This document shows, one piece after another, positions 1 through 64,000 of a stretch of DNA of 64,000 bases (position 1 is the stretch's first letter; every line of letters begins with the position of its first letter). The notes beneath the pieces are model-generated. The model worked only from the letters and a program-made list of their open reading frames with translations, was not told where the DNA came from and made no database searches. Both the position numbers and the translations under genes were made by a program. The stretch comes from Thermomicrobiales bacterium (GTDB taxonomy: Bacteria > Chloroflexota > Chloroflexia > Thermomicrobiales > UBA6265), in contig DAOUDE010000108.1 in NCBI GenBank assembly GCA_034431475.1, positions 48,882-112,881 on the forward strand, given 5' to 3'.

Positions 1-2
1 GG

Positions 3-42
3 GAAAACGCGCAGGGGGCAGGCGAGCCTGCCCCCTGCGCGT
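3..42 (-). terminator. Intrinsic terminator after the solute-binding protein gene
   Basis: Near-perfect GC-rich inverted repeat (acgcgcagggggcaggc / gcctgccccctgcgcgt). On the minus strand it lies just past the stop at 47 and is followed by TTTTCCC. Confidence 0.6.
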
Positions 43-46
43 CTGG

Positions 47-1369
47 CTAGGATGCGGGCGTTGCTTCTGCCGCTGGCATGCCTTCGTCCCAGGCTGCCTG
101 CAGATCCGCAGCCTGCTGCTCGGCGGTCTTGTCACCGGCCAGGACGGCCTGGAAGCCGCTCTGCATCATGTCGTTGAACGCCGGGGGCGCCATGACATCG
201 ATGTTGTAGCCGAACTGCGCTCCGCTACTGCCTGCTTCCTGGAGCACCGTCACGATCTGCGCCGTGACAGGATCGATCTCGATCGTGCTGGCATCGAATG
301 CAACCGGGACGAAGTACTTGGCTTCACCCAGCCACTTCGCGACCGAATCCTGGTTGAACAGGAAATCCACGAACGCAGCGGCTTCGTCCGGGTGCTGGGA
401 CCCGGCGTTGATGTAGAACGCCGATCCAACGCCGGAGATCCAGGTTGGCTCATTGCCTTCCTTGATCAGCGGAAACGTGGTGAACTGCACATCCTGGTCC
501 GACATATTGGTGGCAATTTCGCTGGCCAACCAGGAGCCACTGGTGTTCAGCAGGGCCTGCCCGGTGTAGAAGAGCGCGTTACCATCGTCGTACTGGATCG
601 CGTTCACGTCGTCCGGGAAGCAGCCAGCGTCCTGCATGGTCACGAAGAAGGCCGTGATCGCCTCGGTAATCTCCGGCGTGTCCCAGCGGCCCTTATTGTT
701 CAGCAGGAGATCGCGCATCGCCGCCGGGCCAATGTTCTGGTTGGCCGTCATGGAGAACTGGTGGAACGCGGACCAGCCAGGGTTGTTCGAGAAAGCAACG
801 GGGATGTAGCCCTTTTCCTTGGCGGCGGCGCAGAAGGTCACCATCTCATCGAGCGTGGTCGGCGCGGTCAGCCCCTCCTGATCGAGCAGGGTCTTGTTGG
901 CGTACATACCAATCAGGTCGGTCTGCAATGGCATGCCGTAGAGGACGCCATCAATGCTGGTCGCCTCCAGCGCCGGCGGCGAAACGCGCTCATCCCAGCC
1001 GTACTTGGCTGCGTAGTCCGTCAGCGGCAGCAGGAACCCGGCCTCCGCCAGCACGCCCGCGTAGCCTGGGCCGGCATCGTAGAAGATCACGTCCGGGCCG
1101 GAGCCAGAAGAGATCGCGGTGTTCACCGTATCTCGCATCTGCTCGGTCTGGAACGCCTCCCGCACGATCTTGACATTCGGATTGGCCTCCTGGAAGGCCG
1201 CATAGATAGCATCAGCCACCGCGGATTCTTCCGGGACCGTGAATTGATCCCAGACGCGCAACTCCACTTGCTCCTGTGCCCGCGCCTGGCCCAGCAGTGG
1301 GCCAACCATGAGGCTACAGAGCAGGGCGATGGCTGCGACCATCATTCCCACGGGGCGAATTCGTTGCAT
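47..1369 (-). CDS. ABC transporter substrate-binding protein (family 1, carbohydrate type)
   Basis: 440-aa ORF with an N-terminal signal peptide (MMVAAIALLCSLMVGPLLGQARAQ). Sequence has the character of extracellular solute-binding family 1. The overlapping antisense ORFs are R/G-rich junk. Confidence 0.85.
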   Translation of the reverse strand: MQRIRPVGMMVAAIALLCSLMVGPLLGQARAQEQVELRVWDQFTVPEESAVADAIYAAFQEANPNVKIVREAFQTEQMRDTVNTAISSGSGPDVIFYDAGPGYAGVLAEAGFLLPLTDYAAKYGWDERVSPPALEATSIDGVLYGMPLQTDLIGMYANKTLLDQEGLTAPTTLDEMVTFCAAAKEKGYIPVAFSNNPGWSAFHQFSMTANQNIGPAAMRDLLLNNKGRWDTPEITEAITAFFVTMQDAGCFPDDVNAIQYDDGNALFYTGQALLNTSGSWLASEIATNMSDQDVQFTTFPLIKEGNEPTWISGVGSAFYINAGSQHPDEAAAFVDFLFNQDSVAKWLGEAKYFVPVAFDASTIEIDPVTAQIVTVLQEAGSSGAQFGYNIDVMAPPAFNDMMQSGFQAVLAGDKTAEQQAADLQAAWDEGMPAAEATPAS

Positions 1370-1464
1370 CGCTGCACCCTCCCGTCGTCAACACGACCGG
1401 CTACGCTGCCTTGCGGCCTCCTGGCGCCTGCGCGTCCGAGCGCCGACCCCAGCGGCATCCTATC

Positions 1465-2316
1465 ATGGGGGAACTGAGCCTGGAGATCGAACGGACACGT
1501 TGCACGACTGAAGGGGAGCACGCGACGGTGCAGGTATCGATTCGCGAGGGCATGACACGCGGCGAGACGCTTGCCGAAAAGCTGGCCTGGCTGGAGAGCG
1601 TCGGCCTCGATGCCGTCGAACTCCACACTACCTCACTCACCCTGCCGCCAGCAGAACTGATCGCGGCGTTCGCCGCGTCGCCCATCTCGGTCTCCGCCAT
1701 CGAGGGCATCCCGCGCTTGCTCGATGCCGACCCGGCCCAGCGCGAGGCGGCCAAGAGCACGATCCGGGAACGGCTGGACCTGGCCGCGAAGCTGGGCGCT
1801 ATCGGCGTCCTCGTCGTTCCGCAGTTCGGGCGCGTGCCGGCGCTGCCCGACCTCACGCCCTTTGCCACCGGCGCCCAGTTGGAGCGCAATCTCCTGCTGG
1901 CGCAACTGCGAGAACTGGCCCCAGCCGCCGGGGCCGCCGGGGTATCGCTCTTCCTGGAGCCGCTCAACCGCTATGAGGCCTACATCGTCAACCGCCTGGA
2001 GCAGGGCAGCGCCATCTCTGAGGAGGTCGGCCCGCAGATCGGCGTCATGGCGGACTTCTTCCACATGGGTATCGAGGAAGCCGATATCCCCGCCGCCATT
2101 CGCGCCAACGCCGATCACCTGGTCTACGTCCATGTCGCCGATAGCAACCGCCTGCAGCCTGGGCGCGGCCACCTCGATTTCCGGCCCGGCTTCCGCGCCC
2201 TCAAGGAAATCGGCTACGACGGCCCGCTCGCCATCGAGTGCCGCATCGACGGCTCCTACGACGTCGCCATCCGCGACACCGTCGACCTGATCCGCGAGGA
2301 GTGGGCGAAGGCGTAG
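1465..2316 (+). CDS. Sugar phosphate isomerase/epimerase (xylose-isomerase-like TIM barrel)
   Basis: ORF 1411..2316; the ATG at 1465 (MGELSLEIER) is preferred. Family-typical segments LFLEPLNRYE and VHVADSNRLQPGRGHLDF. Confidence 0.8.
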   Translation: MGELSLEIERTRCTTEGEHATVQVSIREGMTRGETLAEKLAWLESVGLDAVELHTTSLTLPPAELIAAFAASPISVSAIEGIPRLLDADPAQREAAKSTIRERLDLAAKLGAIGVLVVPQFGRVPALPDLTPFATGAQLERNLLLAQLRELAPAAGAAGVSLFLEPLNRYEAYIVNRLEQGSAISEEVGPQIGVMADFFHMGIEEADIPAAIRANADHLVYVHVADSNRLQPGRGHLDFRPGFRALKEIGYDGPLAIECRIDGSYDVAIRDTVDLIREEWAKA

Positions 2317-2325
2317 GCCCCAAAC

Positions 2326-2383
2326 GACCCTCACCCCCAACCCCTCGCCCTGTGCGCAGGGAGAGGAGCTGGGGTGAGGGTCG
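2326..2383. repeat. REP family B palindrome (likely bidirectional terminator between convergent genes)
   Basis: gaccctcacccccaacccctcgccctgtgcgcagggagaggagctggggtgagggtc is an almost perfect 58-bp hairpin. It lies between the stops at 2316 (+) and 2387 (-). The same family recurs at 25930, 33597, 34890-35045 and 45638-45792. Confidence 0.65.
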
Positions 2384-2386
2384 TCC

Positions 2387-3682
2387 CTACCGCACCAGCG
2401 GCGCTTCCGGTAGCAGTGGCGTCGCGGCACTCGGCGCCGTGCGGCCAATGCCCATCGAGAGCACCGCCGCCACCAGGCAGAGGGCGCCCGCAGACACGAA
2501 GGCGAGGAAATAGTCCCCGGTGAACGTGCGGATCACGCCGGCGCCGGTCGCCGCGATGGCCGCTCCCACCTGGTGCGAGGCGAAGACCCACCCGTAGATG
2601 AGCGGACCCCGCTCCCGCCCGAACGACGTCGTGGCCAGCGCGACGGTCGGCGGCACGGTCGCCACCCAGTCCAGTCCGTAGAACACGATGAAGGCAATCA
2701 TGCTGAAGCTGCCCGCCGAAAAGGCCAGCGGCAGCAACATCAGCGACAGCCCGCGCATGCCGTAGTAGGCGAAGAGCAGCTTGCGGCTGTCGAAGCGGTC
2801 GGTCAGCCAGCCGGAAAAGGTGGTGCCGACGATATCGAAGATGCCAACCATGGCCAGCAGACCAGCGGCGGTCATTTCGGTCATCCCGTGATCCACGCCC
2901 GCCGGGATGAGGTGCGTGCCAATCAACCCGTTCGTGCTCAGGCCGCAGATCAGGAACGGGATCGCGAGCAGCCAGAAATCGCGCTGGGTGACGGCGAACT
3001 GCAGCCCCTCGAAGGCGTTGGCGATCGGGTTGCCCTTTGGCGGCGCTGGCGGAGGATCATCCTTCGTTGCGCCATACGCCATCTGCCCCACATCGGAGGG
3101 CCAGTCCCGCATGAAGATGAGCACCAGCGGCAGCACGGCCAACGCCGCGATCGCCGTCGTGATGGAAACGAAGCGCCAGTTGAAGCTGGTGGCCAGCCAC
3201 GCCAGCAGCGGCAGGAAGACGAGTTGCCCGGTGGCCCCGGCGGCGGTCAGCACGCCGACCACCAGGCTGCGCTGCGACACAAACCAGCGGTTGGCCACGG
3301 TAGCCGCCAGCACGGTGGCCATGCACCCGGCGCCCAGGCCCACCACCACGCCCCACAGCAGGATCAGTTGCCACGGCTCACGAATCTGCGTGGTGAGCAG
3401 CGCCCCGGTGGAGATGGTGAGGAGTGCGCCCGCGATTACCTTGCGCAAGCCGTAGCGAATCATGAGCGCGGCGGCGAACGGCCCCACAAACCCGAAGAGG
3501 AGCAGGTTCACCGAGACCGCAATCCCGACGGTGGCGCGGCTCCAGCCAAACTCGTTCTCCAGGGGAATGAAGAGCACCCCGGGCGTGCTGCGGAACCCGG
3601 CTGCGGCCAGCAGCGTGATGAAGCTGACCGCTGCCACCACCCATGCGTAGCTGAAATCCGCGTTCCGGCTGAACCTGCTCAT
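2387..3682 (-). CDS. MFS transporter
   Basis: ORF 2387..3724; the ATG at 3682 (MSRFSRNADFSYAWVVAAV) is preferred. Hydrophobic multi-TM profile throughout, with the G/A/L-rich helices typical of MFS. Confidence 0.85.
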   Translation of the reverse strand: MSRFSRNADFSYAWVVAAVSFITLLAAAGFRSTPGVLFIPLENEFGWSRATVGIAVSVNLLLFGFVGPFAAALMIRYGLRKVIAGALLTISTGALLTTQIREPWQLILLWGVVVGLGAGCMATVLAATVANRWFVSQRSLVVGVLTAAGATGQLVFLPLLAWLATSFNWRFVSITTAIAALAVLPLVLIFMRDWPSDVGQMAYGATKDDPPPAPPKGNPIANAFEGLQFAVTQRDFWLLAIPFLICGLSTNGLIGTHLIPAGVDHGMTEMTAAGLLAMVGIFDIVGTTFSGWLTDRFDSRKLLFAYYGMRGLSLMLLPLAFSAGSFSMIAFIVFYGLDWVATVPPTVALATTSFGRERGPLIYGWVFASHQVGAAIAATGAGVIRTFTGDYFLAFVSAGALCLVAAVLSMGIGRTAPSAATPLLPEAPLVR

Positions 3683-3766
3683 GCTTGCCTTCGCATTTCT
3701 TCCCTGATCCCGACGGTCACCCAAGCAACGTTAGCGGTCGATTGCTGTGAGATGGATAGCCAATCC

Positions 3767-5050
3767 TCAGGCGGCCTCGGGCCAGCGGGCCAGCACCACC
3801 GAGGCGTTCACCCCGCCAAACCCGAACCCGTTGACCAGCGCGTACCGCAGGGTGGCGGCCCGCGCGGTTGGGCCCACCAGATCCAGCCCGGTCTCGGGGT
3901 GGGGGTGCGCCAGGTTCAGGGTGGGCGGGATCACGCCGTCCCGCAGCGCCAGCGTGGTCACCACGGCCGCCACCGCTCCTGCGGCCCCGCACAGGTGCCC
4001 GATGGCCGATTTCGTGGCCGAGATCGCCGGCCCGGCCCGCTCCCCGAAAACCGCGCACATCGCCGCCAATTCGCTGGCATCACCCAGCGGCGTTGAGGTG
4101 GCGTGCGCGTTGAGGTAATCGATCTGTCCCGGCACCAGCCCGGCCTGCGCCAGGGCCAGCCGCATACTGCGCTCCGCGCCCGCGCCGTCCGGCGGGGCGG
4201 CCGTGACGTGGTAGGCATCGGCGGACGTCCCGTATCCCAGCACCTCGCCCAGGATCCGCGCGCCCCGTGCCCGCGCGTGCTCCAGTCCCTCCAGCACGAC
4301 CATGCCCGCGCCCTCGCCCATCACGAAGCCATCGCGATCGCGGTCAAAGGGGCGCGACGCCGCCGTGGGCGTATCGTTGAAACCCGTCGAGAGCGCCCGC
4401 GCCGCGGCAAACGCGCCCAGCCCGACCCGGGTGATGGTGGCCTCCGCGCCACCCGCCACCGCGATGTCGGCCTCCCCAGCCCGGATCAACCGCGCGGCAT
4501 CCCCAATCGCCTGCAGGCTGGCGGCGCAGGCGGTCGCGGGCGCGCCCAGCGGACCCTGCAAGCCATGCCGCAGCGACACCTGGCCCGCCGCGAGGTTGAT
4601 CAGCGCGGAGGGCACCGTGAATGGGGAGAGCCGGCGCACCCCTTCCGCCGCCGTAATCGCGCCCGCCTCCACGATGGCGGGCAATCCCCCGAACGCGGAG
4701 GCAATCAATGTCGCGCTGCGCTGCCGCGCGTGGTCCGTCTCGGGCCGCCACCCCGCCTGCGTCAGCGCCTGGTCGGCGGCCGCCACGGCGAATTGGATGA
4801 AGCGGTCCATCTTGCGCCGCTCCCGGGCTGGCCCGGCACTCTCAGGATCGAAGCCTGCCTCAGGATCCTCCGCCATGTCCGGAACGACTCCGCCGACTTT
4901 CGAGGGCACATCGCACACAATGGCGTCTGGCAACCGGCGAATCCCGGAAAGCCCAACCTGGAGCCGCCGCCAGACCACCTCGACCTGGCTGCCCAGCGGG
5001 GTCACCAGCCCCATGCCCGTGATCACGACCCGTTGCGCATCAGGACGCAT
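3767..5050 (-). CDS. fabF: Beta-ketoacyl-ACP synthase II-type condensing enzyme
   Basis: VVITGMGLVTPLG; active-site Cys in TACAAS; His motifs AHATSTPLGD and GHLCGAAG; C-terminal FGFGGVNASVVL. The start at 5050 overlaps the marR stop by 11 nt. Confidence 0.85.
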   Translation of the reverse strand: MRPDAQRVVITGMGLVTPLGSQVEVVWRRLQVGLSGIRRLPDAIVCDVPSKVGGVVPDMAEDPEAGFDPESAGPARERRKMDRFIQFAVAAADQALTQAGWRPETDHARQRSATLIASAFGGLPAIVEAGAITAAEGVRRLSPFTVPSALINLAAGQVSLRHGLQGPLGAPATACAASLQAIGDAARLIRAGEADIAVAGGAEATITRVGLGAFAAARALSTGFNDTPTAASRPFDRDRDGFVMGEGAGMVVLEGLEHARARGARILGEVLGYGTSADAYHVTAAPPDGAGAERSMRLALAQAGLVPGQIDYLNAHATSTPLGDASELAAMCAVFGERAGPAISATKSAIGHLCGAAGAVAAVVTTLALRDGVIPPTLNLAHPHPETGLDLVGPTARAATLRYALVNGFGFGGVNASVVLARWPEAA

Positions 5051-5528
5051 CCGCCAACTCCCTCTCATGACGTCGCAGGTCAACAACCAGGTCCTGGAGT
5101 TCGCTCAGCAGCCGCTCGATGCGCTCCGCGCCAGCCGCCTCGCGCACCTGGGCCTGCACCGCGCGCCAGAGTGGCCGCGCCCGCTCCAGCGCTCCGGCGC
5201 CAGCACTGGTGAGCTCGACATAGCGCGTGCGGCGATCTCGCCCCGGCGTAACCCGCAGCAGGCCCTCGCGTTGCAATGGCTTGAGGTTGCGAGAAAGCGT
5301 TGCGGGGGACATCAGTTGCGCCTCGGCCAGCGCGCTGTGCAGCACCGGCTCACCGGCCCGCGCCAGCGTCGAGAGCAACGCATACTGCGTCGTCAACAAT
5401 CCGCTCGGCTGCAACGCCTGGTCGTAGAGCCGGTTCAGCGCGCGATCCGCCTTCCGCACCGTCGTGCATACACACGCCGAGGCGGGGGGAGCAAAAGATG
5501 AGTCCACGAATGTCCTGTCCAAACCCAA
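5040..5528 (-). CDS. MarR family transcriptional regulator
   Basis: 162 aa with a winged-HTH core (TTQYALLSTLARAGEPVLHSALAEAQLMSPATLSRNLKPLQREGLL...D.R.R). It is the first gene of the marR-KAS-MFS string. Confidence 0.85.
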   Translation of the reverse strand: MGLDRTFVDSSFAPPASACVCTTVRKADRALNRLYDQALQPSGLLTTQYALLSTLARAGEPVLHSALAEAQLMSPATLSRNLKPLQREGLLRVTPGRDRRTRYVELTSAGAGALERARPLWRAVQAQVREAAGAERIERLLSELQDLVVDLRRHERELADAS

Positions 5529-5789
5529 TTTCCCGATAAAGATGCATATGCAACGATCAGCGCGGGAGTGTAGTGTGTGGTGACGCCACGTGCCAGCGCG
5601 CGGCGGCCGGGAGTCAAACGACGCTGCCGTGAGTCTCCAGCAGAATCAAACCCGCCTCGCATTGCACCGGTTATCCCCACCGCTACGTTTAGACCGAGGG
5701 AACTCTGGCGGCATCATCCCCCTTCGCGTGTCGCCCTGGGCAAAATCACAGGACCTCATCGCCCATCCACCAGGTTCCAGGTGTCGTCC

Positions 5790-6300
5790 ACCCTACCGTG
5801 TCACCTTACCCCTGCCCCTGTCGTTCTGCGCTCGCCTACCCCGGTCACCCTGAACCCGCCTACCGCTGTCATCCTGAACCCGCAAGTGAAGGATCTCGTC
5901 CCCCTCTCGGAGGCAGCTCGTTTTCTTCTCGCCGCCCGCCCTCCAGCTGTCATCCCGAGCGGAGTCGAGGGACCTCAGCCTCGCCTACCGCCGCGTTTCG
6001 CTGCCAGCACCCGGAGCGTGGGCGGTCACCTCGCACCAGCGCGGCCGGCGAGGTCGAGATCCTTCGACACGCATCAGGTAAGACACCTGAGGGCGGGCGG
6101 TGGCAGCGCAACCGGGTGGGATCATCGAGGTGACCCCTGAGGATGGGCGGTGGCAGCGTGACGGAGTTGGGGGCGATGGCAGCGCAACCGGGCAAGGCCG
6201 ATGGCCTGCTCCGCGCGGCTGGGCCGAGATCCTGCGCCTGCAGTCTCAGGATGACCGGGGAAGGCGGGCGCGCACCCGACACCGTGGCAGCACGCGCAGA
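5790..6300. repeat. Cluster of REP-like elements (family A, gtcatcctgagc...gaaggatctc, both orientations, plus ggtggcagcgcaaccggg repeats)
   Basis: Copies at about 5868-5905 and 5947-5985, with inverted copies at about 6050-6090 and 6222-6260. Three ggcggtggcagcg(c/t) units at 6098, 6147 and 6175. ORFs here are P/R/S-rich low-complexity artefacts. Confidence 0.7.
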
Positions 6301-6343
6301 CTGACCTTCGGGATCGCAGGGGCAGTGGTAACGCTCGCCAACC

Positions 6344-7486
6344 TCAGTCGAACCGAATCCCCAGCTTGATCGACTCCGCCGGCCGCTCATCGATCGCCCG
6401 GTACGCCTCCGCCGCCTCCGCGAACGGCACAACCGGCGCGATGATTCCCTCGGTCTTGATCCGCCCCTCCGCCAGCCAGCGCAGCGCCAGGTCCACCAGC
6501 CGCTGCAGGTCCCAGACCGGCGCATCCCGGCCCGGCAGCGACTCGGCGCGCACCGAGATCAGGTTCAGCCGGTTGATGTGAAACTCATCGCCCAGGTACA
6601 GCCCGGCCGCATCCCGCCCGTAGAAGGAAACCATCACGATCGTGCCGCCAAAGCGCGTGCTGCGGATCGCTTGCTGCAGCGCCGGCACGCTGCCGGAGGT
6701 CTCCACCGCTACATCCACACCCAGGTTGCCCGTTTGCGTTGGGCGCTCCAGGTACCCGCCGGTAATGCGCGTTTGCTCGCGGGGCGTCGCCTCCGGCTCC
6801 GGGCCAGTCAACCGCCGGATCGCCAGCCCCACATCGCCGTTGTCCATCGTGGGATCGAGCACCACGTCCGCGCCCATCGCCAGCGCCAGGTCGCGCCGGT
6901 TCGCCAGCGGGTCCACCGCCACCACCCAGTCCGCGCCCGCCAGCTTCGCGAGTTGCACCGTAATCAGGCCAATCGCGCCCAACCCGAAGACCGCGACCCG
7001 GTCCCCCAGCTTGATCCCGCCGTCGCGCACCGCCAGCGCCATCACTACAGGATCGAGGCAGAGCGCGGCCTCGGCGGAGACCCCCTCCGGCAGCAGGTCC
7101 GCCGCGGCCTCCTCCACCGTCTGCGTCTCCCGGATCGGAAAGTGCCCGAACACCCGGTCACCCACCCGGAAGCGCGTCACCTCCGGCCCGGCCTCCGTCA
7201 CCACTCCCACGGCCATATTGCCAAGCCTGCGTGGGAACCCGGCCAGTGCCGTTTCCGGTGGCTGCTGCATTGTCGCGCCCAGCGCGAAGTCATACGGCTT
7301 GCTGGCCACCGGGTCATTCCGGTAACCCACCAGCTCTGTTCCGTGCTTCGGCGACGCCAGTTCGGTCTTGATCCGGATCTGCGACGGCTGCAACGGCGCT
7401 TCGTCGTACTCGCGCAGCTCTGGGGTGCGCGGGGCGGACGCGATCAACTCGCGGGGCATGGGCTGGGATCCTCTCTGAACACTCAC
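6344..7486 (-). CDS. Medium-chain (zinc-type) alcohol dehydrogenase family protein
   Basis: 380 aa with a Rossmann GxGxxG segment (VAVFGLGAIGLITVQLAKLAGA) and MDR-like N- and C-terminal regions. An alternative start is at 7459 (MPRELIA). Confidence 0.8.
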   Translation of the reverse strand: MSVQRGSQPMPRELIASAPRTPELREYDEAPLQPSQIRIKTELASPKHGTELVGYRNDPVASKPYDFALGATMQQPPETALAGFPRRLGNMAVGVVTEAGPEVTRFRVGDRVFGHFPIRETQTVEEAAADLLPEGVSAEAALCLDPVVMALAVRDGGIKLGDRVAVFGLGAIGLITVQLAKLAGADWVVAVDPLANRRDLALAMGADVVLDPTMDNGDVGLAIRRLTGPEPEATPREQTRITGGYLERPTQTGNLGVDVAVETSGSVPALQQAIRSTRFGGTIVMVSFYGRDAAGLYLGDEFHINRLNLISVRAESLPGRDAPVWDLQRLVDLALRWLAEGRIKTEGIIAPVVPFAEAAEAYRAIDERPAESIKLGIRFD

Positions 7487-7648
7487 GCGATCAACCGGGG
7501 GAGTGTATCAACCGCGGCCAGCCAGCGCGGTGACTGGCTCCCTGAAACCCGTAGAACGTACGGATTGCAGCCGCCCGCAAGGGTGATATCGTGCCAGGAA
7601 TACGTTGGCTTCGCCACATGAGCAAGCCAGTCCGGAGGACCGCGCCGC

Positions 7649-8950
7649 ATGGACGACAACGATGCTGCCTCCCGTGATCCGCTCACCGCACTCTCCGCGT
7701 TTCCCCTGCTCGATGCCCTTTTCGGACGGCGTTCCCGCCGCTTCGGGCTGGGAATGTCGATTCCCGATGGCCCGCTCGCCTACACCTCAGCCCATGCACC
7801 GCTACCGCTGAGCGACCTGGAGCGCACCCTGCTTGTCCTCTGCGGCGCGGGCGTCAGCGGCTGGCACACCGGGATGGAGCACACCACGAGCGGCGACCCT
7901 GATCGCGGCTGCAATTACGCCATGCGCTACACCGGCCGCATGACGCCCACTCTCGCTGGCGTTGGCTCGCCAGAACTGATCGTCAGCGACGATTCCGGCA
8001 CGTTCATGACCCGGTTCCGGGATCTCGATGCCGAGCGGATGCGACAGATCCAGGGCAGCCAGAACCTGCATCGCTTTCTCGGCGCGGTTATGGCGCACAC
8101 CGTCCCACTCTCAGCCGCGCGTGTGGATATCCCTGCATCCGCCCCATATGTGAGCCCGCACAATATCTGGAACGCCAACCGCCCCGGCGCCACGCTCTTC
8201 ATTCCGGTCGTAGATCTCACGCAGAACCTGCTTGAACTCATCACCATCTATCTCGGAGCTGGCGCGTTGCCGTACGACACGGTGCGGGAGCGCCCCTGCG
8301 GCGATTTTGCGCCATACATCGAGGCCGGGCTCGTGGACCCTGCCAAACGCATGCCTATCTTCGATGCGGAACAGTATGTCCTGAGCGCCGGGGCAGCAGA
8401 AACAGCGGTGATGTGCCACAACCTCGTCCTCACCATGCAGGCGATGGGATTGGGCGGCTGGATGTTCACCGGCATCAACCCGCCCAGCCTCCTCGGAGCG
8501 CACGCGGAGCAGGGCATCCCGGGCCTCGGCTTTCGGTTCGTCCGCGATCCACGCTGGACCCAGCCAAATCCCGTTGGGCTGGATGGCGTCTACGAGGCGT
8601 ACTGCCCGCCGTATTGCACGGATATGCGCGAGGCGGCGCAGCGCTTTGCGGCGCGCAAGTTTGGCCCCGGCGGCGCCTATGATCCCGCGACACCCGGGCC
8701 CTATCGCGACAACGCCGGCGTGAAAGCCGCGGTCGAGCGCTACAGCCCCGAGCTCGTGGCCATGTTGGGCGAGACCGCCCAATACCTCTACGACACCTAC
8801 GGGAAGTTCCCCGCCACCGTCCCCAGCATCTACGTGCGCATCTACGCCCAGGCCCAACATGTCGATCTGGACTACTACGACCACTTCCTGGGCCCGGACG
8901 CCCTCCTGGACACCCATCGCGAACACATGGCGAGATGGCACGCGAGCTAG
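7649..8950 (+). CDS. Divergent nitroreductase-fold protein (function unknown)
   Basis: 433 aa. The N-terminal FGRRSRRF and the late AVMCHNLVLTMQAMGLGGWMFTG resemble the two signature segments of the nitroreductase superfamily. They are separated by a long insertion. Confidence 0.55.
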   Translation: MDDNDAASRDPLTALSAFPLLDALFGRRSRRFGLGMSIPDGPLAYTSAHAPLPLSDLERTLLVLCGAGVSGWHTGMEHTTSGDPDRGCNYAMRYTGRMTPTLAGVGSPELIVSDDSGTFMTRFRDLDAERMRQIQGSQNLHRFLGAVMAHTVPLSAARVDIPASAPYVSPHNIWNANRPGATLFIPVVDLTQNLLELITIYLGAGALPYDTVRERPCGDFAPYIEAGLVDPAKRMPIFDAEQYVLSAGAAETAVMCHNLVLTMQAMGLGGWMFTGINPPSLLGAHAEQGIPGLGFRFVRDPRWTQPNPVGLDGVYEAYCPPYCTDMREAAQRFAARKFGPGGAYDPATPGPYRDNAGVKAAVERYSPELVAMLGETAQYLYDTYGKFPATVPSIYVRIYAQAQHVDLDYYDHFLGPDALLDTHREHMARWHAS

Positions 8951-9004
8951 CGCGGCAGGCGAACGGCCCGACAATACCGAAGATCGCGACGCTGCCGGCG
9001 TTGC

Positions 9005-10693
9005 CTATGCCCCCAGCGGCTCGTACCCATAAACCAGGTCCGGGTCGCCTCCATCCGCCGTCACCGTCAGCACCACGTGAGACTGGCCGTCATCACCCGC
9101 TTCAAAGGTAAAGACCCCCTGCGGTGGGAACCCGGACAGCGGTGGATCGACAATCAGGTAGCCAGCCACCGAGCCATCCTCGGCCATCTGCGGCAGCAGC
9201 GCCGAGCGGTAGGGGCCGGAAGTAAAGGTCAGCGAGTCGCCCCGCAGCGTCAGCGTCAGGTCGCCCAGGGCCGGGTTGGTGTAGGTTCCCAGGAACGGCG
9301 TCACCGCTGCCGGGTCGACCTGCCCGACAGTCTCCAACAACGCCGCTCGCCCGCTCGCGAGCCCGGCGAGGTTCGTCTCGAGCAGCGCATCCATCGTTGC
9401 CGGCTGATCGAAAAGCAGTTCCAGCAGCCGGAACACGATGGCGTAGATCAACTGCCCGGCAGTCCCGGACCCGTTGGTCAGGACCACCACCCCCAGCTCG
9501 GCTTCGGGCAGGAAGGTCACCAGCGACGAGAACCCCAGCGTGCCCCCACTGTGCCAGATCGTGCGCTGCCCACCGTATGCGCCAACCACCCAGCCCAGGC
9601 CGTAATGTTGGGCGAAGGCGGCCATCTCGGGCGGTCCCCCCGGCGCGGCCGGCAAGGCCACCCCTGGCTGCCAGGTGCGCTCCAGGTTCTCGGCCGAAAC
9701 CACCTGCCCGCCATCCGGCCCAACCCCGTGCCCAAGCTCGGTCTGCACGTAGCGCACCATTTCCCGCGCACTCGACCAGAGCGCGCCCGACGGCGCCACG
9801 GGAACCAGCCAGGTGTCGTCCATCATCAGCGGCACCGGGTGAACCTCCCCGAAGAGATCCGGTGCATGGGGCGAGGCATAGTCGTTGCCGGCCACCACTT
9901 CGCTGAGGTCGTAGGTGGTGCGCGGCATCCCGATGGAGTTGAGCACCCGGTCACGCAGCGCAATCGCGTAGGAATGCCCCAGGGCCTCTGCCGACCCGCC
10001 GTCGGCAACACCGGCGGCAAAGCCCCCGGCCGCGACCAGTTGGTTGTTGTACTGGTACTTCTCCCCGAACGGCGCGGTCAGTGGCAGGTCCGCCATGCTG
10101 GCGATCATCCGCTCCGGGGTCAGCTCATTGGCCGGGAAGATGAACTCGAGGTCGCGCCGGGGCAGCCCACTACAGGCGCAGAAGGCATCCTCCACGGTCA
10201 GGCGCGGCGTGAGGTCGGCATCCTCGACGGCGAATGTTGGCAACAGGTCGATGAGCGGGGTATCCCAGGTCACCTGTCCGGTGTCCACCAGGGTCGCGAC
10301 GAGCAGGGAACTGAAGGACTTGGTGACCGAGCCAATCCGCAGCAGCGTATCCGCCGTAACGGGCTCCGGACGCCCCAGTTCGCGGACGCCAAACCCCTGC
10401 AGAAAGGCGACCTCCCCACCCTGCACCACCCCGACCGCAACGCCCGGCACGCCCAGTTCGGCGACCTTCTCCGCGACATAACGCTCGAAGGTCGCCAGGT
10501 GCTCCCCGGTCAGTGGCAGCGGCGCGACCCCCGTCAGATCGGGGAGAGCAGCGGCTGCCGGCGTGGCCTCCTGCGCGGGTGTGGCACGTTGCGCGAAGCC
10601 GCTGGCCGCCATCGTCGTTGCGGCAATGCCGGCCACTCGCAGGGCCCGACGGCGGGAGATGGCAGGGGAGTGTCCGGAACAAGACGTCGGCAT
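9005..10693 (-). CDS. Secreted serine hydrolase, beta-lactamase (class C / PBP4*-like) family
   Basis: Tat-like leader (SRRRALRVAGIAATTMAASGFA), catalytic GSVTKSF (SxxK), a YNN second motif, and a C-terminal extension of about 150 aa. Confidence 0.85.
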   Translation of the reverse strand: MPTSCSGHSPAISRRRALRVAGIAATTMAASGFAQRATPAQEATPAAAALPDLTGVAPLPLTGEHLATFERYVAEKVAELGVPGVAVGVVQGGEVAFLQGFGVRELGRPEPVTADTLLRIGSVTKSFSSLLVATLVDTGQVTWDTPLIDLLPTFAVEDADLTPRLTVEDAFCACSGLPRRDLEFIFPANELTPERMIASMADLPLTAPFGEKYQYNNQLVAAGGFAAGVADGGSAEALGHSYAIALRDRVLNSIGMPRTTYDLSEVVAGNDYASPHAPDLFGEVHPVPLMMDDTWLVPVAPSGALWSSAREMVRYVQTELGHGVGPDGGQVVSAENLERTWQPGVALPAAPGGPPEMAAFAQHYGLGWVVGAYGGQRTIWHSGGTLGFSSLVTFLPEAELGVVVLTNGSGTAGQLIYAIVFRLLELLFDQPATMDALLETNLAGLASGRAALLETVGQVDPAAVTPFLGTYTNPALGDLTLTLRGDSLTFTSGPYRSALLPQMAEDGSVAGYLIVDPPLSGFPPQGVFTFEAGDDGQSHVVLTVTADGGDPDLVYGYEPLGA

Positions 10694-10784
10694 CGTGGCG
10701 CATCCTTTGTACGTCGTTGCTGCGGGTCCAGGGGCCGTAGCGGAGCATACCTTGCACGAGGGCAGACGCTCCTGCAGGAGCTTC

Positions 10785-10918
10785 GGGAAGACGCTGCGCT
10801 TGGGAGTAAGGGAATACGGAGTGACGAACTGGCGCCATTGGCCTGTACTCCGTCGTTCTCCTTACTCCCTTATTCCCTGAGCGCGTGAGCGCGTCTTTCC
10901 GAAGCGCAGCGTCTTCCC
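10785..10918. repeat. Compound inverted repeat (MITE/REP family C-like) in the leader of the serine hydrolase gene
   Basis: gggaagacgctgcgctt (10785-10801) pairs perfectly with aagcgcagcgtcttccc (10902-10918). The inner arms gggagtaagg..acggagt / actccgt..ccttactccc also pair. Contains the ccctgagcgcgtgagcgcgtc motif also seen at 14906-15000 and 33735-33790. Confidence 0.65.
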
Positions 10919-10920
10919 GC

Positions 10921-11024
10921 GAAAAGCAAAACGCCGACAAGTCCAGCGCTTGCGCGCCATCCCCGTCGGCGTTTGCTTCACCGGGCGTTTCGGGGATTGC
11001 TCCCGTCCGTTTCTGGTGTGCAGT
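10921..11024 (-). ncRNA. Candidate ~100-nt structured RNA (copy 1), sRNA or cis-leader
   Basis: Lies downstream of a consensus-like promoter. Conserved core caccagaaacggacgggagcaatccccgaaac with a GGGA-GCAA-UCCC hairpin. Ends in the stem gcaaacgccgac/gtcggcgttttgc followed by TTTT. Near-identical copy at 39478-39579. Confidence 0.5.
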
Positions 11025-11025
11025 G

Positions 11026-11054
11026 AACGTACACCCTGCGTGACCCCTTGTCAA
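11026..11054 (-). promoter_or_regulatory. Sigma70-like promoter of the candidate RNA, copy 1
   Basis: The minus strand reads TTGACA (11054-11049), a 17-nt spacer, then TACGTT (11031-11026). Confidence 0.55.
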
Positions 11055-11417
11055 GACCCTGTGAGCGCCTCACGACCTGCTGGAGGGCGCACCCAGCCCC
11101 ACCTGGCGCGGGCTCCCGGCGGTCTGGCTTGCACTCGCCAGCGGAGTGCCCGGCAGCGCGTCCACCATGAGCCGCTGTTGACCTGGTGCAACGCACACGC
11201 TGCTGGCGGTGCGGTTATTCGCCACCAATCATGCCACTGCTCGCGGCTGGTGAAGGCGTCCCGTTCCACCGTTCCCGGAACCATGCTGACCCTCCTGTGC
11301 GGCCAGCGTTGTCAGGATGCGTGCGGCGCGCCGCAGAGTGGTCACTGGCCCACACCGAGTCTGCCCCGCCTGGCCGAAGAAGGCAGCTAGGGGAGGTACG
11401 CAACTTTGCCCGGCCGG

Positions 11418-14000
11418 CTACTCGGTTTCTGCGGGCAGGCCCAACTGGTGGGCGGCGGTGATGGCGTCCGCACGGGTGCTCACGCCCAGTTTGGTGCAGA
11501 TGGCGGCAATGTGGTTCTCCACCGTCCGGGGAGAAAGGTGCAGGCGACGGGCGATCTCCGGTGACGTTGCGCCGCCCATCAGGACATCCAGCACCTCGCG
11601 CTCTCGCCGCGTAAGCCCGGCCGGGTTGCGGCGAGTGGCGCTCTGGGGCCCACGCGAGATGTGCTGCGCCCCGAGCGCGCGCAGCCGCCGCCGGAGCTGC
11701 GCGGCCAGTGGCCGGGCCTCCAGGGCTTCACACGTCGCGAGCGCGGTCCGCAGCGCAGTTTCGTCGTCACCCTGGGCGAGTGCCCGGGCTGTCTCATACG
11801 GCGCTTCCTGGGCAGTCCAGGCCGCGGCGGCGGCTTCCCACTCGCCGGCAATCTGCAGGCAGTACGGGCTAGCCTGGTCTGGGCAGGCGGATACTGGTAC
11901 GCCACAGACCCAGCCCCAGTAAGCGAGGCTGCAGGCGAATGGGCCCGTCGCCGTGGTCAATGCCTCGGCGATCGCTGCGGCCCAGGGCGCGGTCGGCTGC
12001 TCCAGCAGCACCGCCGCCTCGGCACGAGCCGTCAGCCAGGGCGACAGGTAAACGAGGCTGCCGCTGAAATTCGCCAACTCGCGGGCCTCCTCCAGCAGCG
12101 ACTCCCCGGCCACCTGCCCACGGCGCACCATGACCAGGCCAGCCACGATCTGGGCCATGAAGCGAGAAGCTGGCGCGGCTTCCCGCGCCGCCAGCACGCC
12201 CGTGGCCAGGTGCAACGCGGCGTCCCACTCTCCGCTCCGGAGTTGGCACTGCGCCATCTGGCTTTCCAGGTGGTGCTCTGCCAACCCCATGTCATGTTCC
12301 TGCGCGTATCGCAGGCCCGCTCGCGCGTGCGCCATGGCGTGCTGCTGCTGCCCATGATGCGCAAAGCCCTGTCCCAGGCAGAGATATCCGCGTGCGGCAA
12401 TCGCGGTCAGGCCGGCGGCAGCCGCTTCGGAGATAGCCACCAACAGGCGCGCCTCGCCAGACGCCAGGCTGCCCTGGATCATGTCGGCTTCCCCCAGCGT
12501 CATTTCCGCATCGAGCCGGGTGGCGTCTGCGCCGCAGGCCATCGCCAGGGCGAGGGCTCGCGTCGCCAGGCGCATTGCCTCGGCGCTCGCCAGTTCGCTG
12601 CCGGCCAACCGGGCCCAGGCGCCGTACGCCGCCGCCAGATCCGGGCCGGCAGCATGGGTTTCCAGGAGCGATACCGCCATCCGGATCTCTCGTTGCGCGG
12701 CGCCAATCTTGCCCTCGGCCCAGGAGATACCGGCCAGGTGAGCGCGCGCCACGCCCAGTTCACGCGTACTGCCAGCAGCCTCCCAGATCGCAATCGCGGC
12801 CTGGCTGCTCGCCAACGCGGCGTCGATCTGCGCGGTGTAGTAGGACGCTTCCGAGTGCGCGATGAGCAGCGATGCGCGGGTGGCCGGGGCCACCGCATCC
12901 GCAAAGCGCAGGGCTCGTTCGTAGTGTTGCGCCGCCTCGCGATAGGCCTGTAACTGCACTGCCCGTTGCGCTGCCAGCGGCGCGTACCGGAGCACTGCCA
13001 CGGCCTCCCCGGCCTCCTCCGCGTGGTACGCCAGCCGCCCCGGCTCCCGCACCGGGGCCGGGCGCGCCTCCAGGGCACGCAGAACCTGCCGGTGTACTTC
13101 CCGTCGCCGCCAGAGAGCGAGCGCGGCGGCCATCGCCTGTCGCGCCAGCTCGTGCCGGAAGGTCAGTTCCTGCCCGTTCTGCACGAGCAGCCCATGCTCC
13201 AGGCACGCCTCCAGGTCCCCCGGCCCCGGGCTTGCCACTGCCTGCAACACCTGCAGATCGACCGGCGAGCCAATCACCGCCGCTGTCGCCAGGAAATCCC
13301 AGGCGGTAGCGCTCAGGCGTGACGCCCGCGCCAACACGGCGTCACTGACGCGCGGCGGCACCGCCCCCGGCGCTGCCAGCACCTCCGTCACGAAGAAGGG
13401 GTTGCCACCAGTGTGGGCATGCAGTTCAGCAGGGTCCAGATCGCTGCCGCGGGCCAGACGCCGCACCGCCGTCAGCGACAGCGGCGCCAGATCAACGCGG
13501 TGCAGTGTCCCGCCCGTTGCCAGGTCTCCCAGCAGCCGGCGCAAGGGGTGCCGGGCGCCCACGTCGTCATCGCGGAACGTCAGGATGAGCAGGGTTCGCC
13601 GCTCCGCAATGCGCCGCCCCAGGTAGTGCAGCAGGTCGAGCGTCGCCTCATCGGCCCAGTGCGCATCTTCGATCGCCAGGATCGACGTGGCGTGGAGGGT
13701 GGTCAGGCGCTCCAGGACCGCCCGGAAGAGCAAATCGCGCGGGGCCTGTTGCAACAGCAGCGAGGTCAGCGCCGTCTCGTTGAGATCAAAGATCGGGGCC
13801 AGCGGGCGCGGCGTGGCGACGCCGTCGCAGCGCCCCAGCAGCACGCGCGCGTCCACCCCGGCCAGGAACCGGCTCAGCAGCGCGGTCTTGCCCACCCCGG
13901 CCTCGCCGCAGAGCAGCAGGATCAGGCCATGCCCGGCGTCAGCCTGCTGCAGGCAGCGGCGCATATCCGCCAGCGCTGCGTCTCGCTCCAGCATCTCCAT
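11418..14000 (-). CDS. LuxR-family regulator with N-terminal AAA/STAND ATPase (LAL / MalT-like)
   Basis: 860 aa. Walker A GEAGVGKT, a long TPR-like helical middle, and a C-terminal LuxR HTH (REREVLDVLMGGATSPEIARRLHLSPRTVENHIAAICTKLGV). Confidence 0.85.
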   Translation of the reverse strand: MEMLERDAALADMRRCLQQADAGHGLILLLCGEAGVGKTALLSRFLAGVDARVLLGRCDGVATPRPLAPIFDLNETALTSLLLQQAPRDLLFRAVLERLTTLHATSILAIEDAHWADEATLDLLHYLGRRIAERRTLLILTFRDDDVGARHPLRRLLGDLATGGTLHRVDLAPLSLTAVRRLARGSDLDPAELHAHTGGNPFFVTEVLAAPGAVPPRVSDAVLARASRLSATAWDFLATAAVIGSPVDLQVLQAVASPGPGDLEACLEHGLLVQNGQELTFRHELARQAMAAALALWRRREVHRQVLRALEARPAPVREPGRLAYHAEEAGEAVAVLRYAPLAAQRAVQLQAYREAAQHYERALRFADAVAPATRASLLIAHSEASYYTAQIDAALASSQAAIAIWEAAGSTRELGVARAHLAGISWAEGKIGAAQREIRMAVSLLETHAAGPDLAAAYGAWARLAGSELASAEAMRLATRALALAMACGADATRLDAEMTLGEADMIQGSLASGEARLLVAISEAAAAGLTAIAARGYLCLGQGFAHHGQQQHAMAHARAGLRYAQEHDMGLAEHHLESQMAQCQLRSGEWDAALHLATGVLAAREAAPASRFMAQIVAGLVMVRRGQVAGESLLEEARELANFSGSLVYLSPWLTARAEAAVLLEQPTAPWAAAIAEALTTATGPFACSLAYWGWVCGVPVSACPDQASPYCLQIAGEWEAAAAAWTAQEAPYETARALAQGDDETALRTALATCEALEARPLAAQLRRRLRALGAQHISRGPQSATRRNPAGLTRREREVLDVLMGGATSPEIARRLHLSPRTVENHIAAICTKLGVSTRADAITAAHQLGLPAETE

Positions 14001-14075
14001 GGATCGCCTCGCCGGTATACCGGGGCATCCCGAGCCTGTTTTCGCGATGCTCGGGCGAACGCTGTCACCAGGGCA

Positions 14076-14466
14076 CTAAGAGCGCAATTGCCGCCCGGTA
14101 GTCAGCCGCCATTGGTGAAGCTCGTCGATCACCTCGCTGAGGAGCGGCCACCTGTCGTGGCCAATCCATTGCGGTGGTTCGAGGTATGTCCAATCCGCAT
14201 AGTTGACGCCGTGTCGATGGTGATTATCGCCATGGCCAGGGTAGGAATGGGCATCATCGTACCGAAACACCGCTCTCGGCTCGCTGCAAACGATCATTGC
14301 CTGATCGTTGGCAGCGCCGGGTCTTGACGTAAAGACGACCTCCTCGATCCAGGATTTCCAATTGCTTGGCAACACCGAGAAACATGCCGTTCTGGCACAC
14401 GATGCCCCCGGAAAGGATGGCCTCGTCCGATAACACGTCGCACCGATCAAGATTGTGCTCGCGCAC
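14076..14466 (-). pseudogene. Disrupted ORF of unknown family (possible partner of the upstream antitoxin-like gene)
   Basis: Protein-like segments occupy two frames. VREHNLDRCDVLSDEAILSGGIVCQNGMFLGVAKQ runs from GTG 14466. WKSWIEEVVFTS...DDAHSYPGHGDNHHRHGVNYADW...SEVIDELHQW runs to the stop at 14076. A frameshift near 14350-14380 is needed to join them. The region is visibly AT-richer than its surroundings. Confidence 0.3.
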
Positions 14467-14487
14467 AATCCCCGCTCCATCGCTCGC

Positions 14488-14868
14488 TCAAGATAGGCCA
14501 GGTGGATATGCAGGTAGCAGTGACGTTCGTTCCAGTTGTGACGACCAGGCTTTGCCGGCACGGACCAGCACGTCGTAGTCCTTGATCCCTCGGCAGATGT
14601 CTGAAGTCTCCGTGAGTTCTCCGGCATCGATGGCCCGGTGAATATCACCGGAACGAATCTTGAACTGACGCTCGTACGCCTGCACGCGGGAGCGAAGTCT
14701 TGCGACCACACGCTCATGCTCCGAAGAATCCCGGGATTTCCGGGCGATCTCCGCAGCCAGGCGATCAGCCGTGGTCTCTGGTTTTCTGATCGCAAGGACT
14801 ATCGGCGCCTCCTTTCGCGTTGCGATGCCCGCGTTGCGTCGCGACGCATCAGCGGGCAACATGTCCAT
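14488..14868 (-). CDS. Hypothetical small protein, antitoxin-like
   Basis: 126 aa. The segment YERQFKIRSGDIHRAIDAGELTETSDICRGIKDYDVL resembles the FE.KYGMSSEEF...GEL....W motif I associate with small TA-associated proteins. This is from memory only, with no family assignment. Confidence 0.4.
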   Translation of the reverse strand: MDMLPADASRRNAGIATRKEAPIVLAIRKPETTADRLAAEIARKSRDSSEHERVVARLRSRVQAYERQFKIRSGDIHRAIDAGELTETSDICRGIKDYDVLVRAGKAWSSQLERTSLLPAYPPGLS

Positions 14869-14905
14869 GAGTATCAGTCGCTAAGACTCACCGCGAACCG
14901 CTCCT

Positions 14906-15000
14906 TCACCCCCTGAAGGCGAAGCCCGGCACCCCCTGAGCGCGTGAGCGCGTCACCCCCTGAGGCCGCAGGCCGTCACCCCCTGAGCGAAGCGTCTCCC
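14906..15000. repeat. Tandem array (about 4.5 units of 21-24 bp) of tcaccccctgag + mini-hairpin, just 3' of cphA
   Basis: Units read: caccccctgaaggcgaagcccgg / caccccctgagcgcgtgagcgcg / tcaccccctgaggccgcaggccg / tcaccccctgagcgaagcgtc / tccccctcacg. Confidence 0.7.
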
Positions 15001-15002
15001 CC

Positions 15003-17657
15003 TCACGTCGTCCGCCCCGTGAGCTGCTCGAATACCGCTGCCGGCTTGTCCGCCATCAGGATCACGAAGTCGTTGCGGCCCGCGCGGGAAATCGCCTCGC
15101 GCGCCGCCTCCATCTCATCGAGCAGGATATCCACCTTCGCGCCATTCTGGCCCGTAATCACCTCGTGCAGCATCCCGGCCACCTCGCCCCGGGCGCGGCC
15201 ACGCGGGTTCGCGTCCTCGCGGATCACGATCTCATCGAACGTCGCGCCAGCCAGCCGCCCAAAGGCGGTGATGTCATCGTTGCTGCGGTCACCGGGCACC
15301 GCGATCATCGCGATCGTCCGGTCGGCATCCATCCGCTTCACGAAGTCCGCCATCGATTCCAGCCCCGCCACGTTGTGGCAGTAATCGAGCAGCACCTTGC
15401 GCCCCTCGATCTCCAGCAGGTTGAAGCGGCCCGGAGTCTGGAAGAAGTTACTGGTGAAGGTGCGCAGCGCCGTGCGGATGTACTCCAGTTGCACGTCGAG
15501 CGCGAAGGCTGCCGCCGCCGCCGCCAGCGCGTTCTGGATGTTCACCCGGATACGCCCGTCCAACGTTGCCGGGATTTCCTCCGCCAGCAGCAGGCTGGTG
15601 TCGCGCCGGTGCTCGATGAGGGTAATCATCTCGCCGTGCCGCGTCGGCCGCAGCACCACCGCCTTGCCTCGCTCGCGCAGGTGATCGCGGATCACCGGGT
15701 TCTCCTCGTCCATCGAGAAGTAGATGATCTCGCCACGCGCCACCCGCTCCATTTCCACGGTGTACGGGTTGTCCGCGTTCAGCACCGAGGCCCCGTTCGG
15801 CAGCACCGACTGCGGCACCACTTCCTTGACCCGCGCCAACTCGGCGAGGGTGTTGATCCCCTTCAGCCCCAGGTGATCGGAAGAGATGTTCGTCACCACC
15901 GCCACGTTGCAGCGGTCGAAGCCCAGCCCGGAGCGCAGGATGCCGCCCCGCGCCGTCTCCAGCACCGCGAAGTCGACGGCCGGGTTCTTCAGCACCATCT
16001 GCGCCGAGGTCGGGCCGCTCATGTCCCCGGCGGCAATCTGCGTCGCGTCGATGTAGATGCCGTCGGTGGTCGTCAGTCCCACCCGCTTGCCGGCCGTCTT
16101 CATGATGTGCGCGATCATGCGCGAGGTCGTGGTCTTGCCGTTCGTCCCGGTCACCGCCACAATCGGCACCCGGCTGGGGCTGCCCGGCGGGAAGAGCATG
16201 TCGATCACCGCGCGCCCGACGTGGCGCGGGTGCCCCTCGGTGGGGTGGGTGTGCATGCGAAAGCCGGGCCCGGCGTTGACCTCCACAATCGCCCCGCGCT
16301 GCTCGCGCACGCTGCGCGCAATGTCCGGCGTGATGAAGTCGATGCCCGCCACATCCAGCCCGACCACCATCGCCGCCTGCCGCGCGATCTCGACGTTGTC
16401 CGGGTGAATATCGTCGGTGCGGTCGATGGACGTGCCGCCGGTGCTCATGTTGCCGGTCAGCTTGAGCTGCACGAACACCCCGGCGTCGGGAACGCTCTCC
16501 AGGGTGAAATCCTGCTTGCCCAGGACCTCGACGGTTTGCGCATCGACCACGATACGCGTGAGAATCTTCTCGTGCCCCACGCCGCGCCGGGGGTCGGAAT
16601 TGGTGATGTCAATCAGTTCCTGCACCGTGTGCGTGCCATCGCCGCGCACATGCGCCGGTACCCGCTCGGCGACCGCCACCACCTGGTTGTTCACCACCAG
16701 GATGCGGTAATCCTTGCCGGGAATGAACGTTTCCACCACCACGTAGCCGCCGCGCGTCTCTCGCTCCGCCAGCGGGTACGCCTCGCGCACCGTCGCTTCA
16801 TCCGGCAGGTTGATCATCACGCCGCGCCCGTGGTTGCCGTCCAGCGGCTTCAGCACCACCGGGTAACCCATGCGCCGCGCCGCCAACACCGCGTCATCGG
16901 CCGTGCGCACCACCATCGAGCGCGGCACCGGAATCCCCACTTCGTGCAGCAGGCGGTTCGTGAGTTCCTTGTTCCCCGCGATATCGACCGAGATATTGGC
17001 CGTCTCGCTCGTCACCGTCGCCCAGACGCGCTTCTGGTACGCCCCGTGCCCCAGTTGCACCAGGGAGCGGCGGGGATCGAGGCGCAGCACGGGCACGCCG
17101 CGCCGCTCGGCCTCGGCCACAATCGCGCCGGTGGAGGGGCCATACGCCAGGCGCTCCGCAACGCGGATCACCTTCTCCTCCAGCTCGGCCACGAAGTCGA
17201 AATCTGGCTCGGTGTCGTAAATGAGGTGGTTCAGCAGCCGGGCAGCCAGGTTGCCTGCCGCGATCCCCACGTCTTCCTGCGCGTAGGCGTAGACCACGTT
17301 GTAGACGCCGCGCTCGCCCGCGCCGCGCGTCTTGCCCCGGCTGACCTCCGCCCCGGCCAGGTTCTGCAGTTCCAGGGCCACGTGCTCCAGCACATGCCCC
17401 AGCCACGTCCCTTCGCGCATGCGCTGCAGGAACCCGCCCGGCTTCCCGACGGAACAGGTGTGGTCATACAGCCCTGGCAGCAGCTCCGTGATCTGCTCGT
17501 AGAAGCCGGGGATCTTGTTGGTCGGCCGGTCCTCCAGCTCGCCAATGTCCACTTCCAGCAGGATGGCCGGCATGCGGGCCCAGATGTTCGGGCCGCGGAA
17601 CACGGTGGTGTGGCGAATCTCGATCGTCACGGCAACAACTCCGGCAACGGTGGCCAA
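15003..17657 (-). CDS. cphA: Cyanophycin synthetase
   Basis: 884 aa. Characteristic N-terminus (IEIRHTTVFRGPNIWARMPAILLEVDIGELEDRPTNKIPGFYE), an ATP-grasp middle, and a Mur-ligase-type C-terminal half (VAVTGTNGKTTT). Confidence 0.95.
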   Translation of the reverse strand: MATVAGVVAVTIEIRHTTVFRGPNIWARMPAILLEVDIGELEDRPTNKIPGFYEQITELLPGLYDHTCSVGKPGGFLQRMREGTWLGHVLEHVALELQNLAGAEVSRGKTRGAGERGVYNVVYAYAQEDVGIAAGNLAARLLNHLIYDTEPDFDFVAELEEKVIRVAERLAYGPSTGAIVAEAERRGVPVLRLDPRRSLVQLGHGAYQKRVWATVTSETANISVDIAGNKELTNRLLHEVGIPVPRSMVVRTADDAVLAARRMGYPVVLKPLDGNHGRGVMINLPDEATVREAYPLAERETRGGYVVVETFIPGKDYRILVVNNQVVAVAERVPAHVRGDGTHTVQELIDITNSDPRRGVGHEKILTRIVVDAQTVEVLGKQDFTLESVPDAGVFVQLKLTGNMSTGGTSIDRTDDIHPDNVEIARQAAMVVGLDVAGIDFITPDIARSVREQRGAIVEVNAGPGFRMHTHPTEGHPRHVGRAVIDMLFPPGSPSRVPIVAVTGTNGKTTTSRMIAHIMKTAGKRVGLTTTDGIYIDATQIAAGDMSGPTSAQMVLKNPAVDFAVLETARGGILRSGLGFDRCNVAVVTNISSDHLGLKGINTLAELARVKEVVPQSVLPNGASVLNADNPYTVEMERVARGEIIYFSMDEENPVIRDHLRERGKAVVLRPTRHGEMITLIEHRRDTSLLLAEEIPATLDGRIRVNIQNALAAAAAAFALDVQLEYIRTALRTFTSNFFQTPGRFNLLEIEGRKVLLDYCHNVAGLESMADFVKRMDADRTIAMIAVPGDRSNDDITAFGRLAGATFDEIVIREDANPRGRARGEVAGMLHEVITGQNGAKVDILLDEMEAAREAISRAGRNDFVILMADKPAAVFEQLTGRTT

Positions 17658-17817
17658 TCTGCGTGAGCAGTTCGTGGAACTTCAACCATATTATGCGTGT
17701 GTTGACCAGTCTGCGTGAGGAGTGGCGATGGGAGGATGATCCAGGAAAAGTAGCCTGGGCAGAGGCAACATCATTGACTCCGGCAACCGTAGACGTTCCA
17801 GGCAGGAGGGGGCTTCC

Positions 17818-25979: not shown

Positions 25980-28900
25980 CTATGCCGCCAGCTCCGCCCC
26001 CAGCAGTTCCGCCTGCTCGATCACCAGGTCCGTCGCTGCGTCTCGCCCCTCGGGCGGATACCCGTGCACATTCAGCACCCGCCGCACCATCCGCCGCAGG
26101 TGCGCCCGCGCCGTCTCTCGCACCGTCCAGTCGATCGTGGTGTTGTTGCGCACCGTCGCCGCCACATCCCGCGCGATCTCGCGTAGTTGCTCGTCCTGCA
26201 GCAGGTCCTCGGCGCTCACGTGCTCGTTCAGGGCGTCGTAGAAAGCCACCTCGGCGTTCGAGAGCCCCAGCCGCTCCCCGCGCGTCTGCTCCGCTCGCAT
26301 CTCCCGCGCCAGGTCGATCAGCGCCTCGATGATCTGCGCCGTCTCCAGAGCCCGGTTGTGGTATCGCTTGATCGACTCGTCCAGTTTCTCCGAGAACCGC
26401 CGCGCCTGCACCACGCTCGTCCTGCGTTGTGCGCTGATCTCGTCGTTGAGCAGCTTCTTCAGCAGTTCCAGCGCCAGATTCTTCTGCGGCATATCGCGCA
26501 CGTCGGCCAGGAACCCATCCGACAGAATCGAGATATCCGGCTTCTCCAGTCCCGCCGCCGCGAAGATATCGACCACCCCATCCGGCGCAATCGCCTGATC
26601 GACAAGCTGCCGAATGGCGTGGTCCATCTGCTCGTCACTGCGTGAATCGCCACTGCCGGTCGTCTTGGTCAGCGCCGCCTTCACCGTCTGGAAAAACGCA
26701 ATCTCCAGTTTCACCCGCTGCGCCTCGGGCGTCGCGCTCGCCAGCGCAAACGCCTTCGCCAGCGCCACCGCGTGATCCAGAAACCGGTCCTTGACGTGGT
26801 TCCCCGGCTCCCGGTAGTCACGCAGGATCAGGAAATCCTGCGCATCCGTCACAACCTTTGTCCGCTCTGCCGGCGTCCCCGTCAGGAACACGCCGTAGTC
26901 GAAGCCGTGGAACGCCTCCCGGCACAGTTCCAGCTTCTCCAGCATCGCCGCGACCAGCTCGTCGATGCGTAGATCGTCGTTCTCGATCGGCGCGGCTTCG
27001 GTCTTCGCCTCGTGCATGTACAGCCGCAGCGCCGCTTTGAGATTGTTGGCCAGCCCCAGGTAATCCACTACCAACCCGCCCGGCTTGTCGCGGAACACGC
27101 GGTTCACCCGGGCAATAGCTTGCATCAGCCCGTGGCCCTTCATCGGCTTGTCGATGTAGATCGTGTGCAGTGATGGCGCGTCGAACCCGGTCAGCCACAT
27201 GTCGCGCACGATCACCATGCTGAACGGATCGTTCGGGTCCTTGAAGCGGTCCGCCAGCCGCTCCCGCCGCTCCTTGTTCCTGATGTGCGGCTGCCACGCC
27301 AGGTCATCGCTGGCCGAGCCCGTCATGATCACCTTCAGCGCGCCCGTCTCGTCATCTTCGGAGTGCCACTCCGGGTGCAGCGCCACAAGCTGGTTGTAGA
27401 GATCGACGGCGATCCGGCGCGACATGGTCACGATCATGATCTTGCCGGCCAGCCCCTCCTGCCGTTGCGCCGCGTGCTGCACCAGGTCCGCCGCCACCTG
27501 CGCCAGCCGCTTCTCCGTCCCGACCACCGCCTCCAGTTGCGACCAGCGCGAGCCGATCCGGTTCCGCCGCACTTCCTCCTCGGCCTCCGTGATCTCGTCA
27601 AACTCTTCATCCAGGATGCTGCGCTGCGCTTCCAGCAGGTCGAGCTTGATCAGGCGTGACTCGTAGTAGATCGGCACCGTCGCGCCGTCCGCGATGGCGC
27701 GCCCCACGTCGTAGATGTCGATGTAGTCGCCAAACACCACTCGTGTGTCACGGTCCGCCAATTCCAGCGGCGTGCCCGTGAACGCCACGAACGTCGCGTT
27801 CGGCAGCGCGTCCCGCATGTGCTGGGCAAAGCCGCGTACGAACTTGCCCGTTTCCCCCAGCTTCGTGCCGAAGTTGTATTGCGTCCGGTGCGCCTCGTCC
27901 GCCATCACGATGATGTTCCGGCGCTCGCTCAGCAGCGGGTGCTGCTCTTCCTCCTCGGTCGGCAGGAACTTCTGGATCGTCGTGAAGATCACGCCCCCCT
28001 GCCCGGTGTCCAGCAACTCGCGCAGGTGCTGCCGGTTTTCCGCCCGCTCTGGCGTCTGCCGCAGCACCCCGGCCCCCTTGACGAAGGTGCCAAACAACTG
28101 ATCGTCCAGGTCGGTGCGGTCGGTCAGCATCACGATGGTCGGGTTGGCCAGGTGGCCCTCCTGCTGCGCCAGCTTCCCGGCGAAGAACAGCATCGTCAGC
28201 GACTTGCCCGACCCCTGCGTGTGCCACAGCACCCCGCCCTTGCGGTCCCCCTTCGGGCTCGTCGCCCGCCGCGCGGTCACAATCGCCTTGCGCACCGCGT
28301 GGAACTGGTGATACCGCGCAATCTTCTTCGTCAGCCGGCCCTCGTCATCTTCGAACACGATGAACGACCGCACCAGGTCCAGGAAGCGCCCCGGCTCGAA
28401 CACCCCCTTGATCGCCACATTCAGCGTCGCCGCCGGGCTCACCGTCTCCCCGTCAACCGTCTTCCACGCCAGAAAGTGCTCTTCCCCCGCCCCAATCGCC
28501 CCGATCCGCGTGTCATTGCCGTCGGAGATCACCAGCACTTCGTTGTAGTGGAACAATTGCGGAATCTGCTGCTGATAGGTGCGAAGCTGGTTGTAGGCCG
28601 TAGACGTGGTGGCCTTCATGTCGGCCATGTTCTTCAGTTCGATAGTCGCCAGCGGCAGGCCGTTCACGAAAACGACGATATCCGGCCGCCGCTCGATCTT
28701 CCCCGCTGTCACCGTGAACTGGTTGACCGCCACGAAATCGTTGTTGCCCGGCATATCAAAATCGACAATCTGGATCAGTTCGCTCCGCGCCTCGCCGTTG
28801 CGCCACACATCCACCGGCACGCCCCCGGTCAGCAACCGGTGGAACTCGCGGTTCGCGTCCAGCAGCCCCGGCGCACCCACCTGCAGCACCAGCCGGATCG

Positions 28901-29126
28901 CCTCCTCCTGCGCCTCAGCCGATGCCTCCATGTTGATCCGCGCCACCGCGTCGCTCAGCCGTCCCGACAGCACTACCTCGCGGTAGTCAACCCGTTCTGG
29001 GAAAATTCCTCCGGGTGCGATGTCGGGTCCATGAACCACCGTGTATCCCAGTGCCTCCAGCCACGCCAAAGCCGCACCTTCAATGACAGACTCGGAGAGG
29101 CCTTTGTCAGTCATCAAGATCATCAA
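25980..29126 (-). CDS. hsdR: Type I restriction enzyme, R subunit
   Basis: 1048 aa. Helicase motifs [12 protein letters not shown] and MADEAHRTQ, a QxxxY-type N-terminal nuclease region, and a C-terminal helical domain. The alternative ATG at 29114 gives an 8-nt ATGACTGA overlap with the upstream gene. Confidence 0.95.
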
Positions 29127-29808
29127 CCTCCGTGACGGCTACCTCAGCCTTGAAACCCGCTAGAGCGTCACGGTACGCAAATTCGTCTACTCGGTAGAGC
29201 ACTTCGCTGGCCTGATATGAGCCTCCCAGAAGCTCAACAGGCTCGTAGAGCGAATCCACGTACTCGTTGAAGTCGCCGTTTTCCGCCAGATCGATAGGCT
29301 TTTCGGGAACGGGCGCAAAGAAGAACTTATGAGCGGAGTAAAGAAAATGCACGACCGCATCTGCGCTTCTGGCAGCCAATAAGGCGTGAGCCGCTTCCAG
29401 GCTGGACGCCGAAGGAGTCTTGCCGTGCGAGCAGACTCCGAACGTATGCCGCAAGTGAGAGATAGCGCCGATCACACCTTCAAAGCCAGCTAGAAGCTCT
29501 TCCATTTTCTTGCATGTAACCTCATCGTCACTCATGGAGCCTGGGACGAGTGAGGTTGCGGTGTATGTCTCCTTGAGGAGATCGTTGAAACGTGAAGGAA
29601 TCGGACTTCGCCCTCGCTCCTCCAGAATTGTCTTGCAAGTCGATTCGACCAGCGCTCGTGAGAGGTCAAAGACCAAGCTTGGAGATGTTTGCATCCCCGA
29701 TTCAATCGCATTGACTTGTTCATAAATGGGCAGCGCGCCTCCGCTGAGTTCAATAACCTCACGAGCGCCATGCATGGTGAAAAGAGAGTCGGGGGTCGAG
29801 ATCGCCAT
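29107..29808 (-). CDS. Abi_C-like (abortive-infection C-terminal domain) protein embedded in the R-M operon
   Basis: 233 aa. [18 protein letters not shown] ... [15 protein letters not shown] ... [17 protein letters not shown] follows the pattern I recall for Pfam Abi_C (E..lK.iL ... lRN..g.aHG ... hA.....a). GGAGCG Shine-Dalgarno. The segment is AT-richer than its flanks. Confidence 0.5.
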
Positions 29809-29824
29809 GTTTCACGCTCCAGTC

Positions 29825-31121
<1,297 letters not shown>

Positions 31122-31129
<8 letters not shown>

Positions 31130-32735
31130 CCGTCATTGCCAGCAAGATGTTTCGAATCTCTCCCTCCAACCGCGCCGACTCTGCGAACTGCTCCTCCAGT
31201 GTCGCCGTCAATCGCGCCAGCTTCTCCCCGAATGGCTCATCGTCCTCTTTCGCCGCCGCCGTCCCCACATACCGCCCCGGCGTCAGCACGAACCCGTGTC
31301 CGGCAATCTCTGCCGTCGTCGCCGCCCGGCAGAATCCCAGCACATCCGCGTAACTATGCTCGCTCCCATCCCCGCGCCAGGCGTGATACGTCCCCGCAAT
31401 CCGCGCAATGTCGCCATCGCTCAGGTTGCGCAGCGTGCGGGTCTCCATGTAGCCCAGCGCCCGCGCGTCAATGAACAACGTCTCGCCCCGCCGGTCCCGC
31501 AGCGGCGCGCCGTCCAGCCCGTGCCCGTTCCCCTTGTTCCGCGCCAGGAACCACAGGCTCACCGGAATCTGCGTCGAGTAGAACAACTGCCCCGGCATCG
31601 CCACGATGCAGTCCACCAGGTCCGCCTCGATGATCTTCTTCCGGATCTCGCCCTCACCACCCGTGTTGCTCGACAGCGAGCCATTCGCCAGCACGAACCC
31701 CGCTACCCCGTTCGGCGCCAGGTGACTGATGATGTGCTGCACCCACGCGTAGTTCGCGTTCCCCACCGGCGGCGCGCCAAACTGCCACCGCCAGTCATCC
31801 CGCAGCCGCTCCCCGCCCCAGTCGCTGATGTTGAACGGCGGGTTCGCTAGGATGTAGTCCGCCTTCAAGTCCCGGTGCAGGTCGTTGTGGAACGTGTCCG
31901 CGCTCTGCCGCCCCAGGTTCGCGTCGATCCCGCGCAGCGCCAGGTTCATCTTCGCCAGGTTCCACGTCGTCCGGTTGCTCTCCTGGCCAAAGATCGAGAT
32001 ATCCCCCGGCTGCCCCCGCCGCGCCGGGTCACCAATCCGGTGGCTGTGCTCCTCGACGAACCTTTCCGACTGCACGAACATCCCGCCGCTACCGCAGCAC
32101 GGGTCATACACCCGCCCCCGGTACGGCGCCAGCATCTCCACCAGCACCCGCACCACCGAGGACGGCGTGTAGAACTCCCCGCCCTTCTTCCCCTCGGCGC
32201 TCGCGAACTGGCCCAGGAAATACTCGTAAACCCGCCCCAGCAGGTCCAGCTTCCGGTGCCGCTCTTCATTCAGCCCGATGTTGCTGACCTCGTCCACCAG
32301 GCGGCCAAGCTGGATCGCCGGCAACGACGGCCGGCTGTACCCCTTCGGCAACACCTCGCGCAGGCTGTCGTTCTCCCGCTCGATGGCGTCCATCGCCCCG
32401 TCGATGATCACCCCGATCGTGGGCTGCCGCGCCGCCCCCCTGATCAGCTCCCACCGCGCCTCGGGCGGCACCCAGAACACCCCCTCGGCCAGGTACTCGT
32501 CGCGGTCCTCCGGGTCCGCGCCCGTGCCCGCCGCCTGCTCCGCCACCAGCTCGTCATACCGCACATCGAACGCATCGGAGATGTACTTCAGGAAAATCAG
32601 CCCCAGCACCACGTGCTTGTACTCGGCCGCGTCAATGTGCCCACGCAGCGCATCCGCCATCGTCCAGAAGTGCTGCTCAAGCCTGGGCGCTGCACCACCC
32701 TTTGCCGGGGAACCGCCGCGTTCCTCGCGCACCAT
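31122..32735 (-). CDS. hsdM: Type I R-M N6-adenine DNA methyltransferase subunit
   Basis: 537 aa. HsdM N-terminal domain ([32 protein letters not shown]), SAM motif [12 protein letters not shown], catalytic LANPPFN. Confidence 0.95.
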
Positions 32736-32862
32736 GAAGAAATCTCCTGAAAGATGAAGATGTCGTTACGGTCGAGAGAATAGCACTGACGACAATGCAA
32801 TCAGGGACGCATCCTTGCCTGTCAGACGACCGGCAGCCGCCTCCAACCCCACAAACAAGAAT

Positions 32863-33168
32863 TCAATCGCGAGCGCGAGGGCCGGTAACAACCGGAGCAT
32901 CCTGGTTGAGATCGACGATCAACATATCGACAATCGTCTCCGCCTTGTAGCGCCGGGCCACCTCCGTATTGATGCCGAAGAACTTGGTAAACGCCTGACC
33001 GGCAACGAGGTACGTTGAGCCACTGCCCTGCAACCGAACCGGGTATGCGCGTTGGTTGTCCGGGCTGCATGGGCGGATGCCGATCTGGTTGCTTTCCTGG
33101 TTGTACAGCAGCGTGACCGTCTTGGCATTGCCAAGTAAGTCCCTGGCTGCTCGATTGAGCGACAGCAT
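32863..33168 (-). CDS. Hypothetical small protein upstream of hsdM
   Basis: 101 aa (MLSLNRAARDLLGNAKTVTLLYNQESNQIGIRP...). Same strand as the R-M operon, 127 nt upstream. No motif I can name. Confidence 0.45.
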   Translation of the reverse strand: MLSLNRAARDLLGNAKTVTLLYNQESNQIGIRPCSPDNQRAYPVRLQGSGSTYLVAGQAFTKFFGINTEVARRYKAETIVDMLIVDLNQDAPVVTGPRARD

Positions 33169-33596
33169 GCCCTTCTTCTAGAGTGTGACAAACGGATCTT
33201 TTGAAACCGGCTTTCCGCGTCGATCAAACTCGACCCACCCGTTCATCAGAGCCTCCTGGTAACACTGGCCACATAGTCAGTATCACAGGCGAGAAAAGAC
33301 CCTGCAAACCGCTATCCAAACCTTACAAACTCAGCAAACGCTTTAGTGACCGCGTTCAATACTCTCTTTGCCAAACGTGGCCCGAGGAAGCCTCTACTTC
33401 CAGTTACGTAGTGCTCACTACTATGCCAGCGCGCTCCACTTGGCAAAGTTGGCATTCTTGGCACACTTGGCATTCTTACCAATCACGCCCTGCCACACAC
33501 CATCCCACGCCCCCAGAGCCCTTCAGCGGCCTTCCGCCTGCTGTAGCCGGGAGTGTTCAACTCCCGGCGGCCCAGCCGCCCACTCCGTATCCACCA

Positions 33597-33632
33597 ACAA
33601 AAAAGCCCCTCTCCCGCGCATCGGGAGAGGGG
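33597..33632 (-). terminator. Intrinsic terminator downstream of cysA (REP family B unit)
   Basis: The minus strand reads cccctctcccg-atgcg-cgggagagggg followed by CTTTTTTGTT. Nearly identical to the hsdR terminator unit and in the same orientation. Confidence 0.65.
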
Positions 33633-33790
33633 TTGGGGTGAGGGTTTCTCGTTTGGGGGAGGCTTCCACCGGGGCGCAAAGCCCTCATGCAGGCGAAGAC
33701 TACTCACTGCCGCGTGGCCTCCTCCCTTCACCCCTCGTGCTCCTTATTCCCTCATTTCCTTATTCCCTGAGCGCCGCAGCGCGTCTCCCC

Positions 33791-34846
33791 CTATCTCACC
33801 CCCACCCACCGGTCCGCCCCGTCCGCCGCGCCAATCGAGACCATGTTCGTCGCGCTCGCCGGGCGCACCGGCGGAAAATCCCCCGGCTCCCAGCCCGGCC
33901 GCCGGCTCAGGCTCAGGTCCACGCCCACCGTATCCCCCGCCACCGGGCGCACCCGCTGCATCTCATCCCGCGTCAGTTGCGCCCACACCCGCTCGCCGTT
34001 CACGTGCAGCGTCAGCTCGATGCGATTATCGAAGCCCAGCGTAATCACGCGGTCCACCGTCGCGGCGATGCACCCCTCCTGCTCCGGCGTGCAGATCACC
34101 ACCTCGTGCGGGCGAATGTAGGCGTCGCCGATGCGGTTCACCTTGCCCACGAAGCTCATCACGAACTCCGTCGCCGGGTGCTCGTAGAGCTCATGCGGCG
34201 CGCCCACCTGCTCGATGCGGCCCCGGTTCATCACCACGATGCGGGAGGCCACTTCCATCGCCTCCTCCTGGTCGTGCGTCACCAGCACCGTCGTCACGTG
34301 CACGTTCTCGTGCAGCCGCCGCAGCCAGTCGCGCAGCTCCTCGCGCACCCGCGCGTCCAGCGCCCCGAACGGCTCATCCAGCAGCAGCACCCGCGGCTCC
34401 ACCGCCAGCGCCCGCGCCAGCGCCATGCGCTGCCGCTGCCCACCCGAGAGCTGCGCCGGGTAACGCTCGGCGTAGCCATCGAGCTGCACCAGGTGCAGCA
34501 GCTCATCCACCCGTCGCCGGATCTCCACCTTCGGCGTCTTGCGGATACGCAGGCCAAACCCCACGTTGTCGCGCACCGTCATGTGCTTGAACGCCGCGTA
34601 GTGCTGGAACACGAACCCCACGTTGCGGCGCTGCGGCGGCAGCGATGTCGCCGCCACCCCGTCGATGAAGACCTCGCCCGAATCCGGCTGATCCAGCCCC
34701 GCGATGGCGCGCAGCAGCGTGCTCTTGCCGGAGCCACTCGGCCCCAGCAGGGCCGTCAGCGAGCCATCCGGCACCTCCACCGACACGTCATCGAGCGCGC
34801 GGAAGTCACCGTAGCTCTTGCGCAGATTGTGAACCGTAATGCCCAT
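33791..34846 (-). CDS. cysA: Sulfate/thiosulfate ABC transporter ATP-binding protein
   Basis: ATG at 34846 ([15 protein letters not shown]). Walker [10 protein letters not shown], signature LSGGQRQR, Walker B LLLDEP, and a C-terminal TOBE-like domain. Confidence 0.9.
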
Positions 34847-34889
34847 CAGTCGCTCCCGTTTCTCGTGTCTCGATCGTCTCCCCATCGGC

Positions 34890-35045
34890 TCCCCTCTCCC
34901 GATGTGCGGGAGAGGGGCTGGGGGTGAGGGCTTACTCCTCCGGCTCCCCTCTCCCGCGCATCAGGAGCGGGGCTTGGAGCGAACGTTTCTCGTCCGTCTC
35001 CCCTCTCCCTGCGCACAGGGAGAGGGGCTGGGGGTGAGGGTTTTT
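34890..35045. repeat. Three REP family B hairpins inside the cysW-cysA intergenic space
   Basis: ctcccctctcccgatgtgcgggagaggggctgggggtgaggg; ctcccctctcccgcgcatcaggagcgggg; ctcccctctccctgcgcacagggagaggggctgggggtgaggg. Confidence 0.8.
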
Positions 35046-35857
35046 CAGTGACTCCCACGCGGCTTCAGCCGCTGCATCAGGAACAGTGTGCCCAGCGCCA
35101 GCAGCGCCAGCACCAGCGACGCCGTGTACGCGCCCACCATGTCGAAGTTCAGGAACCGCTCTTCCACATGAATCGTCAGCGTCTCGGTGCGGCCCGAGAG
35201 CTTGCCGGAGACAATCGCCACCGCGCCGTACTCCCCCAGCGCCCGCGCCGTCGTCAGCACCACCCCGAACGCCACGCCCGTGCGGATCGCCGGCAGCGTG
35301 ATCATCCAGAAGATCTGCCAGTCCGTCGCGCCCAGCGTGCGCGCTGCCTGCTCCTGCTCGGTGCCGATCTCGCGCAGCACCGGGATCACCTCCCGCGCCA
35401 CGAAGGGGATACACACAAAGATCGTCGCCAGCACCATCCCCGGCGTCGCGAAGATGACGCGGATGCCGTGATCGGCCAGCCAACCGCCGAACTCACCGCG
35501 CCGCCCGTACACGATCACCAGCGCCAGGCCCACCACCACCGGCGAAACACCAAGTGGGAGATCGAGCAGCGCCGTCAGCAGCGCCTTGCCCTTGAACTCG
35601 CGCCGCACCACCGCCAACGCGAAGAGGATGCCGAAGATGGTGTTCAGCGGCACCGCGATCAAGGCAATGATCAGCGTCAGCTTCAGGGCGTGGATGAACG
35701 CCGGGCGCGTGAGGGCCTCCAGCACCGGGCCCAGGCCGCTCGCGAAGGTCGTGACCAGCATCACGGCCACCGGCGCAATCAGCAACAGCCCCAGGTAGAG
35801 CACGGCCACGCCGCGCAGCGCGAGCTTACTGGTCATGCTTGCGGCTCCGGCGCTCAA
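35045..35857 (-). CDS. cysW: Sulfate ABC transporter permease
   Basis: 270 aa. Multi-TM with a BPD-type EAA loop (EQEQAARTLGATDWQIFWMITLP). Its position in the sbp-cysTWA order supports the call. Confidence 0.85.
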   Translation of the reverse strand: MSAGAASMTSKLALRGVAVLYLGLLLIAPVAVMLVTTFASGLGPVLEALTRPAFIHALKLTLIIALIAVPLNTIFGILFALAVVRREFKGKALLTALLDLPLGVSPVVVGLALVIVYGRRGEFGGWLADHGIRVIFATPGMVLATIFVCIPFVAREVIPVLREIGTEQEQAARTLGATDWQIFWMITLPAIRTGVAFGVVLTTARALGEYGAVAIVSGKLSGRTETLTIHVEERFLNFDMVGAYTASLVLALLALGTLFLMQRLKPRGSH

Positions 35858-36683
35858 ACAGGGAGATGGTCAGCAAGACACACAGGGAGATGGCCAGCAA
35901 CACCACCGCAATCGCGGACGCAGCCGTGATGTTGTCGTTCTCGACCTGGCTGTAGATGCGCACCGCCGCCACTTCCGTCTCGAAGGGGATGTTGCCGGAA
36001 ATCAGCACCACCGAGCCGAACTCGCCGATGGCGCGGGCAAATCCCAGGCCAATCCCCGCCAGGATGGCCGGCGTCAGGTTCGGCAGCACAATCAGGCGGA
36101 ACGTGGTCCAGCCGCTGGCGCCCAGCGCCTTGGCGGCCTGCTCCATCTCCTTGTCCATCTCGACCAGCACCGGCTGCACCGCCCGCACCACGAAGGGGAG
36201 CGTCACGAACAGCAACGCCAGGATCACGGCCGCCACGGTGTACGCGATGTTCACGCCGATGGGGCTGCGCACGCCGTACATGGCGATCAGCGTCAGCCCC
36301 GCCACAATCGTCGGCAGCGCAAAGGGCAGATCGATCAGCGCCGACATGAAATCCTTGCCGGGGAACGCGTCCCGCACCAGGACCCACGCGATGAGCGTGC
36401 CGAAGACCGCGTTGATCAGGGAAACCAGCAGCGAGGCGCCCAGGCTGAGCCGCAGCGCCGCCAGTGCCTGCGGCGTGGTCACCGACGCCCAGAAGCCATC
36501 CCACCCCTCCGAGGTCGAGCGGAAGACTACCGCCGCCAGCGGAATGAGCACAATCACGCTCAGGTAGGCGGTGACCACGCCGACGGTCAGCGGCGTGCCC
36601 ACCGAAAGCCCGCGCGCGGCGGGCGTGGTCGTCGCTGGGGGCGCGGCCAGAGCCGCACCCACCGGGTAACTGGTTGCGCTCAC
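35826..36683 (-). CDS. cysT: Sulfate ABC transporter permease
   Basis: 285 aa. Multi-TM with an EAA loop (MEQAAKALGASGWTTFRLIVLP). Overlaps cysW by 32 nt and sbp by 4 nt. Confidence 0.85.
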   Translation of the reverse strand: MSATSYPVGAALAAPPATTTPAARGLSVGTPLTVGVVTAYLSVIVLIPLAAVVFRSTSEGWDGFWASVTTPQALAALRLSLGASLLVSLINAVFGTLIAWVLVRDAFPGKDFMSALIDLPFALPTIVAGLTLIAMYGVRSPIGVNIAYTVAAVILALLFVTLPFVVRAVQPVLVEMDKEMEQAAKALGASGWTTFRLIVLPNLTPAILAGIGLGFARAIGEFGSVVLISGNIPFETEVAAVRIYSQVENDNITAASAIAVVLLAISLCVLLTISLFERRSRKHDQ

Positions 36684-37702
36684 TGCTGCTGCACCACCGC
36701 CACGATGCCGTTGTCCGGATCGAAGAACTTCGTGGTGACCTCATCCCAACCGCCAAGCTCATCGATGGTGAACAGCTTCTCCGGTGTCGGGTAGGTGTCG
36801 GTGAACTCCGCCTGGATCTCCGGCAGCAGCGAGCGGTAGCCCTTCTCGGCGAAGATGCGCTGGGCATCCGGCGTGCGCAGGTAGTTGATGAACTCCTGCG
36901 CCTTCTCCGGGTTGGCCGACTCCGTCACCACCGCCACCGGGTTCTCGATCAGCAGCGTCTCGGCCGGAATCACGTACTCGAACGTCTCACCCTTCTGCTG
37001 CGCCGTGATCGACTCGTTCTCATAGGCCAGCAGCACGTCACCCTTGCCGCCGGCAAAGGTGGCCAGCGCCTCCCGCGCGCTCTTGTCCTGCACCGGCACG
37101 TGGGTGAAGAGCTGCCGCAGGTACTCCTGCGCCTCTTCTTCCGTCTTGCCCTGCTGCAACTGCGCGCCCCAGGCCGCCATGATGTTCCAGCGTGCGCCGC
37201 CAGAGGTCAGCGCGTTCGGCGTGATGACTTCGACGCCTTCCTTCAGCAAGTCGTCCCAGGTCTGGATCCCCTTCGGGTTCCCCTCGCGCACCGCGAAGAC
37301 CACCACCGAGTCGGTCACCATGCCCTTGAACTCGTCGGCGTTCCAGTCCTCGGCCACCAGGCCCGGCTCGATCAGGCGGGTGATATCCGGCGCCAGCGAG
37401 AGCGCCACGATATCGGCCGGCAGACCACTTTCCACGGAACGGCTCTGCTCGGTGGACGCCGCGAACGAGGTCTCGAACTGGACGTTCGCGCCCTCCGGGG
37501 TCGCCTGGAAGAGCGGGATGATCTCCTCGTAGGCCTCACGCGGGGTGGAGTAGGCGACGAGGGTCAGGGTGACCGCGTCCTGCGCCGCCACCGGCGCCCA
37601 CCCGAAGCGCAGCGCCGGGGCCGCCATAGCTGCAGCCGCAGCGCCCATCAGCGCGGAGCGGCGGGTGAGGGTCCTGGCGAGCAGATCAGCACGTGCGTGC
37701 AT
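36680..37702 (-). CDS. sbp: Sulfate/thiosulfate-binding periplasmic protein
   Basis: ORF from TTG 37726; the ATG at 37702 is preferred (AAAGGA Shine-Dalgarno). Tat-like leader TRRSALMGAAAAAMAAP. Family-typical body (TLVAYSTPREAYEEIIP...). Confidence 0.85.
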   Translation of the reverse strand: MHARADLLARTLTRRSALMGAAAAAMAAPALRFGWAPVAAQDAVTLTLVAYSTPREAYEEIIPLFQATPEGANVQFETSFAASTEQSRSVESGLPADIVALSLAPDITRLIEPGLVAEDWNADEFKGMVTDSVVVFAVREGNPKGIQTWDDLLKEGVEVITPNALTSGGARWNIMAAWGAQLQQGKTEEEAQEYLRQLFTHVPVQDKSAREALATFAGGKGDVLLAYENESITAQQKGETFEYVIPAETLLIENPVAVVTESANPEKAQEFINYLRTPDAQRIFAEKGYRSLLPEIQAEFTDTYPTPEKLFTIDELGGWDEVTTKFFDPDNGIVAVVQQQ

Positions 37703-37744
37703 CGCGAAACGTCCTTTCAGCAACAAAGCCTATTTTGTCTGTAA

Positions 37745-37765
37745 TGTCCACTCGATTAGTGGACA
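37745..37765. promoter_or_regulatory. Candidate operator TGTCCACT-N5-AGTGGACA at the sbp-cysTWA promoter
   Basis: Perfect 8-bp arms (core GTCCAC-N7-GTGGAC), immediately downstream of the putative -10. The same palindrome occurs at 50603-50634 and 51003-51025. Confidence 0.5.
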
Positions 37766-37771
37766 ATGCGC

Positions 37772-37800
37772 ACGATACACGACGTCTCGCGCGTTGACAA
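37772..37800 (-). promoter_or_regulatory. Putative proximal promoter (P1) of sbp-cysTWA
   Basis: The minus strand reads TTGTCA (37800-37795), 17 nt, then TATCGT (37777-37772). Confidence 0.4.
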
Positions 37801-37863
37801 GCCCCTTCGCGAATGCATGTGTCCGGAGAATGATGCGTACGTACGCGGGGAGGCAGACGCAAC

Positions 37864-37889
37864 GAAGCCCGGCCTGGTGGCCGGGCTTC
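37864..37889 (-). terminator. Strong hairpin in the sbp upstream spacer (possible terminator/attenuator of the P2 transcript)
   Basis: gaagcccggcc-tggt-ggccgggcttc is a perfect 11-bp stem. On the minus strand it is followed by GTTGCGT, a weak U tract. Confidence 0.4.
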
Positions 37890-38018
37890 TGGGACGGGGT
37901 TCGGGAGAGTGCAGACTCCCGGTTGGGGTTTGGGCGCTCTGGCTGGGGAGGGGCTCCAGCCGAGAGCTGAATGGGTATCTCATCGGTCAGGATTGTCGGA
38001 CCGCTCCTGACTGGACAA

Positions 38019-38047
38019 ACTCTACAAGATTGGTGGACTTTTGTCAA
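38019..38047 (-). promoter_or_regulatory. Putative distal promoter (P2) upstream of sbp
   Basis: The minus strand reads TTGACA (38047-38042), 17 nt, then TAGAGT (38024-38019). The spacer contains a GTCCAC half-site (GTCCAC-N7-GTAGAG). Confidence 0.4.
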
Positions 38048-38355
38048 GGTACCAGCAAACTGCGCGACGGAATCCCGAGGAGGCGCCTCCGGGTCAGATT
38101 GGCCCGGCAAGCGACGTGCCACTGGCTCATGCTCCCATGAGGCGCACCCTGGCGTACAGTGCCGCTCAGCAGGATGAGGGGGCTGCTGCAACGCCATGCG
38201 CCGCTGCAGCTCCTGGTTGGACGTCTCAACAATGCGGTACGTGCGGTGAGCGGACCGGTGGTGGCTGGCGGCCGGGAAGGGGATGCTGGTCAGCGTCAGC
38301 TGCTTCACCCTCCTGGGCTTCATGCTGGCAGCCACCACCAGTGCAGACTGGTCCA

Positions 38356-38409
38356 GGGTATGGCCCGACAGCGGAGCCGGTATGGCCCGACAGCGGAGCC
38401 GGTATGGCC
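38356..38409. repeat. 22-bp tandem duplication (about 2.4 copies)
   Basis: ggtatggcccgacagcggagcc repeated twice, plus a partial ggtatggcc, about 50 nt upstream of the methyltransferase start. Confidence 0.8.
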
Positions 38410-38455
38410 GTGAGCCAGGCAAGGCGAGAGATCACGCCAGGATGGACCATCACCC

Positions 38456-38992
38456 GTGAACCACGCTGATCACGTGCGGCTGATTGCGCCCGGTGTGCCG
38501 GCCCATGCTGGCGGACGCTGGGCCGAGTTCGGCGCGGGGACCGGCCCATTCACGCTGGCGCTCCGCGATGTCGCTGGCCCGGAGGTCGAGATTACGGCCA
38601 TCGACCGCGACGCCGGGGATTTGCGTGAGCTACGGCGCGCCATGGAGCGTGCCTTTCCCGGCACGCGGCTACACACCTGTGCCGCCGATTTCACGCGCCC
38701 GTTGGAACTGCCCCCACTGGATGGCATCCTCGCCGCCAACTCGCTGCACTACGTGCGCGACCAGGTTGCACTTCTCCGCCGCTGGCGCAGCTTCCTTGCC
38801 CCCGGCGGCCGCCTGATCGTGGTGGAGTACGACACAGATCGCGGCAACCATTGGGTACCCTTCGCCCTCTCGTTCGAGACGTTCACCCAACTCGCGCAGG
38901 AAGCCGGATTCACCGCGCCAGAGCGCATCGGCACGCAGCCGTCACGCTTTCTGGGCGCGTTCTTCTCAGGGCTGGCGTACACAGCGGACTGA
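38456..38992 (+). CDS. Class I SAM-dependent methyltransferase
   Basis: 178 aa, GTG start. Motif I AEFGAGTGPFTLAL; later ILAANSLHYV and LAPGGRLIVVEY. Confidence 0.8.
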   Translation: MNHADHVRLIAPGVPAHAGGRWAEFGAGTGPFTLALRDVAGPEVEITAIDRDAGDLRELRRAMERAFPGTRLHTCAADFTRPLELPPLDGILAANSLHYVRDQVALLRRWRSFLAPGGRLIVVEYDTDRGNHWVPFALSFETFTQLAQEAGFTAPERIGTQPSRFLGAFFSGLAYTAD

Positions 38993-39036
38993 GCGCCGAG
39001 ATGACCCGTCCTCCCACGTCGTCGCCCACGTAGGAT

Positions 39037-39336
39037 ATGACCAGGCTCGTGGTCGGCGTCGATCCCGAGCGACTGGATCAGGCACACCACGTCGAGCAGA
39101 TCCTGGCGTGTCTTGCTGCGGCCGATACAACCGACGCGGCTGTGCAGCGGGCAGCAGCCCAGGTGCGTGGGCAGCGCGGCCGGCTCGACGAGTTGGAAAC
39201 ACGCTTCCACCGCTGGCCGGAAACCGCCACCAACACGGTCTTCGGGGTGCCCACGCTCTACGACCTGGAGCAGGCAATATTTGCTGCCAGAGCGACCACG
39301 AACCCTCCGTGGGAATGTTGCATGCGTGGGCGGTGA
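39037..39336 (+). CDS. Hypothetical protein (99 aa)
   Basis: Hand count of third-codon positions gives roughly 80% G/C in this frame. The sequence is helical and looks ordinary. The competing 248-aa minus-strand ORF runs into the methyltransferase gene and is Cys/Arg-rich. Confidence 0.35.
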   Translation: MTRLVVGVDPERLDQAHHVEQILACLAAADTTDAAVQRAAAQVRGQRGRLDELETRFHRWPETATNTVFGVPTLYDLEQAIFAARATTNPPWECCMRGR

Positions 39337-39477
39337 GTATTCAGCAGGCCAGGTGAAGAGCTTTAGCGCAACCCCGAGTCCTGCTTCGTCCGGCTGGACA
39401 ATCTGCTGGTGAATAGCAACCTGGAGAGCGCGAGCGTGGTGGCTGCGAGCGAGGCCTGAGAGACGCTGCGTCCGCGC

Positions 39478-39579
39478 ACAGCAAAACGCCGACAAATCCT
39501 GTGCTTACACACCAGATCCATCGGCGTTCGCTGCACCGACTGTTTCGGGGATTGCTCCCGTCCGTTTCTGGTGTGTAGT
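39478..39579 (-). ncRNA. Candidate ~100-nt structured RNA (copy 2)
   Basis: The 5' ~50 nt are essentially identical to copy 1 (cactacacaccagaaacggacgggagcaatccccgaaac). The terminator stem is kept (gcgaacgccga/tcggcgttttgc) while the loop sequence differs. Confidence 0.45.
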
Positions 39580-39580
39580 G

Positions 39581-39609
39581 AACGTACACCCTGCGTGACG
39601 ACTTGTCAA
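39581..39609 (-). promoter_or_regulatory. Sigma70-like promoter of the candidate RNA, copy 2
   Basis: The minus strand reads TTGACA (39609-39604), 17 nt, then TACGTT (39586-39581). Both hexamers are identical to copy 1. Confidence 0.5.
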
Positions 39610-39733
39610 TACCTTGCCAACAACAATCCCCGTAACCATGCAGCCGTTCCCAGCGGCCGTGTTGAGCGAAGGGGCAGGCGCAACGCCCCCGCATCGCCTT
39701 CAGCCTGTCGCCGTTTCACCGCACGCCACGGGG

Positions 39734-39932
39734 GTCGTCCTGAGCGAAGTCGCAGGACCTCGTTTCGCGCTACCCAGGTTGGAGGCGGCGTCCACATTTC
39801 AATGTCATCCTGAGCCCGCTGGCGAAGGATCTCGGCCCAGCCTCGTGCTCGTAGAGCCCTTGCGGCTCGGCCTGTAACCAGTCCGCAGCCCCCGGACAGG
39901 TGTCATCTCGAGCGCACGCCAGAGATCTCGGC
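39734..39932. repeat. Three REP family A copies
   Basis: gtcgtcctgagcgaagtcgcaggacctcg (39734); gtcatcctgagcccgctggcgaaggatctcggccc (39802); gtcatctcgagcgcacgccagagatctcggc (39900). Confidence 0.7.
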
Positions 39933-40168
39933 ATGACCAGCAGCGCTGGTGCGCGGAAGCGCGTACAAACCTGCCGGCGACCCGGCGGTGATCCCTCCGT
40001 TCCTGCCTGTGCGGCTCACGCAACCGTGAAGGTCAGCCGCACTCTTGCAGGTTGCAGGGCGAATGCATTCTCGGTATCTCATTGGCACGCGCCTGTATTG
40101 ACAGCCAGCACGGCCCACCCTAGCCTCCGCGTGACCAGCAATCGCCAGAAACACAGGGAAGCGAACTC

Positions 40169-41794
40169 ATGGCCGGGTGTACCCCGCGCTCACCAATCTG
40201 CATTGCAGGCAAGTGGAACCACCAACCCCGAGCCAGCGGCATCCGCCGGCCCTCGTTGCTCCTCCTCCTCGCGCTCTGTCTTCTCATGCCGCTGTCCACG
40301 CTCAGCCAGGCAGTCGCCTGGCAAGCGCCGGTCAACGGGGAGCCGAGCGTCGGCGATCCGTACTTCCCGCAGTTTGGCAACTCGGGCTACGACGCCCAGC
40401 ACTACCACGTGGCGCTGACCATCGACATGAAGAAGCGCGAGGTGCAGGGCACGACGACAATCGAACTGACGCCCACCGTTGACTTGCGCTCCTTCACCTT
40501 CGACCTGGTCGGCTTCGATGTCACCGCCGTCGCGGTCAACGGCGCATCCGCCAGCTTCGGCCGGCCAACCGACAAGCTCCGCGTCACGCCGCCACAGCCA
40601 CTGCCTGCGGGAGTAGCGGCCAGCGTGCAGGTGGCCTACAGCGGCAAGCCGAGCGGGCAAGGCCTGGGCGGCTGGTATTGGTCGAAGGGCGAGGGCGCGC
40701 TCTACGCGCCGCAACCCGCCGGGGCCTCGCGCCTCTTCCCCTGCAACGACCACCCGAGCGACAAGGCCACGTTTACCTTTGACGTGACCACGCGGCGCGG
40801 CACGGCGGCGGTGGCCAACGGTCTGTTGCAGAACACCCCCGTGCGGGACGGAAACTGGATTCGCTCCACCTGGAGTGAACCTGGCTCCTTTCCGACCTAC
40901 GCGGCGGTCGTCGCCGTGGGGCGGTTCAAACTCGTCTCAGGGGAAACGGCGTCCGGGCTGCCTATGGTCAACGCGTTCCCGAAGAAGCCGCGGGCGAAGA
41001 AGGCGAAGAAGCACGGCAAGCGGCGGCATCACCGCTCTGGCGCTTCGGCCAGAACGATCAAACGGCTCGGGAAGCGCGTTGCCCCGCAGGGCGACATGAT
41101 CGCCGTGCTGGAGCAGTACTTCGGCCCGTACCCGTACTCCACCATTGGCGCCATCGTGACCACGGACGGCCGCCCCGAGGCCATGGAAGCCGCTGGCCGC
41201 CCGACGTACCCCGGCGTGAAGGCGGCCCTCAAGAGCCAGGGGTTCCAGCAACTGATCGCCCACGAGATCGCGCACCAGTGGTTCAGCGACCTCGTGACCA
41301 TCGAGACCTGGCAGGACATCTGGTTGAACGAGGGCTTCGCGACCTACGGCGAACTGCTCTGGATCGCGGACTCGCAGAACCTGCCCATCGGCTCGCTCTT
41401 TGCGCGCGACTCCCGGTACTTCGGCTACTTCGAGGGGATGGACCGGCCACCCGGCAACCCGGGCGCAGCGAACGTGTTCAACGTCACCGTCTACAACCGG
41501 GGCGCGATGACGCTGGAGGCGTTGCGGCGCACGGTGGGCGACGCGACCTTCTACGCCATCCTGCGCGAGTGGGTTGATCGCTACCGGGGCGAAAACGTCA
41601 CCACGGCGGACTTCATCGCGCTGGCGGAGGAGATGTCCGGTCAGCAACTGGATGCCTTCTTCCAGACCTGGCTCTACGAGTGGGGTCTGCCCAGCCTGCC
41701 CCCGGACACCACGGCGCAACAACGCGCTGGTGCAGACGAACCACCGATGCTGCGCGACGACGCCGAGTTCCACGGCCACCATGTCAGGGATTGA
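40169..41794 (+). CDS. M1-family zinc metallopeptidase (aminopeptidase N-like), secreted
   Basis: Signal peptide LLLLLALCLLMPLSTLSQAVA. HEIAHQWFSDLVTIETWQDIWLNEGFATY (HExxH-x18-E). Carries a K/R/H-rich insertion at nt 40982-41077. Confidence 0.9.
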   Translation: MAGCTPRSPICIAGKWNHQPRASGIRRPSLLLLLALCLLMPLSTLSQAVAWQAPVNGEPSVGDPYFPQFGNSGYDAQHYHVALTIDMKKREVQGTTTIELTPTVDLRSFTFDLVGFDVTAVAVNGASASFGRPTDKLRVTPPQPLPAGVAASVQVAYSGKPSGQGLGGWYWSKGEGALYAPQPAGASRLFPCNDHPSDKATFTFDVTTRRGTAAVANGLLQNTPVRDGNWIRSTWSEPGSFPTYAAVVAVGRFKLVSGETASGLPMVNAFPKKPRAKKAKKHGKRRHHRSGASARTIKRLGKRVAPQGDMIAVLEQYFGPYPYSTIGAIVTTDGRPEAMEAAGRPTYPGVKAALKSQGFQQLIAHEIAHQWFSDLVTIETWQDIWLNEGFATYGELLWIADSQNLPIGSLFARDSRYFGYFEGMDRPPGNPGAANVFNVTVYNRGAMTLEALRRTVGDATFYAILREWVDRYRGENVTTADFIALAEEMSGQQLDAFFQTWLYEWGLPSLPPDTTAQQRAGADEPPMLRDDAEFHGHHVRD

Positions 41795-41819
41795 GGCGCA
41801 AGTCGCGCCTCTCAATCCC
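41787..41819. terminator. Hairpin spanning both stop codons of convergent genes (bidirectional terminator candidate)
   Basis: gggattgaggcgc-aagt-cgcgcctctcaatccc, a 13-15 bp stem with one bulge. Confidence 0.45.
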
Positions 41820-42648
41820 TCAGGTGCTCCCGCGTCGCGAACGCCGTGCGCGCCACAGCGTGCTCGGCGCTGTCCCGGTTCAGCAGGACGACGCCGACGG
41901 AGACGGCGCTGAGGATGACGATGCTGAGCACGGTCAGCACGGCCAGGCGCGGGAAGTCCGAATTGGCGAGGGCCAGTAGGTCGAGGCTGTAGAGCGCGAC
42001 GGTCTCGAAGCGCGCGCCCACCAGGATCTGCGCCAGCGCGAACTCACCGAAGCTGAGCGCGAACACCAGCATGCCGCCCGCCGCGATCCCCGCGCCAATC
42101 TGCGGCACGATCAGCAGCCAGAGGATCTGCCAGCTATTGGCCCCGCTCATGCGCCCGGCTTCGTCCAGCTCCACCACACCGATGCTGGCCATCGCGCCAT
42201 CGATTGCCCAGTAGAGGAAGGGAAAGGCAACCGCTGCCTGCGCGAAGAGCAGCAGCCACGGCGAGCCAAGCGCCTTCGGCAGGTACAGGCCGTACAGCTT
42301 GAGAATGCCGAACGCGATTACGATGAAGGGCAGCACGAAGGGAATGGCTGCTGCCAGTTCGACGAGCGGCCGGATGCGCGGGTTGCGCACGCGCTGCCAG
42401 AACACGACCGGGATGACCAGCACCAGATCGAGCAGCAGCACCCCGGCCGCCAGGGCAACGGTGCGCCCCAGGGCGCGCAGCAGGCGCGAATCCACCAGGC
42501 CAGCCCGCCAGTGCTCCAGCGTGTAGCCATCCGGCAAGGCATGGGCGGTCCACGACGTCGCAATGGAGTACAGGACGATCGCCAGGAGCGGCAGCAACAG
42601 GTAGAGCGCCACGACCGTGAAGATGCCGGCGCGCGTCAACCGGGTCAT
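41812..42648 (-). CDS. ABC transporter permease (PotC-like)
   Basis: ATG at 42648 (MTRLTRAGIFTVVALYLLLP), 278 aa, multi-TM, EAA loop (LDEAGRMSGANSWQILWLLIVP). The upstream 241 aa of the tracked ORF merely overlaps the neighbouring gene. Confidence 0.85.
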   Translation of the reverse strand: MTRLTRAGIFTVVALYLLLPLLAIVLYSIATSWTAHALPDGYTLEHWRAGLVDSRLLRALGRTVALAAGVLLLDLVLVIPVVFWQRVRNPRIRPLVELAAAIPFVLPFIVIAFGILKLYGLYLPKALGSPWLLLFAQAAVAFPFLYWAIDGAMASIGVVELDEAGRMSGANSWQILWLLIVPQIGAGIAAGGMLVFALSFGEFALAQILVGARFETVALYSLDLLALANSDFPRLAVLTVLSIVILSAVSVGVVLLNRDSAEHAVARTAFATREHLRD

Positions 42649-43574
42649 GCCAGCCACCTCACCGCGCGGCGCATCGTCAGCCGGTAGGCCAGCAGCGAGA
42701 GCGTGGCGATGACCAGCAGCAGCGTCGCCATCACGGCGGCCCGCCCCTGGCTCCCCGCCGCCGAGTTCAGCGCGATGCCGATCTGGAGCGTCATCAGGCG
42801 AAGCTGGTTGGTGGCGGCGTTCCCGGCCAGCGCGTAAGCCAGGCCGTAGATGCCGATCGACCAGGTGAAGATGAGCAGCCACCCCGCCGCCAGGAAGGGC
42901 GCCAGTACGGGCAGCCCAATGAAGCGCGCCGTCTCGGCCTTCGTCGCGCCGAGCGTGGACGCGGCCTCCAGCGTATCGGCCTCCACCACGCGCATCGCGG
43001 GCAGGGTCAGCAGCACGAAGAGCGGCACATTCGTGTAGAGGTACACGAGCAGCAACCCCAGGAACGACGCCGGCGTGGGCGGGACAAAGCCCAGGCCCGT
43101 CTGCTGCAGCACCAGCGTGACCATGCCGTAGGTGCCGAGCGAGGCCATGAACCCGAAAGCCAACCCGATGCCGCCAAAGTTCGCGCCGACGTTCAGGAGC
43201 GATAGCCACGCGGTCCGCGTCACGAGCGGCGACCGCGACAGGAACCAGGCCAACGGCGCGCCGATCAGCAGGGAGAGCGTGGCGCAGGCGACGCCGAGCG
43301 ACAGGCTGGTGACAATCGCCACCCGGTCGCCGCGCCGCTGGAATGTTTCCGCCCAGAACTCCAGCGTCCACTGCCCGGCCTCGCCGCGCACGCTCTGCAC
43401 CACCACCATGATGGTTGGCAGCACCAGCAGGGCCAGCGCCAGCAGCAGCAAGGGCAGGGCCGGCGCCCAGTGCACGACGGCCTGGGTCAGCCGTGCCTGG
43501 TGCACGCCGGTGGGGCGTGCGGCCGCACGCCCCACCGCCACCGCCTGGCCCTCGGCCAGGCTGGTGCTAGCCAC
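42645..43574 (-). CDS. ABC transporter permease (PotB-like)
   Basis: ORF from 43604; the GTG at 43574 overlaps the binding-protein stop by 8 nt. Multi-TM with EAA loop (LEAASTLGATKAETARFIGLP). Confidence 0.8.
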   Translation of the reverse strand: MASTSLAEGQAVAVGRAAARPTGVHQARLTQAVVHWAPALPLLLLALALLVLPTIMVVVQSVRGEAGQWTLEFWAETFQRRGDRVAIVTSLSLGVACATLSLLIGAPLAWFLSRSPLVTRTAWLSLLNVGANFGGIGLAFGFMASLGTYGMVTLVLQQTGLGFVPPTPASFLGLLLVYLYTNVPLFVLLTLPAMRVVEADTLEAASTLGATKAETARFIGLPVLAPFLAAGWLLIFTWSIGIYGLAYALAGNAATNQLRLMTLQIGIALNSAAGSQGRAAVMATLLLVIATLSLLAYRLTMRRAVRWLA

Positions 43575-44682
43575 CCAGCACCTCGACATCCCACGCTTCG
43601 GCAATGATGTCGGCGTCGATCTTCGACCAGTCTTCGGCCTGCACGACGCCCGCGTAGGCCGCGTCCGGCAGCCACTTGGTCCGTGCGGCTTCCGGCAGTT
43701 CCAGGTCGCCCAGCACGTAGCGGATCGGGCGTGCGCCGAACTCGGCGAACGCCGTTTGCGCCTCGTCCGACAGCACGAAGTCGAGCAGCAGCTTGGCCAG
43801 GTCAGCCTTCTCGGTGTTGTACCGGTTGATCATCAGGGCCGAGGGCGCGTAGAGCGAGACGTCGGGGATGATGACCTCGGCGTTGAGGCCTTTCTCCGTC
43901 ACCGCATCGGCGATGGCGATGGCGTTGAAGTCGTATTTGATGAGGACCGGTACCTCGCCCTTCTCGAACTCCTGCGCGTTCCCCTCCTTGGGGCCAAACT
44001 GCGGCAGGAGCTTCTGGGCGAACTCAATGCCCGGGGCCAGGTCGTGCTCGTTGCCGCCGTGCGCATAGGCCCAGGCCAGGAACGCCGTGGCGCCCTCGCC
44101 GGCCGTGCGCGGGTCACGCATGCCGATCTTGCCCACGAACTCCTCACCCAGCAGATCATCCCAGGTCTCGGGAACGGTCGAGATAACGTCCTTGTTGATC
44201 AGGATCGACGGCACGCCCGTGAAGGTCGCAACCCAGCCACCCTCTGCGCCTTTCAGGCCGGCAGGCAGGTCCGCCGCACTCGCCGGGGTGTAGGGCGGCA
44301 CCACGCCGACGCGCTCTGCAATCGGCCCGTAGATCAGCCCGATGTCGGAGCTGACCGCGACCGGGTTGCCCTTTTCGGCGTCGTATTTGGTGATCTCCTC
44401 CATGGAGGTCATGTCGGTGTCGGTGCGGTTGACCGGGAAGCCGTACTTCTCACTGAATGCCTTGAGGACGCCGCCGTAGTTGGCCCAGTCGTCAGGCATG
44501 CCGTAGGTCTGGAAGTCCACCGCCTGCGCGGCCGCCTTCTCGACATCCGGCTCGCCAGCCCAGGCGTCATCCTGCGCTCCGACCCGCGCCAGGTATGCCG
44601 GTGATCCCGGCAGCGCCAGGCCGAAACCAAGCGCGCCGGCCAGCTTCAACATGGTGCGACGATGCAGTGATGGAACGGACAT
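43567..44682 (-). CDS. ABC transporter substrate-binding protein (PotD/iron(III)-type family 1)
   Basis: ATG at 44682 after GAGGAGG. Tat-like leader HRRTMLKLAGALGFGLALP. 371 aa. Confidence 0.8.
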   Translation of the reverse strand: MSVPSLHRRTMLKLAGALGFGLALPGSPAYLARVGAQDDAWAGEPDVEKAAAQAVDFQTYGMPDDWANYGGVLKAFSEKYGFPVNRTDTDMTSMEEITKYDAEKGNPVAVSSDIGLIYGPIAERVGVVPPYTPASAADLPAGLKGAEGGWVATFTGVPSILINKDVISTVPETWDDLLGEEFVGKIGMRDPRTAGEGATAFLAWAYAHGGNEHDLAPGIEFAQKLLPQFGPKEGNAQEFEKGEVPVLIKYDFNAIAIADAVTEKGLNAEVIIPDVSLYAPSALMINRYNTEKADLAKLLLDFVLSDEAQTAFAEFGARPIRYVLGDLELPEAARTKWLPDAAYAGVVQAEDWSKIDADIIAEAWDVEVLGG

Positions 44683-44779
44683 GGTAATTCCTCCTCGTAT
44701 CTTGCTCGTTTCCGGGCACACTCCACGCCGGCCCGGTGGAACATCCACCGCGCGTGAGAGACCATGGGTTGAGGAACGA

Positions 44780-45592
44780 TCAGGCGGTGCGCGCCAACCT
44801 CGACCGGGTTGGCGCTGCGACCGTCTCGGGCGCATTCAGCGCATGAACGTATGGGTTCTCGGTGGGCCGCTGGCCCAGGACGGTATTCAGCACGGTCTTC
44901 TTGATTTCGGTGAAGCCGCGGCTGGTGTGATCGCGCGGGCGAGGCAGATCAACGCGCAGGTCGAGCGCCACCGTGCCGCCTGCCAGCACGACGATGCGGT
45001 CCGCCAGCGCCACGGCCTCTTCCACATCGTGCGTCACCAGCACGGCGGTGAACCCATGCTCCTGCCAGACGCGCTCGATGAGGCTCTGCATATCCAGCCG
45101 GGTCAGCGCGTCGAGCGCGCCCAGCGGCTCATCGAGCAGCAGCAGGCGCGGGCGGGAGGCCAGAGCTCGCGCCAGGGCCACGCGCTGGCGCTGCCCGCCG
45201 GAGAGGATGCTCGGCCAGTCCTGCGCCCGCTCCGCCAGGCCAACCTCGTCCAGCGCGGCCCGCGCTTCCGGGCGGCGGTCACTGGAGAGTCCCAGCGAGA
45301 CGTTATCCAGCACCCGCCGCCAGGGCAGCAGGCGGGCATCCTGGAACATCAGGCGCACCAGCGGGCTGCCGGGGCGCGGCTCGTGCCGCTCCAGCAGCAC
45401 GGAACCTGCCGTTGGCTCCTCCAGTCCGGCCAGCAGGCGCAGCAGCGTGCTCTTGCCGCAGCCGCTCTGCCCGACGATGGCAACGAACTCCCCGCTGCCA
45501 AAGGTGAGGTCAACGCCCCGCAGCACCGGCCGCGCGCCGAAAGACTTGTGGAGGCTATTCGCCTCGATCTCGACTCCGCTGGGAATGGGCAT
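44780..45592 (-). CDS. ssuB: Aliphatic sulfonate ABC transporter ATP-binding protein
   Basis: Walker [30 protein letters not shown], signature [15 protein letters not shown], Walker B LLLDEP. Last gene of the ssu string. Confidence 0.85.
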
Positions 45593-45637
45593 ATTGGTCA
45601 CCTTCTCGTGTCACTTGGCGAGTTGGGCCAGGCAACT

Positions 45638-45792
45638 GCCCTCACCCCAACCCCGCTCCCGCGCATCGGGAGCGGGGCTCCGTTTGTTCGGAGCCGACGC
45701 CAGACTCGGCGTAACTGATCGGGTCTCCAGATGGCGACACGCCGTTCGTCTCGCCGCTCCCGCGCACCGGTTGAGGGGCTGGGGGCGAGGGC
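45638..45792. repeat. REP family B copies in the ssuC-ssuB intergenic space
   Basis: gccctcaccccaaccccgctcccgcgcatcgggagcggggctccg (45638-45682) and cgccgctcccgcgcaccggttgaggggctgggggcgagggc (45752-45792). Confidence 0.7.
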
Positions 45793-45847
45793 CCGCCGGG
45801 GCGGAATCGGCGGTAGGAAGGCGACGCCAGTGCAATCGCCGTAGATG

Positions 45848-46657
45848 TCAGGCGCGCGCATAAGTCGGGTGCCAGGCAAGCAGTTGCCGTTCGAGGCCGC
45901 GCGCCGCCACGTCGGCCAGCTTGCCGAGCAGCGCGTACAGCAGGATGCCGAGGACCAGGACATCGGTCTGCAGGAACTCGCGGGCGTTCATCGTCACGTA
46001 GCCGATGCCAGAGGTGGCGGCAATCGTCTCCGCCACGATCAGCGTTAGCCACATGATGCCGAGCGCGTAGCGCAGCCCCACCAGGATCGAGGGCAGCGCG
46101 CCCGGCAGGATCACCTGCCGGAACATCTGCCAGGTTGTGAGGCCGTAGGTCGTGCTCATCTCGATCAGGCCAGCGTCCACGCTGCGCACGCCGTGGTAGG
46201 TGTTGATGTAGATCGGGAACGCCACGCCGATGGCGACCAGGAAGATGCGCGCCGTTTCCCCGATGCCGAACCAGAGGATGACCAACGGAATCAGCGCCAG
46301 GTGCGGAATGTTGCGCCCCAACTGCACGCTGCTGTCGAGCAGCCGCGCCCCCCACGGGAAGAAGCCGTTGATGAGCCCGAGCAGAAAGCCGACGCCGCCG
46401 CCGATCAGCAGACCGACAAAGGCCCGGCGCGCGCTGACCCCCACGTCCTGCAGCAGGTTGCCTTCGGTCAGGAGCTTCCAGCCAGCCTCCGCGACGGAGA
46501 GCGGCGCTGGCAACACCCGCTCGGCGATGATGCCGTGCATGGAGAGAAACTGCCAGATCACAAGGATCAGCGCGGGCACCAGCCAGGGCACAACGGAGCG
46601 CGCAACACGCGTCGAGACCTGGTTGGCGGTGAGAGAGGGAAGGGCAGTGATTGCCAT
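45848..46657 (-). CDS. ssuC: Aliphatic sulfonate ABC transporter permease
   Basis: 269 aa, multi-TM, NitT/TauT-type permease pattern (LIEMSTTYGLTTWQMFRQVILPGALP). Confidence 0.85.
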   Translation of the reverse strand: MAITALPSLTANQVSTRVARSVVPWLVPALILVIWQFLSMHGIIAERVLPAPLSVAEAGWKLLTEGNLLQDVGVSARRAFVGLLIGGGVGFLLGLINGFFPWGARLLDSSVQLGRNIPHLALIPLVILWFGIGETARIFLVAIGVAFPIYINTYHGVRSVDAGLIEMSTTYGLTTWQMFRQVILPGALPSILVGLRYALGIMWLTLIVAETIAATSGIGYVTMNAREFLQTDVLVLGILLYALLGKLADVAARGLERQLLAWHPTYARA

Positions 46658-46669
46658 CGATGCCGTCTC

Positions 46670-47848
46670 CTAGCCTGCGGCGGCCGCCCGGCGCATTTCC
46701 AGCCCCGGCACCACGGTGTTCGCCACGATCTCGCCGCCGGTCATGCCGAACGGCCCGGCTGCGGAGCTATATGACGCAGCGCGGTCAGGCTGTGACTGCA
46801 AGTTCAGCTTTGGGAAAACCAGCTCGGCGAAGCGGTAGGCCTCTTCCAGGTGCGGGTAGCCACTGAAGATGAAGGTGTCGATCCCGGCGGCCTCGTACTC
46901 GTGCATGCGCTCGGCAACGGTGTCCGCATCTCCAACCAGCGCCGTCCCGGCGCCACCGCGCACCAGCCCCACGCCCGCCCACAGGTTCGGGCTAATCTCC
47001 AGGTGCTCCCGGGAACCCCGGTGCAGCGTGGCCATCCGGCGCTGCCCATGCGAGTCCATGCGGGCGAAGACCGCCTGAGCCCTGGCGATGGTGGCCTCGT
47101 CAACGCGGCTGATCAGGTCGTCGGCATCGCGCCACGCGTCTTCGTCCGTCTCCCGCACGATCACATGCAGGCGAATGCCAAAGCGCAGCGTGCGCCCTTC
47201 GGCTGCGGCCAACTCACGGACTGCGGCGATCTTCTCCGCCACCTGCGCGGGCGGCTCGCCCCAGGTCAGGTACATGTCAACGTGCTTCGCCGCCACCTGC
47301 TGCGCCGCCGGCGACGAGCCACCGAAGTAGAGCGGCGGGTGCGGCTTCTGCAGCCCCGGGATCAGCACCTTGCCACCCCGCACATCGAGGTGCTTGCCCT
47401 GGAAATCAACCGTCTCGCCGGCGAGCTCCTTGCGCCAGATAGTCAGGAACTCGTCGGTCATTTCGTAGCGTTCATCATGCGAGACATGCAGGCCGTCGCC
47501 GGCCAGCTCCACCGGGTCTCCGCCCGTCACGACGTTGATCAGGAGGCGGCCATCGCTGAGGCGGTCGAAGGTCGCGGCCATGCGTGCGGCCAGTGATGGC
47601 GACATCAGCCCTGGCCGGATGGCAACCAGGAACTTCAGCCGCTTCGTGAGCGGGATCATGCTGCTGGCGACCAGCCAGGCATCCTCACAGCTCGCGCCGG
47701 TCGGCAGGAGCACGCCCTCGTAGCCAAGGTCGTCCACCGCCTGCGCGATCTGCCGCATGTAGGCATGGCTGGTGGCCCGCCCGGCCTCGGATGTGCCCAG
47801 GTAGCGGCCGTCGCCGTGGGTGGGGATGAACCAGAACACGTGGGTCAT
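46670..47848 (-). CDS. ssuD: FMNH2-dependent alkanesulfonate monooxygenase
   Basis: ATG at 47848 ([18 protein letters not shown]...), a luciferase-like monooxygenase, 392 aa. The 65-aa upstream extension of the tracked ORF is R/S-rich junk. Confidence 0.9.
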
Positions 47849-47978
47849 GTACTCGCTCCTGTGCTGATGGTGCTGCGGTGACCGTGCGTCGCCCCTCTGC
47901 CTGTCATCGTGCGCCCGCCTTTCCCGGTCATCCTGAGGAACAAAGGATGACGATGCGGTGGTGACGCCGCCGCGAGCG

Positions 47979-48944
47979 CTAGGATTGCGGCAACAACGTC
48001 GCCGAGAAAATGTCGACCTTCTCGGGAAGCAAGCCGACGCCAAGAAAGAGATCGGCGAGTTGCTGCTGCTCCGCCGCGATCTCCGGGGTCAGGCGCTCAA
48101 CGCCGATCTCGCGCCGTTGCTCGACCGTCTTGATGACGTCCTCCGGCAGGCCCGTCTCCCCCGCAATCAGTTGCGCGACCTCGTCCAGGTTGTCCCGTGA
48201 CCATGCTTCAGACGCGTTCAGCGTGGTCTCCAGGACGTCGATCACCTCCGTGTTGCCGGTGACAAACGGGCGCGCAGCGACATAGAAGGCCCGAGGTTGG
48301 CCAATCTCGCGGCTGGTCGCGATCAGGCGCGGCCCGGACGCGGCTTCCTCGGCGGCGAGATATGGGTCCCAGATCGCCCAGGCATCGACGCTGCCGCCCT
48401 CAAAGGCGGCCTTCGCGTCGGCAGGCAGCAGGAAGGCCGGCTCGACATCGCCCCAGTCGAGCCCCACTGACTGCAGCGCGCGCACCAGGAGGGCATTTGC
48501 GCTGGAACCCTTGGCGACCGCGACCGTCTTGCCCTGCAGATCAGCGATGGACTGGATGGCGGAGTCCTGCGGCGCCAGGATGCCCTGCAGTTCGCCATTG
48601 GCAACCGTCGCTAGCACGTAAACCAGGTCGGCGCCAGCCGCCTGCGCGAAGATCGGCGGCGGTGCGCCGACGTACCCCAGGTCAAGGGCGCCCGCGTTCA
48701 AGGCTTCCAACATCGGTATGCCAGCCTGGAACTCCGTCCAGGTTACGGTGTAGCCAAGGTCCTCCAGGCGCTTCTGGAAATCACCCTGCGCCTTGAGCAC
48801 CGTCAGGCTGACGCCGCCCTTCTGGTACCCGATGCGCGCCTCCTTACCCTGGGCGCGTGTGGACAGGGCGGGAACCTGGGCGGCAGCCAGGGCCGCCGCG
48901 ACGCCAAGCAGAATCTGACGGCGGTTCGAATGGATCTGCGACAC
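47979..48944 (-). CDS. ssuA: Sulfonate ABC substrate-binding protein (paralogue 2)
   Basis: GTG at 48944 after GGAGG. Tat-like leader [36 protein letters not shown]...[27 protein letters not shown] parallels the upstream paralogue. Confidence 0.8.
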
Positions 48945-48990
48945 GTAAACCTCCGGTACTGTGTTTCGACGACGGATGAGTGTGGGGATC

Positions 48991-49998
48991 TCAGGAAGTA
49001 GGGGTAGCAACCGTGAGGACGGCGCTGGCGATATCGACCTGTTCGGGGAGCAGACCCAGATCGAAGAACATGTCGGCCAGTTCCTGCTGTTCCGCGACAA
49101 TTTCCGGCGTGATGGGCTCGATCCCGTAGGCCGAGCGCTGCTCGACTTTGAGCTGAGTGGCCACATCAATACCGGTCTCACCGGCCACAAGGTCGGCCAC
49201 TTCCTCGGGGTGCGCGCCCGCCCAGGCATCAGAGGTTTCCAGCGCGGCGATGATGAGCGCAAGGGCCTCCGCGTGTTCCGTCGCGAAGGCGCGGGAGGCC
49301 AGGTAGAAGCTGCGGTTGGTGTGGTTGGCGGTCGTGCCGTCGGCAATGGAGCGAGCGTTGCTGGTGTCCTCTGCCACAGCGGCGTAAGGATCCCAGATCG
49401 CCCAGGCATCGATTGCACCGCCATCGAAGGCCGCCTTGGCATCGGCCGGCAGCAGGAAGACCGCCTCGACATCGTCCCAGGCCAGGCCGGTGCTCTCCAG
49501 CGCATAGGCGAGGAAGGCGTTGGCGCTGGAGCCCTTGGCGACGGCCACCTTCTTTCCTTTCAGGTCTGCGACCGTCTGGATCGTCGAATCCTGCGGTACC
49601 AGAATCCCTTCCTCCAGGGGAGAAGGCGTGGCGGCGGCGGCGTAGATGAGATCTGCGCCGGCGGCCTGGGCGAAAATTGGCGGCGGCGCGCCAGTGGTGC
49701 CGAAATCGAGCGCGCCGGCGTTCAGGGCCTCCAACAGGGGCACCCCCGCCTGGAACTCGGTCCAGGTCACGGTGTAACCGAGCGGCTCCAGCGCAGGACC
49801 CAGCAAATCCTGCGCTTTCAGCAGCAGCAGGTTGGACGAGCCCTTCTGGTAGCCGATACGGACCTCTCCGCCGTCCGCGCGGGCAGACGCAGGAAGGACC
49901 GCGAACGACGGGAGCGCGGCCACGCCAGCCGCAGCCAGGCTTGCCCGCAACAGTGTGCGCCGGGTCCGCCGGAACGCCACGAGATGAGACCGGGTCAT
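48991..49998 (-). CDS. ssuA: Sulfonate ABC substrate-binding protein (paralogue 1)
   Basis: 335 aa. Tat-like leader FRRTRRTLLRASLAAAGVAAL. VRIGYQKGSSNLLLLKAQ...[24 protein letters not shown]. Confidence 0.85.
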   Translation of the reverse strand: MTRSHLVAFRRTRRTLLRASLAAAGVAALPSFAVLPASARADGGEVRIGYQKGSSNLLLLKAQDLLGPALEPLGYTVTWTEFQAGVPLLEALNAGALDFGTTGAPPPIFAQAAGADLIYAAAATPSPLEEGILVPQDSTIQTVADLKGKKVAVAKGSSANAFLAYALESTGLAWDDVEAVFLLPADAKAAFDGGAIDAWAIWDPYAAVAEDTSNARSIADGTTANHTNRSFYLASRAFATEHAEALALIIAALETSDAWAGAHPEEVADLVAGETGIDVATQLKVEQRSAYGIEPITPEIVAEQQELADMFFDLGLLPEQVDIASAVLTVATPTS

Positions 49999-50564
49999 AC
50001 CGCAATCTCCAGGCCCTGCGCCGCCTGGTCGCGGCGATGCAGCACGTCCTGCTCCAGCGCATCGAGCGCGCGGAGCAACCGCGAATCAGCGAGGTCGTTC
50101 AGGTAGCGCAACTGGTTGCCTTCGCGGGCAAAGTCACCATTCAGCAGGCAGACACCCGGCAGGAACGTGGCGGCGCCAAGCGCCGAGAGCACCGGCTTCA
50201 GCGCGTAATCCAGCACCAGGCAGTGCGCCAGCGATCCGGCGGTGGATATGGGAAGAACGCCCTTGCCGGTGAGCGCCCCGGCCGGGAGCAGATCGAGGAA
50301 CGCCTTCAGCACCCCGGAATACGCGGCCTTGTAGACAGGTGTGGCCACGATAACGACGTGCGCCTGTTCCACCAGGGCGGTGGCATGGCGCACCGCGGGA
50401 TCATCGAACTGTGCCCAGAGAAGCGCCGCAGGGGGAAAGTCCCGCAGGTTGACGGCCGCGGTGGTCAGGCCACGGCGCTCCAGGACTTCGCGGGCGGCGT
50501 CCAGGGCTGCCGCGCACCGGGAAGGGGCGGCGGGACTACCCGCGATGGTGACGACATCGAGCAT
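49995..50564 (-). CDS. ssuE: NAD(P)H-dependent FMN reductase
   Basis: 189 aa. VVTIAGSPAAPSR...VVIVATPVYKAAYSGVLKAFLDLLP. 4-nt overlap with ssuA. GGAGG Shine-Dalgarno. Confidence 0.85.
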   Translation of the reverse strand: MLDVVTIAGSPAAPSRCAAALDAAREVLERRGLTTAAVNLRDFPPAALLWAQFDDPAVRHATALVEQAHVVIVATPVYKAAYSGVLKAFLDLLPAGALTGKGVLPISTAGSLAHCLVLDYALKPVLSALGAATFLPGVCLLNGDFAREGNQLRYLNDLADSRLLRALDALEQDVLHRRDQAAQGLEIAV

Positions 50565-50602
50565 GGAACCTCCAGCACCACGAGAAACTTGACTAACTCA
50601 TA

Positions 50603-50634
50603 TTGTCCACCAACAAAATGGACTTAGTGGACAT
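50603..50634. promoter_or_regulatory. Candidate operator at the ssu proximal promoter
   Basis: TTGTCCAC-caacaaa-ATGGAC-tta-GTGGACAT. This is GTCCAC-N7-aTGGAC plus an extra GTGGAC half-site that overlaps the -10 hexamer. Confidence 0.5.
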
Positions 50635-50659
50635 TATCACCCGGGTGCGGGAGAGTCAA
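50631..50659 (-). promoter_or_regulatory. Putative proximal promoter (P1) of the ssu operon
   Basis: The minus strand reads TTGACT (50659-50654), 17 nt, then TAATGT (50636-50631), about 70 nt upstream of the ssuE ATG. Confidence 0.5.
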
Positions 50660-51002
50660 GGGGCCAGGTGTCCAGGGGAAGCGGTCAGCCAGCGGGGCAA
50701 GCGTTGCCTGATGACCGTCACCGTGATCGCTTCGCGGCACGGCAGGCTGAACCAGCGGCCCCGCACAGCGAATGGTCACCTTCGAGGGAAGACGGCCTGC
50801 AGGCCGTCTTCCCCGAGCGCAGCGGTTCCCACGCGCACGCGCGCCAGAAGCCCGGCTGGGACCGGGCTCCTGGCATGAGCTGGGAGATGGGATGGAGGTA
50901 ACGGCTGGGGAAGGGCGCCGCTTTCAGTTTGGCCAAGAGGGGGGCAGGTCCGCCGGGGAGGGGATGAGGGCGACGTCCCTGCCTGCGCTCTTGTTGTCCT
51001 CT

Positions 51003-51025
51003 TTGTCCACCAATTTAGTGGACTA
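51003..51025. promoter_or_regulatory. Candidate operator at the ssu distal promoter
   Basis: TTGTCCAC-caattta-GTGGACTA (GTCCAC-N7-GTGGAC with perfect arms), beginning 6 nt downstream of the -10. Confidence 0.5.
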
Positions 51026-51030
51026 TTGGC

Positions 51031-51059
51031 ATCATATGGCATTCCCGAGAGGATGTCAA
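51031..51059 (-). promoter_or_regulatory. Putative distal promoter (P2) upstream of ssu
   Basis: The minus strand reads TTGACA (51059-51054), 17 nt, then TATGAT (51036-51031). This is the best consensus match in the window. Confidence 0.55.
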
Positions 51060-51079
51060 CCCCTTGATCATGCCCGGTG

Positions 51080-51772
51080 CTAACGCTCCGCCACCGCCAG
51101 GCGCACGCCCAGCGCCACGAAGGCGGCCGCGAAGCTGCGCCGCAGCCAGGCCACCGCCCGCGGCCGCGACACGATCTGCAGGCGCAGGGCGGCCGCCAGG
51201 AGTCCATAGACCACGAACACTGCCAGTGTCAGCGCCATGAACACGCCGCTCAGCCCCAGCATCCGGGTCAGGAACTGCGGATCATCCGCGTGCACGAACT
51301 GCGGCAGGAAGGCGAAGAAGAAAATGGCCAGCTTGGGGTTGAGCGCGTTGACCAGGATGGCGGACTGGATCACCTCCCGGTCTGACGAGCCGGTGGCGCC
51401 GGTCTCGATCGTGAAGCCGCTCTTGTCGCGGATCGTGACCCAGGCCATGTACAGCAGGTAGATGACCCCCAGCAGCTTGAGCGCCTGGAAAGCCATCGCG
51501 CTGGCATACAGCAGCGCCGCCACCCCGCAGATGGCCGCGGCCAGGTGGGGCACGATCCCCACCGTGCAGCCGATGGCCGCCATCACGCTGGCGCGCTGCC
51601 CCCGGGAAATCCCGGCCGTCAGGGTGTAAAGCACCCCGGGCCCCGGCGTAATCACCAGGATCAACGAAGTGATCAGGAACTCCGTGCTCACGCGCCCCCT
51701 TTTGCCTGGCTCTGCCGAACGCTGATCTCCTGTGCAATAGCGGGCGGGCAGCGTACTGGTTTCACCGGCCAT
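51080..51772 (-). CDS. LysE/RhtB family amino-acid exporter
   Basis: FLITSLILVITPGPGVLYT motif with five to six TM segments. The likely true start is GTG 51691 (VSTEFLI). Confidence 0.85.
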   Translation of the reverse strand: MAGETSTLPARYCTGDQRSAEPGKRGRVSTEFLITSLILVITPGPGVLYTLTAGISRGQRASVMAAIGCTVGIVPHLAAAICGVAALLYASAMAFQALKLLGVIYLLYMAWVTIRDKSGFTIETGATGSSDREVIQSAILVNALNPKLAIFFFAFLPQFVHADDPQFLTRMLGLSGVFMALTLAVFVVYGLLAAALRLQIVSRPRAVAWLRRSFAAAFVALGVRLAVAER

Positions 51773-51847
51773 GCCGCCACCCCGGCCTGACCGCCGCTGG
51801 CTCAGTGCATAGAGGGTTGCCGCGTGCAGTAACGGTTCGCGAGCGAA

Positions 51848-52186
51848 TCAGCCGCGTTCGCGGATCCCGGTGATCTTGACCAGGTCATGAATGAGCAGAT
51901 CTGGATCTACCGTCAGGAACGCGGTCCGGGCAAAATCGACCGCACCGTTCTCCCAGTCGAACTGCTCATTGGGATACGATGCCAGCATGTATCGCAGCGA
52001 CCCTGTTCCGGTCTCGTTGCGCATGGCAACAAGCCGGGTGGCGTCGCTGCTGCGGCCGATGGCATCCAGCTGCCACAGCAGGATACTGGTGCCCTTGTCC
52101 AACGGGTGTTGCGCCAGGCGCTCGGACACAGCCTCCCACCAGGCGAGGTACACCCTCGCGGGAACCAGTCGGGGAGTATCAGTCAT
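51848..52186 (-). CDS. Hypothetical protein (112 aa)
   Basis: ATG at 52186 (MTDTPRLVPARVYLAWWEAV...). The sequence looks ordinary. The long upstream extension of the tracked ORF looks non-coding. Confidence 0.55.
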   Translation of the reverse strand: MTDTPRLVPARVYLAWWEAVSERLAQHPLDKGTSILLWQLDAIGRSSDATRLVAMRNETGTGSLRYMLASYPNEQFDWENGAVDFARTAFLTVDPDLLIHDLVKITGIRERG

Positions 52187-52426
52187 GGTGTGCTCTCCAG
52201 GCTCACGGCAGACATCGGTTACTGCCCGCGTACGCAAAATCTGGCCCAGCGTCGTGCGCGGGGCGTGGCTACTCTGGACCGCATCTTGCATCCTCGGGTA
52301 CGGCTGCCCAGGAGATGGCTGCTTTTCCCGTGCCCGGCGAACTCCCCGGCCAGGGGATGTCGTTGCTGGCCGTGAGCCTTCCACCAGTTGTCCACGCAGG
52401 CATTTCCAGGCGTGAGGAGCTACACC

Positions 52427-52762
52427 ATGACGGATATGACAGATGTCGAAGCCAGCATCGCGGCGCCGCCCCGGGTCCTGGTGATCTTTCGTCGCATGGA
52501 GGATCTGCGGTCGGGCCTGCAGGAGCGGCAGGCGAGCCTGGAGGGCGGAGCACCGCTGATCGCCACCGAGGATGAGGTCCGGCAGTACGAGCTCCTGCTC
52601 GGGGACTTGCGGAACGAGGGGCTGGAGATAGCAGCCTGGCACGAGCCGGATCCGGATGTCAGCGGCGCGGTGTCGGGCGTGCAACTCCTGGATTCGCTCG
52701 ACGTCCTGATCAAGCTCCAGGAAGACGCCACCGATACGCGGCTCCCCGCCGGGTCTTCCTGA
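52427..52762 (+). CDS. Hypothetical acidic protein (111 aa)
   Basis: GAGGAG Shine-Dalgarno before the ATG at 52427 (MTDMTDVEASIAAPP...). Confidence 0.55.
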   Translation: MTDMTDVEASIAAPPRVLVIFRRMEDLRSGLQERQASLEGGAPLIATEDEVRQYELLLGDLRNEGLEIAAWHEPDPDVSGAVSGVQLLDSLDVLIKLQEDATDTRLPAGSS

Positions 52763-52784
52763 CGCCCGTCAAGGAGGCGCACGG

Positions 52785-53165
52785 ATGGCGACACCCGGCA
52801 ACCTGGCCGTCACGACGTTCACCATCAGCTCGCCCGATCCACCGGCACTGGCCCGCTTCTACGCCCGGCTGCTGGAGTGGGAGATCGGCGCGGAGGAGCC
52901 GGGCTGGGTCACGCTGCTCAACCCGGCGGGCGAGGTGAAGCTGGCGTTCCACATCGAGGATGTGTACACGCCGCCTGTCTGGCCTTCGCAGCCGGGCAAG
53001 CAGATCATCATGGAGCACCTGGATATCCGGGTCGATGACCTGCCAGCAGCGTGTGCCCACGCGCAAGCCTGCGGCGCGCGCCTGGCTGACTACCAGCCCC
53101 AGGAGACGGTCCGCGTCCACCTCGATCCGGACGGCCACATCTTTTGCCTCTACCTCGATGAGTAA
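52785..53165 (+). CDS. VOC (glyoxalase/bleomycin-resistance/dioxygenase) family protein
   Basis: 126 aa, AGGAGG Shine-Dalgarno. Beta-alpha-beta-beta-beta module pattern (FYARLLEWEI...HLDIRVDDL...VHLDPDGHIFCLY). Confidence 0.75.
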   Translation: MATPGNLAVTTFTISSPDPPALARFYARLLEWEIGAEEPGWVTLLNPAGEVKLAFHIEDVYTPPVWPSQPGKQIIMEHLDIRVDDLPAACAHAQACGARLADYQPQETVRVHLDPDGHIFCLYLDE

Positions 53166-53340
53166 AGCGAGTGGCAAGAGACCTGGCCATCGGCGACAAC
53201 CGCGTGTCTAGCGCTGCCCGGCCGCCAATTACATGGTGCTGCTACATGGTTCAAACGATGTGCCGGGTGTGCTCCTCCGGGATGATGTGGGCCAGAGATT
53301 GGCGAGGGCCGATCCGCACCAGAAGGGTATGCACCTCACA

Positions 53341-53604
53341 ATGGAACGCACATCATCAACGCGCCGTCGATTGGCGCAGGTCGCGGCCGTGGGCGCGGTA
53401 GCGCTCGTCCTGGCCGGAGCAACGACCCACTCAGCCGACGCGATGCGGCGGCGAGATGCCGTCGGCGGCGCGAACATGGCCGTTGGCGGGTGCTTCAACG
53501 GCGGCGGTTCCCCCGATTCCTACGAATATGGCGGAACCATCTACGTTTCCTGCACCTACGAGGACGGTTCTGTCGTGACGGTCGATTTCCCCTACGGAAA
53601 CTGA
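53341..53604 (+). CDS. Small secreted protein (87 aa), unknown function
   Basis: Leader MERTSSTRRRLAQVAAVGAVALVLAGATTHSADA, then a G-rich beta-type tail (GGTIYVSCTYEDGSVVTVDFPYGN). Confidence 0.55.
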   Translation: MERTSSTRRRLAQVAAVGAVALVLAGATTHSADAMRRRDAVGGANMAVGGCFNGGGSPDSYEYGGTIYVSCTYEDGSVVTVDFPYGN

Positions 53605-53713
53605 TCGCGCCCTCCAGTTCCGCTCTGGCCACGTGTGAACCGTCGGATCTGGAGCATCCTTGTCACGCGATGCCAGGCTGTGGCATGCCACGGCCTGGCA
53701 TGTTCCCCGCCGG

Positions 53714-54493
53714 TCACCCCCCGATCTTCCGCACCTTCCAGATTTCCTCGCACGGCCACTGGCGCGCCCACTCGGGGGTTACGATCTCGTAGGTGGTGGT
53801 TGCGTCGTCGGGGATCTGGACTTCGATGAGGTCCTCGATCTCGAAGCCGCTCTGGCGCAGCAGGCGGATCATCTCGCCGTGCGGGAGGTGGAACTCCACA
53901 CCGCCATCGGGCCAATCGAAGCGGTGCATCCCGAAAAGCGGGCGCTCCAGGCGCTCGCTGGCGGGCGTGCTGTCGTCGGCGTCGGGCGGGGTGGTCAGCA
54001 TCACCAGGAGCCCGTTGCCCAGGAAGTGCAACCGCCCTCCCGGGCGCAGGAGGCGCGCTGCTTCCGGAATCCACTTGTACGGGTCACACCAGATCGCCGC
54101 ACCGTACTCGCTGATGGCGAAATCAAAGCTGGCGTCCGGGAAGGGCGTGGCCTCGGCGTTCCCGAGGTGCAGCGGAAACGCCATCCCGAACTCCGCCTGC
54201 AGATCCCGCGCCGTTGCCAGTTGCTGCGGGGAATTGTCGATGCCGACCGGGCGCGCCCCACGCCGCGCCAGCCACGCGGAGACGTAGCCCGTCCCGCAGC
54301 CAAGCTCGATGGCATCTTTCCCTGCCAGATCGTCCGGCAGCATGCGGAGCTCGGTCTCGGGTACGCCGAAAATGCCCCAGGTTGGAGCATCCTCGCCCCA
54401 GGCGCGGCGACCAGCCGCCGCGTAGTCTGCCGCCATCCTGTCCCAGGCGGCCCGGTTGTGCGCGACGTAATCCGGCATCTCGCGGTCAGTCAT
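53714..54493 (-). CDS. Class I SAM-dependent methyltransferase
   Basis: 259 aa. Motif I AIELGCGTGYVSAWLARRGARPVGIDNS and post-I/II segments (LLRPGGRLHFL). Confidence 0.85.
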   Translation of the reverse strand: MTDREMPDYVAHNRAAWDRMAADYAAAGRRAWGEDAPTWGIFGVPETELRMLPDDLAGKDAIELGCGTGYVSAWLARRGARPVGIDNSPQQLATARDLQAEFGMAFPLHLGNAEATPFPDASFDFAISEYGAAIWCDPYKWIPEAARLLRPGGRLHFLGNGLLVMLTTPPDADDSTPASERLERPLFGMHRFDWPDGGVEFHLPHGEMIRLLRQSGFEIEDLIEVQIPDDATTTYEIVTPEWARQWPCEEIWKVRKIGG

Positions 54494-54569
54494 CGTCGTC
54501 CTCCGCAGCGAAAACGGGAGCGGTCAGGTAACCGCTCCCGTGAGTCATCTCCGCCTGGTTGTGCGGGCG

Positions 54570-55610
54570 TCAGCCTCCGATGGCGCGGCCGTTGCCATCA
54601 TCCATGCTGATGTTGGTGGTCGTGGTTTCGCTCATGGTCTGATCGGTCATGGTTACCGGAGCGGTGTAGGCTGGCTCGGTGTAGACCGGCTCCACGTAGG
54701 TGGTTTCGGTGTAGACCGGCTCCGCCGCCGGCGCCGGGCCGCCCGTCACGTTCAGGGAGGGCGCTTCGTAGATCACGGTTTCGCCCTGCACGCCGCCAGT
54801 GTTGATATCGCCGTAGATGACGGTCTCGCCGGTGCCATCTGCCACCGGGTTATTGCCCGTGGCCGTGGCGGCGCGGCCATCGGCATCCACCGCGTTCTGC
54901 GGCAGTTCCACGACGTTGCCGTTCGTGGTCACGGTGCCCGGCTCCTGCCAGGTGGTGGTGCTGCCGCTCAGGTCGCCGTTGCCAGAAACCTCTGCCGCGT
55001 TCGGGTCGATCAGCGGCGGCGGCTCCGCGGCCAAGGTGTCAACCGGGGCCGCATCCACCGGAACAGCCTCGACCGGCGCCTGCTCCACCGGCGCCGCCTG
55101 CACCGGCGCGCCGCCACCGCCACCGAAATCGGTGGTCCAGTACCAGCCGTAGTGCGAGTTCTCGTTGTAGACGCGGCCGATCCCGATCTCGGTGAAGTTC
55201 GGGTTGCGCATGCCGGCGTCATGATCCGGGCTGTTCTGCCAGGCGATCATCACTTCCTGCGCGCTGGCCATGCCGGCGGCGATGTTCTCGCCCGTGGTCG
55301 TGCCCGTGTAGCCAAAGTTGCGCATGTTGGTGCCGGGGTCGGTGCCATCGAAGAGGTAGTGATCGAAGTAGTTGTTCGTGGCCATGTCGTAGCTGTGGTA
55401 ATCCGCAGCCGCGCCAAGCTGGTAGTTCAGCGACAGCGCACCCAGCCCAAGGCTGGCACGGTAGCCATTGATGAGGTCGAGGAAGGCCATCTCCTGGTCG
55501 TCCGGGGCGTAGCCGCTGTCCTGTGCGTGAACGGTGACCGCCGGGCTGACCACGGCCAGCATGCCAAAAACCAGCATGAGGCTGGCAAACACCACTGCGA
55601 CGCGGCGCAT
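54570..55610 (-). CDS. Secreted CAP/SCP (PR-1-like, YkwD-type) domain protein with P/V/A/T-rich repeat tail
   Basis: ATG at 55610 after GGAAGGGAAGGGAG, with a signal peptide. CAP core (LINGYRASLGL..L..N..L..AA..HS.DM....YF.H....G...NIAAG...A..VM.AWQNSPDH..GMRNP.FTEIGIG). Tail repeats PVQAAPVEQAPVEAVPVDAAPVD and EPVYTE. Confidence 0.8.
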   Translation of the reverse strand: MRRVAVVFASLMLVFGMLAVVSPAVTVHAQDSGYAPDDQEMAFLDLINGYRASLGLGALSLNYQLGAAADYHSYDMATNNYFDHYLFDGTDPGTNMRNFGYTGTTTGENIAAGMASAQEVMIAWQNSPDHDAGMRNPNFTEIGIGRVYNENSHYGWYWTTDFGGGGGAPVQAAPVEQAPVEAVPVDAAPVDTLAAEPPPLIDPNAAEVSGNGDLSGSTTTWQEPGTVTTNGNVVELPQNAVDADGRAATATGNNPVADGTGETVIYGDINTGGVQGETVIYEAPSLNVTGGPAPAAEPVYTETTYVEPVYTEPAYTAPVTMTDQTMSETTTTNISMDDGNGRAIGG

Positions 55611-55847
55611 TGCTCCCTTCCCTTCCAAACCTGTCCACAGACGGTGCGGGCCGTCCTGCGGGTCTCTGGACAGGATTGCACCCGCGAGCGGAAGCAGGCA
55701 CAAGTGCATTGTGTTGAACAACGAGACATGTCCGCTGTGGGCAGACACACCATCCCTACAGAGGTTAACGCCTCGCCGTCACAAGCGGTTTCTTCGGCAA
55801 TAGCCCAAAAGTCATGGGCTGTTGCGGATGCGCCTCGTTTTCGTGGC

Positions 55848-56660
55848 TTACCCGGCTGGGGCAGGCTCCACCACGCGCCCGGCCGCCGCGCTCCCTGTGC
55901 CCGGCGGCAAGACCCCGATGCCATCGCTACCCTGCGCCCCGAAGACGCCCATGAAGGTCTCCCACGGGATGTCGTACTCGTAGAGCCGCTCCCAGTTGGA
56001 GCTGGTCGGCCCCAGCACATCCCGGATCACCACGCCCAGATCGTTGTACCCCATCACGACCACGGCGTGGTCGTTGCCGAGCACGGTCGGCAGTTCAACC
56101 CCCGACGGCGTGATCCACGTCGTGGGCTCCCACTGCAGGAAATCGGCGGTGGCCTTCATCCAGACCAGGCCACCCTGATCAAGCGTTTGCTGGATACCTT
56201 GCTGATCCCGCACGTGGCTGGCGGGCAGGTGGAAGTGCTGGAAGATCGGCATCATGGCCTGGCCCGTGGTGCGGGCCAGCAGGTTCTCGTAATAGTCGCC
56301 GGAGAACCGGGTGAGGATATCCCCACCGTAGATCACCCACCCATTCGGCCCCATTTCGTACCAGGGCTCGATGGACGTGTCGTGCCCGACGATGCCGATC
56401 TGCTCGTCGAAGCCCACGTCGTGGCCAAAGGTGGCCAACACCACCCAGGCGGCATCGAACTCGCAGGTGTAGTGATAGAACTGGTTCTCCTTGGTGGCCG
56501 CCGCAACATAGGCGTCGTAGTAGCGGCCATCGGGCAGGGTGATGCCCTGAGCGGATGTGGCAGTGGGGCGGGTCATCAGTGGGCCGGCAGCGGCCAGGCC
56601 CAGGAAACCGCGCAGCACCTGGCGACGAGATGGACGGGAAAAGGGAAACGCGGCAGTCAC
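55848..56660 (-). CDS. Secreted peptidase C39-like (papain-fold) domain protein
   Basis: Tat-like leader SRRQVLRGFLGLAAAGP. Putative nucleophile in YTCEFDAAWVVL and His in NDHAVVVMGYND. Confidence 0.6.
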   Translation of the reverse strand: MTAAFPFSRPSRRQVLRGFLGLAAAGPLMTRPTATSAQGITLPDGRYYDAYVAAATKENQFYHYTCEFDAAWVVLATFGHDVGFDEQIGIVGHDTSIEPWYEMGPNGWVIYGGDILTRFSGDYYENLLARTTGQAMMPIFQHFHLPASHVRDQQGIQQTLDQGGLVWMKATADFLQWEPTTWITPSGVELPTVLGNDHAVVVMGYNDLGVVIRDVLGPTSSNWERLYEYDIPWETFMGVFGAQGSDGIGVLPPGTGSAAAGRVVEPAPAG

Positions 56661-57145
56661 GAATGGTCTCCAGCGCCCTGGGGCATGAGTGAAAGGAATG
56701 CAGGCGCGCCCGTTGTGACCAACATCGCACCTACATATCCTGACGCAGTGACTGGGCCGGGGGTTTCGCCCCGGCGCCCCTCCGGTGGAGCCAGCGACGG
56801 CCGCGTTCCCCTGGCGGGAGACCTCCTGGCCTGTCCGCCGGGCAAGTGTGCCAAGTCTGCCAACGTTCGCGGGTGGAGCAGGCTAAGACAGGCGTTCTCG
56901 CGAACCGGCGCCGTGCGCAGGATGCCGTGCCGGGTCCCGCTGGCAGCCAGTCGCTGCTCTCCCGTCACGCAACCGTGCCAGCGCGAGCGGGGTCAGGAAT
57001 GCTCGATGTGGGTGAAAACGGCCGGTCCCGCGAGGACAAGGCGGGGACGCGTATTTGCCGAGTCGCCCGGAGCATTCGCATGCTCAATTCCGAGTCTTGC
57101 GTGATCGCACTGGAGGTGGCGGCCGATACCTTCCCGGTGCGGTCA

Positions 57146-57250
57146 ATTCAGCGTACGGTAACTTATGATGCCTTGCGCGTAGACGCTGAGATCGCTCCAG
57201 CCAATATCGTCGCCCCAGATCACCAGGATGTTTGGCTGAGTACCCAGAGC
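57146..57250 (-). pseudogene. Relic of an arylsulfatase N-terminus
   Basis: The minus strand reads ALGTQPNILVIWGDDIGWSDLSVYAQGIISYRTLN*, bounded by stops on both sides. PNILVIxGDDIGW....Y..G...YRTPNID is the classic arylsulfatase start. Confidence 0.6.
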
Positions 57251-58427
57251 TCAGAATGACCTTTCCTGCTCCGTCGAACGTTGGCGCATTTCCGCCGCGC
57301 CTTTGTCACCAATGCGTCCAGACGTGCCTGATTCCCAGGTCCGGGACATCATCTCGGAGCCATCCATCTATCGCAACAGTTGCTCCAAGCTGTTGACGAA
57401 CGAATCACCATTTGGCCGGGCGGTGATGTCTTCAGCGCGCATCACTGTCCCGCCGATGGCCGCCGCGAGGACGCTTGTGCAGGAGGAGCCAGTCAGGCCA
57501 TGTTCGATAACAGGCGCAATCGTCTTCCTGCCACCTGGTGCTCACCCAGATTGGCGTCACTTTCTGGCTCCTGCATCGCTTCAATCCGAAGTGAAGCAGA
57601 GGTCTTCTCTCCTGCCGTAGCCACTCCCCGGTTCGATGGAACGGATGTACCTGCCGCCGCGGCTGGCTGACGGAGGCCAGGACAACCGACTTCGTGCGTT
57701 GGCGACGCTGGAGATCCGGTGCATCTGGCAGCGGCGCCTGACCCTGTCCGAATCGCCACCATGGAGAAGCGATGAACGTTTCGGAACGCCGTCAACCAGA
57801 TCAGCCACACGCCGGTGGGGTCGAAGCTGCGAGTGGTCCGGAATAGTTACGCGCTCGGCTGGCCCAGAACGTCATCGACATGGAACGCATTCCGCATGGT
57901 GGCGCGCTCATGGTCCTCGGCTTCGGAGGTTGCAAGTTCCTGGCGCAGGTCGTCGCGGTGTTGGGTGCAGAGGGGCCCGAGATCGAATCACCTCCCCGTA
58001 TCTTTTCCTTGTCGTTACGGCCATTGGCGTGGCCCTGGCGGTCTTGGCCATGCTTCGGAATCGACAGATCGTCACCTTCATCGACGTGGACATGGCCGGA
58101 CAGGAGGTGGCCCCTCCGATCCCCGGCGAAAACTGGGCAGCCATCCGGGCCTGGATCGCCATCATCCTGGGCACGGTTTCGTTCAGTACCCTGTTGTTCG
58201 TGGCGTAGGGTCATCCCAGACATGGAATGGCCGCGCTGTGGGGAATGGCAAGGACGCCAGCCGACGACGTATCGTCCGTATGGATCATGCAGCGCCTTTT
58301 CCTCGGCGATCGATGCACAAGCTCCACCGGACTTCCGGAGGCCGTTGCACCTTCCAGGTACGCGGCTCTGGCGCGTTGTGGCCGTGGCGACCGTGATCCA
58401 GGCAGCTGATGCGAGACAGGGGGCAGC

Positions 58428-59102
58428 ATGGCAGGTGTGATTGGAGATACGCTCCCGCTTGGTCTGGGCATTGCCCTCAACCCAATCGTCATCGTCGTCG
58501 TCATCCTGATCTTGGCGACCGGCGAAGGCCGAAAGAATGGGCTGGCCGTCACCATCGGCTGGGTAACTGGACTCACCGCGATCCTGTTGCTGGTCGCCTT
58601 GCTGACCCAGCGGGAATCTGCCGCCGATCCCCAGGGCACGCAGGTCCTCGTCGCAGCCGCCAAGATCGTTTTCGGTGGCACCCTCATCGCCGCGGCGATC
58701 CGGACATTGTTTCACCGGCCGCCACCAGGAGTTGAACCTGCGCCCCCACGCTGGATGCGCATGGTCGACAACGCCGGATTCGCTCGTTCACTGGGGCTCG
58801 GGCTCTTTCTCTCGGTGATCAGCATCAAGAATCTCGCACTCGGCGCCGCGGCGGCTGGCATCATCGGGCAATCAGGACTGGGCACACGCGGCGTCGTTAT
58901 TGCTGTTGCCATCTTCGTCCTGGTCAGCTCCACAGGCGTGCTCGTTCCTGTGCTCATCCATCTCGTTGGCGGGGAGTCAGGTGCGGCGACCCTCGACACC
59001 TGGCGCACATGGCTCAACGTCCATATGGGGGCGATAACGGCAGTGGTGATGCTTGTGCTCGGTGTCCACTTGATCGGCAAGGGCGTGGGAGCCTTGTTCT
59101 AG
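58428..59102 (+). CDS. GAP-family (DUF2910-like) integral membrane protein
   Basis: 224 aa with about six TM segments. N-terminal GDTLPLGLGIALNPIVIVVVILIL is typical of this family as I recall it. Confidence 0.6.
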   Translation: MAGVIGDTLPLGLGIALNPIVIVVVILILATGEGRKNGLAVTIGWVTGLTAILLLVALLTQRESAADPQGTQVLVAAAKIVFGGTLIAAAIRTLFHRPPPGVEPAPPRWMRMVDNAGFARSLGLGLFLSVISIKNLALGAAAAGIIGQSGLGTRGVVIAVAIFVLVSSTGVLVPVLIHLVGGESGAATLDTWRTWLNVHMGAITAVVMLVLGVHLIGKGVGALF

Positions 59103-59181
59103 GGAACTCCTCCGCAGGCTGCTCCCTTTCAAGGCATCCAGTGGTCCGGAGCGTCGAGGTCATTGTTGAGCGGAGGTCCGG

Positions 59182-60621
59182 ATGACCAAAGAGGCACATT
59201 CACCGGTCGCCGAGGGCATGTCCGTGGCTACTGAAGAGCAACAGTTGCGGCGACAAGTCCTGAGCGATCCGGCTGTGCGCGCGCTCGTCGCGTCGCGCCT
59301 GGCCTCGGTCCTCGGTATCGCCACGCTTTCCTACGGTTCGATGGTCTACCTGGCGTCGATCGGTGCGCCGCAGGTGACCATCTCGCTGATGGGCGCAACG
59401 CGCTACCTGGCCGCCCTGCTCTTCGGTATCGGCGGCGGGGCACTTGTCGACGCCATGTCAAAGCGCACAGCCATGGTGACGGCATACGCGCTTCAGGCTG
59501 CAGCCTGTTTCATTATTCCCACGGTCTGGGGCATTAGCGTGCCCAGCCTCCTCATCCTGATCTTTGTGATCGCCATGCTCGGCCAGATCATCACGCCAGC
59601 AGTCAAGGCCGCAACGGCGCTGGTGACGACTGCAGCGCAGGTCGCTGTTGCGGCAGCGATCATTTCCGTTGCCGGTGGCATTGGTTCCGCATTGGGCACC
59701 ACCATGCTAGCGCCGCTCCTGATCAAGATCGGGACCCTGAAGACCGTCGCCTATGTCTCCGGAGCCATCCTCGCGTTTGGCGCATTTCGGGCCTTGAAGG
59801 TCCCCCCGGAAGAGCACGCAACCTCCCTGGGACAAGCAGCGCGGACCGTGGATTGGAGGAACTCGATTCCTACCCTCCGGCACACCGCGAACTGGTTGCT
59901 CGCCAATCGCAAAGTGGGGGCAATGATCCTGGTTGGCTCAATAGTCGTGGCGCTCTTCGACGGGCTCAATACGCTCATGCCCGTCTACGTGCGCGATGTG
60001 CTCGGCACCGATCCAACCAATGCGGTCTACATCCTGGCGCCGGGCGGAATCGGCTTCATGGTGGGAACGGTGGTGGGACCATGGTGGATGGACCGCCGCG
60101 GTGAGCGGGCCCTGGGTGTCATGGCGCTCTTGCTCCTGAGCCTCGGCTTCGTTCTCTTCGGGTTCATCGACCTGGTGGCGCCCTTCCTCGCGCCCGTGAG
60201 CCCCCTGCGCCTCCTGGAGCTCTTCGGCATCGCGTTGAGTCCACAAATCAAAGCGGCGGGGCTGATCTCAATCCTCACCGCACTGGGATCGACTGGGGCT
60301 GGAGCCGCAGTCCAGACCTACGTAAACCGCTATGTCCTTCTCGCTCGACAGGCGACCACCTTTGGCATGCAAGAGGTCCTGGACAACGCGCTGACGCTGA
60401 TCTCGGTGCTGGCTCTGGGGGCGCTGGCGACTGTGCTCGGCTCACGTCTCGTCTTCATCGTCGCTCCGCCGTTGATCGTGCTCATTGTCCTGTGGGCGAT
60501 CCGAACCTGCTTCCGTGTCACAGCTCAAGATCCGCCAGAAGCTCGGGCTATCCTCCGCGCTCTGCTCGATACCGCGCCGACCCGCCCAGGACAGGACGGC
60601 AGTGGCAATCCGCCGATGTGA
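59182..60621 (+). CDS. MFS transporter
   Basis: 479 aa with about 12 TM segments and a GGALVDAMSKR-type loop between TM2 and TM3. Confidence 0.8.
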   Translation: MTKEAHSPVAEGMSVATEEQQLRRQVLSDPAVRALVASRLASVLGIATLSYGSMVYLASIGAPQVTISLMGATRYLAALLFGIGGGALVDAMSKRTAMVTAYALQAAACFIIPTVWGISVPSLLILIFVIAMLGQIITPAVKAATALVTTAAQVAVAAAIISVAGGIGSALGTTMLAPLLIKIGTLKTVAYVSGAILAFGAFRALKVPPEEHATSLGQAARTVDWRNSIPTLRHTANWLLANRKVGAMILVGSIVVALFDGLNTLMPVYVRDVLGTDPTNAVYILAPGGIGFMVGTVVGPWWMDRRGERALGVMALLLLSLGFVLFGFIDLVAPFLAPVSPLRLLELFGIALSPQIKAAGLISILTALGSTGAGAAVQTYVNRYVLLARQATTFGMQEVLDNALTLISVLALGALATVLGSRLVFIVAPPLIVLIVLWAIRTCFRVTAQDPPEARAILRALLDTAPTRPGQDGSGNPPM

Positions 60622-60818
60622 AGCCCTATCGGCACAATCGGTGGCCTTGTCGCAAGAGGCCATTTCCCTCCTGGTCCGCACGCCCCCGGCGCAGATATCG
60701 CCGGGGAGTGCCTCGCGCTGTGGGGCAAGGAAACGAGGTCTGCCCCGCCTGGAGCGAGCGGCCATCACGGCGTGTCACCACGCCGGACGGCCCTCCCCGA
60801 CCGGTCGTGACAGACGCT

Positions 60819-62078
60819 CTACACAGGAATTGGCGAGTCCGGCGTCAGGACCGCCGCGATGTTGCTGACGAGGTTCTGGCTGGGATTGAAGACGAGATAG
60901 TTCCCCTTGTCGTCAAATGCCTCCGGGGTGGGGGTCATGATGGCAGCAATGCCCACCCTGCGGGAGGGCAAGTACGCCATGGTCGAGCCAAACCCCGCGA
61001 AGAGCGGGTTCTGTAACTGCCAATCTCCCACCAGCCAGATGCCGAGGCCGTAGGTGGCGCGCTCGGTCAGCGCCATGCAGGTGGCGCACCCGTCCTGCTT
61101 GTGGCCGAACCCAACCAGCTCGCGCGACATCTGCGCCGCGTAAGAGGCCGGGCTGAGCAGCACGCCCTCTCCGATGCCGATGGCCGAGGCAGTCATGTCG
61201 TAGATGTTGGTTGTCTGGATAGCGCCGTGGGCGAGGGTCCAGGAGGGATCCCAGAATGTGGACTCCTCGAAGAACGGGATGTTGTCCGGGATCTTCAGGG
61301 TCGCTTTCCGCTCGGCAGAGTAGGCGTGCAGCACTGGCGGCGGAATATACGGCGTGTTCCAGCTCACCGTGTTGACCAGGCCCAGCGGGTCGAGCACCAG
61401 CTCGCGCAGCAGATCGGCCAGCGGCTTGCCGCTGATCTTCTCCAGCGCCAGCCCCAGGATCACGTAGTCCGTGTGGGAGTAGGCCCAGTTCTCACCCGGC
61501 GCGAAGGGGCGGCCATACTTCAGACTGACCTCGATAATCTCCTCTGGCGTCCAGTTCCGGAATGCATTGAGGTAGTTCATCTCCACGAAGCCAGGCGTAT
61601 TGACGTAATCGGTGTAGCCAGCCGTGAGATTCGCCAGCATCTTCAGCGTGACCTTGTCCGCCTCCGGCAGATCGGGCAGCCAGGTCCCGAGCGTGTCTTC
61701 CAGCGTCACCACGCCCCGGTCCACCAGCACCAGTAGCGCGGTCGAGATGTACGAAATGGCGACCGCGCCGTTGCGGAAATGCATCTCGGCCGTCGCCGGC
61801 ACGCCGTTCATGCTCTCGCCACGCGCAACCGTTGCCACCTCGCGGCCATCGACCACCACCCGCGCGATCCCGGCCATCATGTGGTACTTCGCCATCGCCT
61901 CTTCCAGGATGGCGGCGATGTCATCCGGCGTCGCCGTAATCGGCGCCAGCGGCGAGGCAGCGGCCACCGGCGTCGCGGACTGCGCCGCCGTACCGTGCCC
62001 CAGCGCCACGCCAGCCACGCCGGCGCTGACGCCTCCAAGCACCGCCCGCCGGGAATGCCGCAGATCGAACCCGGACAT
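60819..62078 (-). CDS. Beta-lactamase-fold protein lacking the catalytic SxxK (predicted non-catalytic)
   Basis: ATG at 62078 after AAAGGTGGA. Tat-like leader HSRRAVLGGVSAGVAGVALG. FRNGAVAISYISTALLVLVDRG aligns to LRIGSVTKSFSSLLVATLVDTG of the 9005..10693 hydrolase, giving Ser to Ala and Lys to Ile. The second motif is YSH instead of YxN. Confidence 0.8.
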   Translation of the reverse strand: MSGFDLRHSRRAVLGGVSAGVAGVALGHGTAAQSATPVAAASPLAPITATPDDIAAILEEAMAKYHMMAGIARVVVDGREVATVARGESMNGVPATAEMHFRNGAVAISYISTALLVLVDRGVVTLEDTLGTWLPDLPEADKVTLKMLANLTAGYTDYVNTPGFVEMNYLNAFRNWTPEEIIEVSLKYGRPFAPGENWAYSHTDYVILGLALEKISGKPLADLLRELVLDPLGLVNTVSWNTPYIPPPVLHAYSAERKATLKIPDNIPFFEESTFWDPSWTLAHGAIQTTNIYDMTASAIGIGEGVLLSPASYAAQMSRELVGFGHKQDGCATCMALTERATYGLGIWLVGDWQLQNPLFAGFGSTMAYLPSRRVGIAAIMTPTPEAFDDKGNYLVFNPSQNLVSNIAAVLTPDSPIPV

Positions 62079-62175
62079 GTTTCCACCTTTCTGCGTGTTG
62101 TGATGCATGACGGGGAACGGCGGCCACGGCAGCGCTGAAATCATTGCCGGTGGCTGTGCCCGCAGCACTGTAGCA

Positions 62176-62265
62176 GGGAGAACGCGCCCGGCCAGAACGC
62201 GGACGCCGCGCCGCTGGATCGTGGAGCGGACCTTTGCCTGGCTGGGGCTCGAATCAGGGATATGA
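62176..62265 (+). mobile_element. IS5-family transposase C-terminal relic
   Basis: Reads ...PRRWIVERTFAWLGLESGI*. RRW(I/V)VERTFAWL is the hallmark C-terminal motif of IS5/DDE_Tnp_1 transposases. No upstream ORF or inverted repeats remain. Confidence 0.6.
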
Positions 62266-62281
62266 GGTTTTACACGCCTGC

Positions 62282-63781
62282 TTACAGGTCACCCAGGGCC
62301 GCCGCGAGCCGGCGGACTCCCTCGCGAATGCCGGCGTCATCGATCCCGGCGAACCCGAGGATCAGGCCGCCGCGAGGAAGCGGCTCCAGGCTGTAGCGCG
62401 AGATCGGCCTCGCCGAGATCCCGGCCGCTGTCGCCAGGGCGGCGGCGCGGCGATCATCTGTGCCCGGCGGCAGCCAGCCGGCGATGGTCATACCCGTGTC
62501 AGGGAGATGCACCTCAAGCAAGTTCCCCAGGTGACGCGTCAGTTCCGCGTGCAGCAGATCGCGCCGGTGGCGGTAGAGCCGTCGCATGCGCCGGATGTGG
62601 CGGTCGTAGTGGCCTTCCTGGATGAAGTCGGTGAGGGCCAGTTGCTCCAGGAGTGGGATATGAATATCGCTGAAGCGCCGGGTCAGATGAAGCGCATCGA
62701 TCAACTCCGTGGGAGCGACGAGGTAGCCGAGGCGAAGGGTGGGAAAGAGCACTTTGCTGAAGGTCCCGACGTAGAGGACCGGCCCATCGCCCTGGAGCCC
62801 TTGCAGCGCCTCAAGAGGACGGCCACTGAAGCGAAACTCGCTGTCATAGTCATCCTCAACGATCCAGGCCGCAGCGTGCCGCGCCCAGTCGAGCAGCGCC
62901 AGGCGACGGCCCAGGCTCATGGTCACGCCGGTTGGAAACTGGTGTGAGGGTGAGGTGAACACGAGCCGGGCCTGCGGCGCCCGGCTCATGCCGGTCACGA
63001 CATTGAGCCCCTGGCCGTCAACCGGGACCGGAACAAGCCGCGCCCTGGCGGCCAGCAGCGCACCCTGGGCGCCGAAGTAGCCGGGATCCTCGATCCACGC
63101 CTCATCGCCAGGGTTCAGCAGGGTCCGTGCCACGAAGTCGAGTGCCCCCTGAGCACCGGTCGTGAGGATGATCTGCTCGGGTGTGCAGCGGACCCCGCGA
63201 GAGATTCCGAGCTTGACAGCGATTGCCTCCCGTAGTGGCAGATAGCCCGCAGGTGGTTGGTAGTAGGCGAGGTCAGGAAGTGAACGCCGTGCGTGGCGGG
63301 CGACGAGTCGCGCCCAGATGCCGTAGGGAAAGTGATCCAGCGCCGGCGCACCGGCACGGAACGCCGTCTGGTCGGCCTCATCATCCGTTCGCAGGTTGGG
63401 CACTGTCCGCAGATCGCGGATATGCGCCGCCAGCCGAGGCACTGGCGCCATGCGGCTGTCGGCTTCGAGCGCGTCCCCAAACGCAGGCGCGTCGGACGGC
63501 GGCGTGATGGGCAACTGGTGCGAGACCGCAGTGCCTTGCCCGACATGGCTTACGAGATACCCCTCGAGTTGCAACTGCTCGTACGCCAGGACTGTTGTAC
63601 CGCGGGAGACACCGAGTTCAGCTGCCAGGGTGCGGGTCGATGGCAGCCGCGTCCCCGGCGGCAGTTGGCCCGAAAGAATCTCGTCCCGCAAGCGGTCATA
63701 GAGCTGCTTGACGAGCGGCGCCGGCAAGCTGGGATCGAGCCTGATGTCCGGACGCTTTGTGGGCTGGGCGCGTCGTGGCAT
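62282..63781 (-). CDS. MocR/GabR-type regulator (GntR HTH fused to a PLP aminotransferase-like domain)
   Basis: ATG at 63781 (MPRRAQPTKRP). HTH LPSTRTLAAELGVSRGTTVLAYEQLQLEGYL. The aminotransferase fold I body includes the Lys segment YVGTFSKVLFPTLRLGY. Confidence 0.85.
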   Translation of the reverse strand: MPRRAQPTKRPDIRLDPSLPAPLVKQLYDRLRDEILSGQLPPGTRLPSTRTLAAELGVSRGTTVLAYEQLQLEGYLVSHVGQGTAVSHQLPITPPSDAPAFGDALEADSRMAPVPRLAAHIRDLRTVPNLRTDDEADQTAFRAGAPALDHFPYGIWARLVARHARRSLPDLAYYQPPAGYLPLREAIAVKLGISRGVRCTPEQIILTTGAQGALDFVARTLLNPGDEAWIEDPGYFGAQGALLAARARLVPVPVDGQGLNVVTGMSRAPQARLVFTSPSHQFPTGVTMSLGRRLALLDWARHAAAWIVEDDYDSEFRFSGRPLEALQGLQGDGPVLYVGTFSKVLFPTLRLGYLVAPTELIDALHLTRRFSDIHIPLLEQLALTDFIQEGHYDRHIRRMRRLYRHRRDLLHAELTRHLGNLLEVHLPDTGMTIAGWLPPGTDDRRAAALATAAGISARPISRYSLEPLPRGGLILGFAGIDDAGIREGVRRLAAALGDL

Positions 63782-64000
63782 GGGTCGCTCGCGTTCCCTG
63801 GCTGACACCGCCAGGACAACAAATGGACCAGAGAAGTCCATCACAAATGGCTCTTCTCTCTGCTCCATTATTGCGCTAAGGTCTGACCCTGCCAATCACC
63901 TCGCGGTTGGCATCGCTACGCAAGGGCGCCGGGAGAGCCACGCTCCCTCCGCGCCGGTTCATTCCCCAATCGCTCCCAAGAGGGGATTCCTGGCGCCCAC

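Follow-up and report, generated by a model that had tools for sequence, protein, structure and literature searches.

A candidate family of small RNA genes with a conserved promoter and terminator in the Thermomicrobiales

A short module consisting of a promoter-like region, a structured domain and an intrinsic terminator hairpin occurs twice on the minus strand of a 64,000-nucleotide stretch of Thermomicrobiales DNA (referred to below as the window), and each of these copies is probably an independent gene whose product, a non-coding RNA of about 95 nt, would act in trans as a member of a small paralogous family, likely by base pairing with mRNAs. The family matches no family of the Rfam collection and, judged by its sequences, is best read as a new family of the ordinary bacterial small RNA kind. 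It provides a well-defined candidate small RNA for the Thermomicrobiales, with clean borders, a promoter and a terminator, three paralogues and a near-invariant 5' domain, which is ready for an Rfam-style seed alignment and which also serves as a worked example of the putative promoter type of the organism, TTGACA-17-TAnnnT. No new principle is opened by this family, and lineage-specific small RNAs without a known target are common among bacteria. To our knowledge, little work has been devoted to regulatory RNAs of the Chloroflexota, and a literature search returned no small RNA reported for the Thermomicrobiales. Experiments are limited because all members recognized so far come from uncultured organisms.

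Layout, promoter and distribution of the module

An independent, blind search for repeats in the window recovered the two copies as a pair of 145 nt with 85% identity, which occupies 10917-11061 and 39472-39616 of the minus strand, in line with an earlier note on this DNA that had placed a second copy of the module at 39478-39610. Both copies share the same layout, in which TTGACA-17 nt-TACGTT is followed by a predicted transcribed part of about 95 nt and then by a long terminator hairpin. A 34-nt core of the module occurs exactly twice in the window against zero expected occurrences (0 matches in 100 shuffles).

In copy 1, an upstream box GCTCACA (11060..11066, minus strand; family consensus GTTnACA in the alignment of 13 modules) precedes the -35 hexamer TTGACA (11049..11054, minus strand) and, beyond a 17-nt spacer, the -10 hexamer TACGTT (11026..11031, minus strand). 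The small RNA predicted from the fold and the covariance model would cover about 95-98 nt at 10922..11019 of the same strand, and comprises a 5' domain (10979..11018) and a terminator hairpin of about 21 bp (10926..10976) followed by a U-rich tail (10921-10925). The corresponding features of copy 2, also read from the minus strand, are the box GTTGGCA (39615..39621, from the 13-copy alignment), the hexamers TTGACA (39604..39609) and TACGTT (39581..39586), both placed by sequence, alignment and promoter-pattern count, and a predicted small RNA (39477..39574, from the fold and the covariance model) with its terminator hairpin at 39481-39531. As placed from the position of the -10 hexamer, the RNA would start at A11019 in copy 1 and at A39574 in copy 2, and the 3' end of the copy 1 RNA would fall within the U-run.

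The -35 and -10 hexamers are invariant in all 13 copies of the family that were aligned, and the 17-nt spacer is fixed in length with several of its positions variable. Invariant hexamers around a variable spacer of fixed length are the usual signature of a working promoter, and the region is here treated as a putative one. The -10 hexamer TACGTT matches TATAAT at only three of six positions, and a strict sigma-70 scan called the promoter of neither copy. The looser pattern TTGACA-N16-18-TAnnnT occurs five times in the window compared with 0.08 expected occurrences, a 60-fold excess over chance, and the site at 40098-40126 (plus strand) lies 43 nt before the start codon of an M1 peptidase gene. 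Because the pattern is enriched in this way and one of its sites precedes the peptidase gene, TTGACA-17-TAnnnT looks like the real promoter type of the organism. Three exact matches to TTGACA-N16-18-TAnnnT exist besides the two copies, at 38019-38047 (minus), 40098-40126 (plus) and 51031-51059 (minus); in addition to the one before the peptidase gene, another of these three is found about 290 nt upstream of a sulfate-binding-protein gene (36680-37726), a distance that could accommodate a long leader.

Conservation among the 13 aligned sequences begins at a GTTnAC(A) box situated about 11-12 nt upstream of the -35 hexamer, in which the letters T23, T24 and A26 are nearly invariant. Measured to the matching letters of the -35 hexamer, the box is 11 bp further upstream, and the two together make up a direct repeat, nTTnAC-N5-nTTGAC, in 12 of the 13 copies. 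Direct repeats with a period of one helical turn that overlap a promoter are the usual layout of response-regulator sites, and the GTTnAC box is possibly an activator site or a site of the UP type.

The family as presently delineated contains 13 distinct copies, three of which belong to the genome of the window and ten to six related Thermomicrobiales genomes or metagenome organisms, with a typical number of two or three copies per genome. The third copy of the window's genome is carried by contig JAXLWS010000003.1 of assembly GCA_046328355.1, in which the window corresponds to JAXLWS010000006.1, and lies at 8511-8620 of the locus designated L026. Over 8483-8620 of this locus, the copy displays a GCGA loop, and the 3' half of its terminator is duplicated in tandem, GCAAGCGTGCGATTTGTCGGCGTTTTGC being present twice. 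A search with an exact 20-mer of the core yielded eight more copies in three species-representative MAGs, namely KUW bin4 (two copies), 5H213 (three copies) and STL-CHL30 (three copies). Other copies were reached through their neighbouring genes, independently of the 20-mer: L022 and the truncated L023, both beside the M1 peptidase gene, the L026 copy itself, and a further variant represented in nine ENA assemblies (L036-L044).

Comparison of syntenic loci revealed no module beside peptidase genes of 83% (L024) and 57% (L021) identity, nor beside a dehydrogenase gene of 78% identity (L025). From these absences, the family looks narrow and would be restricted to a small clade of uncultured Thermomicrobiales (Chloroflexota). 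A metagenome scan in which the hairpin loop was left free returned nine matches, all of them due to chance and devoid of promoter or terminator, and zero matches to the module were obtained in viral, phage and plasmid collections.

Fold and conservation of the predicted RNA

The sense strand of both copies folds better than the reverse complement, which fixes the strand of the module. Copy 1 folds at -48.5 kcal/mol (z = -4.7 against shuffles) and scores 124 bits with the covariance model, and copy 2 folds at -45.6 kcal/mol (z = -5.7 against shuffles) and scores 128 bits. The extreme 5' end of the predicted RNA is engaged in P1 (CACC/GGUG), a 4-bp helix (11015-11018 with 10979-10982 in copy 1, 39570-39573 with 39534-39537 in copy 2) which closes a large internal loop consisting of AGAAACGGAC on one strand and CGAAACnnn on the other. 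Two GAAAC strands are arranged in this manner around P2 (10993-11004 in copy 1, 39548-39559 in copy 2), a GGGA/UCCC stem capped by GCAA. Two unpaired bases then separate the 5' domain from the terminator hairpin, which is followed by UUUUGC(U). The U-run of most copies corresponds to the UUUU within GUUUUGC, and the extra TTTT located after it occurs in copy 1 only.

All of the elements previously pointed out, i.e., TTGACA-17 nt-TACGTT on the minus strand of both copies, the CACC/GGUG and GGGA-GCAA-UCCC pairings and the arms of the terminator, are read directly from the sequence. Two details of the terminator had to be corrected: its stem comprises about 21 bp instead of the 12 bp initially proposed, and its apical part, which had been described as replaced by different sequence in the second copy, differs by point substitutions, several of which are compensatory.

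The borders of conservation coincide with the module. Among the 13 copies, conservation ends a few bases past the hairpin and the flanking sequences become unalignable. Copy 2 and its orthologues are 80-89% identical over the module, a value comparable to that of the adjoining peptidase gene (81-85%), and the intergenic DNA on either side aligns no better than noise.

In the model-based alignment, 98.4% of the cells pair, versus 35-45% when the partners are slid by one to three columns, and 98.9% of the cells of the terminator hairpin are paired across the 13 copies. Nine copies have A-U as the second pair of P1, three have G-C and one has G-U. The P2 stem is invariant and its loop reads GCAA in 12 copies and GCGA in the remaining one, the GNRA form being kept. 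Pairs changed on both sides amount to four, one in P1 and three in the terminator, the latter being G-C/A-U or C-G/U-A exchanges. These compensatory changes lend modest support to the predicted fold, since the 13 distinct sequences are few, related and often derived several at a time from the same genome, so that the covariation amounts to few events with P2 never varying, and since eight of the 13 copies were picked by an exact 20-mer lying inside the 5' domain, which forces part of the invariance of this domain. In the copies found without the 20-mer (five full and one truncated), a single loop change is observed in the 5' domain. Taken with the invariant hexamers and the confinement of conservation to the module, the compensatory changes in P1 and in the terminator support the earlier proposal of a promoter, a structured RNA and a terminator maintained by selection on RNA structure.

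Mode of action and comparison with known RNAs

As is usual for trans-encoded small RNAs, a promoter and an intrinsic terminator belonging to the module itself bound a short unit without conserved open reading frame, and conservation is confined to this unit, independently of the neighbouring genes. Transcription would proceed from the housekeeping-type promoter TTGACA-17-TACGTT, and the conserved GTTnAC box that precedes the -35 hexamer by one helical turn might allow the binding of an activator or some other modulation of the promoter. The 21-bp intrinsic terminator hairpin and its short U-tract would stop transcription, the hairpin supplying both the 3' end and the stability of the RNA. The almost invariant 5' domain, made of the 4-bp helix, the large internal loop, the GAAAC strands and the GNRA-capped hairpin, would represent the working part of the molecule, and the predicted RNA would act in trans through its unpaired GAAAC-containing strands, which would base-pair with mRNAs encoded elsewhere. 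Base pairing is favoured because it is the commonest mechanism for RNAs of such build. Against this proposal as a whole stand the poor match of the -10 hexamer to TATAAT and the shortness of the U-tract (UUUUGC). All sequences of the family are taken from MAGs or metagenome contigs.

With respect to the mode of action, the invariance of the whole domain of 24-28 nt, stem included, exceeds what a pairing seed needs and fits the recognition of a protein or a ligand equally well. The stand-alone RNA could work as a structured binding RNA whose 5' domain offers a specific site either for a protein, which would be sequestered or titrated as by CsrB/RsmZ or 6S RNA, or else for a small molecule, as an orphan aptamer acting in trans; this is an unlikely reading, to which a real chance must nevertheless be conceded. 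A block of at least 24 nt, comprising the strands of P2 and the flanks of the loop, is invariant in copy 1, copy 2, L022, L023 and L036, all of which were found without using this block, the sole change seen keeps the GNRA loop, and the duplicated GAAAC strands are symmetric about the hairpin. In addition, no mRNA target signal emerged when the 5' domain was confronted by RNAduplex with 40 start regions of the window, the mean energy being no better than that of random segments, although in such G+C-rich sequence this test is too weak to tell against base pairing. However, the sampled divergence is too small to separate constraint from recency as the cause of the invariance, and no known aptamer or protein-binding RNA family is matched in Rfam.

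A CsrA-sequestering RNA was considered in this regard. A sponge of the CsrA type is unlikely because only one of the four GGA motifs of the RNA is unpaired and one motif is lost in L005, L007 and L008. The predicted RNA resembles CsrB, RsmY and RsmZ as a stand-alone RNA with a terminator and GGA triplets, four in number here, but two of these triplets lie inside the terminator stem, one of them being unconserved, and the sites are far fewer than in the Csr/Rsm sponges. It is rather improbable that the 5' domain represents a new sequence-specific module for the recognition of a protein or a metabolite, and that the three genes specify an RNA of an undescribed kind, acting in trans as a sensor or a decoy. 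If true, the Chloroflexota would thereby gain their first defined regulatory RNA system, and the conserved direct-repeat box of the promoter would link the family to a dedicated regulator.

The comparison with known RNA families bears on the base-pairing and the binding readings alike. Rfam 15, whose models cover riboswitches, known small RNAs, ribozymes, 6S, SRP, tmRNA, Y RNA, Chloroflexi-1 and Cyano-1 among others, gave no match at gathering thresholds in the whole window. When the threshold was relaxed to E <= 10 for copy 1, copy 2 and L003, the matches fell far short of the thresholds and involved unrelated families. Most were models of eukaryotic miRNA precursors, located chiefly on the terminator hairpin or on a REP-like inverted repeat, a few belonged to other families (e.g., BjrC68 with 12.6 bits for a threshold of 39 bits), and no match to the 5' domain recurred across the three copies. 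The earlier note could assign the core to none of the riboswitch classes it had considered, and these scans likewise yield no credible family. ARAGORN detected no tRNA or tmRNA, and the resemblance of the hairpin to a tRNA or a T-arm was discarded on that account. A CRISPR-repeat-like or creA-like interpretation, suggested by the association of a hairpin with GAAAC, was also discarded, the window being devoid of a repeat array and no cas context being seen.

Multi-copy paralogous small RNAs encoded in trans and sharing a promoter are well known in bacteria, e.g., Qrr1-5, PrrF1/2, OmrA/B and AbcR1/2. The present family shares with them an intergenic location, a size of about 100 nt, an own promoter and a Rho-independent terminator, the presence in each genome of several near-identical, unlinked paralogues with conserved promoter elements, and a conserved 5' part associated with a terminator of more variable apex. 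It differs by the lack of any similarity of sequence or model in the Rfam scans, and by its occurrence in another phylum. The cyanobacterial Yfr2 family, or Cyano-1 motif, groups short multi-copy RNAs in which an A-rich GGAAACA motif is repeated in unpaired regions. The likeness resides in the multi-copy, short character of the RNA and in the repeated unpaired A-rich motif, GAAAC here and GGAAACA there, whereas the repeats of Yfr2 are found in hairpin loops and those of the present RNA belong to an internal loop, on the two sides of a single GNRA hairpin; moreover, the Rfam model gives no match even at E values up to 10, and the phylum is a different one.

Gene context and repeated DNA

The presence of several copies per genome at unrelated loci could also be accounted for by a repeated DNA element (a REP, a MITE-like element or a protein-binding palindrome) that multiplied through duplication or mobility rather than by an RNA gene, an explanation which is very improbable. 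It draws on the variable presence of the module at the peptidase locus, including its absence from L024 where the peptidase is 83% identical, on the local tandem duplication seen in one copy, and on the REP-like arrays found directly after the terminator in 6 of the 13 copies. Nevertheless, there are only about three copies per genome, and the borders of conservation show neither terminal inverted repeats nor target-site duplications. With such borders and three copies in the genome, the module is not MITE-like, contrary to the abundant, MITE-like copies that had been named earlier as an outcome unfavourable to an RNA gene. The module is, in addition, asymmetric and directional, with promoter hexamers at one end and a hairpin followed by a T-run at the other, its G-U pairs are meaningful for just one of the strands, and the viral, phage and plasmid collections offered no counterpart.

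The REP-like arrays consist of units of the form GGG[GA]A[GA]AC plus a short palindrome, e.g., GCGCTCACGCGC, in places with a long hairpin made of a purine arm and a pyrimidine arm. In the window, they occur at 10784-10919, where the arms of a 134-bp inverted repeat downstream of copy 1 were located (10784-10805 and 10898-10919), as anticipated in the earlier note, and similar arrays are found at about 14900-15000 and 33740-33800. The six copies followed by such arrays just past the small RNA terminator are copy 1, L002, L007, L008, L022 and L036, which belong to different loci. A strict boxA plus boxB hairpin motif was detected only beside the small RNA copies, and a looser inspection revealed units of the same type elsewhere in the window. 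The downstream hairpin was considered as a part of the module and rejected; because other parts of the window also contain arrays of this unit, the REP-like element is read as a separate family that prefers terminator-proximal DNA and does not form part of the gene. REP-like arrays follow the small RNA terminators more often than expected, which may reflect either an insertion preference or an ancestral link.

The module occupies at least four distinct genomic contexts. An M1 peptidase gene diverges from copy 2 and from its orthologues (L001, L007, L022, L023), all of which run toward convergent genes. The group formed by L002, L005, L026 and L036 is located after a gene of the hydroxyethylthiazole-kinase type, and either converges on a 2-hydroxyacid dehydrogenase gene or lies at a distance from it. 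Copy 1 precedes, by about 230 nt, a gene of the same orientation for a serine hydrolase of the beta-lactamase fold (9005-10693), with the inverted repeat in between as initially described, and the L008 copy is followed by a co-oriented DEAD-box helicase gene.

That the module could be a cis-acting leader, either an attenuator or a riboswitch, for a downstream gene such as the serine hydrolase gene is very improbable. The positions of copy 1 and of the L008 copy ahead of co-oriented genes would suit such a role, as would the structured domain that directly precedes the terminator, a compact arrangement reminiscent of transcriptional riboswitches and attenuators. However, the gene located downstream is not constant and is often not co-oriented, and the conserved alternative pairing and the model match that would be expected of these leaders are both lacking. 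Copy 2, L001, L007 and L022 run into convergent genes, L002, L005, L026 and L036 are convergent with or separated from the dehydrogenase gene, the co-oriented downstream genes are mutually unrelated, and between copy 1 and the hydrolase gene lies a long REP-like hairpin. A conserved switch between terminator and antiterminator was not found in the alignment, the sole candidate being the pairing of GAAACGCC with GGCGUUU in copy 1, which is not conserved. A leader or riboswitch is not supported, since there is no common downstream gene, often none that is co-oriented, and no conserved antiterminator. Of the two functions envisaged at the outset, the independent small RNA holds, whereas the cis-acting attenuator or riboswitch-like leader does not, the downstream genes being convergent or different from one locus to another. 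An independently transcribed RNA that would act in trans is the most economical and best reading of this variable context.

That the module encodes a small protein is most unlikely: one sense frame (…RVYVHCTPETDGSNPRN…) and a second frame starting at the TTG of the -35 hexamer are open across most copies, but open frames of this kind are common at such G+C content, six-frame translation of 11 copies yielded no frame with both a conserved start and a conserved stop, neither a conserved start codon nor a ribosome-binding site is present, the TGA of copy 1 is read through in other copies, copy 2 interrupts one of the frames, and third positions show no excess of substitutions, with stems changing pairwise in a compensatory manner.

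Several other repeats were recorded in the window. At 39625-39637 (plus strand), 15 nt upstream of the copy 2 promoter, CAATCCCCGTAAC matches the RNA core CAATCCCCGAAAC at 12 of 13 positions in inverted orientation; the match is weaker in the L007 orthologue and absent from L001, and may correspond to a decayed, head-to-head partial duplicate or to chance. Short repeat families are found at 25928-25977, 33597-33646, 34886-35042 and 45747-45788, and at 25783-25903. One repeat family consists of CCCCTCTCCC...GGGAGAGGGG hairpins followed by TGGGGTGAGGG, and another of GTGTCATCCTGAGC...GAAGGATCTCG units, which recur near 39735-39830 on the upstream side of copy 2. A 22-nt unit (GGTATGGCCCGACAGCGGAGCC) is perfectly repeated in tandem (2.4 copies) over 38357-38409, just upstream of the methyltransferase gene at 38456. 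Finally, two pairs of adjacent paralogous genes, 20628-21913 and 22901-24174, about 2.27 kb apart, and 48361-48584 and 49385-49608, about 1.02 kb apart, both display 71-76% DNA identity.

Follow-up and report, generated by a model that had tools for sequence, protein, structure and literature searches.

Upstream of the sulfate-uptake operon of a Thermomicrobiales bacterium lies a palindrome, GTCCAC-N7-GTGGAC, which is probably the core of a repressor operator governing a small sulfur-acquisition regulon, whose co-regulated RNAs would act at ribosome-binding sites in sulfur limitation. The observation made in an initial annotation of this DNA stands, as does its main interpretation and, on evidence that is all computational, a new sulfur regulon with candidate sulfur-limitation small RNAs is plausible. 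The evidence shows the motif, its non-random distribution and conservation, its overlap with promoters, and the conserved structure of the RNAs; from it we infer that a protein binds, which way control runs, that sulfur is the signal and that the RNAs act in trans.

The window, by which we mean the whole 64,000-nucleotide stretch of DNA that was analysed, has a G+C content of ~66% and matches contig JAXLWS010000006 of GCA_046328355.1 and one JGI metagenome contig. Relatives of its Sbp at 70-94% identity are labelled Thermomicrobiales. Two operons of the window are central here:

33791-37702, minus strand: sbp-cysT-cysW-cysA sulfate ABC transporter operon (sbp at 36680-37702), from Pfam, gene calls and NCBIfam TIGR00971 and TIGR00968 above cutoff.
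41812-50564, minus strand: ssuE-ssuA-ssuA2-ssuD-ssuC-ssuB operon, then three more ABC-transporter genes (a binding protein and two permeases), from Pfam, NCBIfam and gene calls.

NCBIfam matches above curated cutoffs (sulfate-binding protein, CysA-type ATPase, SsuE, SsuA family and alkanesulfonate monooxygenase) confirmed the gene identities Sbp, CysA, SsuE, SsuA, SsuD and SsuB-like.

The palindrome had been described as having perfect 8-bp arms, and we confirmed these at 37745-37765, where it reads TGTCCACT-cgatt-AGTGGACA with the core at 37746-37764. With sbp on the minus strand and its ATG at 37702, the palindrome lies 43-62 nt upstream of the start codon, in agreement with the ~45-60 nt first reported. 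The TTGTCA-17-TATCGT promoter said to lie just upstream of it was also called by our promoter scan (37800 to 37772), the palindrome beginning 7 nt past its -10 element. A second exact copy of GTCCAC-N7-GTGGAC was found at 51005-51023 and a copy with one mismatch at 50605-50623, the latter accompanied by a third half-site, GTGGAC, at 50627-50632. The degenerate copy that had been placed at 38025-38041 does exist, as CTCTAC-N7-GTGGAC, with 38020-38038 as its true coordinates.

Exact palindromes in the 64 kb numbered 2 against 0.01 expected, a count that 0 of 100 dinucleotide shuffles reached, while GTCYAC-N7-GTRGAC with at most one mismatch occurred 4 times against 0.42 expected, which was likewise reached by no shuffle. 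The strict pattern with at most two mismatches was not significantly enriched (8 versus 4.2 expected); the four extra matches (19854, 44515, 55633 and 61962) have GC-rich spacers, at least the one at 19854 is in coding sequence, and we treated them as chance. Using a symmetric matrix built from 27 sites, we scored the four copies at 28-41 bits and the next best position in the window at 6 bits; the initial annotation had noticed the motif nowhere else in the 64 kb. All four copies are confined to the regions upstream of sbp-cysTWA and ssuE-ssuADCB. The matrix scan found no operator site at the two sulfatase genes in the window, so the regulon does not cover all sulfur genes.

A genome-collection scan with Sbp yielded 19 loci, to which further loci were added by exact-protein look-up. 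Phylogenetic footprinting, a check that the initial annotation had proposed, located the palindrome at the equivalent promoter position before sbp and/or ssuE in ~15 relatives with Sbp identities of 63-93%. It stands 60-220 nt before the matched sbp segment in all loci labelled Thermomicrobiales, Sphaerobacterales or Chloroflexia at ≥63% identity, except L019 and L020. Sites precede sbp in L011-L018, L026, L027, L220, L222, L225 and L226, and ssuE in L026, L031 and L225. Related palindromes were absent upstream of sbp in the Actinomycetota loci L021-L025 and in L019 and L020, and L223 (21.5 kb, same genome) gave no matrix match. Across ~350 kb of non-redundant related loci, all sites of at least 20 bits precede sbp, ssuE or small RNA units. 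The general marks of an operator, namely non-random occurrence, a kept position at orthologous promoters and dyad symmetry, were all found, and orthologue conservation and site distribution support the proposal that sulfate and sulfonate uptake share one operator in a sulfur regulon.

The consensus across relatives is wwTGTCYAC-N7-GTRGACAww. Its arms vary symmetrically between GTCCAC/GTGGAC and GTCTAC/GTAGAC, and both forms occur in one genome (L031). Alignment of the promoters revealed a conserved -35 (TTGYCA), -10 (TGTATYGT) and palindrome, together with extra boxes: TGTCC within the -10 region, 10 bp upstream, and (G)GACA 10 and 20 bp downstream, the latter present as one or two boxes in most sbp promoters. 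Locus L220 has a fully symmetric four-box operator, TGTCCTCATTGTCCAC-N7-GTGGACAATGAGGACA. The predicted operator is thus larger than the palindrome, with phased extra TGTCC/GGACA boxes ~10 bp apart, up to five over ~55 bp.

In the window, the operators and their promoters are arranged as follows:

37735-37741, no strand: auxiliary box TTGTCTG (gene strand: CAGACAA), 10 bp from the palindrome half-site on the side away from the promoter, from the promoter alignment.
37745-37765, no strand: sbp proximal operator; matrix score 38 bits, same position in orthologous sbp promoters.
37772-37800, minus strand: sbp proximal promoter TTGTCA-17-TATCGT; called by the scan, 9/12 matches, 0.2 expected in the region.
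38019-38047, minus strand: promoter of the candidate small RNA sRNA-A, TTGACA-17-TAGAGT, with the degenerate operator (38020-38038) filling the spacer and overlapping the -10; called by the scan, 10/12 matches.
50605-50632, no strand: ssu proximal operator of three half-sites, GTCCAC (50605-10), ATGGAC (50618-23) and GTGGAC (50627-32); matrix score 33 bits.
50631-50659, minus strand: putative ssu proximal promoter TTGACT-17-TAATGT, its -10 overlapping an operator half-site; read from the sequence, 8/12 matches.
50994-51000, no strand: extra box GAGGACA (gene strand) of the sRNA-B operator, from the promoter alignment.
51005-51023, no strand: operator of the candidate small RNA sRNA-B, exact GTCCAC-N7-GTGGAC, beginning 8 nt past the -10; matrix score 41 bits, the best in the window.
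51031-51059, minus strand: sRNA-B promoter TTGACA-17-TATGAT; called by the scan, 11/12 matches.

The scan called three of the four promoters, and every operator overlaps core elements. Those of sbp and sRNA-B begin 7-8 nt past the -10, that of ssu lies over the -10 and that of sRNA-A fills the 17-bp spacer; the predicted sbp transcription start coincides with the edge of the proximal operator. At sRNA-A promoters the right arm of the operator doubles as the -10 (TAGAGT or TAGACT), which explains the degeneracy of the 38020-38038 copy, and the layout TTGACAAAwGTCCAY..rTAGAsT is repeated in 8 relatives. The three-box layout of the ssu proximal operator is also present in L026. The ssu proximal promoter is less well supported than the other three because of its 8 of 12 matches and because the scan did not call it.

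Upstream of both operons we found a unit of the same plan: a strong promoter with an operator, ~160 nt and a GC-rich hairpin.

37857-38018, minus strand: sRNA-A, candidate ~160-nt small RNA; covariance-model match of 148.6 bits, covariation and loop accessibility.
50840-51025, minus strand: sRNA-B, candidate small RNA of the sRNA-A design; 21.8 bits with the sRNA-A model (E ~1e-3), and folds.

The two distal operator copies (38020-38038 and 51005-51023) are therefore candidate promoters of independent, conserved small RNAs rather than second operon promoters. This modifies the initial annotation in two places. The motif does recur upstream of ssu, exactly at 51005-51023 and with one mismatch at 50605-50623, but the promoter at the former appears to belong to sRNA-B and not to ssu; similarly, a degenerate copy does occupy the distal promoter upstream of sbp, but that promoter appears to be that of sRNA-A and not of the operon.

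sRNA-A is predicted to open with a 5' hairpin, followed by one whose loop, CCCCUCCCC at ~37945-37953, is unpaired; a GGGAG/CUCCC hairpin comes next, then C-rich single-stranded sequence and finally a GC hairpin (37864-37889). This closing hairpin reads AGAAGCCCGGCC-acca-GGCCGGGCTTC (37864-89), and a similar one is found at 50843-74 in sRNA-B. The predicted sRNA-B begins with an operator hairpin at its 5' end, continues with hairpins whose loops are CAUCCCCUCCCC and CCCUUCCCC, and ends in a C-rich tail and the GC hairpin (50843-50874); homologues of it are present in L029, with no ssu operon behind, and in L031. Independent minimum-free-energy folds of nine diverged copies of the unit gave one common plan: a 5' hairpin, one with CCCUCCC in its loop, one of GGGAG paired with CUCCC, then C-rich single-stranded sequence and finally a closing hairpin. 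Measured from the 5' end, the CCCUCCC loop motif is at 63-68 nt, with an unpaired probability of 0.84-1.0 in all nine copies, and the stems that close the loop are unrelated in sequence (GGCUGG/CCAGCC, CCAGGCGGCUG/CGGCCGCCUGG and CGGAUUUCCAG/CUGGAAAUCC). When the copies were aligned with the covariance model, 91% of cells paired and compensatory changes were seen at 11 of 22 pairs; 0 of 500 shuffles reached this, and slid controls gave 35-56%. Indels of 1 nt between close copies rule out a reading frame. With its own promoter, compensatory changes and no coding frame, sRNA-A has the features of a structured RNA, and the stretch of homology that L026 shares with the window has the sRNA-A -35 as its exact starting point. 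Rfam 15 yielded no match at the E-value threshold in either intergenic region (30000-56000 searched). A further covariance-model match, L030 461-572, was rejected as a terminator only, with no operator, and the weaker matches were terminator hairpins.

Both units might instead be long regulated leaders, each consisting of an upstream promoter and an attenuator, with read-through adding to operon transcription. Both units of the window lie directly upstream of their operon and on the same strand. The closing GC hairpin covaries in sRNA-A, but both units lack a U-tract at this hairpin and the scan recognized a terminator in neither, so read-through into the operons is possible. We nevertheless consider leaders rather unlikely, given the copies that lack a same-strand downstream gene: L030 8257 stands alone between two opposite-strand genes, facing a convergent methyltransferase gene, and L029 5083, an ssu-type copy after LysE, has no ssu operon behind it and faces a convergent peptidase gene. 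Another copy, L222 4148, sits 5.7 kb from sbp, and each operon retains an operator-bearing promoter of its own.

If sRNA-A and sRNA-B are independent small RNAs, their loops suggest how they could act, as CCCUCCC is complementary to the GGAGG ribosome-binding site (anti-Shine-Dalgarno). GGGAGGG-type target sites in the window were only generic ribosome-binding sites. IsrR and FsrA are Fur-repressed, iron-sparing RNAs. The closest working analogy is with the C-rich small RNAs of Firmicutes (RsaE/RoxS and the Rsa family), in which several unpaired C-rich motifs pair with G-rich ribosome-binding sites (PMC2790875, PMC8216469), and with IsrR, which is made when a nutrient-sensing repressor leaves its promoter (PMC11257911). 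RsaE/RoxS and IsrR/FsrA share the unpaired C-rich motifs with sRNA-A and sRNA-B, IsrR being the closest of them; they differ in that there is no sequence or Rfam match, and in that the RNAs described here belong to Chloroflexota and presumably respond to sulfur rather than to iron or redox state.

The operators overlap sigma-70-like core promoters, either in the -35/-10 spacer or from the -10 to ~+20, and we therefore read them as repressor operators. Judged only from operator position, control would be by repression: a protein covering the spacer or the -10 to +20 of a near-consensus promoter should exclude RNA polymerase. The initial annotation had left open a repressor or an activator, and of these operator position favours the former and disfavours the latter. 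An activator or dual regulator that turned the promoters on when sulfur is scarce, as CysB, Cbl or SsuR do, would fit what is known of Proteobacteria and Corynebacterium, where it is largely activators that control ssu and sbp in sulfur starvation. It is nonetheless improbable here, since the sites overlap the spacer, -10 or start of near-consensus promoters with 17-bp spacers, none lies at the -40 to -80 typical of class I/II activators, and a 17-bp spacer is unfit for a MerR-type spacer-binding activator. CysB and Cbl, which are LysR-type, have activator sites centred upstream of the -35, with T-N11-A dyads. Here, all four sites overlap the spacer, -10 or start, and the T and A of the arms are 15 bp apart rather than 11. 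Both site position and T-A spacing thus disagree with the LysR type, in line with the annotated view that the motif is unlike CysB or Cbl sites.

We also considered that the sites could be head-to-head pairs or arrays of DnaA boxes, with DnaA acting as a transcription factor. TTGTCCAC plus one base matches TTGTCCACA at 8 of 9 positions, the latter being the DnaA-box form of high-GC bacteria (general consensus TTWTNCACA). A metagenome scan for WTGTCCAC-N7-GTGGACAW pointed the same way: DnaA-box pairs, eukaryotic repeats and chance matches dominated among the matches listed, most of which were TTGTCCACA-N5-TGTGGACAA pairs flanked by TGTGGAT/ATCCACA boxes, and phage contigs carried the same geometry in 41-bp tandem arrays. 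The operators described here are likewise arrays of boxes in both orientations. In the DnaA-box 9-mer TTWTNCACA, however, C6, A7, C8 and A9 are fixed, and the operator sites depart from it at two of these. Nearly all sites have T or C at the ninth position in place of the DnaA-box A, and the GTCTAC/GTAGAC variant, which coexists with the other form in L031, alters the C at position 6. A pyrimidine as ninth base and a C-to-T change at a fixed position make DnaA unlikely. All sites found, across ~15 genomes, are moreover at sbp, ssu or the co-regulated RNAs, and we know of no link between DnaA and sulfur uptake. Taken together, these observations leave DnaA very improbable. Among the metagenome matches listed, genuine sbp sites were limited to L145 and perhaps L219, and no regulator was revealed; database searches with GTCCAC-N7-GTGGAC should be read with the warning that they mostly return DnaA-box pairs.

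Nor does the palindrome seem to act in RNA, as a 5'-terminal stem-loop that stabilizes the sbp, ssu and sRNA-B transcripts or serves them as a protein-binding hairpin. At three of the four sites it starts at ~+1 and would be transcribed, and the C-to-T and G-to-A changes in the arms keep base pairing. Yet the site lies between -35 and -10, and hence is untranscribed, at all sRNA-A promoters; mixed sites, GTCCAC...GTAGAC (L017 and L220), would give a C-A mismatch in RNA; and the flanking boxes, which are phased by 10 bp, occur in both orientations and extend into the -10, are characteristic of recognition as DNA. We regard this reading as highly unlikely. Finally, a dispersed repeat or chance palindrome with no regulatory role can be dismissed, being contradicted by the conservation data: although the bare hexamer GTCCAC is common and not enriched in the window (47 versus 42 expected), the exact palindromes far exceed their expectation and are restricted to two promoter regions, and their position is kept in relatives down to 63% Sbp identity, where adjoining intergenic DNA is not alignable.

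In our preferred reading, a repressor operator, a dimeric or higher-order DNA-binding protein would act on the multi-box operator in Thermomicrobiales and Sphaerobacterales. Its regulon in the window would comprise four promoters, namely those of sbp-cysTWA, of ssuE-ssuADCB with the further ABC system, and of two small RNA genes that stand alone, one shortly before each operon. Sulfur shortage would release the repressor, either by removing a sulfur-metabolite co-repressor or by way of an O-acetylserine-type inducer, and the CCCUCCC of the co-regulated RNAs would then most likely pair with the ribosome-binding sites of target mRNAs in sulfur limitation.

Known sulfur repressors follow the same proposed logic. 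In CymR (Bacillus and Staphylococcus) and McbR, one repressor acting on promoter-overlapping palindromes shuts down sulfate, sulfonate and cysteine uptake and is released in sulfur limitation. Their operator sequences differ from the motif described here. The CymR site (Rrf2 family) is 27 bp long and AT-rich, with no GTCCAC. The operator of McbR (TetR family, Corynebacterium) is TAGAC-N6-GTCTA, whereas the sites here, GTCYAC-N7-GTRGAC, have oppositely oriented arms and another spacing. To our knowledge, neither CymR nor McbR controls small RNAs.

In the literature searched on the hexamers and sulfur, the sole relevant lead was NdgR. The NdgR/LtbR operator is a 15-bp palindrome, [GT]T[CT]CAC-N3-[TC]GGAC, and the motif of NdgR from Streptomyces coelicolor ChIP-seq (for example, GTCCACACCGTGGAC) was found with binding at sulfate-assimilation and cysteine genes (PMC4340878). 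Some IclR operators also carry an extra external direct repeat of a half-site (PMC8222616). NdgR/LtbR, of the actinobacterial IclR family, thus shares with our sites hexamers identical to the half-site and, in some operators of its family, the external repeats. It differs in its N3 spacer (15 bp, versus N7 and 19 bp here) and in a core regulon of branched-chain amino acid biosynthesis; the spacer is 7 nt in all of the 27 or more sites, among which no N3 version was seen. Given equal hexamers and external repeats but an N3 spacer, an IclR-like protein is a lead and no more. No IclR gene was found in the window or the loci studied.

TauR, a MocR-type regulator that controls taurine, binds the box CTGGACYTAA, and a MocR motif has between two and four boxes, direct as well as inverted; the cognate MocR gene lies nearby and is usually divergent and autoregulated through the same boxes (PMC5320631). 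The TauR box has GTCCAG on its other strand, and the multi-box motif and control of sulfonate use are further likenesses, but TauR is an activator on direct repeats upstream of promoters, unlike the sites here. The transcription factor genes of the window are a MarR gene (5040-5528, adjoining a ketoacyl synthase gene), a LuxR-STAND gene (11418-14000) and a MocR gene (62282-63781). The MocR gene looked attractive because TauR boxes contain GTCCAG and because its upstream region has GTCCATTTGTTG in common with the ssu operator. We rejected it: its product is PdxR-like (430.9 bits, NCBIfam cutoff 320), it faces an FAD oxidase gene, and upstream of it are CCATTTGT repeats and no operator.

Pfam analysis of the flanks, ~20 kb around sbp in ten relatives and around three genes of the window, revealed no recurring or adjacent regulator gene at ~20 loci, consistent with the earlier remark that none is adjacent in this DNA. 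Pfam likewise identified no recurring transcription factor among the upstream open reading frames of L017, L018 and L027. In the loci studied, no operator was seen before a transcription-factor gene, and their surroundings contained neither an Rrf2 nor a TetR gene. HTH_17 and PIN pairs near the loci are toxin-antitoxin modules, and no DNA-binding signature was recognized in the conserved small hypothetical proteins encoded next to LysE (51848-52186 and 52427-52762). A protein search of a plasmid database, aimed at a Thermomicrobium megaplasmid, returned only Proteobacteria matches below 44% identity.

As far as the literature searched shows, how Chloroflexota regulate sulfur is uncharted. The master regulators described so far, CysB/Cbl, CymR and McbR/SsuR/CysR, come from three other phyla and are unrelated proteins. 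A delimited, conserved operator is a direct handle for fishing out the regulator, which is feasible in cultured Sphaerobacter or Thermomicrobium if the site is present. We find the RNAs more interesting than the operator. Small RNAs that spare a nutrient have been firmly established for iron, and we know of no widely accepted sulfur equivalent; an operator-controlled, conserved family of C-rich RNAs would make the sulfur-sparing idea testable. Tentatively, Thermomicrobiales may possess an undescribed circuit in which one repressor governs sulfate and sulfonate uptake and 1-3 C-rich anti-Shine-Dalgarno RNAs per genome, which would spare sulfur by silencing dispensable, sulfur-demanding proteins. 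If true, this would be the sulfur counterpart of Fur-RyhB/FsrA/IsrR iron sparing, and its RNAs would be among the first riboregulators defined in Chloroflexota.

Between cysW and cysA in the sulfate uptake operon is a near-perfect long hairpin of about 100 nt (window 34886-34983), which might serve in RNA processing or termination within the operon. This hairpin drew the sole Rfam report in the region: models of animal microRNA precursors matched it below the threshold, and the microRNA identity that these matches would imply is surely spurious. Immediately 3' of cysA, at window 25980-32735, HsdR, HsdS and HsdM of a type I restriction-modification system are encoded, accompanied by a gene with an Abi_C domain. 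A cyanophycin synthetase gene is found at window 15003-17657.

Upstream of the sulfonate (ssu) operon, a perfect palindrome of 14+14 nt (GGGAAGACGGCCTG/CAGGCCGTCTTCCC; window 50786-50813) is placed between the end of sRNA-B, the candidate small RNA of this region, and the proximal ssu promoter; it is possibly a second terminator-like hairpin that works in both directions. On the sbp side, the 22-nt unit GGTATGGCCCGACAGCGGAGCC is present as a perfect tandem duplication (window 38357-38400), located between the promoter of sRNA-A, the candidate small RNA upstream of sbp, and a divergent gene for a small SAM-dependent methyltransferase (window 38456-38992). A methyltransferase of this type (178-191 amino acids) adjoins the sRNA-A/sbp region in six genomes, namely that of the window and those represented by L029, L030, L031, L220 and L222.

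The putative sulfur operator is the palindrome GTCCAC-N7-GTGGAC. L094 (5265-5451) and other IMG/VR phage contigs of sample 3300045988, which are about 70-130 kb long, contain a 41-bp unit with TTGTCCACGTTTTTTGTGGACAA that is repeated in tandem, reaching five copies at most; these arrays could be iterons or DnaA-box-pair arrays, and are not related to the sulfur operator. Repeated boxes (gCCATTTGTgATGGAC ... GTCCATTTGTtGTCCTGG) also lie 5' of the MocR/PdxR-like gene (window 63820-63860; L223 9930-9975) and are probably that regulator's own site. In the same upstream region, GTCCATTTGTTG is similar to part of the ssu operator (GTCCATTTTGTTG), a likeness that we take to be coincidental.

The operator itself recurs in L010 (CAZBGZ010000064.1), together with an sbp gene 100% identical to that of the window. 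This contig, 1.6 kb long and assigned by binning to 'Candidatus Saccharibacteria', is almost certainly a piece of Thermomicrobiales DNA placed in the wrong bin.

Two sulfatase genes (Pfam Sulfatase and SGSH_C; window 20129-24180) lie 14 kb from sbp; no operator-like site was found at either, and they therefore seem to fall outside the sulfur-operator regulon. In L031 (7873-9822), the genes that come after the sRNA-A unit, directly ahead of sbp, encode an arsenate-reductase-like low-molecular-weight phosphatase and a chromate transporter. In L225 a gene of the TauE family (sulfite exporter) is found 3' of cysA (14034-14861). Because chromate is a sulfate analogue, the regulon may also include the phosphatase and chromate transporter genes of L031, as well as the TauE-family gene of L225.
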